A stretch of DNA of 64,000 nt from Haplodiscus bocki (GCA_965655095.1 OZ296653.1:93558001-93622000), one strand, 5' to 3'. Counted from the first letter of the stretch, positions 1 to 64,000 are shown. Made by a program: numbers and translations. The notes: generated by a model from the sequence alone, not told the origin.

Positions 1-679
1 CAAAGACTTCTCCTTAAAAGCCTAAGTGATAATATTGAAATTGCGGAAGAAGTTCTTAAGGATTATCTAACAATTTCTAATACAACCACAAAAATAGATG
101 TTAGCTTTCAGGAAGATAAATGTCTTCATTCACTGATTTTATTACTAAATAAAGTTTGAAAGTTGATGCTACATTCAAAACAAAAATACAAAAATTATTA
201 ACAAACAGTGGAGGAAAATGTGATATAAATTCAAGCGATTCAAGTTGCAAAGATGAAGTTCATAGAGTCCATTTACAACCGAAATTTGAAACCCATTGGG
301 TAACCAGACATATAGAAAAGTTTTGTCAATCTTACATCTGTCCACCACCAATTTTTTCAACGAAATATATATCGAAACGATATAGGAAATGCCTTATTTC
401 TGAAAACAAAATTCGAGAAAGTGACAGTTATTGCGTAGCCTGTTGCTGACATGTAATATACAAGACATAAATTTGAAAAACAGACTTTAAATCTGCTGTA
501 CTACGCTTAAATATAACGAAACAAGCCTATAAGAAAATCTTTGTTTGATAATAGTCTGAAAGACACTACAGTAAGATAAAGCGAATACGTGTTGAAACAT
601 AAATACGATCGCAAATCATATATTGGAGAAAACAACAATCAAATGAAAAAAACATCTTGTGAAAGTAGTAGACCAAAAA

Positions 680-1629
680 ATGATTATAAATAAACAAACT
701 TCAAAGACTAAAACAAAAGACTTATTATTTTCAAATGCTGAAAGTAGTGAAAATCTCATTGACTAAAGTATAACTGAACCACTCGAAGCTTTGGAAAAAA
801 GCCTTACACTGAGAAAGAGACTTTCAGGTTTGAAAAATATTAAACTTAGAAAAGAATCAATGAAGGTTAGGATCAACAAGGTTGGTGGTATATATCTCAG
901 TTTTTGGTTTAATTAGGAAATTTTTCAAATTTGAAGTTCTTCAAAGAAAAGAAACTGAAAAAAATTTGAAATTGTATGGGTGTAGATCTTCAACACAAAA
1001 TATATAAAAAAGAATCATTAAAAACAATATTGATTGGAGAAGGCCTTACAAAAAACCATTCTTGGAAAAATAGATAATTCAGCCCATATACAACCACTAA
1101 ATAGAGCCTTACCTTTAGAAGAATTTGATTTCATGAATTATCTTCAAGAGCATATGCAATTAATAAAAAAAATGGCATACTTCAACATTTTCCCAATTCT
1201 AATGGTACAATTAAAGGTGAACCGGATGATCCATCAATGAAAACAAAACTATCAACAAAAAATTTATTCTATAAAACAAAGCTCAAAGATCAAAACTATC
1301 TTTGGCTTTACTGGCTTTTCTTTGAGCAAATATTGACAAAGTTAGTGAAAAAAAACAAGAAACATAGCAACTTTAGACAAGATACGACTGAATTGTGATT
1401 GCATCAATTGCACACTTGTTAAAGGTTCTAGATAGCCTATCTTATTCAGTTTTCATTTTAATGCTAGACCAAAAGATGAGAACTATAGTGACTCAAAAAT
1501 CATACAACACAAGAAAGTTGAAAAAACACATCTGAGTCAATCAACTTCTGAGTTAAAAGACGCTGATAAACATAAAGCTGACTTCAAAGCTGAAAAAATG
1601 ATTTTTACATTGTTATTGAAAAAGTATAA
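680..1629 (+). pseudogene. Polinton-like minor capsid (penton) pseudogene
   Basis: C-terminal reading IRLNCDCINCTLVKGSR*PILFSF...KHKADFKAEKMIFTLLLKK fits the Polinton penton pattern (LxCDxIxxxxxNG..PILxxF...DFxxExxxFTL). Many stops and frameshifts. Homolog at 51310-52398 (-). Confidence 0.6.
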
Positions 1630-1659
1630 CCTCTTTAATTTTTTCGGAAAACTTCTTAT

Positions 1660-2029
1660 CAAAATTTTAAAACTAACTCATAGTGCGTTGGTGGTTGCCA
1701 TTAAAGTAGTCCTAAACCTACCTAAAGTAAAATAACTCAAAGAGATCAAAAAAAATTGATAGGTAAATGCCTTCATGGCAAAAGGAAAATATCAAGGAGT
1801 GTGAGTGATAATACAAATTCACTATAAGGTTTATGTATACTTTTCAAAAAATTAGGAAGAGCATCCGCTAAATATGCTATAAGTACATAAAGAATAGCGT
1901 TTTTATATATCTTTCAAGATCTTTAGAAATTGGAGCCAAATTTGGAAGTGCAGTTTTTTTATCTACAATTCCAGATGCAATAAAGTTTTTTCGTATAGAG
2001 AGGGACTTCATCTTGGAAAGTTTGTATAG
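1660..2029 (+). pseudogene. Small basic Polinton accessory protein pseudogene
   Basis: Reads ...SRSVSDNT...FKKLGRASAK...STIPDAIKFF..GLHLGKFV*. Syntenic homolog at ~50922-51300 (-): ...VIVSDSTIQAERLGNF...FHHTGNRFFLEKFI*. Confidence 0.5.
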
Positions 2030-2146
2030 TTGTTGGCATGAATACGATTTTGTATAAATACAAATCTCTGCTTCCCAGTTCCACTAACTAATTTTCTGAA
2101 AACTTTTCTTTCAGTTAAACAAAAACAGGTTTTTACAGATATGTAA

Positions 2147-2640
2147 ATGTCTTCTACTAACTTATATCCAACTGCTCCGTTAGAAACAGCTACGGTTATT
2201 GTAGGGAGATTAGAAAAATATATATTTGACAAAAAAAAGCTATAATAAAACTGTTAACAACCTTCAAGAAATAATTACCTACATCAAAAACGAAAAACGT
2301 AAACAAAAAATAGGAAACCAAAAACTTCATTTAATATTTTGAAAACAGTTGATATTTTTCAATTATCAGTGCCACAACTTCGACGCCTGTTTTGTTATCT
2401 GTTACTGAATTTCGGTTTATTGTGAAACCAGTTTGAATTGGTTTCTGCTTGTGCAATAACTCTAACAAATAAAATTTTTTTGAAATAAGTATGATTAAAT
2501 ATTTTTATTTAAAAAAACATTATGAGAAAGATCAACATAGTATTAATTAATTTGATGAGTTGTATTGAAACTGTTCACAAGAAATAAATTTTCCGCAACA
2601 GTGCAATAAACAGAAATGTAACTGTCTAAAACTGGAAGTT
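2147..2640 (+). pseudogene. Coiled-coil/transmembrane protein pseudogene with N-terminal PTAP motif
   Basis: ATG at 2147 gives MSSTNLYPTAPLE..., later ILKTVD..IISATTSTPVLLSVT (hydrophobic). Homolog at ~50400-50888 (-): MSAIALNPTAPSE...ISKTVDTFVIMATTFNSVTPSVTGFGLMV. Confidence 0.55.
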
Positions 2641-2779
2641 TTTAAGAAGTGAACCCAGAACCAGGTCTAGAATTAGGTCTAGAACTGAGAACAGATTTCT
2701 CTTTTTGTTTTCTAACTATGACTGTGTAGTTTTGTAAGGAATGAAAGAATAATTTTATTCAGGAGAAAAAAGTAAATTC

Positions 2780-3370
2780 ATCATAAAAAGAACTTTTGAT
2801 GTAGGCCTTTCTCTTGCTGGTGAAACCTATCTGTAGTTGAAAAAGTAAAAACAAGTTTCTGAAGGAGATATTTTTGGTACATCCAGGTCTCCTGAATGAT
2901 AAAATAAGGAATTCAACACTGAAGGGAAAGTAGAGGAATAAGTCAAAATGCAGGTGGTATTGTAGTTTTTGATCATCTTTTAAATTAGAATGAAAAAGCA
3001 ATTGACACATTTTTCAAGAAAAAGTTTCACAAAGATCTTGATGTTTAAAAATCTTCTCAATCTTTTTTTGATTTACCAAGAAGAACAATAGGGTAACATA
3101 GTTTTATAAATATTTTTGTTTATTCGAACTTCACAAGAAGGGGAAAGTTTCATGGAAGATTTGTTGGATTGGCTTTAAGTTATGATAAATACAAAGCTCT
3201 CTATAGAGAAACACGGAGATTATATACACTTTTTTATTTGAAGATAGTGAGAGAAAAACGGATGAAAAGGTAATATTTGTAAGGAAAAGAGGCCAAAAAG
3301 ATTCAGAGAGTGTACATCAGAAACAAACCCTTTCTAAGTTTGTGTTTGAAAAAATCTTCAATTATATATA
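2780..3370 (+). pseudogene. A32-like DNA packaging ATPase pseudogene
   Basis: Degenerate Walker A (VGLSLAGETYL), Walker B (GGIVVFDH) and SQSFFDLPRRTI. Homologous to the clearer copy at 49540-50060 (-). Confidence 0.6.
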
Positions 3371-3499
3371 ATTTTTAACACATTGGAGAAGCGAAGCGGC
3401 ACTTGAAAAAAATTCGATTTTAATGTGTAGGACTAAAGAATTTTTTGAGTGAGCGAAGGCTTCTTTGGAATAAAAATACCTTATGAAAACGAATAATGG

Positions 3500-4284
3500 A
3501 GAGGAGCGAGCAGCTTTGAAAAGACTAGCAATATCACAAATATAGGTAAAACAAACAGGATTAAAAGAAAAGTTAGGTCAGTGGGATTTTCGATTTGATG
3601 CACCAGATCTTTTCCAACTAATATCAAAATCAGTTAAAGATACAAGTGAAAAAATACATGAACAATCTAATGCTAAAACTAAAGAACTAAAGATGATTTC
3701 GAAAACAATTCTGAAGATTGGAGTGGCTTAGATCCAGAAGAAGAAGAACCACCTAAAATTACAACTGATCCACAGCCAAGTTTATTTTTTGCAAATTCAG
3801 GGTTTAAGAAATCAAAAACAGTTAAAACAAGGAAAAAAAGATCCAGATCCCAAAAGTCTACTTGATTTCAAAAAAACAAGATTAGGCTTTGTTACAACAA
3901 AAGACAATACCTCTGGATATAGACAGAAAAGAGACAATGAGACAAAAAAGTCAATCTTACAGATTGAAGAGTAGGAAAATTTTGATCAAAGACCTACTTT
4001 TGGAGATAGTGATACATCATTTCAGTTGCCGGGTTAATTTTTGGATATGGTGACAAATAAACGCTGCAATAGCAACACATCTATGGAAGTTAGAAACAAG
4101 TTGATTTGGCTGAAAGGAAAGAAGTGTGAAACAAGAAGTAAAGAAGGTAAGTTATCTGAAAGAGATGAACTTGTTGAAGATTGTTCACTTGGCCCAAAAA
4201 CGGCCCATTTTGATTGTAAGAAAATCACGCCAAAACTGATGAAAATATAGCTGGTTTTAAAATTGACAAAAAACCAAGAAAAAG

Positions 4285-4315
<31 letters not shown>

Positions 4316-4575
4316 TAAAGAAGAAAAATAATGAATAAAGGAAAAATTGTCCCCAATCCTGATATTTCTTATAGTTCAAAATCAAGATTAAAAACTTTTC
4401 TTCCTGAAAATCTAGATGAATCAAAAAATAAATTAGGAGTATTCATCCAACGAAAAAGGTAGAAATGATACAAATAGATTTGATGATGAATTAGTTGCTA
4501 TAATTGATAAACTATTAGAAGAAAAATGTTTTACCGAAACTCAACACAAAAAAAGTTTATTGGTTTTAAACTATT
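3500..4575 (+). pseudogene. Conserved Polinton protein of unknown function (acidic/low-complexity middle, helical C-terminal motif)
   Basis: C-terminus FLPENLDESKNKLGVFIQ...NRFDDELVAIIDKLLEEKCFTETQHKK resembles the recurrent Polinton motif (PxxxxELxxRLxLL..AGN...xEIxxIxxxL). Lies between the ATPase and MCP genes. Confidence 0.45.
4284..4313 (+). repeat. (GAA)10 microsatellite (poly-Glu)
   Basis: Seen directly in the sequence. Confidence 0.9.
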
Positions 4576-4603
4576 TTAAAAGATTCAAATAACTGAAAAC
4601 TAT

Positions 4604-5740
4604 ATGGTAGATAGATCAATCCTTAATTTCGATTATATTGGTTATACACCTCAAACAGTACTCAGTGCAAATAGAGTAACTGAGCAACTGTAAACTGCTA
4701 GACCAAAAGAAGATTCAGTAAAATCTCTGAAAAATAGTTATCTTGAAATAAAATTTGATGTCATAAGAGAAGAGTAGGACAAAAGATTTTTAGCTGCTGA
4801 TAAAAGAGGGTTAGCTAATTTGGAACCAACTGTTTTGATTCCGAAAAACAACTTATCAAGTAGCAGCGGAAATGAAATCGAAACTAATTGTCATGCACAT
4901 TGTTCGCTTAGGGTACAAAGTACTGTCATCAACCAGAGCCCATAATGATTTATCTATTGACCTTGTTAGTGGAATTGAAGAACCTGGACTGGAATATAGA
5001 ACTGGGAAAAGAACTCATGGATCATTTTCATAAAAAAATTTTAATAAATGATGTGTTTGGGTTTGCGGAGCATCAAAAAAATACCCGAAGAGTACGTTAT
5101 AAATTGACTTCGAAAAAAATTTCCGACAGTGTTGTATAAACTCGAAATGCTGAGAGACAGTATATTAAGAAATCAATGTTATTAGTTATCATGTCCCACA
5201 TCTTTCACCAAGTGTGTTTCAACCAGATTTATTAAAGGAACAAACTCTAGCTAAAAAAGCAACTGATTCATCTTTCAATAAAAGGTCTGTTTCTTCAACA
5301 GAAGGAAAGTTTAAGCAAACAGCAGCTAAGTAATGACCGCCTCTACAGAACTCAATTACTCTTGTTCAATGGATTTTAAAAACTGAAACATATCCTGATG
5401 CTGTTAAGAAAACAGATTATACACAAGATAGACAAGGATATACTCAATTTGTAACTTGTTTCAGCCATTTAACCAGAAATGAGCTCCTACAACCAGATAT
5501 TACACGACGAGATTTTAAAACAAACAAAGTCAGTGCTGCTGGTAGAAATACGACAGCTTTTGGATATAATTGATTTGTTTTTGGCATACGCTACCAAAAA
5601 ATTATCTTCTGCTCAATCAAAAAAAGTAAATTTTAACTTCAATCGGTTTAATATTGTTGGAGTAGTTGAAAAAACTTTTACATTAGGTAACAAAATACTA
5701 TCCAAGCAACGATGAACAGAGATTTTTTGATATAATATAA
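4604..5740 (+). pseudogene. Polinton/adintovirus-like major capsid protein (double jelly-roll) pseudogene
   Basis: Fragments MVDRSILNFDYIGYTP..PKEDSVKSLKNSYLEIKFDV; ILINDVFGFAEHQK..RYKLT; ETYPDA..QGYTQFVTCFSHLTRNELLQP; SSAQSKKVNFNF. About 380 codons with frameshifts. Confidence 0.6.
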
Positions 5741-5829
5741 TTACAAATTACATGCAAAAAAGTGAAAATATATCTAAAGATAAAACAAAATTCATCTCTA
5801 AAGATCAAAACAAAATCAATTAAAAACAA

Positions 5830-8800
5830 CCGTCGAATTGATTCATTTTTGATTATATCTTTTTTTTTGTCGTCAAACGAGTTTTTTTGCTAGTTTATGA
5901 GTTTCTCTCCATTACATTTCAAAAATTTCACTGCTGAGAAAATGAAGAAGTTGACTTTTTGTAAATCTTCTATTCCAATCGAACAACTATATTAACCTTT
6001 GAATTGCATTTCGTCGCTCAAAACTTTTCTACTTCTATTCAAAATATTTCTGTTTTCCTTGTCATTTCAGAATGACTTCAAATCAGAGTGACTTTGCTCT
6101 TGAATTACAAAATTTATAAATCCAAATACTTTGAAGGGTTTCAATTCCAAGAAAACCGATATCTTTTTCTTTCACATTTGAGAGTTTTTTAGAATGATTT
6201 CATCTTGGCTAGTAAAATGAAAAAAATTAGTCAAACTACTTAGGTCCCTGACTATGTCTTTTGCTTAAAACTAAAAAAGAATGAGTCACAATCCACCTAA
6301 TGTATTTGCAAATCTTCAACATTTGATTTTAATTTAATTTATCAGTTTTTTTTAGATATGTAATTTAGACAACTCCAGTGTACAAAATCCCTAAAAATTC
6401 CTATTTTTGAAAGTTACCGTTTGATTTTCAAAAGCAAGTTTCTCAAAGATACAGAGCGGTTTATGTCCTGTAAAGGTGGATTCAATTCGTAATTCGTACA
6501 TTGTTTCAGTATAATGAGATTTAACGAGTTTGACTTGTTTTCTTTTAGGTAATTTTCCTATCGCTTCTCCTTAAAAAACAACGACTAATATTTTACAGAT
6601 TTTTTTAAAGAATTTATGTTGTTGCCAAAATTTTGTGAACCCAGATATAAAAGGTTTAACCATGGTTTCTGTTTGAAACGTTCTTTTCTCTGTAATTTTG
6701 ATACATCCATCCCTTGAGAAAGTAGAATCTTCAAATGAGTATATTGTACAAAAAAATTCTTCTTTTGATTGGTAACAAAGTAGCGTTTTCTTAGCTTAAT
6801 AAGATTTGAATGTTTTGCTCCTCATCAAATCGGTGTATTCAGTTAGTGGTATTTTTTATTCTCTGGAGCAAATTGAAAGTTCAAAGACAATTTTTGGCTT
6901 TATCCGAAAAAAATAAATCGTTTTCCAACGCAAACGCAATATCAGAATTGTCTGGGTTGGACAGTTTTTTTTCTAAGTTCATTGTATCTTCAATTTTTTT
7001 TCAGCAAAAATAATGATTCAGACATGCCAAATCCAAATGGATTACGAGAGTGTATATGGAGTACTTTTTTGTCATTCACAGTAATTTCATATCCTTTTCT
7101 TTTACATCCAGATATTGTACCTCCTATACCAATCTCAAGAATCAAAAAAAATCTTTCTTGAATATTTTTTAACTCAATTTCTGTGTTTTTTAGGTTTGCT
7201 TTTTCTGTAAAACCAGGTAAAGTAAAAAAGTATATTGGGTTAACTATATGTTCTTTATAACAAGTTTCAATGAAAGTGTCGAATGCATCTGCTAGCAATG
7301 TAACATGAGATTTAATAAAAAGTAAAGTTGGATCTTTACTTGCCTTAAGATTTAGTTTTCTTTATAGTTCTTGTTCGGTCAGTTTTTTCATCATTTGGTA
7401 TTGGTCCGTCTGGACAGGAGTATTAACGTTTTTCCAACTTCGTTGTTTGATTCGAATTATCACAGTTTTCTTTCTTATGAAAATATTCATACGGATAGGC
7501 TGTTTTTTGGATTGAAATGTTGTAATTTTCACCAAAACCTTCTTTGTGAGATTCGAATCATCTTTTATCAAGACTTGTTTTTTTATCGAGACTAAAAATT
7601 CGAAACCTATGAAAAACTCCGAACCTCATGCACCCATAGATTACTGAAAAAACCTTTTCAATAGTGGTCAGCTATGGCTTACAGTTTATAGAACTAAGTG
7701 AATTGCTAGTCAATGTTTTGACAACTTTATGAGAATCATGTCTACCAAAATTATGAAGAATAACACAAACTATTGAAGATTGACCTTTCTTAACATTTAA
7801 ATGAGGTGATTTAGAAGCTAGCTACTCCTCTATTTTTTTCTGTTGAACGGCCAGGATCTCGTACTTTTCACCAACTACTCTGATTTTTTTTTCGTCGCAT
7901 AGCCATTACTTTTTTGCACTTTTGTTTTATTTTTTTTTTGCTCTTTTGTTACAAATTCTTGCTCTTTTGTTATAAGTTTTTGCTCTTTTGTTTAAAATTT
8001 TTGCTGTTTCATCCTTTCTTTAATCTGTATTTGTTTCGTTGGAAAAGTCTGGCATTTCATTTTGTAGTTCTTGCATCTCTTTAACAAACCACTCTTTACA
8101 ATCACTTCTGAAAAATTAAAGACACCCAGATACATTCTAAATCTGATTTGGTTTAGTGACCAAAAGATACTGGTTCTTGGTGATAAAGATTTCCAATTTT
8201 CGCACGCTTCTCTCCATTTTTTAGGTTCACAACTTCACTCAGCATTACATTAAACTCCAAATCATAATGGAAGCTTTTGCAAATAATTTGTTATATTCAA
8301 ATGTTTTCTCTCCGGGAAATTTCAAAATTGAAGGTTTAGTTTTGACAATTTTTTTTACACTTCAAGAGAACTTTTCGCTGTTGTAAATGGTTTCATACTG
8401 TTTACAGAAAAATGGTGTAGTCTAATGGTGTTCATCGTTTTTAAAAAAACTGGTTTATTTTTTTTGAATAAGATTCAAAACCTTTATTTAAACCTCAAGC
8501 AATTGTCTTTTTCAATCCTGAAAAATTTTTTCATACTCAATTTCAATGCTAGCTTTATACTTATTCTGTTGGTCATCCTCGAACTTGTCCTGATGGTTTT
8601 CCTCAAAAATTTCTTGTTGGTTGTGTTCAAGATTTTCCTCAGGCACTTCCTCAGGGATATGTTTGTTCATGTTTTACGATTGTTATGGTTGAGTTGAAGT
8701 TTTGTCTTCTTTTAGCGCAACCACGTTAAAGATTAGATTGTTTAGTTCCTCTAATTTTTCAATGTCATCAACATTCACACCTTCAGTAAGATTCCATCTG

Positions 8801-9846
8801 TTTTGATTTTGTGAAGTTATTTTGTCTAAAAACTTAGTCTTTTTGGATTAATTCTTGGAAAATTCAAAAAAAAAGGATGCTTTAAAAACCACATAATTTA
8901 CTTTTGACCTTTTCGATCTTGACAATTATTACTGCTTGAATTTTGAAAACTAATTTGTATAGGATGCTACTTCTCCTTTGAATAAAAAATACTCTGTGTG
9001 ATATACTTTTAATAAATCTCCAACTTGGTCCTCTCAGTTCAAGGTTTCCAGTTTTTGATTGATTTTCTGATTGTGTATTGAGGTTTGTAATTCAATTTTT
9101 ATTTTTTTTGTTTTCCTGTGGTTGGTTTTTATACATTTTATGTTGTTTTTTATCCTTTCAAAAAGGGCATAAAAAGCCCCATTGTTTTTAAAGTCTTACT
9201 AATTGAATACTTCACGATTAGTTCAAGAAAAAAATTGAGAAAGTTCACAAAGCTTATTTGCGTTAAAAAATTGTCTTCATTTTTTTAACGATTGTGATCT
9301 TTGCAGTTATAAATTGATTTTTAGATGATAAAACTTTTGTTTTGTTTTCTGCTTCAGTTGCTCAAGCAAAAGAGTTTTTTTTGAATTTTGTCTCTGACTT
9401 CCTTTGATTTTTGGTTTTGCATGTTTTGTGTTTGATTTAATAAACCAAATTTCTCATAAATCACCAAAATTGTTGTTGTTATCATTTCTTACTCCTGGTA
9501 ATCTACTATTTTCAGCAAAGTGGGTGCTTTCGCTTTTGATACTACTTTTATGTCTAGCAGGCTTTTCATATTTTCCCCAATAATTTCTCAGGTCATTTGT
9601 ATCACGTAATTTGAATTTGCTTTTGACTCTAATTTGTTGTTTTTGCTCAGTGTGTATAGGCTATTCAGAATTTAGATAGTTTTCGCATTCATTGGTAAGA
9701 TAGAATAATTTACATTCCTCACAATTTGTTTTCATTCTTGTAAATAAGTAATGTTTTTCAGGTTTAATGTGTTTGCAGTACCTATCTTTTTGTAAGGAAA
9801 TTCCACAAGACCTACGAAGATTTGAATTGCCAGTTTGTTTATTCAT
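5830..9846 (-). pseudogene. Protein-primed family B DNA polymerase pseudogene with N-terminal C2H2-like fingers
   Basis: ORF 6990-7298 (LADAFDTF..NPIYFFTLPGFT..GIGGTISG..HIHSRNPFGFGMSESL) is the LADVFE/PGxxW/GIRGGIS/YxDxNNLYGxAM region. Also VRDxxxxTxxxRG near 7850, ILHNFGRHDSH (ExoII) near 7740-7765, C-terminal SFDDK near 5870, and ORF 9661-9846 with CxxC..H motifs. Confidence 0.8.
7936..8010. repeat. 21-bp tandem repeat (3-4 units, core TTGCTCTTTTGTT)
   Basis: Seen directly. On the minus strand it encodes a TKEQK/E heptad inside the pPolB region. Confidence 0.75.
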
Positions 9847-11309
9847 TAATGGTAACTTAATTTGTTTGAAAAAAAAACGTTCTATAGTTTTATATCAGTA
9901 AAGATTATAAATGTACTCATCCTCAACTATACTTTCATAAGTAAATCCAGTCCTTTGTTCATCGTTAAATGAATGTTCTATCATGGATCGATGCGGACCA
10001 TTTTTTTCGCATTTTAAAACTTAAAATAGTTTCAAAAAACTTTACCAATTCCAAGTTCAAAAAGTGCATCCCCAAAATTGCCATTCTTTCTAATACTTAA
10101 ATGTTATTCTGATGCATCATGTAAATTTCTTTTTTCGTTTAACCTAGCACTTGCAATGCCTGCATTATTTTTTTTCGGTTTTGTTTAACTATTTCTTTTC
10201 GGATTTGAAAAATTCATTCAAATCCTATTTAATTATATGACAAACCTCATAAAGACACATTTGGACAACTTCAACTAAGTTTATAATATAAACAGCTTTG
10301 AAAATGATTTTTTTCGGTTCATATCAATCTTTTACTTAGAAGAAAGTTTTTCAAAAAATCATTATTCTATCGAAATATTTGCAAAGCGGCCGGTTGACTA
10401 TGTCAACACTTCTAGGTTCTTCAAAAAAAATCCGCCATTTGACGGCTTGCTTCTTTGGAGCGATGCTCTCTTGCTGAAAAACAAGAAAAAAATTTCCTTG
10501 AAAAACTAAAATTTTGTACAGTTTTTACAAAATAAATTTTGAAAGTAATTGTTAATATTTTTCCAGAGTTTTTTCCCTATTTCCAGTAGAGCATTTTGAA
10601 TAGTCTTGGCAACTTTCGTTTTTTGATATGAACTTCAAGAATTGCAAGAATATTGATCTTTTCTCATCTTGTTTAATATTTAATGAATAGTCTTTAGAAA
10701 GAACTTTTTTTGCGCGCTTACAGCCTTTTTATCACAAAATTTCAGAAATTAAAACGCTCTCAGTTTCGATAAAATTTTTCATTAGGTAATCTAAGTAATA
10801 TAATAGTATTTAATTCTGAATTAATTTGCCTAAAACCTCATTTAACACTCAATTCTCAGTCTTCGTTTTCAATAAGTTTGCATGACGATGATGATTGTGT
10901 TTTTTTACTTAGGCAAAATTTGTTACAATTGATTTTTTGTGTTGGTGTTAATTCATAAAACTCATTCAATTTTCTACTATATTTTTTACAATGGTCGCAG
11001 AAGCGAAAATTAACAGTTTCTTCGATACAGTTATCATTATGAAAACTAGATAATTTTGTTTTCTGAGTGGTTTTCCTCAATGTAATTTTTACAAAGATCA
11101 CGTTTAAATTCAATATTATTTTTAAGTTGACATTCATGTTTCTCTCTTTTGTGTTATATACTTTTTCAAAACTATTACACTTTAGTTTCAGACCTGTTAT
11201 GACTTGATGTTTATTCGGTTCTTAATGCCTATAGAAATTAGGTTTTTCATATTCTGTTTCACAAATACAACCAAAATTCATGGTCTTTTGTATTACATTT
11301 TTATTTTCC

Positions 11310-12140
11310 AATTTAGGTTTTTAATTACAATATCATTTTGTGATTTGGTTAATTTTGTGTTTTTCAATAAAGTTTCCTTATACCTCTGAGGAAAAGACTC
11401 CAGATAGTGTCTTGGTACTGTATCATCTATCATTTTTGGTAATTTTTAAAGATCATGAATCCAATTGCTAGTATCTCCGTTAGAAAAAGTTCTAAGGACA
11501 CTAAATTTTCTTAGAAAATCTGCTTTAGGTTTCTGATTTCTTTTTTGACATTTGTATTTGAATTCATTGTCTATTTCATTTTCACTTGATTTTAGTGCTG
11601 CTTTTTTGGTATCAATTTTTTCCAAAAAGGATGTTGTTAAAATCTTTTCAAGTATTTTTGATCATTTGTCAATCCAATTTGCATTCCAATTTTCAACTAC
11701 TTGTTCTTTCAATGAATCGCGAAATGTTCTATTGAAATTTTCAACAAAAGCGGCTCATTTGATTGCGTATCTACTATCTCCTATTGTCCTTACTACGTAG
11801 AAAGTCTTTGAAAAATTTATCCAAAGACTCTCTTCCTTCATCTGGTTCAATTAGCTTAGGCTTACGGGCAGATTTAGGAGTAATATGAGCAAAATCATTT
11901 AATATAAGTTGAGCAGTTTTGTTTTTTAATGGAACGCCTAATCCATGTTGACTATAATTATCAATCAATATTAAAATTTATCTCTAGCCTTCGTTGTTTT
12001 TTGATCCATAATCTATCATATATAGTAAATCTAATCCCCAAGCATTCTCAAGGTGTTTGATTACCGTTGTATTTGTATTATAATTTTTCTTAGCAGGTTT
12101 AGAATAATTTACTTAAATGAATAGATCAATTAGAAATTTT
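11310..12140 (-). pseudogene. Retroviral-like (c-int) integrase pseudogene
   Basis: YSKPAKKNYNTN..AWGLDLL..ILILIDNYSQHGLGVPLKNKTAQ..RKPKLIEPDEGRE..FFKDFL (D..D motifs of a DDE integrase), plus FSNGDTSNW near 11460-11490. Confidence 0.8.
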
Positions 12141-12419
12141 TCAACCAATAAAACTGCAGGATTTTTTATAACTAGTTATTATCCTCGGAGACATGGATAG
12201 ATCTTCTTTTATCTTCATGGAAGTGATTTTTTTTTAGATTTAAAAAAAAACAAATTCTAATTTATAAACTTGCATAAAAAAAAGGAAAAATGATTGTCAA
12301 AATTTGTACATTTATAGCTGCTATTTCATCTTATTTTGGAATTGAATGATCGATATTTTACGTTCCCTGAAGAAAAATAGAATAAATTGACCGGATTTTT
12401 GCTCACATTTTTGCTTATC

Positions 12420-12664
12420 AGTAGAGTAAGATACAGTGTTGAACAACCAAAACAAGCAAAATACCACCATTACCTTTATAGCTTACCTCATTTTTCCCCC
12501 ATATTCATACAAATATCTCCAATTCTTTAATGACATGCCTGATTTTATGCTTTTTTGTGTATTTTGGTGAATATAACGATGAATTTGAGGAAATGTGTAA
12601 AAATATTGAGGTAAAGCTGGTACTATACTTGTTTTGGTTGTTCAACACTATATCCTACTCTACT
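12420..12664. repeat. Terminal fold-back palindrome of Polinton copy 1 (~245 bp)
   Basis: AGTAGAGTAAGATACAGTGTTGAACAACCAAAACAAG... pairs with ...CTTGTTTTGGTTGTTCAACACTATATCCTACTCTACT. An inner imperfect stem continues to an asymmetric loop. Confidence 0.9.
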
Positions 12665-15600
12665 CACTCTAACCGATTTTTCATAGGCAATGATTTTGAG
12701 ACAACTGCTGGAATTCTTGTAAATTAGGGTGTTTCAGAATTTGACGGGTTAAGATATACGACTTCTCAATGATGGTTACGGTCAGAAGAACAAAAATCGG
12801 CCCAATTTTCAGTTTCTTGGCCAAAAGCCAGACTAAAAATGCTAACGGCAACGAAGCATTAATTACAGATGTTTCTTCTGTTTGTAGTGCAGTTTTGTAT
12901 CTTCAATACACAAACAGGTACTCCGTGGAATAAGTACAGAAATATTGAGCCTTGACACAGTTGTACAGAGATTCAAGATGCTTTGGGTGCAGTCTACAAA
13001 AAAAAAACACACGGGACTTCACTTTTCAAAATATGGTTTGGACTTCCCGACGGTACCTTTTTACGAAAGAAGCAAAGTCGGAAAAGTTGGAAAAACCAAT
13101 AGAAAGCGAGCACATGCCCTGTTTTACATTTTGCGAGTTGTCTCTGGCCGCAAAAAAAAACAAAGAAAAGGGACTAGTAAAAATTTTTCGTAGCCATCTG
13201 AAAAACAGTATGTACTTTGATATAAAAACTTGGACCGTTAATTTCAAAGTCGAGAAAGGTCAGGAACCGTTAAGTATTCGTATGGTCCCTCTATCAGACT
13301 CTGAAGTGTGCCACAATACTTCAATATTTTTTCACAAAGCTTCCTACTAAAAAAGGTGTAGAAGCGCAGCTTATTCGAAGGGAACACTTTGATGCTCTGG
13401 AGAAATATATGTTTGAGTTTCCAGAAAAAAAACAAAACCTTAGCACTTTTTGGCAATTCGCCACTTCGGACTTTTTTTTCAACTACTAGAATGGCCACTT
13501 CGTTTTGCCGTTCTACCTGGAAGTTTTTGAAAAAATACATCTATGGAAAAAACCAATTTGATTGTTTTCAGCAAGTTAAATTCCAACGTCACGAAGTCCC
13601 ATTGCCTAACAGAATTTTGCCACTTGGGCCTACTATCAGGATTTCTATATGCCTGGAACAAAGATGGATTACTGCCGAAAAGTCACATACTACAAACAAA
13701 CTGCTCTCGATTGCGAGTTGAGTTCCTCAGAAGAGATGAAGCTGTTAGTCTTGGGGAAAACTAGTCCGAAAAACAAGAAAGAGATGGATTGAAAGCTGTT
13801 TATGTCTCTTTCAGCGCAGCTAGTTGTTGCTGAAAGTACCAGAATAGAAAAATATCGGGAAGCATCCTACACATGAAAAGCTCTGGAAAAAGTGACTTTG
13901 ACGGAAAAAGTGCAGCTGATAGTTTTAGGGAGACAGGGAGTTGAATATTTTGAGAAAATGATTCTTTATTGCACTTTTTGCCATTGCCGTGTATCATATT
14001 TTCGATGCAACTTGAAAAAGCGAAAAGATTATGATCGGTAAACCTTCTACAGAAGGAAATGCCATTTTAGTTTTTGATTGAGGAGAGCCGATAAAAATTC
14101 TACTGATTTCTGTTGCTCATTCGTAGTTGCGTAGTTGCGGTCCAGCCGACGTCCAAGTATCTAAAAAAACTTTTCAAAGCAGTCAAGCTGTGAAAAAAGT
14201 AGCAGTTTTCTTCTCTTTCGGAGTCAGAAACTAAAAAAGGTCCTTTATATTATTTTTGATACTTCACAGAAGCAACAAAGGAGTGTTTTTTGGTGAGATA
14301 CTCTCGGGGACAACCAAGTTTAGACAACTTATTTGTGGTGAACTCGAAAAAACTGATGAAGAAACTCAGACAGAAAATTCTGTTCTTCACCACTAATTTC
14401 ATTTGAAAACTAGCAAAGAAATCATCCACTGGAAAGCTACAGCTAATCCAAAACCGTTCACTTTTTTTCCTGGAATTTTTTTGTATGTATTGATGTAAAT
14501 TGATCATGCAGGTTTCAAGGCACAAAACTTTCTTAGGAGCATTTACCAACAAAAAATGCTTGTTTATTCCTTTCACGAGCAAAAAGTTAATCAAAGGCTC
14601 CTAGAATGGCCATAATACCTGTAGAAGCATTCAAAAAACATGAAAGTCGAATATTTGTCACTCCATTACAAAAACAGTGCTTGTGAAGTAGTTGAGACGT
14701 TCGCCGTTATTGCATTGAACAAACGTCAATCAAAAATCAGAGAAAAGGCGTTTCTTTTCCATACATTTCCTTCAGAATACTGTCAAAGAATATGGAACGT
14801 CACAGCACCTCATACGTAGTTGGAGTTTTCCTTTTTCTACTGGAGATAAATTAAAACCAAGTCACAGCACATATATCACAAAAAAACTGATTTACAATTA
14901 TCAGAACCGTGACAAATGCACTGTGTTTTCTCGGTCTCACAAGCGAAATAGGTTTAGACGCACTTAGATCGTCTATCAAACCCCGCAGCTCTCACAAACT
15001 GATCACGTTACTCGGCTGAAACGAAAAATCAAATCTTTGCTTCATTTAGAAACGCGACGTGGTGAGAGCACAAAGACTGGAAGACAGTTTTTCAAAAGGC
15101 TGTTTTCTCCAGTGAACTACTTATCAGAAAACTCCCGTTGAATGCGAAAGGAAGGCTACAGAACCCTTACGAAGATGGCACGTTTTCTGCATCTTCAGCT
15201 CCACTATACTTGAGGTGAGTTGGTAACCCAAGTAAGGAGATACAATGAGTTGAAATAGCAAATCCGTCCCAAGATTGGCAGTTCTTCCGAACATTCCAAG
15301 TGCAAACGTGATCGAAGTTCTTTTAAATATCTGTTTTTGTGTTCAACGATGCTCTCAATCGGAATATTTTCCAAGCTGGGGGCTATCATTAAACTCCGAA
15401 TTCAGATACTATCAAGTCGTCAAGATAGTTAAGTTGGAGCAAACAACTGGAAAATGCGGCTTTTTCATTTTCTATCCCTATAGATCTGCTGAGCAGCACA
15501 AATGGAACGCCCCAGACACTGAAAAATGGTTAGAAATTTTTCACTTTGTCTTTTTTCGCCAAAACTGACATCGATTGATTGGTCGGGTGTTGAGAAAAGT

Positions 15601-17107
15601 AATTGCCTATCTGGGAACCCGTTACGACTTTTAAAAAAAAATGTTTGCCCATTTAAAAGTGTAATCAAAAATCTTTGCACTGTGTATTGTACCCCATAAT
15701 CACAATGTTTTCAGATTTTTCTAAGAGCTAATACAAAATATCGAACATCATGGGAATGATAAAATACAATTTAGTCAAGACAACGAAGCCCGAGGAACCT
15801 TCTGAAAACAGCCGTTTTTCCTGAAAAAGACCTCAAGCATTAGAAAACTATAAACGGAACGCCCGGATAGTCATACTGGGTTCGAGAGGAAACCATTTGT
15901 TTTCCTCATGGCAAACTGGAATCGCTTGAACGCTGATATGTTGAGATACAACGCTTTCTATGAGGAAGTAGGTGCTAAGGGTGGCCGTTTTTTCCGTTTT
16001 CCCAGAGAAAGTTTTGTAAAAGGCACTTGTACCAGTGTCGCAGCACACCTACGAGGCATGCGGCCAACCCTTACCGCCAAAAAAGACCCCCTAATGCTTA
16101 GAAGAAACTCAAACATTTTATTACTTTTGTTAAACTTTCGCTATAACTCTACTATGTATTCTAACTGTTGTGCACATATACAGATACGTATATATACGTA
16201 TCCTAAACAATGCACATAAATATGGGTACGTATTTATACGGAAACAAACTGATATGGACTAGGACGGAAACACTACGGAACAAACGAGTATTCACAGAGT
16301 ATTTTTATTCGAATAGGTGCTGTATCTATATTTATATAATTACTTAATTATTAAATATAGATCCACATTTTTTGCAATGAAATCGAACAATGATTGATTA
16401 CTAGAAGTGCAGTTTATTTTCAAATTAGAATTAAATTGATGCTGTACGTAGATTGACTGACTTCAAGTGTATTGACTCTAGGAGTGAATAGTTGTTCCGT
16501 ACGTGTTCCGTCGCTACTAGTCTGGTGACGTCACTACTATTATTACTCTGCCGCGCTGTAATGATTCCGGAATCATTCCGGAATCACTCCTGATTTGAGC
16601 AAAGAATACGACCACTACTAGTGAATACGGAACGATTCCGGAATCAATCCGGAATCTACTGTGCTACTCGTATGAATGAGGAATAAACTAGTAGTGCTAC
16701 TAGTTTCTCCTCATTTCCAAAGAGTAAGAACTAATGAGTTGTTGTTATTAATGAGGTGAACGTGAGGGTGATGATTATTTATAATATTTTAAGTCATCCA
16801 TTTCCATATTTATTTTTTAACCCATTTTTACAATCAAGGAAAAATTTTTCCTTTCCCATTTATGGAACATTTTGTATAACCGTGAACAGAGGTGTCGGCG
16901 CGGGAATAGACACTTTGATGTCCATCTCTGACGGATTAGAACCGTCCATTTTCTATCGAAAGATGGGAAAGGCGCGTCCTATGAGAGAAGAGATGGATGG
17001 AAGAGTTGTTTATTTCCCGTCACAGTCGGCACTCTCACCTTTGATGCTATACTTTTCGACGGCACTTTTCCCTATTTGTACTTTGACTTGGAGTGCAAAG
17101 AATTATG

Positions 17108-17160
17108 TTTCCCGCCAGGAAAAAGTATAAACAGGAGAAACGAAAGTACAACGTCAGAAC
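17108..17160 (+). promoter_or_regulatory. Putative LTR core promoter (E2F-like site, TATA box, Inr)
   Basis: TTTCCCGC at 17108-17115, TATAAA at 17126-17131, and TCAGAAC with its A at 17156, 30 nt after the TATA start. AATAAA lies at 17409-17414. All conserved in the 3' LTR. Confidence 0.55.
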
Positions 17161-17262
17161 TTTTTAGGGGTTTTGACAGAACTTTACAGAACTTTTGAGA
17201 GCCTTTCAAGTGAACTTTCAATAACTTTTCAAGAGCTTTTCAGAACCTTTTCGAAAACTTTT
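17154..17262 (+). repeat. Degenerate 10-12-bp tandem array (AGAACTTTT core) in the LTR R region
   Basis: About 8 units such as cagaactttt, cagaacttta, gtgaactttc, cagaaccttt and gaaaactttt. Present in both LTRs. Confidence 0.75.
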
Positions 17263-17879
17263 AGCGATTGTATTGAACCTTCTTTAGAACGAGTGTACAA
17301 TAATTTGTAACTGATAAGTACTGACAAAATTTAACCAGTCTTTGCCTATTCTTCATTTATTCTTTATTTTCCTAACGCTAATACTGTAAACCTCTCAGTT
17401 GACTTTACAATAAAAAGACAATCATTTATTAATCGTCGAAAACGCTTTTCCATAGAATGGCAACCCGCAACAAAAAAAACTGGCAGCTTTGAATGAAGAC
17501 AACTGTGAGGAACATCCCAGGAATAATTTGGCATCACCCTCAAAAGTTCCTAGATCACAGGAGGACTATATAACTCAAGTTTCCGAGGAAATTGAGGGAA
17601 GAGTCACCAAAAAGTTGTCACAAGAACTTAGCAGAACGGAAAATTGTATACTAGTTCCGCTAAGAAGACTTGATGACTTCCTCATGAACCCACTACTCCA
17701 GGGCCACTCCAGAACCACTCCCGAGACGTCCCGGAATGTATTTAGTATTAACCAGGGAGCGAATGAGGATGACTCCCAGAGTGACCCTCGTCCTGAAGCG
17801 GGCCTTCTCACCTCTGGCCCAGAGGATCGCCACGACGTGGCAACGGGAGTTCAGACAGAGAGCACACAGGCGCACGACA

Positions 17880-17893
17880 TGGTGACAGGAGTT
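17880..17893 (+). promoter_or_regulatory. Primer-binding site, tRNA-Leu-like
   Basis: TGGTGACAGGAGTT directly follows the LTR-terminal CA. It is complementary to ..ACTCCTG(T/A)CACCA, the 3' end typical of eukaryotic tRNA-Leu. Confidence 0.75.
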
Positions 17894-19094
17894 ACAGAAA
17901 AGACTCGCAACCAACGCGACATAATAACAGGAGTTAACGAAGAAGTTATGTACTGCTCCCCTAGCACATCTTCCGGAAAATAGAAAAAGAACCGCTCTAC
18001 CAGTCAACCCCAATTTCACAGCGAAAACACCCCTGCGACGATTGAGGCAGACCAAATTTTGTTGGCACTTCAGCAGTTAGCAAACAACAACAATTCTGCA
18101 AATTTCCATAACAATTTTAACAGAATTTCCAAATTGCCAAAGTCACTTACGACAACGACGCCAACGTTTGAGGGGAAATTTGAAAAGTTCGAGCTGTTTG
18201 AAGATCTGTTCCAAACGAGTCTCAAAATCCACAATCATTTGACAGAGGAGGACAGAATTAACTATTTCCATTCTCTCATGAGGGGAAATGCATTACAGGC
18301 ATTTAAGAACATAAATACCCTACCCGAGAGAATCTGGGAGAAATTCTGGCAGTATTTTGAAGGAAATATGTAAAACCCCAATCGATGGCGACAGCAAACC
18401 ATAAATTCCAGAAACTTGTCTTCAACCCAGCAAATCAAAAGTTAGTAGATTTTCTTAACGAACTTCAAAAACTGGCCAAAGACGCATTCGGATTTGCTGC
18501 CCATGCCATCATTGAACAATTCGTATATGCCAAGATGCCACCGCACCTGAAAAAATCAATAAATCAGGCCCACTGGGAAAACGGCACATATGAACAATTT
18601 GTGACACACCTAGAAAGGGAATTGGAACTAAATGGTTTGGAAGCCCCTGATAAGCTACAAATAAATACTGTGAGCCACAATACTGTAAATGCAAAAGCTG
18701 ACAGAACCAAACCAACTTGTCACTACTGTAAGAAACCAGGACATTATAAAAATCACTGCCGATTGTTGAAAAAACAAAGAAAACAAACTGAAAATAATCA
18801 AAATAATTCTGGAAACAAAAGCAGTGATGCCAACACCTCTAAACCAAACGGCAACGTCAACAATCCTAACAACAACAACAGGAACAGTAATAGGCCCGAA
18901 AGAAAGCCAAAAACATTTTATCCACCCTGTGAGACATGTGGTAAGACAAACCATTCCACAGAGAGATGCTATCATGGAGCCAATGCAGCCAATAGACCGC
19001 CTCCCCGGCAGAGAAGACCGGAAAGACAAAATCAGGTCGAAGAAAGAGCTGTTCAAGATGACTCACATGAAAATAGCCAGGGTGTAGCCCAGAA

Positions 19095-19104
19095 TTTAAA
19101 CTGA
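19095..19104 (+). promoter_or_regulatory. -1 ribosomal frameshift slippery site (U UUA AAC) before the gag stop
   Basis: TTTAAAC at 19095-19101 is in gag phase, followed by TGA. The pol ORF (19107) is in the -1 frame relative to gag (18385). Confidence 0.85.
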
Positions 19105-19106
19105 AT

Positions 19107-22100
19107 ATGCCACGTCTTCACTCCGGAGCTGCGACTGACAGACCGAAGGCAACTGATTTAACATTTCCACCAATCCCAGAGGTTGTCTGGCAGCAACCTC
19201 AGGAGACCTATTTAAATAATATTCATAATGATTTGACTAATAAAACTCATAAACATACCCACACGCCCAAACAGAAAAACGATGTAGAAGCACAGACGTC
19301 GCCAATAAAGGAAACCTCATCTCAAGAATCCGGATCCAACACGGAACCACTCCTGGAAACCCAAACTAGGAGCATACCAGTACAGTGCCCTAATGACTCC
19401 AACAAACAACAAACCGAAATCCAACGAAATGGAATTGGTTTGACAACCTATGGCAATGGAGATGATAAAATTTCTCCTCCTCAAATTACAACTTCTCAAA
19501 TTCAAGAACAACTTGTGAGAGACGAAAATACTAATGAACTCTACATGCCGCTATCCTCCACAATCGTCTTGAAACGAAAGAAAGAAATGTTGTATGTCCC
19601 TCTGGATTTCGATAATGGCTTAACAATAGATGCCTTTGTTGACTCGGGAGCCTATGTTAGTGCAATAGCTCAGAAAGAATTGGACAGAATTCAACAACAA
19701 GCCCCGTCTAACATCCTAAAAATTGTTGAACCGCCCAATTTTCAAATCCAAGTAGCAAATGGCCAGTTAGAGAAACCGACAGCAACAGCCACACTTAAAT
19801 TTGACATTGGCGACCACATCTTTGCCGAACATTTTGTAGTGATGAAGAATTTGACAGGACCAATTAATGGTTTGCACTTCATGAAACATAACAGCGTGGT
19901 CAATGATACCACACATGGTCTCATCCATTTTCCACATTTGACAATGCAAATCAAAAGTGCATCGAGCCAAGCAGGTGCTAAACCTCAACTTGTTCTCATT
20001 GATGATAGTATAACAATACCACAGATGACAACCAAAAGAATTACAGCATTTGTTGACCACTCATCGGAATGGAAGACAACAGGCACCGTGACCCCAGTGG
20101 AAAAATTCACAGAAGCCGCGAGCCTAATCTTATCCCATTCAATGTCAACTATAATTGACAGAAAAATAGCAGTCAGAGTAACTAACACAACGGAATCACC
20201 CTACACAATCAACAAGAACACACAAATTGCCGAATTCTCCGTAGTCACTCCGGAGCAATCCAAGTTTATTAAACCAGTGGACACGGCAATTCTTAGTATG
20301 ATTCCTGAAGGTGACCCAGATCTTGTTACTTACCTGACCGAGCTACTCAGAAAAAATAAACCAGATCAACAAAACAATACTTTCTGGTTTCCGACACCCG
20401 AAAATCCTGGCAACACAGAAGACCACACTCCGATCCAAACACGAATCCTCAGAACTCCGTGAATTGCAACGAAGGGAAAAACTAAACCCAAAAGATGACA
20501 GTGAATCACGAACGGAATTCTTAAAAAGATTTGATTGGACAGACACGCTGCTCACAGAAACTGCGAAACAAGCAGTTGAAGACAGTCCAGTTGAGTACCA
20601 TGACATATTTGCTAGACACAGAATGGATATTGGAATGAACACAGAATTCAAGGCAAAACTCACACCAAAGGATGTTAAAGCTGTTTACAGCCAGAGCCTA
20701 CCAATGCCGATCCATCTGAAAGAAGACTTAATTGTTGAGTTCGCCCTCATGCACAAATATGGGATCATCACAGTGTTACCATTCTCAAAATACGCAAGCC
20801 CCATATTTGCACAGAGGAAACCCAACGGAAAATTACGTCTCCTTGTGGATCTCAGGAAAATCAACACCCTGATTGCAGATGATTAGACTAATAATAACCA
20901 TCCAGTCAGCACTTTGTCAGACGCAGCACAACACCTGGCAGGAAAGTCACTATTCTGTAAGCTTGATTGCTCCCGAGCGTATCACTGCTTGCAGATGGCG
21001 GACCAACGCTCAGTGGAAATGCTTGCATTCAATTTTGCTAGCAGAACTTTTGCCTACAGCAGACTTGCACAAGGTCTCAGCAGATCTGTGTCTGCTTTTT
21101 CGAGCTTCATGCGCGAGTACTTGGACCCAGTTGTCAAAGCTGACCAATGTGCTCAATATGTGGATGACATTGGAATTGCAGCCAATAATGCTACGGATCT
21201 CACCCGGAACATTCGGGCAGTCTTCAAGTGCATTCGCAATGCAGGATTGAAACTGACAATTGAAAAGTGCCATTTTGGAGTCAGACAGGTTGAATTCCTA
21301 GGCAGAACCATTTCATCCGAGGGATTATTACCACAATCTCATAAAATTCAAAACTTTTTGAATAAATTGAGATTCCCCAAATCCAAAAAGGCCTTGCAGC
21401 GCTATCTGGGCTTCATAAATTACTACAAAAATTATATTCCCAGAATGGCTGAAAAGCTCAACCCATTCTATAAACTTTTGAAAGCAGAAGTCCCAATCAA
21501 CATCACCTCAGAATTGAAAGAAACCTTCGATTCAGTGAACAAAGCACTGAGTGATGCGTGTCAACTTGCACTCAAGCAACCCAATCCTGGAAAAAACTTA
21601 GTCTTAATGACCGATGCAAGTTTCAGGAGTCCAGGGTATGCCCTTATGATTGAAGACAACCCGGATCAAAAAATCCAATCAAAAAGGAAAACGTATGCAC
21701 CAGTGGCGTTTGGATCAAAAGTCTTTTCCCCCGCACAGCTTAAGATGTCAATTTACTCGAAGGAATTTTTGGCAATCTACGTGGCATTTCTTGAATTTGC
21801 GCACATTCTGTGGGAAACATCAAAACCGACGATTGTATTGACGGACAACAAATCAGTTACCCGGTTTTTCCAGAGGAAAGCCATTCCACCATCCCTGTGG
21901 AACGCATGTGATTATGTGTTGCAGTTCAACTTTAAAATAGCACATATCGCTGGTCCAGTTAACACAGCGGCTGACTTTCTCTCAAGATTGGAATTGAGAG
22001 TCACGGGAAAGATCCATCTCAAAATCCGAGAAGATGTCCAAACAACACCCAAAGACGTGTCAACATCTTCCTCAGATGTCGCAGATGAAGAAGAATTCTT

Positions 22101-23340
22101 TTTCACGCAACCAGATAGTCAGGACGAAACTGAAGAACAAATCCTACAAAGGAAAGAACAATCCCGGAAAAACGCAGCAGAATGGGTAACAAACCAGGAA
22201 CTATCCTCATTGAAGCCAAGCATCAAGGAATTTACAAAGATCGACGGAAACACTACGTCGTACTCCATCAATGGAATTAAAGCAAGCGCACGAATACGAG
22301 TAGAGCAAGATGCCGATCTAGTATTGAAGAACCCTAAACTCAAAATACTTGGCCAACCACATGAAGATGTGCTACTAGCAACGGATAGACGATACAAACA
22401 CTACAAAGCAAATGAGGATCGAATTATCCTCAAGGATGGACTCCTATTCCGGAAATACTACGGAGAAACTGGTAGCGTTAAATACTACCAAATCTTCATA
22501 CCGAAGCAGCTTGTTAATGAAGTACTCCGGAACCTCCACAGAGATTTTGGTAAACACCCTGAAATTACCAAGACGATAATTGCATACAGAGAAAAATATT
22601 ATTACCCAAATATGGCTCAACTAATCAGCGACTGGGTCTTGTCGTGTGAGCAATGCCTTAGAGAATCACGAATTAATCCCCGACTCACCCGCCCTCCCCT
22701 GCAAAATCCGAACGAGTACATTACTGCGCCAGAAGACGCCATGCAAATCGATTTGGTGCCGGGATTACCGCCATCTGGTGGCTATGAAAACATTGTGACA
22801 GCCATTGATGTGTTTTCCCGTTATTTATTTGCATACCCGACTTCAAACCACGACGCCAAAACAGTCGCTAAAGTGATAATTAACATCATGACTAAGCACG
22901 CCTACTTACCCACAACACTTATCTCAGATAAAGGTACAGCTTTTACTTCAATTGTAATTAAAGAAAAAGCCGGCGTCCTTGGCATTACTCTAAAGCACGC
23001 CACCGCCAAGCACGCTCGAACAATTGGGCTACTTGACCGATCTCACGCGTCAATCAAACAAGCATTAAAGATTGAGACAGGCGAGCGGAGATCATTGTGG
23101 CACAAATATGTGAGCATTGCGGTCCTTAATTACAACACATCTTATCACGCGAGAATCGGCTGTGAGCCGAGCAGAGTATCTCATGGACGTACTCCTTATA
23201 ATATCTTTGATTTAAAAATGGGTATTCGTCCACAGAAAATTCTCCCTCCAGACTCGCAGATCGCCCAAGATGTGCTTGAACAGACAGAAACAATTTTCCA
23301 GGACGTCCGCAAAAATACCATGCAAGCCTATATCAAATAG
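19107..23340 (+). pseudogene. pol: Pol polyprotein: protease, dUTPase-like insert, RT, RNase H, integrase (C-terminally truncated)
   Basis: VDSGA at 19641; YVDD at 21157-21168; RNase H TDAS/E/TDN/ADFLSR; integrase HHCC and D-D(35)-E with the E read as GAC at 23035. Frameshift near 20455, TAG at 20884, abrupt end at 23340. Confidence 0.95.
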
Positions 23341-26300
23341 CGACCACTTCTCCTCGCCCCCGACTTCTCAAAGCTTTTCTGAAGAGCACACTCAAATGAA
23401 AGACGGCTAACAGACGGGCTGGAAACAGAAAATTGTTTTTTCGAGACACCAGGACTCGCTGATGATTGCCTCTTCTTGCCTTTCCCGGGACTTGACCGAC
23501 TGCAACAAAGGAGACCAAGCTTCTCGTGCTCAGCTACATACTGCACGTCCCCCACCTCAACAACAACAGAGATGCGGACAGTTGTTCGGGGCGCACTCTC
23601 ACCAACAGTTGATGAGCAAACGGTTTCAGCACTGAACCACCGCTCCCGTGTATCTTTTACCGCCTTCCTCTGGGACAAAAACTTCTCGCGGCAAGACTTC
23701 AAATCAATGATAACGGGGCCAGCTTCAACATCAATAGCTCCCCAAGGGTCAAATCTAGCGCTGTTTCGGACAGCATCTGCGGCAGTGACAGCAGTGTTTA
23801 GCATGCTGATCCCAGTCTCAGCAAAAAAACTTCTCTGTGTGAACGAGGGATGACACACAAAGTCCTGCACACACTCCACTGCCTCCTTCACCTTCTCATG
23901 GTCGATCGCAACCCCATCCAGCGACACAGTAAAAACGGGATGCAGCTCCGAAGGACCTTTTACCACTAGTGCTGTCAGCTGAAAGATCTAAAGCAGCACA
24001 TGTGTTAAATCATGAGACAATCAGAAAGATTCAGAAGCACAAAATACCAACTATGTGCAAATTCCGCCGAGAACGAAAACTGGGCAAACACGCTGTTGAT
24101 TGGAGCACGAGATCTATGGCTGCTTGCTTCCACCTGTCGCTGTTCGCGCACAAAAGAGTGGAAATCGGCCTTTGCAGGCTCGACCTCTGATCCCCTCACC
24201 CAGCGAAGTTCAAGCAGCCCATCTAGCAATTGCCCAAAGAGTTGGAAAGCGGAATAGTCGTCGCCCCCAATCAATCTCCGGGCAGAAACAACTGAGCCCC
24301 TGGCCAATTGGAGAACGCGCAGCAGCAAATGTCGAGAGAATGGTGCTCACGAGATCCTCAAGGAAACGACGACAGTCCCTACGGAACTCCATGCGGAGGA
24401 AGCTGCTGTTGACTTTCTCAAGGGACGATAACAGACGTGTCCCTTCCAGAAGGTGCTCCTCAGGAATTGCCCCAAAGCACAAATGATTTGGTAGCATGTA
24501 TGCCTCCCACTTCTCAATCACGGGCAAATCATTACTCCGCTTCACCTTCTGCAAGAGACAATACACAAAGCGTGAAAGTTCCCCGAATGCCAAGTACCCA
24601 TAGTCGGCGCGCCCAGAGTTCAGTTCTGTGAAGTTGTGTCTAACTGAAACAACACAAACAACGTGACAGGAGCATGATGAGAATTGGACCCTCCCTTCCC
24701 AAAAGCAGACTACCAAATGAGGATCGAACTGGGAGTGATACCCAAATTTCCTAGTTCGTCCCGTGAATTGACGAGTGGACTAGCAGTGATACTAAAAGTT
24801 CCTAGTTCACATTGACTGGCAATTATGCACTGAAATAAAACTCAGCAGCCCACACGAGTCCCCCAACCACCAGAAAGGAGGCCTAGACAATGCCCCACGG
24901 GCATAAAAGTGAAAACGCCGTGAATATACCAACTGTCCCAAATGAGGAAACCAGGAACATTGCCACAAGTTTCCTGGAATCCCCGCCAACTTTTCCGGAT
25001 TGTAAACGTACCAACGTGAGCTAGATGAGGAAGTGTAAGAAGCGGGACTTACAGATCTTGAGAATCAGATAGAACAGGCTGAATTTGCTGCGGGCCATCT
25101 GATCGATGTAGAAACAGCCATCGATTCCCTTCTTCTTAAAAGAAAACAGCAAGATGAAGGAGTGGAATTTGCAAAGGAAATAAACCTGCAAAATGAATTA
25201 TACCACTAGGTTGTCGCCGTCTGTCTTCCTACCAGTCTCTTTGAGGTACACCACGATGAGAGGCCACAATCCCACGATGTTGCTGACGACCTCAACAAGA
25301 GGCGGCATCGACAGCTCTCCAGTGATAATGGCACGGCGAAGACTCGTTCGGGACATCATCCAATCGCAATGTTCGGCACCCTTCAGTCGCGTGACAATGA
25401 ATTCCGTCATTGAAAAGGGATCCAAAGACCCAAAGACGGAAGATGACACCTTCTGCAAACACCGCTTCAGGAGACACAGATCAAAAATGGGATATTCCAC
25501 CAGCTTGAGCGAGTACCCACTACCCAAAAACTCCTTGTACGTGTCAGCCAGCACATGCGACCCGCCAGAAATCGCAACAAGGGACGCCGAACTACCCACT
25601 GCAGCCACAACTGACCCGAGCACTGCTACATCGTGTGTAGCATCAACTGTGAAACGGTCGACAACATCCACAGCAACCCGACGGAAAGTGCCCTTCTCCC
25701 ATGTTCTCATGAAGGCCCACAGTGACTCGCCACGCTCCTCAAATTCAAGGCCATAGAAATGATAAGCCTTTGCCCATCCAACAACCCATGACAAAATTCG
25801 GGGCAGCGTTCCAGTAATGATAATTGACTAAAAGCAAAACAACAATGTGAATCAGGAATGAGACGAAGAGGTTCCGGAAATCTACGGAACCTACCAAAAC
25901 TTCCTCTCGTGTCCAGGTGACTTCACGCTTCACTGGCCCGGCGGTTAGCACGAACTGCGCCCACAGTTTCTCGATGAGACCGTAGCTGCCTCCCATCTTC
26001 AACCCATCTACCAGGCAGGACACCTTAGTCAGGACTGGCAACTGAGGGTCGATCACACCAGCTTCGTCAGCGACCAACTCCTCTGCAAACGGATGCTCTC
26101 GATCCCGTACTACAAGAGGACCCTTCTGAATCTTCTCCCTCTGCCGCTCCAGCTCATCTTCAGTCAAGGGATTTCCTGGAAAACCCAGCACGCGCCACCC
26201 AGGTGTTTCAAGACGCAAACGCTGGTCACGGGCAAAGTGACCACGTCCCTGAAAATGCCGAAACAATTCATGGTGCCCATGGGTGAGCACGGACACATTC

Positions 26301-27847
26301 TTTCGACACAACTGACAATAAAAATGGCTGGGCATATTCGCAGCATCTAATGGCCCTGTCACAAAAAACCTGCCCAGCTCCGTTGCCGCGTAAACAGTTT
26401 TCATCCGGTAAGTTTACTTCAACAGAACTTTCCGGCAATCCTGACTTGCATGTCTCGTCTCCGCTGGTGTCCGACGTCTCAATTCTCTGCAAACTCTGTG
26501 AGGGTCCCTGCTTCAGCCGGTCCAGCACTTCATTCAGCTCTACCAACAGAAAAACGGAAATTGTCGACTAACACAATACTACTGAACCCAAAAAGGCGGA
26601 AAATACTAACTGTTAATCAAAGGAGACAGCAACTGAGCCTTCTCCTCTTCGGACATGGAGCGACACAAGGACACCGTTTGATGCCCAGTGGCACGAACCA
26701 TAGTGGCAGCGGGATCGGTCACGAACTGATCTGTAAAAGAAACAAACATGGTAAAAACTTGGAGCCAACTTGGAACAATACTAGTAAATTCCTCATTCGA
26801 GCACAAGAATTACCATCATCAAATGCCCGCTCTAATAGCTCCCTGCTTCGACCTCGACTGTGGACAGCCTCAGGGATATCATGTTGGGACCTCCCAACCA
26901 ACGGTACCAGGCTCCTGGTAACAACAATGAGACGCCCCCTCAACTGCCCATCAGTCTCCACGCTAGTCGACACTTCTTCATTTCCGATCTTCCCGGAATC
27001 GTCTCGGCATCGCCTAGAAATAACACAGGGAATGAGCCACTGATATGAAAAAACCTGCAATGTAGAAAAGAGAGCAACCAACTCTCAAGAACAGCCGTGA
27101 GAGGACTCTTTGGAGCGCGTTTCGTCTGACTCTTCTTTCTCTCGGCTTCTTCTTCTGTTGAAGTCGGCGCGCCAACCTCAAACTCGGAACCAGACACATC
27201 TGCCCGAGGCAATTCAGGCTCATTACCATGAACCACTGGTTCTCCTGAGCGATTGTACACAAAAAAACAACAACCTCACGAAGTCATCGTCATACTCGAG
27301 AGCGCGCGCAGCAAAACTAGCCCAAATAGAATTCATTGACTTGCCAGCAAAGAAATCCTAAATAGCAAGGCTAATGGTAATCGATGAAGATTTGAAAACT
27401 CACATTGTGGAAGGTGAGCGGTGTCAACGAAACCCTCGGACACATTCTTCCCAAGTCTCTTGCGGCGAAGGATCTCTGAGAGCGTGAATCCCTCAGACTC
27501 ATATCCAGAAAGCCCAACTTCGTCCACGCCATCAACAACATCGACGTCCTCATCCTCGTCCTCCGTATCAGCTTCAGTGCCCTTCTCGGTCTCGCACACA
27601 CCGCCTACTTCAATTGGTCTCTCCAGACCTCCCACAGGAGTCTCTTCGCCTCTCTCTCCAGCAACATTTTCTTCGGGGACAACAACAGGGGAAGGGGAAA
27701 CAACAGCTTGAACAGCTGATTTATTGTCCACTTGGGACGAATTGATCTTCGCAAGGAAGCTGACACTGTCTTCGGATATACTTTACGAATTGCTTCGAAG
27801 AACGTGGCTAATAAGCTAGTACATGGTGGATTTATAATTTCATTCAT
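23328..27847 (-). pseudogene. Antisense multi-exon accessory gene: zinc-finger protein, probably hAT-transposase-derived and catalytically dead
   Basis: GT-AG introns on the minus strand at 27358-27403, 27014-27082, 26731-26813, 26540-26610, 25828-25894, 25135-25203, 24644-25052 and 23988-24051. Five junctions join adjacent exons exactly in phase; the other three need a nearby frameshift. C2H2 finger CQLC..HFQGRGH at 26237-26323. Start codon uncertain; 3' end fused to IN by deletion. Confidence 0.8.
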
Positions 27848-28208
27848 GAAATTCATTATTATTTTAATTTTTAACATGACCGATTTGTCTGCCAGCAATG
27901 ACGTCATCATTACCATCATCATCATATTTTCAAGGATACATTGAGGAAACAAACTCAATTTTTCCTCCTTCACCAAAACTCATTCCTTGATTTGTTTACA
28001 AGTTATCATTTTCTGTTATACCGCCAAATACTCGACTTGAGCAGTTAGAGTGATACCGCGGGAACTTCAAAGCATCTCCCGCTTGGCGACGCATGCTGAC
28101 TGACTTCTTATTGATATCATCACTTTTTAAAGTCGCTTCGTTGATATCAGCAGCTCAAACCTTATCTCTAATTTTCTCACTTTTACAAACTCTGAGCAAA
28201 TCATCATC

Positions 28209-28898
28209 ATGAATATATCTCTGGATTCCTGCTCCACAGAGTCTGACGATTTTTACGTGAAGCAAACATCAACGGAAGGAAGCCCAATCCGAAATAATAC
28301 CCCTGCGATCCTCAATTCGACTCCGATACCCGGAGCCATGGAAAGAAAGGTCATCACAATCTCCTCTGTCGCCTCTCCGGAACCGCGAATTGTAACGCTG
28401 GACTCTGACTCGAATGACCCCACAATGCCCTATGGGTTTGGCAATCAGCAGCCGATTGTGCCGCCAAGTCTCAACGACCTCAATCTGCCGCCCAACCCCT
28501 TCAATGTACTGGCAACGATGGCCGTAATCCGAGTGGATGATGAATACAGCCCCCAGTGACCGGAGCCCTCCATCCCGTCTCCAATTTCAACGCCTCCAAT
28601 AAATGTCAGTACAATTGAAAGCTGCGACGCCACGTATACTACTACAGACGAAAACACATTCTATTCGTCAGAAAATGAGCCCAGAAGAGTCTACTGGGAT
28701 ATTTCGTCGAGCGACACCTTCGACTCTAACGAGCCAAGAAATGTGTCTGACGCCTCGAGCCCTTCCTCCACTCCGCCGCCTCCACGAAAACAGAAAAGGA
28801 AACTCAGCTTAGGGATGTCTTTTCCTAAAAGGGGCGGAGTGTCGCAGCACACCTGCGAGGCATGCGGCCAACCCTTACCGCCAAAAAAGACCCCCTAA
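28209..28898 (+). pseudogene. Ser/Pro/Thr-rich accessory ORF (230 codons, one internal TGA at 28557) running through the PPT into the 3' LTR
   Basis: The frame stays open after the TGA to ...PPPRKQKRKLSLGMSFPKRGGVSQHTCEACGQPLPPKKTP* (TAA at 28896-28898). Confidence 0.65.
28827..28839 (+). promoter_or_regulatory. Polypurine tract
   Basis: AAAAGGGGCGGAG lies immediately before the 3' LTR TG. Confidence 0.85.
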
Positions 28899-30502
28899 TG
28901 CTTAGAAGAAACTCAAACATTTTATTACTTTTGTTAAGCTTTCGCTATAACTCTACTATGTATTCTAACTGTTGCGCACATATACGGATACGTATATATA
29001 CGTATCCCTAACAATGCACATAAATATGGGTACGTATTTATACGGAACCAAACTGATAAGGACTAGGACGGAAACACTACGGAACAAACGAGTATTCACA
29101 GTATTTTTATTCGAATAGGTGCTATATTTATATTAATATAATTACTTAATTATTAAATATAAATCCACCTTTTTTGCAATGAAATCGAACAATGATTGAT
29201 TACTAGAAGTGCAGTTTAATTTCAAATTAGAATTAAATTGATGCTGTACGTAGATTGACTGATTTCAAGTGTATTGACTCTAGGAGTGAATATTTGTTCC
29301 GTACGTGTTCCGTCGCTACTAGTCTGGTGACGTCACTTTCCAAAGAGTAAGAACTAATGAGCTGTTGTTATTAATGAGGTGAACGTGAGGGTGATGATTA
29401 TTTATATTATTTTAAGTCATCCATTTCCATATTTATTTTTTAACCCATTTTTACAATCAAAGAAATATTTTTCCTTTCCCATTTATGGAATATTTTGTAT
29501 AACTGTAAACAGAGGTGTCGGCGCGGGAATAGACACTTTGATGTCCATCTCTGACGGATTAGAACCGTCCATTTTCTATCGAAATATGGGAAAGGCGCGT
29601 CCTATGAGGGAAGAGATGGATGGAAGTGTTGTTTATTTCCCGTCACAGTCGGCACTCTCACCTTTGATGGTATACTTTTCGCCGGCACTTTTCCCTATTT
29701 GTACTTTGACTTGGAGTGCAAAGAATTATGTTTCCCGCCAGGAAAAAGTATAAACAGGAGAAACGAAAGTACAACGTCAGAACTTTTTAGGGGTTTTGAC
29801 AGAACTTTACAGAACTTTTGAGAGCCATTCAAGTGAACTTTCAATAACTTTTCAGGAGCTTTTCAGAACCTTTTCGAAAACTCTTAGCAATTGTATTGAA
29901 CCTTCTTCAGAACGAGTGTACAATAATTTGTAACTGATAAGTACTGACGATATTTAACCAGTCTTTGCCTATTCTTCATTTATTCTTTATTTTCCTAACG
30001 CTAATACTGTAAACCTCTCAGTTGACTTTACAATAAAAAGACAATCATTTATTAATCGTCGAAAACGCTTTTCCATAGAATGGCAACCCGCAACAAAAAA
30101 AACTGGCAGCTTTGAATGAAGACAACTGTGAGGAACATCCCAGGAAGAATTTGGCATCACCCTCAAATGTTCCTAGATCACAGGAGGACTATATAACTCA
30201 AGTTTCCGAGGAAATTGAGGGAAGAGTCACCAAAAAGTTGTCACAAGAACTTAGCAGAACGGAAAATTGTATACTAGGTCCGCTAAGAAGACTTGATGAC
30301 TTCCTCATGAACCCACTACTCCAGGGCCACTCCAGAACCACTCCGGAGACGTCCCGGAATGTATTTAGTATTAACCAGGGAGCGAATGAGGATGACTCCC
30401 AGAGTGACCCTCATCCTGAAGCGGGCCTTCTCACCTCTGGCCGAGAGGATCGCCACGACATGGCAACGGGAGTTCAGAGAGAGAGCACACAGGCGCACGA
30501 CA
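28840..30502 (+). repeat. 3' LTR (1663 bp)
   Basis: Direct repeat of 16036-17879, followed by the ACCAG TSD. Confidence 0.97.
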
Positions 30503-33500
30503 ACCAGGAACCTCGAAGCTTCTAATTTGGTGTTTAAATTTTGCTCAAAGAACACAAAGTCCGTTGAAAACCGCGTTGAGGAAAACCACTGTTGTGAAGA
30601 CAGTGAAGGTAAAGCAGTTTCCTAAAACCTATGTTCTATGCTTTTGGGATGTATTGTTGAAAAATCCATTTCAGTGAGGTGTTCCTGAGTCAACTCAAGC
30701 AATTTTTCTCTGTTCAAACACTATTTTTCAAGCAAAAACTGTATATTGATTCCTATAACATTTGGTGGTCAACAGTGACCTGAAAATAGAAAGAGAAAAG
30801 TAAACTTAAATAAAAAATGTGCCGCTGTAAGCACTGGGCTTTATAGTTGCGAAAAATGCGGTGGGGTGAATACGAATGCATCGGGAGTGATTTGTTAGTT
30901 AATCCTGGACTCGTGGTCTCGTGGTTAATTGATAATCAGAGAAATTTGACAAAATAGAAAAATATAAGAAAACATGGGTAATTGAACACACTCTTTTGTG
31001 TTTAGTAAACTCGCAACGCCCGCTGTTTACGATTACGGTTCGCGTGTCTTTTTATCTGGTTGTAGGCAACTCGAATCGAAAATTCAGTATTATATGCTCG
31101 TCTGACTTTTCGAAACTTCCTCCATGTTTTTTTCCAAAAAAACTCCCTGCATCTTGTAGAGATCCACAAACAAATCCAAATTACAAAAATCAACGTCTCA
31201 CGCGTTCTTCGCCCAGAATGCCCCTATAACACTTGGTTTCTTGGTGAAATTGGTTCGAACCTCAAAATTGCTTCAGCTTCATGACGGGTTTTTATGAAGC
31301 CTGCAGAAACTCTCAGCGAGAATCTAATCTATCGCCCACTAATTTCTGCTCGCTTTTCCTCACTATTCCGATTCTTTTCTCTGCCGAGGAAAACTGAAAT
31401 TCAATCAAAATTTGGCTACTTTCATATTTTGGTCTGATTGAAAGTCTTTATGTAGAGGCTTTCATACAAAATGATATCTGCAGAAGTTACTGAGGAGACT
31501 GTGTTTCATCCTTTACTAAACTTGGATGTGATGCGTAAGTTGCTAGATAGGCTCTTTGCTAAAGGATCTTGAAAATCGCTCAAATTCGGCGTATATCCAG
31601 AATTTCTATCCTTTCTTTATTTCGTCGTTGGTCCTTAAATTACTTCAACTTCGCATGGACATAACTAGAGGACTCCCATGTATCACTTTTCAAATTTCCG
31701 TTGGGGTAAGAACTTTCGAAAATTTCTTTCGCGGAAAAAATCAAATGTCGGACTTTTTTCCTATTCCCAGTTTTTTTGTAAATTTCTAAGTCTTCTATCA
31801 TAAAATTCAAGTCCATATTGACCGGATGTACGTACGTTTCCTAGATATACCTATGCAGCATTGTCTTCTTTAAAAAACTTATAACGAGTGACACTAGCCA
31901 AAACATGGATTATTTTCCACTTAAAAGTCAGGAGTCAGACATTTTCTTCGAAAAGTTATGAAAAACTTCTTTTTATAGACTAGACCACCAGTTGCGAAAG
32001 TTTGTATTGTAGCTTTTTGGGAGCAACACATTCAAAAATATCCAAAAAAATCTTTTAACGAACAGCGTCAAAATGAAAACACCGTAATTCTTTTGAATAC
32101 AATTTAAAGTTTCTTAAAAAGCAACAAAGAAGGAATCTATCCCTGTAATTGAATTTAACTTCTAAGTAGCCAAAATTTATCTTTTGACTGCATGGACTCA
32201 ATCCCACCACTAATCTCTGAAGAAAACACCTTCAACAATGAAGCTATTAAAAATATTGCCAAATTTTCTTAACCATTCACTTCTTCAATTTTTTTCCGAG
32301 ATCTGAAACAATTTATCGCCTTTCTTCTTTCAAAGTATTTTGATGATGAACTGCGTGGAAAAACTTTTTACAGGCAGTTTCAAGGCATTTTGTTGAAAGT
32401 ATTCAACGGACTGAAAGTAATTGGATGTTTGGGATTCGTATTGCACAACACTCGCCAGCCGTCCGTGTAACTCAGAGGCGAAGTGGAGCTTCACAAAGCT
32501 ACCAAACCGGATTTTTTGCAACATTTCGAAAACTTGGAACCGCACGACCCATCAATGCCCAAAAAAATCTGAAAAAAAAAACGCGACAATATAGAGTTGA
32601 AAGTTTGCTGTAAAAAAGAACGCGAGATTTTTATCTGAAGATTGTGATTGAAACTCTCATTTGTGGGATTGATGAGAGCGTTGTTTTTGGCGGAGTTAGT
32701 GAGAAAAATGTGAAAGTTCTACAATTATGTGACTTTGCCGTTGGAGTATCAGCTCTTTTCCAACACCTATAGAAGAACACGACACCATAGGTTGTAAAAA
32801 TGTTCTCCTACTGTGGAAAAAGCCCACCGATTCAAAAAATAGGATCTTGAAGAAGCTGTTTAGAGTATTAGCTGGTGTATTTTAATGAAACCTGACACAT
32901 ATATAATTACAGGACTGATTTAGAGAACAAGCCAACAAAAACTTTGAAACAATCTGAACGCTGGCAAATTTTTGCTAAATATGGACATCAACAGTACTCG
33001 CTGAGCTAAGTTCACTTTCATAGTTTCGGAGAAATTGTCCATTTTAGCGCTGTCTTCTTAATTTAGATTTTTTTGTAGAAATCGCTAAAACGACCAATTT
33101 TTTTGCGAAACTTTCCTTGTTTTAGAAAACAATTCAAATATTTGTCTCGCGTTTTGGTGCCAAATTCACTATTAACTAGGAGTCAGAAGATGAAACGAGA
33201 AACAGAATTTCTTCAAACTGCTGCAAAAAGCTTCTCGATGACTTTGAACCACCAAAAACATCAAATAAATAACGGACATCTTTGGACCTTCCTGCGAATT
33301 TCAGTTCTATGTTCTATTCCTAATTGTGTGCTATGATAGTTTTGCCCAAATACCTGGAAAAAACATGGAAGACGAAAAGGCAAAATCTGGGACAAATGGA
33401 ATGTTAGCTTTTTTGGCCTACGTCATTGCGTCAAAAACACCTATCAAATCAATTAAAGAACTCAAAGAGAAATAAACTAGGAAAAATCTACTGCAGTTGT

Positions 33501-35369
33501 CTTTGGTTGCCCTTCTCGATTGGAAAAAAACGGTAGGAAGTTGAAAAAGAAGACAAATAAACCCAAAAGTGGAAAGAAAAATTTGAAAAAAAAACTATTT
33601 AAACTTTGTTTGAGGTACTAAAAGCGCCTTCTATTGTCTAACACATTCAAAAAATAGAAGCACTTCTCAGAAATTGAGGTTTGATATCAGTTTTAATTGT
33701 GTGCGTTGCTTTAAAAAATAAAAAGCTCGGCAAAAGAGCGAAATCTAGGTCTTAGTCTTGTAAAACAGTTGACAATTTCCATGGTTTCAATAAGACGAGC
33801 AAAAATCCAGACAGTATACGTTAGTGTTAACTTGTCAACCTCTGCGCGAGAAAAAGTGCCCGGGCAGGGAAAACAGGAATGTTTGGGCAATCCCATTAAA
33901 TTTTTTCCTAATGTACGAAAAAAAGGCTCAATTTCAGAAAAGATTCAACAGTTGTTTTTTCAATGCCATTTTGAATTCCCGGCAAAAGCAGTCAACCAGA
34001 GGTGTAGTTGCACTGCAACCTTTTCCGTGAAAACAGCGCCTAAAGCTTTGATTCAACAAAAAGCAAAAGCCTTTAAAAACCCCAATTTGATTTGTGCAAA
34101 ACGAAAGATCCAGAGAGAGACCATGACAGAAGTGTTCATGGTAGCCTTAGAAAAATCCGATGGACTTAGAGAACTTTGACGTTGAATAGCTTCTACTTAA
34201 CAGAAATAAAAGGACTCTCTCGTCTTTCGGCCTATCAAATATCCAATCAATGGGACAAAATTAAGGATTGTTCAATGTAGGAAACATCTTAAACTACAAC
34301 ACCGTCAAAAAAGACTTGGACGGAACAATTCAAAGCAACAGCTTTCGAGAAGGATGAAACGGAAAATCGAAATTTGTGGAAACTAACAAAAATTTTGCCC
34401 CTTCTGGCCAATCAAGATCCGGATTCGAAAGTAGGGAACAATGTTTTTAATTTTCAAAAACAAGTTGACTTCCTCAAGTGAAGAACTATTTATTGAAAAC
34501 TTGACGGAAAAAAGAACAAGTAGAATTGAAAAAATGCAAGTTTAAGTTTCGAAGTATGTGGGAACCAAAAGCAATTTCCGGATTTGCTGGTCCATCAACA
34601 TTCCACGACATATTTTTTTTTCGTTGGGACAACTCAGCTAAATTGAAAAGCTTCAAATTTAGAATGTCCCGGAAGAAAACAAGTCGGTTTTTATGGAGAA
34701 ACACGAGCTTGAAAAAAGAGACAGAGAAGACAGCGAGTTCAAAAGTACGTCGCACTATCGAGCAACAAGATTCGATTGTGAGGAACAAAAATGATAGTTT
34801 TCAAGCATGATACTCTGAAAAGCAGACACATTTCAATTGTGAACTTGGTAGTAGAATTCAGGCCTGTAGTATTTGGGAAAAATCATTTCGAAAATCAACG
34901 TTATTCAAAAAACAAAGCTGTAGTAGAAAAAAGAGCAAATCAGGTGGAGTGAGGAAGGTTGGAAGAACATATATGTTAGAATTGTCTTTGGCAAGCCAAC
35001 TGGAGCCGAGAAGGTCCATCTGCCCAAGCGGGAATCTTTCGATTTTTTGGTTTACATTATGCTCGATTCTGACTGGCTGACGAAATCTGTAAGTTTTCTT
35101 CTGCTTGAGTTTGATTGGTTGTCGACAACTTCTTACTTTCGGGTGACATTCAAATGTGCCTGGTAAGAAGATAACACAGTTGATGGAGTTCCCCATTCTA
35201 TGAAAATAGGATAAAGATACTCCAAAACTGATTGGAGTGTTATTGCTCACTGATATGTAATAATTTTGACTACAAGTTCGAAATTAAGAAGAACATATTC
35301 GGACAATTACTTTTCATAATTGTTTTTGATTTGTTGAAAAATTTCTCGAACTGTTTCCTCAAAAGAAGA

Positions 35370-35705
35370 ACGAAGAATTTTGAATTTCAAAAGTTTGTTG
35401 TCGCTAAAGTTTCAAGATTGAGAACCGGCATATACCGTGTAAAAAGGGCAATAATTGAGATGGGGCTCCATTAGTGTTGGCATCATGTACTTGTAGTGCT
35501 GTTTGACATTGCGGTGTTTTATAAGTCAGAGTGGGTCTGCAGTAAACGACCATAACAATTTTTTGCTTTCGTTAGCGAATGCTCACATGGATGATGCTGC
35601 GTTGCGTGTTGATATCGGCTAAACTCTCATTGTCAGATGTTGGAACTTATTCAAAAGAAAACCAATCAAGCTACGCATATTGTTATAGAAAGATACGACT
35701 GAGAA
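35370..35705 (-). pseudogene. Adenain-like cysteine protease remnant of the large Polinton
   Basis: FSFE*VPTSDNESLADINTQRS..(G)EH.. and ..PFYTVYA fit the Polinton protease pattern (FPSD..IINT..GEHW..CGxY). Lies directly downstream of MCP. Confidence 0.45.
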
Positions 35706-35709
35706 ATCT

Positions 35710-36990
35710 AGACTTTTTTGAAATATTCTTCCCAATAACGCCAAGTTGCCAACTGCAAGCGAAATTACTCGTTCTCTCAAGACATTGATTCAGAATTGTG
35801 TTCTAACGGAGAAGTAATGTCTTGCTCCACTCTCAAAGGTTCTCTAGCTAGTTGCGGGTAAGGGCCTTTTAAAGCAACGCTTTGCATTTAAGGTAAATAA
35901 ATCTCAAAAACATAATGGTCTTTAATGTTTAGAACAGAAATACAGATTTTGTCATATTGAAAGCTCAGTGCGTCCATTGCCGTAACCTAGAAGCAGCATT
36001 TAGCGGCAACATCAAAATCTGCGGTTAATTGATTTCCTCTGTGAACTCTAATCGGTTTGAATTTGAGTTTTTGTTACCTGAATGCAATTATCGTTAATGA
36101 TCCAGTGAAAGTTAGTTTTATAATTATTGCCAAAACAATTCAAATAACGAGAGCGTGCTTGTGTACGTGTTTTGTCTCCTTGGAATGATAAAAGTCTCTG
36201 CTGTAGTCCCCAAAAAGTTCTAAGCCACCAGAAAGTATGCAAGCATTACCACTCTTTTTTTGTGATAATCATCTTTGAGAGCACCATCCTGAGGGCAAAA
36301 TGGACAATTAACCATTCAAAGAATTCAGTTGGGGTTCTGACTAATCCTGGAAAAAATTGAGTCTGGCTCTGATAAACTGTAATCTAACTTCAGTTTCAAG
36401 ATAAAATAACTTAGACGTGTTGCAAAGCAGCCCTACGTTAACATTAATCAAGAAGCTATCGGGCCTACTAAGCAATTACATACTCTCCGTGACAAAACGA
36501 TCAAACCAGGCTGCTTCCACATTTTCATCTGTAGGTTCTTTTTAGTTACATACCTCGCAGTACAAATCTCACTTCTTTTCGAGAAAAACTGTGGAAATGT
36601 ACATTTTGAGTGCATACAGTCCTTCTGAAAAGTTATTTCGTCGCGTCTCGAGGTAATCCTCAATGTCGGAAAAAAGAGCTAAAATTTGTTTACACGGAAA
36701 ATAGGAACATCCTAAAGGACTTGCTCACTTTCCTTGTCCACTGTAGCTTCCCTTGCTTGTTCATTCTTGTTCATTGAGCTGTTTTTTTCACAAAAAAGTT
36801 TTTTCAGGCTTCATAACCACTACCTTTGAAAAATTTTTACTTCAAAACCAAGAATGACGGTCTTGAATAAAAGTAATACATCTGATTCGCTCGAAATTCA
36901 TTTTCTATGTTGATTTCATTGAGTAGCGTAACAGGACATGTTTCTTCCTTGCGTGTCGACAGTGGTTTGTTGAATACTGGAACATTGTTT
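35710..36990 (-). pseudogene. Major capsid protein remnant of the large Polinton
   Basis: N-terminal CPVTLLNEINIENEFRANQMYYFYSRPSFLVLK*KFFKG fits P..IEF..YxDL..LxxKxK. Also ALKDDYHKKR..LAY..AETFIIP. Confidence 0.5.
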
Positions 36991-37399
36991 TAATGGATTG
37001 CCTGAAACTGCCACAAAATACGGTACCGAACACTAATTTAAGTTGACATTGTTGAGGAGACACTTTCCCAAAACAAAGTCTGCACGCAACAGGCTTGCTT
37101 TTTCGACAGACCTTTCTGCAACAATCTCCTTCTTCCTACCACTAAAATTGAGTTAATGTTTGCGAGTTTGCATTTCCACACTCGTTGCAGCAGACTTGAA
37201 TCCTTTTCTACGACAAACAATCCTTGCTTTTTCTGGAGCAGTGAAATACAACAAATCAGCGCAAAAATGTTTTTCACCTGGTGCGCCAACTTCACGCGGA
37301 TAAAAAACTGCTGCACCAAATTTTTTTCCGAGCTGTCGCGCAAAACCATCGTAGTATGGAATCTCTATTCATCTTGAAGCAACCATCTTGTGACGTCTT

Positions 37400-38050
37400 T
37401 TTGTCAAAACGTGAAATAATGGAAAACGTTCCGAAACATATCAACAAGTCGACTGATGATGACAGAAAAAAATTGTATGCTTTCATCGCTGGTGTCTCTC
37501 AAGTCAATGTTGATACCAAGGAAGGTTTTTTTGAGCAGTTGTTTAAATTGTAGATTATATTATGTCTGATATTTCATGTACTAACCAATTGTTTTTTGAT
37601 CCCCAGCTTTCAGCAACAATCCAAATTCATTGGCAACTGGGCCTCCGGAAGTGAAACCCCAAATCAGTACTAAAATGGCAGGACCAAATTCTTCATTTGT
37701 AAAATAAATGTCAATCTGACGCCTTCTTGGATACATTTGGACTGTGATACAAAAATAGGTGTGATTGTGTCTCTTGAATGAGCGTGTTCATGCCTTCCGA
37801 AAATTCCAACAAAAAAAGTAAGTGACAGGTTCCGGATGGTGCAAAAACGATGATTTTGAACGTTTCGTGTGGAAAAACGTGAACTTCCTCTCTATATCAT
37901 TTTGGTGCATTGAGGGGTTGGGCGGAGTTTCAACCCACCATTGCGCCTTTAGAAACTGTTGCTCCGGAGAAAATTTTGTAAAGAGTTGAGTGCACTGTCT
38001 GAAACTAGCTCCGCAGATTCACTCTTATTCAACTTTGTTTCGACAACGTT
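37400..38050 (-). pseudogene. Minor capsid (penton) remnant of the large Polinton
   Basis: NSLQNFL near the start, and YNLQFKQLLKKTFLGINIDLRDTSDESIQF at the C-terminus (IxIDxRDxxGxxIPF pattern). Confidence 0.5.
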
Positions 38051-38059
38051 ATTGTTGAA

Positions 38060-38945
38060 TGGGTTTGACTCTCTTTTTAACATAAAATTTCATAAACATT
38101 GTCACCCTGCTTAATCCGTAATTGAGTATGTTGGTGTTGTTCTGGAAGTTGAAACAAACGGTTTCAGAAACTTCTCCCGTAAACGGTGACGAGTAACGCT
38201 TCCCGAATGGTAAGCAAAGCTTGCATTTGCGAATTCTATCTCCATTTTTCTAAAAAACGTTTATTGTAATCCAGTTGAGTTTCGCTGTGGAGAATCCACA
38301 GAACGTCGGAAGTTTTGACATCTTTCTTTCAGAATTTACTTTAGCAACACTATCAATTGTTGAAGCTTCTGACGAAAAGAGGCAAGTTGTGAATGCACTT
38401 GTATCAGTAGCGTTCCATATTTGGATAAAAAACGTTTTTTAATCATCGTTGCGTACTCTCAAGAAGTGAAGCCTCGATGTTGCCCATTGCAGAGTGAAGT
38501 TGTTTTTTTGGACACTAGCAAAAATTTCAAGTTCTCCAGCACTTTCTGTCTACATGGCCCCCGAGGTTTCCGTGGGTTGAGATTCTTTTTTCAACATGGT
38601 TGAGAGCGCTCTAACAGCTTCTTACGAAATTCTTGTCCTGACTCCCTATGCATCTTTTATTCCATCAAACAAGCCTTCACCAACTAGCAAAAACTTTGAA
38701 CCATGACTTTTTTCTGTCAGTTTATCAAAATAGAACAAATCCGCACACGAAGTTTTAATTTTGAACCTCGCAATAGCCTTCATTCTCGGCAGTTTCAGTT
38801 TGCAAACAAAGTTTGCTCACGATGTTTTTGAGTGTTAAAAATCTCTCACCTTTGAAACAGGCAGAAAGTCAGCCGATGAAGAATTAACCGCAAAACTGTG
38901 TGCAGCAGGACCTTTGGTGTACACTATTCGCAGCTTATGTCATTC
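38060..38945 (-). pseudogene. Integrase remnant of the large Polinton
   Basis: LRIVYTKGPAAHS..LPVSKVRDF*HSKTS..RMKAIARFKN at the N-terminus, and GDRIR..LPFGKRYSSPFTGEV (GDxVRIS..FxKGYxxxFxxE) at the C-terminus. Confidence 0.6.
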
Positions 38946-41434
38946 AGTTTTTGGAGGGGTCCAGGTTCCTCCCTTTTCAGATTTGTCATTCTCCGTCACA
39001 ACCAAAGTTTGAAGTCTTCCAGCGGCGTCAATTAAAAAAAAGTAAACGTCAAGAACACTTGCATTTTTTCAACTCCGTTGTTGAAAACAACCCTAAAAAA
39101 AATCCAGTTTCTATACCAGCCAACACCTAATTTCAGCAATTTTGAAACCGTCGTATGTAGACAAGACAAAACTTTGTTTTTTAAACAATCTCCTTTCGCA
39201 GAAAGAGACTTTATGTGGTATAAACAGACACCAAAAAGCAAAAAATTATTTCACAACTTTAATTGCTGCTAATTCCCGCAACAAAAATTTCTTTTGCTTC
39301 GTGCAAAACACAGAAAAGACTAGTCTTTTGACCGATACGGTAGCTTGTGAAAATCTTCATATCTTTGAATGTCATCGACTCAAGGACCTTTTGAACCTCA
39401 TGGTCATCCAGTCGTGGCCATCCAGGGTTTCCATCTCGTTCAACAACTAAATTACCAAGAATCATCACTTTTACGGATCGTTTTCAAAAGAAAATATCTT
39501 ATGAAGTTTTGCAGAATAAGGGTCCCAGCTCTCTTTATTCCATAAATCCAGCAATACGAAACGTTTGGTGCAAAATTTTTGTATGCCAGAGGGTTTTCAT
39601 GGTGGTATGCTAATTTTAAAGGACAAAAAATTTACCTTTGAACTTTTTCGTCTAAATAACTCCCAATTTTCTGAGAAAGAGTCAAATTTCAACTTTAGAA
39701 CCTATAATATTGCAGATAACGGTTTCAAAAGTAAGGAAAAATGAAAATGGAAGGTAAAAAGAGTTGTATGTAGAGACAAAACAATTCTATAGTCACGTTA
39801 CCAAAGAAGCATGAAGTTCTTCCCCGACTAGTCATGTAAGCATACCCGGGTCCCTGAACAATTTATGACTGAACTAATCAGCAACCTTGTGTAGTATTGA
39901 TTGCAGTGGAAAAATGTTTCAGAAGTAAAGAAAAAAGTCCTGATACGGGATTCAAGTACAGTATGATACATTCAAGTAATTCTCCACGCCGCAATACTGG
40001 GTTCATCTCACAGAAGAAAACTTTTAGTTCCTACAGTTTATGGCATTTAAAAATAAAATTTTTGCAGAAACTATTGTGTGCAAATGGCAATTTCAGTCTC
40101 GAATACTATCAAGGAATGCCAACTAGAAAAAAAGTTCCGGCAGGAGTATTTGTCAGTTTTGGACAAAGTTTTCATCCGGTCCAATGCACCGCCTGGGAAA
40201 TACGTCAGACTGACTCGATGGATTCACTCGTTTTGGTGACAATTTTTGGTGTTCTGGCAACTGTAGTTGGAACAAACTTTGCTCGAGCCAAAAATTGATG
40301 AAGTGATTGTTTTCTTCAAAGTCCATTTTTTATGTAACAATCTTCAAATTTTAAAAGTTTTTCCTCCTATCAATAATATTTGCCGAAATTAGGCTGAGAA
40401 TTTTGAGTTTGGTATCATTTTTTTCCTATTCGGTAATCACTGCGTTTCCATTACATTTAGTGTAAATGTTTCAGGAGAAGTTGGGAATTTGTTCGTAAAA
40501 CAAGATAAAAACCAACTTCTGTTCGTAGTCTGTGAAAGAAATTCAGATTTCCAGCACGTGCTGGCGCGAATAAAGAGACTATTAATTGAAATATGATCAA
40601 AGCATTTTCACATGGGATGTTACAATTGAATTGGTTAGTAATTTGTTTTAATCAGAAATCAATCAGTCAAGCATGAAAAGAAACCCTTTAGGTTTAAACT
40701 TTACATTGACACTTTGTCGAAACAATTCCTTCTTTCAGATAGCTGAACTTGAGCATTGGAACGTTCCCGCCTGTCATAATTTATCGCAGCAAATTCGCAA
40801 AAGTCTTTTTGATTGTTCGGTCTGCAAATTCAACCAATTTGTGAACAAGCTTGTGCCTTCTTTCATCTCTTGGGACATTGTTGTGATCTGTATGAGAGCA
40901 ATGTTTGGTGTGTGATAAGCTTTACTGCAGTAACAACCCTCTGATTCCTTATACACTTTAACTGCTACAAATTTTACTTTCCCACTTTGAAAATTTGTAC
41001 CAGGTGGAAGTGTCTGTTGTTGTCTCTCTTGAAGATTTCAAAGTCTACCTAAAAAAAGATCTATTTCGGACAAAGAAAGGCTCCAAACTGTCTTGATTCC
41101 TTCCAAAAGACCAAATAGTCAGTACAAAAGATTTTATCCAAAGGAGCAAAAGTGTTGGAAACCAGGGGATCACGTCGTTGAGTTATCACGCTGGCAGCTG
41201 AAAAAAAACCACTTCCTTCCGACATTGAAACTTGAATGCGATTTTGGACCTGCAAATTGTTGCTTATATAAGATTTTTTCCTAAATTAATAACTCTTTGT
41301 TACGTGATAATTCGACCTGAAGAAAATCTTACCTTCGTTGGCCATTGAAACGACTTGTTTCCATAAAAAGGGTTCACTCAATTTTTGGAACAATTTTACC
41401 AAATTTAGTCCTGCATTCTTTTCCAGTATCATTC

Positions 41435-41940
41435 GTAGCCTAAATTAAAGAGTCTACCAAACAAAACACATATATTACCCCATAAATTTCATATTTTTCC
41501 CTGTTCTTCCTCCATATTTTTACAAACTGTTCCTACTTTGCAATGATATGCATGAATTTAAACACGGTTTTGTGTATTCTGTTGAACACGAGGATGAAAT
41601 TGAGAGAATATGAAAGAAAATGAAAGAGAAACAAGGACCAATGAGAAGGTGAAGTAGTTATTATACGTGTTTTGGTGGTTACACCTAAGTTTTAGGCTAC
41701 AGATAGACAAAAAAGTGACCCAAAGGACAATAATTTTAGATTATCGATGTCAAAATATGGTAAAATATCAACAATCATCGATCAGGGGAAGGTACAATAT
41801 CAACTATAAATGTATGAATACTTTAATTTTTGACCGCCAAAGCAGTTTTTTCCCATTTTTCTTCTATTTCAGAAGGTAAATATTGTGCTTTCAAACCTGA
41901 AAAAAATTAATACTTCAGAGTTAAAATAAGATCCCACCAT
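41435..41940 (+). repeat. Left TIR of Polinton copy 2, including the terminal hairpin 41435-41700
   Basis: GTAGCCTAAA...TTTAGGCTAC palindrome plus ~240 bp of subterminal sequence matching 56345-56580 in inverted orientation. Confidence 0.85.
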
Positions 41941-41999
41941 GTTACCAAAAATCATATTTATTTATAAAAAACACAGTTTTTAAATGGCAAAACACAACC

Positions 42000-42580
42000 T
42001 AAATGATTCAAGAAATATTCATATTTCTTCATTCATTCAAAAAAGTTACTCTGAACCTTCTAAGAGAAACTAAGGCACTAATAAAACCTTAGTCACATAA
42101 ATTGATAAACTTTGGAGCTTAAAGTCAGTAGAAATGATAATGTATGTAAAAAAGACAATGAAAACTAAAGATAAATTTTGGTTGTGATTGATAATTTTAG
42201 CGAATAAGGTTGGGGAACAGCTTTTGAAATCTGCTCGAACTAAAGCAATTGAATTTTTTACTGAAAATATTAAATCTAATCATCAGCTAATTAGAATTGG
42301 AACAAAAGATGTCAAGGATAATGTAAATGAAAATTTCACCGAACCTCTGAAACTGCAAAAATAAAAAAGACGAAATAGATACACAAAAAAAGGAGCAATC
42401 TTTCCTGAAACATTTCTTAGATTAATAAAAGATCTACCTAAAAAACAAGTCTCTGGAAAAAAGGAGGCAAATTGGATTTAATACCAATACATATAAAGAA
42501 ACAATTGTAATCAACTTCTTCTCAATACAACATGACACCATCAGCATCATCCAATCCTATTGAAATAAGAGAAGGTTAAT
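42000..42580 (+). pseudogene. Integrase pseudogene (C-terminally truncated)
   Basis: YSEPSKRN*GTNKT..IDKLWSL..R*ILVVIDNFSE*GWG..KGAIFPETFLRLIKDL..EANWI. Homologous to 11310-12140. Confidence 0.7.
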
Positions 42581-43542
42581 TCAGTGGTAAATATAACCTC
42601 AAACAGGTTATTCCAAACTAATTGACATATTAATTTTACTTTTAGTTTAAAAAAGAGAGCTTGATGAAATCATGAACGTATCTTATGTAATTAACTTGCA
42701 TTGAATAAAAAAAGCACATTTTATCTAAAACCCATTCAATAAAAGATAATAAAGATGAAAAAAATTGTAATTTTTTCTTGATTTCTTTAATAATTATGTC
42801 AGTTAAGAGAACTGGCAAGACTACTCAAGAAATCGTAAAAGAAACATAGACTTCACATTACTAGCTAATCTTAGATGTCCTTCAAACTTTTTTTGTAATA
42901 AAAGTAAAAGGAGAAAGCTACTGAACTTTTTCAACAATAGAACACTATTTTTATTCTGATAAAATGTTGCTATAAGCAATATATTTTATTTTTGAAAAAG
43001 TTCTTTGAAGTGAAACAATGATATCAATCGAAAAAAAAAGAATATTTTTAAAGCTGTTTATACAAGAGACGTAGACGAAATTGTCATAGAAGTTTTTGTG
43101 CGAATTGCAATTGAGTTGGATGGGATACGAATGAACATAGTAATTTGAAGAGTCTTTGCATGGAATTTAACCAAGAAGAACAAAAAAACTTATTGTAGGT
43201 GTCTTGTAAAAATGTTGTTCAAAGAAAGACATAACTAACTTGAATTCACAAAAGAAAATGATATTATTCAAAAACTTCGAGAATTTTTTGGCAAATTTTT
43301 TGAAGTTGATAAAAATATTTATTGTGGTTGCTGTGATGTGTATACTGAGAAATAGAATTTCAACTTCATTGATCAACAGTAGACCACACATTCAATTAAA
43401 ATGGTGATATATCAAAACCTGCTGGTGCCATTGAATTTGAAGAGTTAGATAATAAGTTTTCCATCTTATATATGTTCGCAAAGGTTTACGTGGGAAACAA
43501 CATATAGTATCCCTTATTTGGAACAGAAATTTAATTTTATTA

Positions 43543-46500
43543 TTGGAGGTACAATCTGACAACACTAAGGCTTACGGGTCTTTTCGAAAAATCTTACATG
43601 AAGATGGTTCCCACGAACAGATCAAACCTGACAAACATTTCCTAATTAAGATAGAAATGATAAAACGTGATATCTGTGAAAACCTACTTACTACAACTCG
43701 GTATGAAGACCATCTAAATTCTGAAAAGCATACGAACAATGAACGAGAACAACCAGTCAAAATCAAAATGAATTGTAGGTTTTGTGAAAGAACACTTTCA
43801 GCACAAAATTGGGAAAACATTAAAACTCTGTAAAACATGGAAAAAAATCAAAATCGAGAATGTACAAACACAAAGGGTTAAAAGAAAGAGAACAAAAGGT
43901 TTTGCAATCTTCGTAAATTATGGAATTCTGAATCAACTAAAACTTATGAAGGCGAAGTAAAAAAAGCCCTTTACATTACCACCTTATTCGGATTTCAAAA
44001 CAAAACCAATACTAACTAAACTCATTTATTAAATACAAAAGTCACAATCATTAAAAAAACAACGATACAGTGTTTAACGCAAATATTTTTGAAAATTTTC
44101 TCGAATTTGTTTCTAGAAATCGCCTTGAATTGAATTGTAAGAAAATTTTTAGATACAATGTTTCCCTTTGAGCTGTCTTTGTGAAAAAAGATTTTAAAAA
44201 ATCTTCCACAAATAAAACTTAAAAAGAAAAAGAAATTACAAACACTGTTACAGAATCAAAATTACAATCAAAAAATCGAAAGGCTGAACTCGGAGGATCA
44301 GATTGGAGTTTTATTAGGTTTATATCAAAGAGTTTGAATTTATTTAGAGGAAAAGTATCAAAACGATATTGCATTAAAAAATGAGTAATAAAAACTCAAG
44401 TGATAGTAAATATCAAAAACAATGTTAATTTCTTTGGAATTAATAGCTTCTTGGTTTTTTTGCATCCCCCAAGAGATAATCCAAACAGAGTGAGAAACTA
44501 TACAAACAATCTCCATGAAATCAAAACATATGAATTGGTCTCACCGATAAAATGAAAGTTGGTGACCTTGGACAACTAGAGAAACCGAAAAATGTAAACA
44601 TAGATACAATTGAATTAAACAAAGACGAAACTCTAACACAACATTACTTATCAAAAAACAAAAACAAGGACATAAACAAAGACATTGCTGAGGGTAAATT
44701 CCAGGACACCGATGAAGAAAAACATAAAACTATTAATGAGAAACTTTCTATTTTCGAAAACGAGTATGAAAAACATATTTAAGGCTCAAAAAGTCGGTTG
44801 ATTAACGTTTATATCAAGATGATTATTACTTCATCAAATAAATACATGTAGTTTTCCAAAATGATTAACACAATTGGAAGACATTCTTTTTATGTAGAAA
44901 TTGTTTCAATTCTTTTAGAGCAGTATAGGTTTTCTTAAAACAAAAAATTGGATGTCAAAGAAGAGAGCCCTGTATTATGACGTTCCTCAGAGAGGAAGCT
45001 TGTAAATATCAAAGTTACCTTCAGAAAAAATCGTTTTGTATTGGAGTTTATTGTGATGGTGAAAGTAGATATGAACATATTGCTGAAAACAAAGGTGCAA
45101 ATACTTGAAAATAATATCATCGAAAACCAGTCGCCTCTGCATTCTATATAGATTCAGTAGCGGAATGAAATCTTCCATCTGGTTCTTATCACTACTTTGG
45201 AGAAGTTTGTAGAGAGTGGTTTTTGAAAGAAAAGCAAGACCTAGAACGTTTGAAAACTACGAGTTTTTCTAACGAAACAAAGGAACAAGTAACCTTGGTG
45301 AACAGATCGAAAAAATTTCAATCAAGCAAAAAAAATGTTAGCTTTGCGATAAAAAAGTTACACCAAGTGAAAAATAGGTAAAAGATCATTGTTTATCTAA
45401 CAAGAAATAACAGAGGAACAGCATATCAATTTTGTATCTTGAATGTTGAAGAAGTTGAATCTTCATTTTTACCTGTGTTTTCAATTTCTCTGATCCTTAT
45501 TCGTTTTAAAAAACATTGATTAGCAACTCACCATCTATATGAAGTGTGAGCCATTGCGTACTACTATTGAAAACTTTATTTCAGTAATTCGTTGGTTTCT
45601 AAGGTTTTGAAGACCCATGTGGATTTTCATGGACTAACTTATATGAAGTGCCCGGTGAATTGAACAAACATGCTATCAAATGAACAAAAAAAGAATTTCG
45701 TAACATTCACAATCCTATTTTTAGAATTTTAGTTGACCCTTTTGAGCATTTTATTGAAAAAATTAAGGTAGACCGAATAGCGAAATTTAGAAAGGAGAAT
45801 ATTACTCAAACCTAAACGGAAAAAGTCAGATGATGAAGAAAAAGAGAGAACAAGTAAAGTAAAAGAAAAAATGAATCTCAGAACTGGCAGAGATCTAACT
45901 TTAGCTTATGATCACTCTGATGTTTCGTTGTTAGCTGATTTTTTTGAAATGGAATTTGGTATAATGAAGGTAAAAAAAACCAATGTTGTTTTGTATCGTT
46001 ACCAGGTTTTACTTGAGATTGTGGCTCATAATACACAAAAATAGAAAAAGAAAACATCCAAGAAGCATATTTTTGGGAAAACCATATTAAAGATGGAATA
46101 TCTGGATATATGGGAAAAAGATATGGTAATTCTGTAATTGACAAAAAGAAACTTGAAATCGATTCGAATAACCTTTACAGACCTGGAATGTAACAAATTC
46201 TAGCTTACGCAGAAATAAACTTTGATAAAACGGTAAGCTCAAAAAATACTACCAATAGCAGATAACTCAGATACCGGATACTTATTAAGAAGTGTTTGAA
46301 AAACATATAGAAAAGTTGAAAAACTATCTTTGAACTTTCCATTTCGTCCTAGGATTGAAAAACACCATTGTTTGAATACACTGATTGTATGAAAAATACA
46401 AAACTCAAACATTACCATCCAAATAAGAAAATAATTTGTGATTCTTCAATACTAGAGAAATTTCTTATTGGACAACCATGAAGATGATCAAAAGAATCAG

Positions 46501-49190
46501 TATTTAAATAAAAATAGCTTTGAATTTGAATGTGGCAAAAATATTGATGAATGTAAAAAGACAATTGATTATTGTTTTCATCGAGATCATTATTTTTTAA
46601 TCGGAAAATACTTGTCTCTTATGGAAATGATAAACACCAATACAAAACACTTTTTTTGTGTACAAAATTCATGAATAGTTTTACAACAGTGCAAGTTTTA
46701 ATCAAACATGATAAAGTATATCCAAAAATGAACCTCTTGATATGAAAATTACTAAGAAAAACCTTATGAGCATAGAAATCACTTTCGAAAATTTTGCATT
46801 CTTTTTTTTTTACTGTGTTTTGATGGTGAAGGTAGATGTGAACATAAAACTGAAAACAAAAGTCCAAAGACTGAACATTTATACCGCCAAAACTAGTTTC
46901 GTCCAAATACTGTGAAAAGTTAGATTTATAAAATGTTTTGCCACATGGATTTTATCATTACGGTGGAACCGAATGGGGATAATAGTTTTTAAGGGAAATG
47001 CGAAAGTTATAAAGTAGAAAAAATCACTTTTTAACGACACAAATACAGAACTAACATTAATGAAAGAGCAGAAAATAAATACAATAGGGCAAAAAAATAT
47101 GGGCTATTTGAAGCAAATTTTCAAATTAGATGGTGGCTGAGAGAGTCATGTTTGCTCAACGACCGCTGATATGAATCTAGAGATCATTGTCCTTTAACAC
47201 GGAAAAATAGAGGAGCAGCACATCACTCATGATACTTAATTGTCGAAAAATTCTATATTCAGTTGTTCTTGTTCTTTTCAAAAACTTTAGTAAGTATGGT
47301 TTTCAATTATTTATCAAAACTTTAATCACTAATTGTCCACGATGCATAAGTTGTGAGCCGTTACCTACTAACGTTCAAAATTTTATTTCATTAAATCATG
47401 CATGTTTAGGATGTTTAGATTCATATAGATTTGAAAAAGGTAGTACAGATATATTAGGAAGCTTAATAAAGAGAGATGCTTCAAAATCGGCATAAAGAAT
47501 TGGTAAAAACCACAATGTCTAAACCAAAAAGCTGGCCTATCCTTTTGAATAATTTCTTGAAACACAAAATTATGACAGACCAGTAAACTAAACTTTAGGA
47601 AAAGAATTTTATTCAAGTTTAGATGAAAAAATACCACACTTTGAACAATAAAAACGGACAAACAAAACGAAAGAAAAACTAAGTCTCAAGACTATCAAAG
47701 AACTAAACTTCATTTGTAATACACCTGTGGTTTCGTTGTTGGCCGATACTTTCGGAAGTTCTCCCGAAAATTTTTGTTAAGAAGTTGGAAATAACCCAGA
47801 ATACATTGTAACTTTACCTAAATTTTCTTGGGATGCCGGTCTAAAAAAAAACAAAAGAGTGGAAGTAGAAAACATTCAAGAAACAGAATTACTTGTGATT
47901 TTTGAGAATGCCATAACAAGATGAATGTCTGGATGCATGGGAAAAACGAACGCAGTGTCTGTGAATGGTTAAAAAAAACTTGATGAAGACCCTACAACTT
48001 TTAGGGACCTGGTTTGTCACAACCTTTACTTCATGCAGAGATTCAATTTGACAAAACAGTAAACATAAAGGAATACTATCAGCATCAGATATTTTTGATA
48101 ATGGTTATGTATTGGAAGTTGACTTGAAAAAAAAACAAATAAAAGCAAAAAATTGTCTATGAACTATCCATTTGCTCCAGTCGTTTAAAAAAAACCAATA
48201 ACTGAACACACTGACTATATGAAGAACAAATAACCTAAAAAAAACCCAACAAAAAAATACTTTGCGACGTTTCAAAAAACGAAATTGTTTTAATACATTA
48301 AACTGAAAGAATTTCTAATTTCTCAAAGAATGCCGCGTATAAAAGTACACATGAAAATAAGCGTCAAAGAAAACAAAGATTAAAAAATTTATCTCCGAAA
48401 AAAAAGTATCGATGGACAACGATATGTTAAAGGAAATTTATAAATTATTAGATAATGCATTTTACAACATTTATGGCGAAGTTATGGAAAATCCATGTAA
48501 CAGGATAAAATCAAGCCTGTAAAAGCTGATGTTACTGAAAAATTGTATAAACGATGACTAAATTGGAATTTACAGGATTTATATATTTTGTCAATTTTGA
48601 TTGTCTTGATTTGAATCAAACAGCAACTCAGAAAAAAAATTTATGTAGGACTTTGTTTAATAGAGGTTTCTAAATAACAGATGCTTGAAACGTATTACAT
48701 TACCAAAAAAACATCTTGATTACTCAGATTTATATTATAAAGATTGCGACTAGTTCATTTCTAGGTTCCTAACAAATAACCAAAAGACTTTATCAAACAC
48801 TTATAAACCCAAAAAATGTCGTTTTTGTAACCTAGATGAGAAGCAAGAAAATTTTGTGAACGTGATCAAAACGATATTTGTTATTTTAATCCAAAAAACC
48901 TAAATTTTTTGCATAGACAAACTATGTATATTAGTAGTAAAGTTGTATTCATTTGTATGAGCAAAGGACAATGAAGACAAAGAAACTGAAGGAAACGAAG
49001 AAGCTTCTAAAGATGAAAATAAATTGAAAAAACTATTCGTTTAATGGAAAAAGGTGAATATCGAAAATTGTTGATTTTTACTTCATTAGAAATAAGACCA
49101 CGAAATGTATTCGGGAAAGTTTAAAAAACTAGTACTGAACTCATTTGATGACAAACAGGCATACATAAACATTCTTGAATATTTTCCGTG
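43543..49190 (+). pseudogene. pPolB pseudogene region with an internal ~1.8-kb diverged duplication
   Basis: The Zn-finger N-terminus (43543-43833) is homologous to 9661-9846. The RDHC/LPGF-W/GISG/NNLY region occurs twice (~45440-46200 and ~47180-48030). Also KLLDNAFY..YG near 48440 and SFDDK near 49140. Confidence 0.8.
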
Positions 49191-49334
49191 GACGCAGATA
49201 CGTTTGTATTCGTCTTTTTAGATGCATTGGTAGTCATTTTTTACTTGAATATATTTTCTTCTTTTCAAAAGAACATATTTGGTTTTTAAATTATATCGAT
49301 TTGTCTTTCTTTGGCGCTATTAACTGATTGTGCT

Positions 49335-49534
49335 NNNNNNNNNNNNNNNNNNNNNNNNNNNNNNNNNNNNNNNNNNNNNNNNNNNNNNNNNNNNNNNNNN
49401 NNNNNNNNNNNNNNNNNNNNNNNNNNNNNNNNNNNNNNNNNNNNNNNNNNNNNNNNNNNNNNNNNNNNNNNNNNNNNNNNNNNNNNNNNNNNNNNNNNNN
49501 NNNNNNNNNNNNNNNNNNNNNNNNNNNNNNNNNN
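49335..49534. other. Assembly gap (200 N)
   Basis: Run of N. Confidence 0.99.
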
Positions 49535-49539
49535 TGGTC

Positions 49540-50060
49540 CTTTTCCGTTACAATCATACTTTTCTGCCTCCACTTTTCTTTTTGGATCTAACGAAAAATA
49601 TAAAAAGAACTACATTTTGCCATGCTTTTTTACAAAGTTTTTCATTTTGATCATAACCAACATCAAATCCGACAATGTCTTTGTAAAAGTTTCCAAAAGT
49701 TTCAAAGTTTGTTTTATTAAAGTAAATATGTTTCTCCTGTCTCCTTTTGCTTTTTTTCTAAAAACCGAAACATGGTTGAGAAAACTGGTAGACGCCTACA
49801 TTTTTAAGTCTTGACGTTGCGAAGAACGGATCGGTCTTTTTCGGGTTATAATCTAACATATCGTCGAAAACTACAACATCACCTCCTTTTTCATTTTTTT
49901 CTTTGATTTCTTCGTCAATATTAAATTCATCAAAATACTGTTGGGCTGATCGATTTATACAATAGTCTTTTTCAAGAATGTTTGTCAGTTTTTTCATAGT
50001 AAAATAAATGTTACCAGAAGAAGCAGGGCCAACAACTGAAGTTTTCCCAATAAATGTTTT
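49540..50060 (-). pseudogene. A32-like packaging ATPase pseudogene
   Basis: VGPASSGN (Walker A), then ORF 49758-49997 with GDVVVFDDML (Walker B) and FFATSRLKNVGVYQFSQPCF. Confidence 0.75.
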
Positions 50061-50399
50061 TTTTCAAGTCTGTGTTTAGGTATCGAACTTTAATCCAAAA
50101 ACTTCTCACTATACTGGCATTTAAATTTATTATTTAAAGAATCTTTACTTATCCTTTTTAATTTTCCTTACTACTTTTAATCATGTGATTTGTTTTCAGA
50201 TTCCTTGAAAAATTGAAGTCAAGTTACAAAAAAAGTTTTAGGCTGAGTTCTAGGTTCAGTTCTAGGTTAGGTTCTAGGTTTAGTTTTATGCCTATAGAGT
50301 CGCCTTTATGTTTATTTTTTGATTTTAGAGAGATTTGTCTTAATAACAATTTTTCTGAAAAGGAGTCATTTTTTATTTCATTCACATATTTCGTAAAAT

Positions 50400-50888
50400 T
50401 TTTCCGAAAGCAATCAGATTCTTTTCCATCATTTACTTTATCATGTAATAAGTTTCAAAATAGTTTATACAAAGAGTGTTTAGTTTGTGGAGTTCTCTCA
50501 TGAAAATTTTTCAAAACATTGTTTTATTTTTATTTCCTCTTATAAAACTTTTTAGTTACAGTTACTTCACAAGCTATTTGGGTTCGTTCAAATTAATGTC
50601 ACCATCAATCCAAATCCAGTTACAGACGGAGTTACTGAATTAAAAGTCGTAGCCATAATAACGAAAGTATCAACTGTTTTCGAAATAATGAATAATACCT
50701 CATATTTTTGCTGCCTCTGTTTTGATTTAATATTTTCAACTCTGAAGTTGGTGATCATTTCTTTCAGATTGATAATTGATGTTAGAGGCATTGAAGCTGT
50801 GTATATCGTTTTTTTTCTTTTCCAAACTCTCTTCAACATTTGTTTTTTGTTCTGATGGAGCAGTTGGATTTAACGCAATGGCCGACAT
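50400..50888 (-). pseudogene. PTAP-motif coiled-coil/transmembrane protein pseudogene
   Basis: Homolog of 2147-2640; includes ORF 50588-50839. Confidence 0.55.
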
Positions 50889-51309
50889 TTATAAAGCAAA
50901 AAACTTGTCCTTATTCTTGTACTATATAAATTTTTCGAGAAAAAACCTGTTACCAGTATGATGAAAACTTTTTCACTCTAGGTCAGTAGATGAAAATGCC
51001 TCAGAAAATTAAATACGGCTGCACTATGTGACTTGTTTTTTGCGACCAATGTCGAAACTCTCGAAGGAGTTTTTAATTACGTTTGCATTAATTTTTTCCC
51101 ACCTTATCAGAACTTCAGAAAATTTCCTAGTCGTTCAGCTTGTATTGTGCTATCACTAACAATCACTAATTTTTTCCTATTACAGTGAAAGCCATTTAGC
51201 ATACCGTCTCGTTTGACCTGTTTTAGTTATATCACTTTCGATAGACATTTATGCAGACTGATGACAGCCGCTAACAAAAAAGAATGAGTTTTTTACTTTT
51301 AATAGCACT

Positions 51310-52398
51310 TATTTGTTTGTTTTTTCTTCAATAATGAAGTGAAGGTAAAAATTTCACTATGGAACTCAACAAAATTTCTGTGTCATCATCTTCCAAACAA
51401 AATGTTTTGTTCATCAATACATTTTTTCAATGAATTGTATCTGATTCACAATAAATCTTGAACCCAAGTGGTTCATCCAAAGTAAAATTTTAAAGTTTTG
51501 TTGGTTCATGGGAGCTATTCATTATTGATTCATCTTTACAATCACGCTTTCAAAAATTTATTATGTTGTAGTGTTTTCTGTTTTTTTCCTTTAATGGATT
51601 TTTTTTAGGTTTATAATCCCAAATTGGGCTTTGTCCTATTATGGTAATAAAAAACAACTTTTATAATGTCCTTAAAAACTTATTTGTTCTCAATTGTTTC
51701 TTCATTGTGATGATGTTAAAAGAAGTATTTACTTCTACTGAAGTATCTAAAGTTTAACTAGAATCACTAACATCATTTACACTTGGTGGTTTCTGATAAG
51801 TCTCAAAAAGAAATATTTTTTTTTCGAAAATTGAAAAAAAGGATCTCCTTCCAATCGCATTGTTCTCAGAAAAGTTTCAAAACCTTACAAAATTGATAGT
51901 TCAAAAACCTCAATAGTTTCATCAAATACCGAAGCTGTAGCCTTTTTATCAGTTGTAATAGATTCTATTTTTTCTTCTGTCAGATACATTTTTTCTCTCA
52001 TTAAAGTTCTACCAACAAATTCAATTTTTTTCAATTTATCAGTTACAGTTGGTCTTATGGTCTCATCCTCAAAACCTTCCATTCAAAAATTTTCACCTGA
52101 TTTTTTGAAATCTTCAATAAAACGTTTTTCTTTCCTCTCAATGCGTTCAGATTTTTCTAATTAAATATTTTTTTATCCAACACAGAAATTTAATTTTAAA
52201 CTAGTTAATCCTATCATCCATTCATCATATTCTGGTTGTAAAAATTTATCAAATATGAAAGATCCCATTGATTTTTTAATTGTAAACTCTACATCTCCTG
52301 TGCCTTTGTTTGAGTCGGCTGAAAAAGTTTAGCATTGGTTCTTGTAAGTCAAAGTAAAAAATCTTCATATGTTTCTTTCGGTTTTGAGGTATTTCCAT
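51310..52398 (-). pseudogene. Minor capsid (penton) pseudogene
   Basis: C-terminal EFHSEIFTFTSLLKK is homologous to 1580-1629; syntenic with copy 1. Confidence 0.5.
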
Positions 52399-55300
52399 TC
52401 CTAATTAATACTATTTATTTTACAAACATAAGCGAAGTTTCGGTTGATTTTGTGGTAAAACTCACAATTTTAAACCAAAAACTACTAAGAATTTTTCTTC
52501 ATTCTAATTAAAAAAATATTTTAAATCACGATAGGTTGAATTGTATACTTCTGTTTGTAAAAAACTTCAAACAGGTATTGTTTATACATATTTTTTTTTC
52601 TAGAATCTTGCTTGTTTTTTCTTAAATAAGCAAGTGAAAGTCAAAATTTCACAGTTAAAGTCACCTCTGTTACTCTCATCATCTTCAACATAAAACATCA
52701 TTTTTTTTAAAACAGACTTGTTCATTCTTTTGTAAAGTTTTAATCTAGATCTTCGAGTTTTTTCATGATCACGAGGTCTACCTAAGGAGAAGTGTATAAT
52801 AAAAGAAGTCGATTTACATTAATTCCTTCAAAAAAATCAGGTTTCAAATGAATCTTATCAATTCCGCCAATATTCACAGAAGTTTCAATTGTATACGTTT
52901 CTATAGCATATTTAATTCTTGTAAATGCTAATTTTGTATGAAAAAAGACTTTTTGTTAAATTACAACAACTCATTTTTTTGGTTTTTTATAGTCATAACA
53001 CTTTTCATTGTGACACCGTTCACTTTATTGTCATTTCTCATTTTTTCTGGTAAAATAAACTTTAAAGTGTTATTGATCACTTTACTTCAAAATCTCCATG
53101 TGGGAAGACAAAAGCATCAAATTCAGAACAAATGTTTTTTTAAATAATAAACATTTCAATTCGTTTTATGTTGAATTTATTGTAAAAACCGTATCTCCAA
53201 AATCAATTTTTTTCATACTTTTTAAAGCTTCAAGGGTCTCGTTTCTTTTTGAATTTTCTTCCAGGTCTGATGTTTGATAAAAAAAATTTCCTATTTTCTC
53301 ATCTCACATCTCAACCTTTTTGTTGACATCTTTTACGTGTAATCTAATTTGATTTGAATTTGTTTGTTCTGTTAATTCTTTTTGTTTTTTAGAAGCTTGG
53401 CCATCTTCCCCATATACTGATGCAAAAAACAGACATAAATTGTTTTGATCAGTTACAATGGACACTGAACTAGATACGTCTAAACCATACAAAGTTCAGT
53501 TATGCTTCCTGTTTTAGTTCTGTTGTAGGAGATTTTGAAAAGGTATCCATTGGTTTTGTTATTTTGGACTCTGATGTTTTTTGTGCTCTTGTGTTTTTGT
53601 GCAATTTTTGTATTAGTGTTGTTTCCAATCATAAGAAGTACTTCATCTGATTTTTTCATGTTAAAACAAAAACCCTGAAACTTTTACCACTCATTTATTC
53701 GCTAAAAATTTTAATGTTTCAAATCAGTGAACCTTTGGATCGACGTATCCTTTTCAACTATTGAAATTATCAAGATCAATTTTTGCTGACATATCTCACA
53801 AGGTTATCTATTTCTGTTTTTCTTTGTATCATTAATCTTTACAAAAAACGTAACAGAGCAGATTCTGAAAGGTTTTTTAAGTATTTTGGTTAAGTAAAAA
53901 AGAAAAAAACAAAAAGCTGCCCAGTAGCTGTCTTTTCCTTGGATTTTACATTCAAAAAAATGTTTTTAATTGAAAAAATCTGTTAAGAAATTTGGCGGTC
54001 CACATGCAAACAATTTGTGAAAAAAAGCCATTCATACATAATTCCCAGTGGTTGATTTTGATTGGAAGGAAAAAAACAATTGCTTTTTTAATGTAATTTT
54101 ACTGTCTCTCATGTAAAAATTTGTATTTATTTTTAATTCGTTCATTACCTGTTTTTGAAAAAAATGTTGCTTGATATCCTAACTTATGTTTCTTTTCACA
54201 AAATCGATGAAAGGTAGTGACATTCTCTTTCAACTATTTCTTTTTCTGCTCCTCTTCTCTAGTCAAAGACAGAGTAATCCTTAAAATTTTCATGTTTACT
54301 TTCAAATCTATCATTTATATCTACATCATAAAGTGGTTGTATTGTAACTTCAACAAAATTAATTGAAAAAATTAGTTTAACCAAATGCTTTTGAATATGT
54401 TTCAACCGCTTCTCTCAATCTTTTGACTTCATCCAGGTTCATTTTTGTTTGATTTTTGCTAGGTTTTTCCCATAAAACCTTTTTTACACTTTGTTTCGTT
54501 TATTTGTTCTGATATTGTTTTTTTAATAAGGTGATCAAATAAAGAATCATTGATTTTATCAATGTTTCCAGCTTGTTGTTTATGTTTCCCAGATACATTT
54601 TTAGGAAGTTCACTTCCGCCAACGTTGTCGTAACCGATAAAACTCGTTAACAAACAAAGATATATACAAATAATGTGAACAACTAGGAAAGTTGCTTCGG
54701 CAAAAAAAACAAAACCTTTGTTGCATATAACTTTTCATTATATTGTTATTAATTTGATGTTCATTTTCTCTATGTTTTTAAAAAGTGTAGTTAGTTTTTT
54801 CAATACTTTATCCATTTTCACTTAAAAAAAATTGTTAGGTTTTTGCATTCGTTTTATAATTTTGACTCAAAATTTCTGTTATTATCAGTTAAAGTTACTA
54901 TCACTGTCTGTGAACTCAAGTTTTTTGTCCATGCCATCAATAGTCTCAACCATAATTTGTATTGCTTCATCATAGAAGGTTCTTCGGAATTTTGCAATTA
55001 CGGTTTTTTAAGATTGTGTTCTATTAGACTCATATGAAAGATTATCAGCCAGTAGTTCTAATTGTTTTGATGTTTGTGGATTGTTTTTGATTGTTTCTCA
55101 TACATTCAGTCATTTAGTTTTCCTAAAAGATTTATCACTCCAATTTTTACCACAAATGCTCCCATATTCGTTATCACTCTTTCCGGTTTTTACATAAAAG
55201 AAAAATATAAAAAAACTTTGCCATTCTTTTTGGTTTGGTTTGTATTATACAGACTGCTCTTGCTCGTGTCATTTCTGTATCTTTAAATTGTAATTTCTGA

Positions 55301-56344
55301 AAGTCGCATTATTTTGCTCTTTGTACTTGGGTCAATTTTGGATCAATAATTTCTATTTCCATTCTTTTTATCATTGAGTTAAGTTAGTATAAACGTAGTA
55401 TTTTATTTGAGTGTAAGCTTTACAATTTAGCAGTTGAATCGAGAGTGTATGCTTGGGACAATTACTGTTAATAAGATTGAAGTACTTTGTTTTTGTTAGA
55501 TTCACTCGGAAAATTCCAATTTTTGATTAGAGTTTTAATTTCAAAAGAACCTTTTGATGTGGAATGAACGAAAAATCGGTAACACTTTTAACATTGAAAG
55601 AGGCAATTCTCTTTTTATTTTCAAAAAAGATACTCGAATCTACAGAAACATTTGTTACATAATTAACAATAGTAGTTGAAGTGAATTACTAAAAACTAGT
55701 GAAAAAAACACTTGCTTATTTTAGAAAAAAAGAATTTTTTAAAGAAATTTTAGATACTAGCTTTAGATTAACAAAAAAATGTAGACGTAGAATAAGTTAA
55801 ACATTCAAGTCAACAACTTTTTGGAAAAAAAATAAAACAATTGAAATACTTGATTGCTCTCAGGAAATATTCAGAAAATGGATACCGTTTCAGTAAACAA
55901 GAGTTATGACAAATGAAAAATTTGATACATTATAAAATTTTGATCAAACTCTTTCATGCCTCTCTTTTAATCGTTTAGATGACAAACAATTCAGCAAATA
56001 CTTCAATTGGTTTGATTTAGGACCTTTCCTAGCAAAAAACATTGCTTGCAAAGAAAATTTAGTCGATCTTCGAATATATTTGTTACAAACATTCAAGGTC
56101 TAGCACTCTTGTTAAAACTTTTTTAACATTGGATTTTCAAAGAAAACTGTAACTGTTTCAGTACTCATTTGTTTTTTCCGAATTTAAAACTTTCAGAAAA
56201 AATTTTTGCATGACTTATCAGCTTTTTGTTAATAAAAACCACTTTCATGTTCTTTCATGTAATTATTAGTAATATCAGAATGCTTACAGTAATCGATTTT
56301 TGTTAAAAGTAAATTTTTTCAATTATTCATTTCAAGTGGACAAG

Positions 56345-56849
56345 GGTAAACCCTATTTTACCTTAGTTGGTAGTCAATTTTCACTTCAGATTTGAAAACA
56401 CTTTTCCTGATTTTAAAAAAATTGGGGGGAATTCTTGACTTCTTCCAGTCGAAATTGATAAAAATTGCAGATTTCGAGTCGATCTCTCATCTTCTTTTGA
56501 ACAACGATGATCGACATTTTACCATCTTTTGACATCGATAGCCTGAGATTGTTGCCTTGGGGTCAGTATTCTGTCAATCTGTAGCCTAGTTTATAGAGTC
56601 TAACAACCGAAGCACAAAAAATACTCCTTTCCCTTTCATGTCATTCCTCAATTTTTGTCCATTTTCTTTCGATTCTCTCAAATTCTTCAAAAATATTGAT
56701 GAATATCTGCATGTTTGGGTGTTTTTTGTTGATGAAAAAGTTGATATTGAGCAAATGTCTAAGATCATGGAAACAAAATGAGGAAATATGTGAGCTTGAA
56801 GGGGGTTTTGTACTTGTTTTAGTTGTTAGGGACTAAATTGTAGGCTACT
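56345..56849 (-). repeat. Right TIR of Polinton copy 2, including the terminal hairpin 56581-56848
   Basis: GTAGCCTA...TAGGCTAC palindrome; the subterminal part is the reverse complement of 41701-41940. Confidence 0.85.
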
Positions 56850-59800
56850 TTTAATTGACCAAAACTCGACCCAATATTCAAATGGCAGCTGTAAGGTTGC
56901 GAGCATTTCCAGGCCTCTACCTAAAGTCATCAAAATAGACTTTTTGGCACACACTCAAGAAAAAACAAATGGATGTAAAGACTCCTGCGTTGACCATTAC
57001 GAAGAAATGGGCTCTCTGAATGCAGAAATGTATTTTTACTGACAGCCAACATTGAACGGTAGCTACAGAAATCACACACATTTTCTATCATCCACCAACG
57101 CGCGGACTGCCGATTTACCCTATTCAAGTACGATTTCAATGGCAAAATCGTTACCAAGTGAGGACAAGTGTTTGATAATGTGCAGAGAACAACCTATTTC
57201 AACCGAAAAAAAACAGAGTGGATGGAATGGCCAGCAGTGCAGAAAAAAGACCCTTGAAGATAAAATACAAAAACAGTTATCAGGCTCTGTCCAAAGGACA
57301 AAGTCAACGCGAACTTTTGGCAGATTGTTTGCATCAACAATTGTACAAATTGAAAAGGCAAATTTAAACTGATACTGATAAAAACACGAGACTGTTTTTT
57401 ACCGGTGATATCAAATATGATGGTAACACAAAAAGGTTCACGAAAAAACCATTCAAACCAGAAATTGATTTGGATCGCAAATTAATTGATTTTATTGAAC
57501 TGGTATGGCAAAAAAACCCATGACAATCATCAACAGTCACACAACTGCCAAGAGCCGAACAAACAAAAAGCCTCCACCACTTGTCAGAGAAAATTTCTTG
57601 TCCCACACCGAGTTCGAATGAAATTTTCGAAAAAAAAGTTCGCGGTTTTCCAATTTTTGCCACTCCTCTACCTAATAAAATTGGACAGTTTGCCAAACGA
57701 AATTAACTTTGTCGCTTTGCGACTGTTGCGTTTTGAGATGCACCGTGAAACCGTGGAATCGTTGACCAATAAATTCCACAAATCATTGACTTTGTGAAAG
57801 ACTTTCGCTCGTCAAAAAAACTCGTTCCAAGTTCTCAAGGGAAATGACGTCTTTTGCAAGACAAGGTCATGGTACTTTTTTTCATAAAAAACGGTCTTGC
57901 TATTTCTTGCTTTGAACCGCCAACGCTTTCTGATTCTATCAATAACACTGATCTTTCAACAAAAACTTTGAATGCAAAAACAATCAGTCTTCGGAGCAGA
58001 ACTTCAGGAATGCATAAGATTCAGAAGTCCTTTCGCACAAGCTAGTTGTCAAATCAAGTCTTAGTCGTCACGTTAAGTAATGGTGCAACTATTGGCAAAA
58101 TGTGTGGGTTTTTAAAATTCATCTTTCTGACAATTTTTTTCGTTTTGCTCAGAAAGTTCTGAAAAAATATGCCTAACGATTTTTCAGTCCATTTTCATAG
58201 AAGCTGTTAAATTTTTACGATGCGTCAGGTTTTAAAAAATCGTTTTTCAAAACATCTCAAATTTTGAATCAACTCTTTCAAAATGTGTCACAAATTCAAT
58301 TCAACAATTTTTTGAACTCTTATGGATGAATCTTACCTAAAGTTATTTAATCGTTTTTGCCCATGATTTCAAGAACATTTACAGCTTACTATATCTTCAT
58401 TAAAAAGATAATAGCATTCGATGTTCAAAATTGTCCTCTTATTCAATTGCACAATGATTTTTTTATATGCTGTCCCAATCTTTTGTCTGCATGAATCCAA
58501 GAAATGCAAAACCTGCTTGCTACTGGGGGTTTCAGTTAGAAACTCAGACACTGGTTTTGTTCGAAGAGGTTCTCTCTTGTTTTCCTCGTCATGCAAACGA
58601 ATGCGGTTTCATGCTGTTTTCTCCAAATATATTTCGTTGATCAGGAAAACGGGGTTTCTAACCCTGATCAAAAACAGCATCCACCACGAACTGAGGATTT
58701 TCACTCCAAAATTCTTTGTCATCCATGTTTGATAGTTCGTAGCTGCTGGTGTCCACGATTGCCCTCCAGTACAAGAAAAAAACTTCGTTCTCATCTCAAA
58801 TATTCCTTCCCGGCCGTTGATTAATAGGATTTGATTGACCAAACTATTGTTTTTGAGACAACAGCAAGTTCTAAGCTTATAGTGGAATTTTATGAGAGAT
58901 TCGTTTGCTACTTTTGTCAGTCAGGGTAACTGTGGACCAAAGGCGAAAGATTGCTGGATTTTCTCATTGGAAACTGAGAGTAACATGCTGCTTGACTGTA
59001 GTTTGAAGTTGTCAAAATTGGAAAAAGATGATCTGAAAACTAACTTCATAAGCAAATTGGATCTCAACACGCATATGACAGGAAAGGAGTATTTATGGTC
59101 TTCTTCCACTCAGTTTCGTTCGTCGATGGCCGGTTACGATCAGCAGAAAAATGTATTACAAAGAAGATGGCGTTCTTTTTTCGTAGTCGTGATATGATTT
59201 TTTTAGAAAACAATTTATTCTATTAACATCAAGCTCATTCATATTTTATTGCTGGTTATATGTAACATTGAGCATGTGACAGGTAGCATTGCACCTTCTG
59301 CAGTCCTAAAGAAAATTTTTCAGAGTATTCAATGGTTGAACTGTAAAAACACATGTAGTTTTTCCAAGTTTGGTAAAACGTCTACCCAACTTTCATCGAT
59401 TATTTATTTGTACCTTCTTGTTCACACACAAACTGAACAACTCTTTCTTCAGTGAGAAAACTGGGACATTGTTGAACATTTCTAAATCAGCTAACAAATT
59501 CATCCTATTGGCAAAGAAAAAGATGGTTTGCCTTTCACTTCTTTTGCGAACTCCTGTATCGCTAAAAGTACTTTATGAACAAACGATTACGCCGCGCACT
59601 TTCCACAAACATACAGGGCTTTTGAAGTAAAAGCATGAGTGTCACGAAACTCACAATTTTCTCCCTTGTAGCTTTTGTTGAAGCATTGCACGTCACCAAA
59701 CACGTTTTTCTGGTGAGTCTTACAGCTGTCGCAGTTGCTTTCTCAAAATACACATTGGAAACTAGAAAAACAGCGTTTCTCTCAAGAACTATCAGTTTCC

Positions 59801-61082
59801 TGATGTTCAAAATTAACTATCTTTGTGAAAGTCAACTGGTTTCACTGATGATCGATTTCTTTGATGGAGAAGGCACATTTTTCATTTGTTGAAAACAAAA
59901 TTTCAACCTTTTTGATTGTTGGTGTTTCCCAGAATGTCTTTGAACCTGTGAACTGTGACCAAAGATCTTGCATTTTGTTAGGCTGAAATTCAGTTTGCTG
60001 TTACCGGCTTGGACGAAAGACTATGGAAGTTCAGACATCTTTTCTACAAAATCAGCATATTTTTTAAACTAATCTCGTCATTGAGGGTATTTTAATGATG
60101 AGTTTGTAGTCGCGAAGTCGGAAGAGCTTGGTAGCAATTTTTTCTCTCGAACCTGTATTGACTCGTACTAACCAATGATAAAGTTGAAAATTGTCACAAA
60201 CTTTGCGTTAATAAAACTATTTACGTCTGTTCCGTTTAGAATCTTTTCGAGTATTTCTTCTTAGACTGAAACAAATTTGCTCAAAATGCGAACATGCTTT
60301 TTGACAGACATGGACTCTTCGTAAACTAACTTTTTTTGCAAAGTGAAATGATTAGTGGTGTGGCAAAAAAAGCTATCCGGATTTATATTTTCAGCAAGCA
60401 GAACAACGGCACTCCTTCTGCTCAGAACAATCAGAGTTAAAAACCGTTTTTTTTGATCGTACATTGAGATAAAATGGTCCAGCGGTTAAAAACATCAATA
60501 ATTTCAAGAAAAGATTTTGCTGGTGTATGTCAAAAACTTACACCGATACATCTTTGGGTCTGTGGTCATAAACGTTTAATGTCTTCACTAAAATTATCAA
60601 TCATTTGTTTATATGTCTTGCATTTGTGAGTTTGAGTGACACTTGAGCCTATATTACGTTCTTGGGAAAATAAGATGTCCTAGACCCACCGAGTGTTTTC
60701 GGTTGGACAAACTGTCGCTTTATTGGGCGATATTGTCCCACTTGATGGCTTCTCTCACACAAGTCGCTGCCTCGTCAATTTAACCTGATCTACTTGATTA
60801 TTTTCCACAGACAATATATACCGAAATAAGACGACAAAAAAACAATTAAAAAAATGTTTTTACCAGAAGTTCGCTATGAAGAAGAAAAAGGCTTTTCAGT
60901 TATTTTCATAATCATAAGAATCAGTTTTTCGATTTTAATTTTGTGGTCATCGCACATGTTTTATAACTTATTGAGTGTTTTCTGTTACAAACTGTTTGCC
61001 AGTACACCTTTTGCATTGCTACAGACATATTGCCAAAATCCTTGAATTTTACATAAAACTCTCTTAAACACTTGCTGCTGAG

Positions 61083-64000
61083 ATGACTTCGATAGTCGCA
61101 GCGAAAAAAGTTCCACAAGAAAAACAGAACGTAACTATTAAGACCTGAGAAACATATATTATTCGGAAGTCTCTACTGCATTAAAGGTCCCAAAAAAAAT
61201 CAATAACCTCAAGTTGATTTCAATCATCATGTAGTTAGGAAACGCAGCACTCCAGAAAATCATGTTACCTGTAATTGTAAACTTTTCTTTGAAGACTTTG
61301 CAGGCTTCTATGCTTAATGATAACATGAAAAACCTCAGCATGGCTGTCCCATTCAGCCAACAAAAGTTGACCGTGGAGATAGCTTCACCGAAATTGACGA
61401 ACAAGTTTTGACAAATAGTTGCGTTCAATGCAACGTTCGCATGTAGATTCAGAGTCAGAAAATCTGAAAAACAAAAAACTCAAGTACGCGGAAGAAAATC
61501 TCAATGCAACAGTAGTGAACGAAAACTCGATCATTCCTTTTAGGACTGAAAACTTGCAGCCGAAGTGAATCTAGCGTTCGGGTCCCTTTGAATATCAAGG
61601 AAGATGGAAAATTCAAATTTTTTTATGCACATGAAAACAATACGCAGCCTAATTGATCGAACACTATCTGCACCAAAAATGAATTGACGAAAGGATAAGA
61701 TCTTCTCGACAAAACTGACGTCTGCAATTCATGAACTAAAGAAAGAATAAACACAGGATAGGGAGTCTCCGAAGTAACAAAATAACCCGTGTCTGCTACT
61801 TTAATCAAAGACATACCTGTGGGTTCCAACGAAGCTGTTTTACTCAAACCTTTGCCGAACAATTGCAAAGTGAACTGTTCTAAGTTTGAAGAGAACACAA
61901 AAGAGCCACACAACAACAAGTTGATTTTACTTGTGTTCTTGCTATCCATTTGCACAGAAAACAGCAGCTGGGAGAAAAAAATCTTAAATTTCGAATTATT
62001 CAACAAGGAAACAGATGGATTCAGCCACAATCAGTTCCAAAAAACCAACTGAATATTCATCCAGTTATCAGGAATCAACTAACACTCAATATTATGCTTT
62101 AAGATATAGTTTTGTGGATGGGAAATATATCTGAGTATTGCTAAATGGAGACAGCAACAAAACCAAAAAATTGTTCGACAACTGAGTATAAATGCTGTGC
62201 TTTCCAACCTTTGTCTTGTCTCAAATGTGACATTTTCTTCGAAAGAACCTAAAATATCCAGCAAGATTTAAACAGATGCAAAGAATGAAGTTGAATTTGT
62301 TCCATCTACCAAACGTGTGGTTTATACAAGAAAATAAGTTTCGCGAACTAGACTGTTTTGGTAATAAGTGCACGAGCCAAAATTTTTTTTCCAAACTTCA
62401 GCAGATTTCAACGTTGAATTGACTTGTGTCCACGGCGAAACTTTAAAACAAATCAACAAAACACATTGAATAGGAAGGCAAGTCCCAATGTCTGTTATCA
62501 CTCCTTCAGTTTTTTGAAAAAACAAATTCTCTTTTGCAAAGCTGATCTTTTTCCGTGCATCTCTTAATCCACATTTTCGAACAATCGGTTTCGAAAGGAA
62601 TGCAATAAAGGCCAATTTGTCCCTTGATAGCGAGACAACAACGAAGAATATATTAGGCAGCATCCTCGAAAAACTCACCCGATGTTAAAAACGAGGAGTG
62701 CAGGTTTACAAAAATGACATCAGTCCATTTAATTGCGAGGAGGAGATTTTTTTCTCTACTCAACTTCTAGAAATGCATAGGAGCCATTTGTTCAAACTGC
62801 AGGAATCTGTGGAACTTTATTGCAATGTTTCATTAGCATTTGGTTTCGAAAATCCAAAAAATGATCTCAATTTAATCACATCCTTCTCACTACCATTTAA
62901 TATTAAAGAACGAGACATTCAACCTAATGTTGTTGAAGAAGACAACCACCTCATCAAATTCAAAATCGCTTGTTCGCAATTTTTGTATGAAAAGAATTTT
63001 CTAGGTAGGTGGAGCATTAAATTTTGCTAGCTTCCTGAAAGCATGCAAAACTTCAGAAACCAAATTGTTTTTCCATACCAACCGGTCAATCACCTCGAAA
63101 CAATGCCAAAAACGGAAAGTCCTCAGTATCAAGCCTTGTACGGTATAAGTGATGGCTGGAACACCTCGAAGCAAAACAAAAAAGATTTATCAGTTTACTC
63201 AAAGGTGGAATGCCGACCGCAAAACTTGTTCTCAAATTGAACTTATTGAAGATGCCACCTATTAGGATTGAGAACTAAGAGAATATGGAAGCAGGAACGA
63301 ATGAATTCAGTTAGGAACTTTTGGCGCTGGAGCACGAATATTCTATGGTTTCAATTTTGGATTCATTGGAACAAACAATTGCCTTTTACCACAAACATAT
63401 CGATACAATGGAGCTTCCTTGTGAACTACCAAATTTCGCAACAAAAAATCCGCATGATTCCACGTATGTAAAAACCTATCCATTCACAGAAACAGACAAA
63501 AACTTAAGAGAAAGAAGACAAAAAATATTGCTTGTGGTCTTTTTGTTGTTACGCTCATTTGTTGAGGGAACTGCTATTCGAAAATCAACTTAAAATGCAA
63601 ATCCGTTGTTGGTATTGACAACCACCAATCACAACCAGGCTCGTTATGTCCATTTGTGGTAATCGGATTTGACACAGGTTGAAGTTTCAAATCAAAAACC
63701 TATAAATTCGCACCGCCACAAAAAACAGCCGTGGTTTTGATAAAATTTTCACCTTCTATTTCACGGAACAAGACCGCATGGTAAAAAAATTGAAGATTTT
63801 ATAAAACAGGCATTTACAAGGAAATTTATAGTTTCGATGTCGAAGGACTTTTAATGCTGCAACATTCTTCGAAGCCATCGGATGATTAAACACTTTAGTC
63901 CATGTGAAAAAGTTAGCCCATTTCTTTTTTACGGGGACATCAAACGATGCACTAAGACGAGAAATCGTATTAAATTTAGACACTACACTCTTAAGCAAAA
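61083..64000 (+). pseudogene. pPolB pseudogene of the large Polinton lineage (runs off the window)
   Basis: Zn-finger-like start; VNLAFG..FFYAHENN; LIKDIPVGSNEAVLLKP; YCNVSLAFGFENPKNDLNLI (ExoII GFNxxxYD); FPYQ; IWKQERMNSVRNFWRW; YPFTETDKNLRE; SVVGID (Pol motif A). Confidence 0.7.

What the first reader, a model, noticed from the sequence alone, without database searches (positions are those of the whole stretch)
23328..27847. LTR retrotransposon carrying an antisense, intron-containing gene that looks like a domesticated dead hAT transposase
Seen: the minus-strand ORF fragments between integrase and the 3' LTR are joined by eight GT-AG introns (46, 69, 83, 71, 67, 69, 409 and 64 nt). Splicing restores frame exactly at five junctions: ERAFDD|DQFVTD, LSPLIN|KLNEVL, TREEVL|SIIITG, DNLV|KKGIDG and LILKI|FRHNFT. 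The product is ~1150-1200 aa with an acidic disordered N-terminus and a C2H2/BED-like finger (FYCQLCRKNVSVLTHGHHELFRHFQGRGH). Inference: the downstream blocks are collinear with hAT-family transposases. FYGLEFEER..MRTW sits where FSLxxDES..VRYW would be, LVAISGGSHV at SxDGxxV, and EFRRDCRRFL..RSPIGQGLSCFCP in the insertion domain. LVVKGPSELHPVFTV sits at LxxxxAxxERxFS. The three catalytic acidic residues and the CxxH motif appear replaced. Established: antisense introns are not spliced from the genomic RNA, so they survive reverse transcription. This suggests a retroelement that captured a DNA-transposase scaffold as a non-catalytic DNA-binding accessory factor, for example for transactivation, anti-silencing or integration targeting.
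Basis: partly seen in the sequence, partly recalled or inferred. Interest (0 to 1): 0.93.

Follow-up and report, generated by a model that had tools for sequence, protein, structure and literature searches.

The report
Retrotransposon with spliced antisense accessory gene
A family of gypsy-type retrotransposons carries, on the opposite strand, a nine-exon gene kept under purifying selection; its protein has a zinc finger and a fold like a disabled hAT "cut-and-paste" transposase, so one mobile element seems to have recruited another's protein as a helper.

Summary
Window 16034-30502 is one complete Ty3/gypsy element, with 1.7-1.8 kb LTRs and a 5-bp target duplication. Between integrase and the 3' LTR lies a minus-strand gene of 9 exons and about 1165 codons.

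The 46-nt one gives a stop; a 168-nt intron fits instead.

Comparison with 29 other genomic copies shows:
- GT/AG is kept in 28-30 of 30 copies for seven introns (26 of 30 for the 168-nt acceptor).
- Intron lengths drift by non-multiples of three.
- Variants shared between copies fall on codon positions 170/123/309; private ones are flat.
- Shared N:S is 262:293 against 1132:444 for private variants, an omega-like ratio of 0.35. Integrase in the same copies gives 0.44.

Relatives at 40-60% identity keep the same architecture, intron positions and phases.

The window copy itself is dead: no ATG, five frame-breaking indels and a 1.17-kb deletion.

The hAT origin is supported only by fold and language-model evidence on three exons. 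Pfam, PDB and profile-profile searches are all negative. The DDE triad is not intact.

No RNA data could be obtained. First-stage readers flagged eight other copies in this genome.

Verdict: a real gene, a new variant of the known antisense extra ORFs of LTR retrotransposons.

The parts
16029..16033 (.). 5-bp target-site duplication (ACCAG), left copy
   Evidence: Identical pentamer at 30503-30507 directly after the 3' LTR.
16034..17879 (+). 5' LTR (TG...CA), with a 178-bp extra segment at 16536-16713 relative to the 3' LTR
   Evidence: blastn against the 3' LTR gives 96.4-97.7% identity.
17880..17897 (+). primer-binding-site-like sequence starting TGG directly after the LTR
   Evidence: Read from the sequence; inferred from its position.
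18385..19104 (+). gag with a CCHC knuckle
   Evidence: ORF translation. No Pfam hit; the motif was read directly.
19107..23340 (+). pol (protease, RT, RNase H, integrase). It is split into three ORFs by frame breaks and truncated in the integrase C-terminus.
   Evidence: Pfam gag-asp_proteas, RVT_1, RT_RNaseH, Integrase_H2C2 and rve. Truncation shown.
23338..23339 (.). breakpoint of a ~1.17-kb deletion private to the window copy. It removes the integrase C-terminal domain, a spacer, and the last ~13 codons plus the stop of the antisense gene.
   Evidence: All 29 other copies hold ~1170 extra bases here. Contig loose ends sit at 23339.
23340..23987 (-). exon 9 (C-terminal region; basic tail conserved in relatives)
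   Evidence: Codon-position counts 36/26/55, shared N:S 58:51. Alignment A6.
23988..24051 (-). intron 8 (64 nt, phase 0 in intact copies)
   Evidence: Donor GT in 28 of 30 copies. The AG at 23989/23988 and the frame were read from the alignments, not counted. Shared-variant density 0.39 against 0.195 in exons.
24052..24643 (-). exon 8 (all-alpha region). The window copy has a 3-nt insertion and 2-nt and 14-nt deletions here.
   Evidence: 41/22/72. AlphaFold gives all helices at pLDDT 52.
24644..25052 (-). intron 7 (409 nt; 408-419 nt in other copies)
   Evidence: GT in 29 of 30, AG in 30 of 30. Density 0.32.
25053..25134 (-). exon 7 (27 codons + 1 nt)
   Evidence: Intact in 27 of 29 copies. 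tblastn finds it in relatives.
25135..25203 (-). intron 6 (69 nt; 69-74 nt in other copies)
   Evidence: GT and AG in 30 of 30.
25204..25827 (-). exon 6: RNase H-like core (beta1-beta2-beta3-alpha-beta4-alpha) followed by helices. Intact in the window.
   Evidence: AlphaFold pLDDT 70, and 84-88 over residues 11-60. Fold searches. 534 relatives.
25828..25894 (-). intron 5 (67 nt)
   Evidence: GT in 29 of 30, AG in 30 of 30.
25895..26539 (-). exon 5: C-x2-C-x16-H-x5-H zinc finger plus a conserved downstream region. The window has a 2-nt deletion near 26450.
   Evidence: Codon-position counts 33/33/72.
26540..26610 (-). intron 4 (71 nt; 70-73 nt in other copies)
   Evidence: GT and AG in 30 of 30.
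26611..26730 (-). exon 4
26731..26813 (-). intron 3 (83 nt)
   Evidence: GT in 28 of 30, AG in 30 of 30.
26814..27013 (-). exon 3. The window has a 1-nt deletion near 26985.
27014..27082 (-). intron 2 (69 nt; 69-71 nt in other copies)
   Evidence: GT in 30 of 30, AG in 29 of 30.
27083..27235 (-). exon 2 (acidic, with a basic cluster)
27236..27403 (-). intron 1 as proposed here (168 nt).
   Evidence: GT in 29 of 30, AG in 26 of 30, lengths 158-168 nt. Shared-variant density only 0.13. This junction is inferred.
27404..27779 (-). exon 1: acidic N-terminus. The start-codon position 27779-27777 is ATG in 26 of 30 copies but not in the window.
   Evidence: Reads show the other letter at 27777. A homologous acidic exon with ATG exists in L038.
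27830..27906 (-). promoter-like stretch of the antisense gene: palindromic CRE octamer (27906-27899) and TATA-like motif (27836-27831)
   Evidence: Exact in 23 and 22 of 30 copies. The CRE recurs ~890-900 nt upstream of exon 3 in two diverged relatives. Activity is not tested.
28209..28835 (+). sense-strand third ORF (>=208 codons in majority frames) reaching the polypurine tract
   Evidence: Codon-position counts 61/64/102, omega-like 0.33, p = 2e-8.
28825..28837 (+). polypurine tract
   Evidence: Read from the sequence.
28838..30502 (+). 3' LTR
30503..30507 (.). target-site duplication (ACCAG), right copy

Best explanation
The stretch is the accessory gene of a complex Ty3/gypsy retrotransposon lineage.

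Shown:
- The gene lies antisense between integrase and the 3' LTR.
- It has nine exons and eight GT-AG introns whose positions and phases are conserved.
- It is kept under purifying selection as strong as that on integrase while the family diversifies.
- The window copy is a decayed, truncated member.

Inferred:
- The gene is transcribed from its own internal promoter, a CRE plus TATA ~50-130 nt upstream of the ATG.
- The transcript is spliced and translated into a ~1165-aa protein made of an acidic disordered N-terminus, a BED-like zinc finger, an RNase H-like core followed by an all-alpha region, and a basic tail.
- Because the introns are antisense to the genomic RNA, they are not recognised in it. 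They therefore pass unchanged through reverse transcription (established principle of antisense-intron cassettes).

The core most resembles hAT-derived proteins but has no intact DDE triad, so it cannot cut DNA as a transposase.

Most likely mechanism (inference): a nuclear, sequence-specific DNA-binding or dimerising factor that acts in trans on the element's own DNA. It would regulate LTR-driven transcription or guide or tether integration.

My odds:
- real, spliced, selected gene: 0.95
- element-serving accessory protein: 0.85
- hAT ancestry: about 0.6
- DNA-binding regulator as the specific role: about 0.35-0.4
For: Element anatomy: LTRs, TSD, PBS, PPT and PR-RT-RH-IN.

At least 30 full-length copies at 88-95% identity, out of 3985 first-look candidates.

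Splice sites are conserved, intron lengths vary by non-multiples of three, and exon lengths are fixed.

Shared variants fall 170/123/309 by codon position (p = 6e-21). Private variants fall 398/381/370 (p = 0.59).

N:S is 262:293 for shared against 1132:444 for private variants (odds ratio 0.35, p = 8e-25). Shared-variant density is 0.195 in exons and 0.287 in introns.

Benchmarks: integrase C-terminal part 0.44; spacer 0.76, not significant.

The N-terminal exons are also constrained (0.51, p = 0.002).

Diverged relatives have pol on the opposite strand, the same exon order, and GT..AG at the same phases.

CRE and TATA are conserved.

Fold evidence. Language-model neighbours.

Finger residues are invariant.

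Catalytic positions: a conserved E in beta1, G-G after beta4, and no conserved E at the start of exon 9.
Against: No RNA evidence. The only public runs holding the stretch look like DNA, and none of the joints listed in the output matches a predicted intron.

No canonical poly(A) signal within 700 nt of the stop in 10 of 12 copies.

The exon 1/exon 2 junction is inferred, and its intron is oddly conserved.

None of the 29 copies examined has all nine exons intact.

hAT ancestry has no sequence-level support:
- Pfam negative.
- PDB sequence profile negative.
- hhalign probability below 1%.
- The exon 8 model is too poor to use.
- Exon 9 has no informative neighbour.

The function is entirely inferred.
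Confidence: 0.6

Rival explanations
1. The gene is real, spliced and selected as above, but its protein is not hAT-derived. It would be an RNase H-like, zinc-finger protein of another origin: another DDE superfamily, a host gene, or an old lineage-specific invention. The resemblance to hAT would then be only a shared general fold.
For: All sequence-based tests against hAT fail. The Foldseek E-value for Hermes is only 0.01, and retroviral RT, integrase, Piwi and Mos1 follow closely. VIA-align ranks Pelota, ribosomal proteins, glucokinase and integrases above Hermes. The language-model scores are in the 'lead only' range of 0.78-0.90.
Against: Three separate exons point independently, and in collinear order, to parts of the same superfamily: exon 5 to zf-C2H2_12/BED, exon 6 to DUF4371/FAM200-ZBED5/ZBED1 RNase-like, and exon 8 to the FAM200-GTF2IRD2 helical domain. 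Every named family among the nearest Atlas structures is hAT-derived. The finger spacing matches BED fingers (my own knowledge of the BED pattern).
Confidence: 0.3
2. The functional product is the antisense RNA itself, for example dampening of sense transcripts or dsRNA/small-RNA production. On this view the long ORF is incidental.
For: Antisense transcription with regulatory roles is discussed for LTR elements and retroviruses (PMC7264820). No protein evidence exists here.
Against: Third-codon-position excess and a synonymous excess confined to the spliced frame. Exon lengths are fixed while introns drift. The ATG is kept in 26 of 30 copies. An RNA-only role does not predict these.
Confidence: 0.04
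3. It is a passive passenger: a host gene or a decayed nested hAT transposon that a single element picked up, copied since without serving the element.
For: Gene transduction by retroelements is known (PMC7264820).
Against: The gene is present in every copy examined and in lineages at 40-60% identity. There are no TIRs. Constraint among shared variants (0.35) is at least as strong as for integrase (0.44), whereas the neighbouring spacer is unconstrained.
Confidence: 0.03

Closest known systems
Antisense additional ORFs between pol and the 3' LTR (aORF-3R) of plant and fungal Ty3/gypsy elements: maize Grande gene23, rice RIRE2, Silene Retand (TRP28 domain), Phaseolus PvRetro13, Botrytis Boty (PMC7264820, PMC11963269)
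   Same: Same place and orientation. Present in most copies of a family. Conserved about as well as the other element proteins. A promoter of its own upstream (shown for Grande, inferred here). Suspected nuclear or DNA-binding regulatory role of unknown nature.
   Different: No sequence relation (no Pfam PF04195 hit). Here the gene has eight introns, and neither review mentions introns in such ORFs. It encodes a much larger protein (~1165 aa). It has an RNase H-like, hAT-like core and a zinc finger. The host is not a plant and is unidentified; the only public relatives are unnamed eukaryotic contigs in metagenome assemblies.
Retroviral antisense genes, above all HTLV-1 HBZ (my own knowledge; also cited in PMC7264820 and PMC11963269)
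   Same: A spliced antisense transcript encoding a nuclear regulator in a reverse-transcribing element. Introns survive because they are antisense to the genomic RNA. CRE-type elements are part of the regulatory circuit.
   Different: The HBZ promoter lies in the 3' LTR, and HBZ is a small bZIP protein with one intron. Here the promoter-like stretch is internal, there are eight introns, and the protein is unrelated.
Domesticated hAT transposases: ZBED1/ZBED5, FAM200, GTF2IRD2, ZMYM1, ZNF862 (DUF4371 group), and Hermes as the solved active enzyme
   Same: Order of modules: N-terminal CCHH finger, then an RNase H-like core, then a helical region. These families are the nearest predicted-structure neighbours. 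Catalytic residues are lost, as in many domesticated copies.
   Different: No detectable sequence similarity. No recognisable hAT C-terminal dimerisation domain. The 'host' that keeps the gene is a retrotransposon present in many copies, not a single-copy cellular locus.
Engineered antisense-intron retrotransposition indicator cassettes (my own knowledge)
   Same: They use the same principle. An intron in antisense orientation to the element's RNA is not removed from that RNA and is carried through reverse transcription.
   Different: Those are artificial reporters. Here the arrangement is natural, multi-intron and conserved.

Membership tests
hAT superfamily (transposase or hAT-derived protein) | RNase H-like catalytic core fold | tested here: met
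hAT superfamily (transposase or hAT-derived protein) | DDE catalytic triad | tested here: not met
   Beta1 carries a conserved E-F-E-E instead of D. The position after beta4 is G-G-S-H. No conserved acidic residue at the start of exon 9 across relatives. It is therefore not an active transposase.
hAT superfamily (transposase or hAT-derived protein) | Significant sequence or profile similarity to hAT families (DUF4371, Dimer_Tnp_hAT, zf-BED) | tested here: not met
   Pfam found none at E <= 1-5 for all exons and for 97 family members. PDB profile search found none. hhalign against two hAT alignments gave probability below 1%.
hAT superfamily (transposase or hAT-derived protein) | N-terminal BED-type CCHH zinc finger | tested here: inconclusive
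   C-x2-C-x16-H-x5-H, with C, C and the first H invariant in 8 relatives. Weak C2H2 Pfam hits only. Language-model neighbours are zf-C2H2_12 and zf-BED at 0.78-0.83.
hAT superfamily (transposase or hAT-derived protein) | All-alpha insertion domain with the CxxH motif, and the C-terminal hAT dimerisation domain | tested here: inconclusive
   Exon 8 is predicted all-helical but at pLDDT 52, so its fold search is meaningless. Its language-model neighbours are FAM200-GTF2IRD2-like at 0.90. CxxH is absent from the family consensus. Exon 9 has no neighbour.
hAT superfamily (transposase or hAT-derived protein) | Terminal inverted repeats and an 8-bp target duplication around the unit | tested here: not met
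   No flanking inverted repeats. The unit is flanked by pol and the LTR in all copies. This rules out a simple nested transposon.
Antisense additional ORF (aORF-3R) of LTR retrotransposons | Located between pol and the 3' LTR, antisense to gag-pol | tested here: met
   The same holds in relatives.
Antisense additional ORF (aORF-3R) of LTR retrotransposons | Present in most copies and conserved like the element's other proteins | tested here: met
   Present in all 29 other copies. Omega-like 0.35 against 0.44 for integrase.
Antisense additional ORF (aORF-3R) of LTR retrotransposons | Own promoter and antisense transcript | not testable with these tools
   Only conserved CRE and TATA motifs upstream of the ATG. 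No RNA run was found.
Ty3/gypsy (Metaviridae) LTR retrotransposon | LTRs with TG..CA, short TSD, PBS, PPT, and gag then PR-RT-RH-IN | tested here: met

The most novel reading that the evidence does not exclude
A retrotransposon lineage has 'domesticated' a DNA transposase for its own use. A catalytically dead hAT-type protein, captured at the DNA level in the only orientation that lets introns survive reverse transcription, is expressed from a CRE-bearing internal promoter. It serves the element as a sequence-specific factor, for LTR transactivation, protection from silencing or choice of integration sites. Together with the selected sense-strand third ORF, this would make the element a 'complex' retrotransposon with a regulatory layer analogous to that of complex retroviruses.
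Probability: 0.45. Interest if true: 0.85.

Novelty: new variant of a known kind. Interest (0 to 1): 0.7.

Why it matters
Extra antisense ORFs of LTR retrotransposons are known, mainly from plants, but their origin and role are unknown, and neither review I read mentions introns in them.

Three features make this case stand out:
- The gene is large and has eight conserved introns.
- It shows a clear population-genetic signature of selection.
- It has a recognisable fold, which gives a concrete hypothesis: a DNA-binding, dimerising, dead transposase scaffold.

It is also a natural instance of the antisense-intron principle that engineered retrotransposition reporters use.

If the hAT ancestry holds, it is an example of one class of mobile element exapting a protein of another class. 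That widens the idea of 'domestication' beyond host genomes.

Its conserved CRE-type promoter gives experimental handles on how such elements are regulated. The many diverged lineages within one assembly add a further handle.

Tried and rejected
1. RNA evidence. Laying them showed no joint at any predicted intron among those listed (251 were not shown). The depth dips over intron 7 are uninterpretable for contigs.

2. Rejected, because it gives an in-frame stop.

3. My first reading of the last intron as 80 nt. Rejected once a 14-nt deletion private to the window was seen.

4. Translation start at the internal Met of exon 5. Rejected, because the frame is continuous upstream in other copies.

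5. Pfam, PDB-sequence and hhalign tests for hAT. All negative.

6. AlphaFold of exon 8. The model is too poor (pLDDT 52) and its Atlas search is meaningless.

7. VIA-align searches. Only generic folds.

8. Nested DNA transposon. No TIRs.

9. Poly(A) signal. None canonical.

10. Naming the organism. All relatives are unnamed ENA or JGI metagenome contigs.

11. A full pol benchmark.

12. A spliced full-length protein could not be handed to the folding or search tools. It has no reference, so exons were analysed separately.

13. Literature. Four searches found no description of an intron-bearing or hAT-like antisense gene in an LTR element.

Frames were judged from column occupancy and per-copy translations only.

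Full report
**What is there**

The window is part of a 1.5-Gb eukaryotic genome. Positions 16034-30502 are a single Ty3/gypsy retrotransposon. Its features are:
- LTRs at 16034-17879 and 28838-30502, 96.4-97.7% identical.
- TG...CA ends.
- A 5-bp target duplication (ACCAG) at 16029-16033 and 30503-30507.
- A TGG-initiated primer-binding site at 17880.
- A polypurine tract just before the 3' LTR.
- On the plus strand, gag with a CCHC knuckle, then protease, RT, RNase H and integrase.

**Checking the gene model against other copies**

A search of the same genome gave 3985 first-look candidates. At least 30 full-length copies of the 4.5-kb stretch were found at 88-95% identity. I aligned 29 of them with the window.

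The window copy carries many lesions that no other copy shares:
- The start-codon position 27779-27777 is not ATG; 26 of 30 copies have ATG there. Nearly all contigs of the public runs show the other letter at 27777.
- Single-copy indels of 1 nt (~26985), 2 nt (~26450), 3 nt (~24328), 2 nt (~24273) and 14 nt (~24083), plus a substitution at 24053.
- A ~1.17-kb deletion at 23338. It removes the integrase C-terminal domain, a spacer, and the last ~13 codons and stop of the antisense gene. A relative shows that the integrase normally continues into a GPY/F-type domain.

These lesions explain why only five junctions 'restore frame' in the window.

In the majority frames of the other copies, every junction from exon 2 to exon 9 is in frame (corrected). 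The model is:

| Feature | Window coordinates (minus strand) | Intron that follows |
|---|---|---|
| Exon 1 | 27779-27404 | intron 1, 27403-27236 (168 nt) |
| Exon 2 | 27235-27083 | 69 nt |
| Exon 3 | 27013-26814 | 83 nt |
| Exon 4 | 26730-26611 | 71 nt |
| Exon 5 | 26539-25895 | 67 nt |
| Exon 6 | 25827-25204 | 69 nt |
| Exon 7 | 25134-25053 | 409 nt |
| Exon 8 | 24643-24052 | 64 nt |
| Exon 9 | 23987 onward | none |

The total is about 1165 codons.

The 168-nt alternative is in frame and its AG is present in 26 of 30 copies, but it remains an inference.

**Is it a real, spliced, selected gene?**

- Donor GT and acceptor AG are kept in 28-30 of 30 copies for seven introns.
- Intron lengths vary among copies by non-multiples of three (69/70/71, 70-73, 408-419), while exon lengths stay fixed.
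- I split variable sites into those shared by two or more copies and singletons. Shared sites arose while lineages were still propagating. Singletons are mostly decay after insertion.
- Shared variants in exons 2-9 fall 170/123/309 on codon positions 1/2/3 (chi-square p = 6e-21). Singletons fall 398/381/370 (p = 0.59).
- Non-synonymous to synonymous counts are 262:293 for shared against 1132:444 for singletons (odds ratio 0.35, p = 8e-25).
- Shared-variant density is 0.195 per site in exons and 0.287 in introns 2-8.
- The acidic N-terminal exons 1-4 are constrained more weakly (0.51, p = 0.002). Exons 5-9 are constrained strongly (0.33).
- As a benchmark, the integrase C-terminal part in the same copies gives 0.44. 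The spacer after the pol stop gives 0.76, not significant.

The antisense gene therefore evolves like a core gene of the element. None of the 29 copies has all nine exons intact. I name no copy.

**Depth of the family**

A search of 1.84 billion representative proteins with exon 6 gave 534 hits down to ~38% identity. All are short ORF fragments that read through the introns. The ten whose cluster sources were looked up all come from ENA assemblies.

Five contigs, all from one ENA assembly, were fetched. Four carry pol-type ORFs (integrase C-terminus, RT-RNase H or rve) on the opposite strand downstream of the gene. The fifth showed no pol among its called genes. One JGI contig shows the same exon order.

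In these relatives, at 40-60% amino-acid identity, exons 3-9 appear as separate tblastn segments in the same order. The gaps start with GT and end with AG at the same phases. One relative also has a homologous acidic first exon with an ATG.

**Promoter-like elements**

A palindromic CRE octamer (27906-27899) is exact in 23 of 30 copies. A TATA-like motif (27836-27831) is exact in 22 of 30 copies. They lie ~130 and ~55 nt upstream of the ATG position.

The same octamer lies ~880-900 nt upstream of exon 3 in two diverged relatives. It occurs within 2.5 kb upstream in four of five loci, against ~0.04 expected per locus.

No canonical poly(A) signal follows the stop in most copies.

No RNA run could be found. 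The four runs that hold the stretch behave like DNA, and the joints listed do not match the introns.

**What the protein looks like**

- Exons 1-3 are acidic: net charge -22, -6 and -5.
- Exon 5 holds a C-x2-C-x16-H-x5-H finger. Both Cys and the first His are invariant in eight relatives. A well-conserved segment follows it.
- Exon 6 folds, in AlphaFold with a 57-sequence alignment, as helix, three antiparallel strands, helix, strand, helix, then four helices. Mean pLDDT is 70, and 84-88 over residues 11-60. This is the RNase H-like topology.
- At the place of the first catalytic Asp, the family has a conserved E-F-E-E. After strand 4, where the second Asp should be, it has G-G-S-H.
- The protein therefore cannot be an active DDE enzyme.

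**Is it hAT-derived?**

For:
- Hermes is the best Foldseek match in the PDB, though only at E = 0.01 and closely followed by other RNase H-like proteins.
- In the ESM Atlas, every named family among the nearest structures is hAT-derived: DUF4371, FAM200-ZBED5 RNase-like, ZBED1 RNase-like, ZMYM1, ZNF862-like. TM by query is 0.39-0.53 over 121-157 residues.
- Language-model neighbours of exon 8 are the FAM200/GTF2IRD2 helical domain and hAT dimerisation clusters, at 0.88-0.90.
- Language-model neighbours of exon 5 are the GTF2IRD2-type and BED fingers and DUF4371 proteins, at 0.78-0.83.
- These three pointers are independent and collinear.

Against:
- No exon, and none of 97 family members, hits any hAT Pfam model.
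- A profile search of PDB sequences finds nothing.
- hhalign gives probabilities below 1% for exons 5, 6, 8 and 9. The targets were a profile of this genome's own DUF4371 hAT genes and a 33-sequence hAT profile.
- The exon 8 model is unusable.
- Exon 9 has no informative neighbour.

I put hAT ancestry at about 0.6.

The unit is not a nested transposon. It has no flanking inverted repeats, and pol and the LTR border it in all copies.

**How it most likely works**

Shown: a conserved, intron-bearing antisense gene under selection inside a retrotransposon lineage.

Established principle: introns in antisense orientation are not spliced from the element's genomic RNA, so they survive reverse transcription.

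Inferred:
- Transcription starts from the internal CRE/TATA stretch.
- The transcript is spliced.
- The product is a nuclear protein that binds DNA through its finger and dead-transposase scaffold, and acts on the element's own DNA in regulation or targeting.

The last step is a hypothesis, at about 0.35-0.4.

**Comparison with what is known**

Antisense extra ORFs between pol and the 3' LTR are documented in Grande, RIRE2, Retand, PvRetro13 and Boty. They have conservation similar to other element proteins. Grande has its own promoter and a nuclear product. Their function is unknown (PMC7264820, PMC11963269). Neither review mentions introns or a hAT-like protein.

Four literature searches found no such description.

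HTLV-1 HBZ is the closest functional analogue among retroviruses.

I therefore file this as a new variant of a known kind.

First-stage readers flagged eight other copies of the same thing in this genome. Those notes are unchecked and I do not count them as evidence.

**Limits**

- The organism is unidentified.
- Expression is untested.
- The full-length protein could not be folded, because a spliced product has no reference in these tools.
- The exon 1/exon 2 junction is uncertain.

Noticed in passing
window 28209-28835 (+): A sense-strand third ORF lies between the antisense gene's promoter-like stretch and the 3' LTR. It is open for 208 codons in majority frames and under purifying selection among copies: codon positions 61/64/102, omega-like 0.33, p = 2e-8. 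No Pfam hit for its first 116 aa. It runs into the polypurine tract. With it the element has four selected coding units.
   Followed up: partly
window 27236-27403 (-): The proposed first intron has the lowest density of shared variants in the whole region (0.13 per site, against 0.195 in exons and 0.287 in other introns). Yet it tolerates 2-nt length differences. No explanation found; it may hold a regulatory element or an alternative exon.
   Followed up: no
window 16536-16713 (+): The 5' LTR holds a 178-bp segment that is absent from the 3' LTR of the same element.
   Followed up: no
window 19107-23340 (+): pol of this copy is split into three ORFs (19107-20462, 20464-20886, 20914-23340) and lacks the integrase C-terminal domain. 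The whole copy is therefore dead, not only its antisense gene.
   Followed up: partly
L043:9190-11722: One diverged relative carries exons 8 and 9 twice in tandem (tblastn segments at 9190-10212 and 10520-11722). One of these copies has G-E-R-F at the start of exon 9, close to the hAT S-E-R-x-F-S motif.
   Followed up: no
G000 loci L046-L053: The same genome holds ordinary DUF4371-type hAT genes with intact D, D and CxxH motifs, including ORFs of 502 and 652 codons. They show no detectable sequence relation to the antisense gene.
   Followed up: partly
window 1-12000 and 42000-56000: Flanking DNA is 26-31% G+C whereas the retrotransposon reaches 46-49%. Another first-stage note places a Polinton-like element at 41435-56849.
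   Followed up: no
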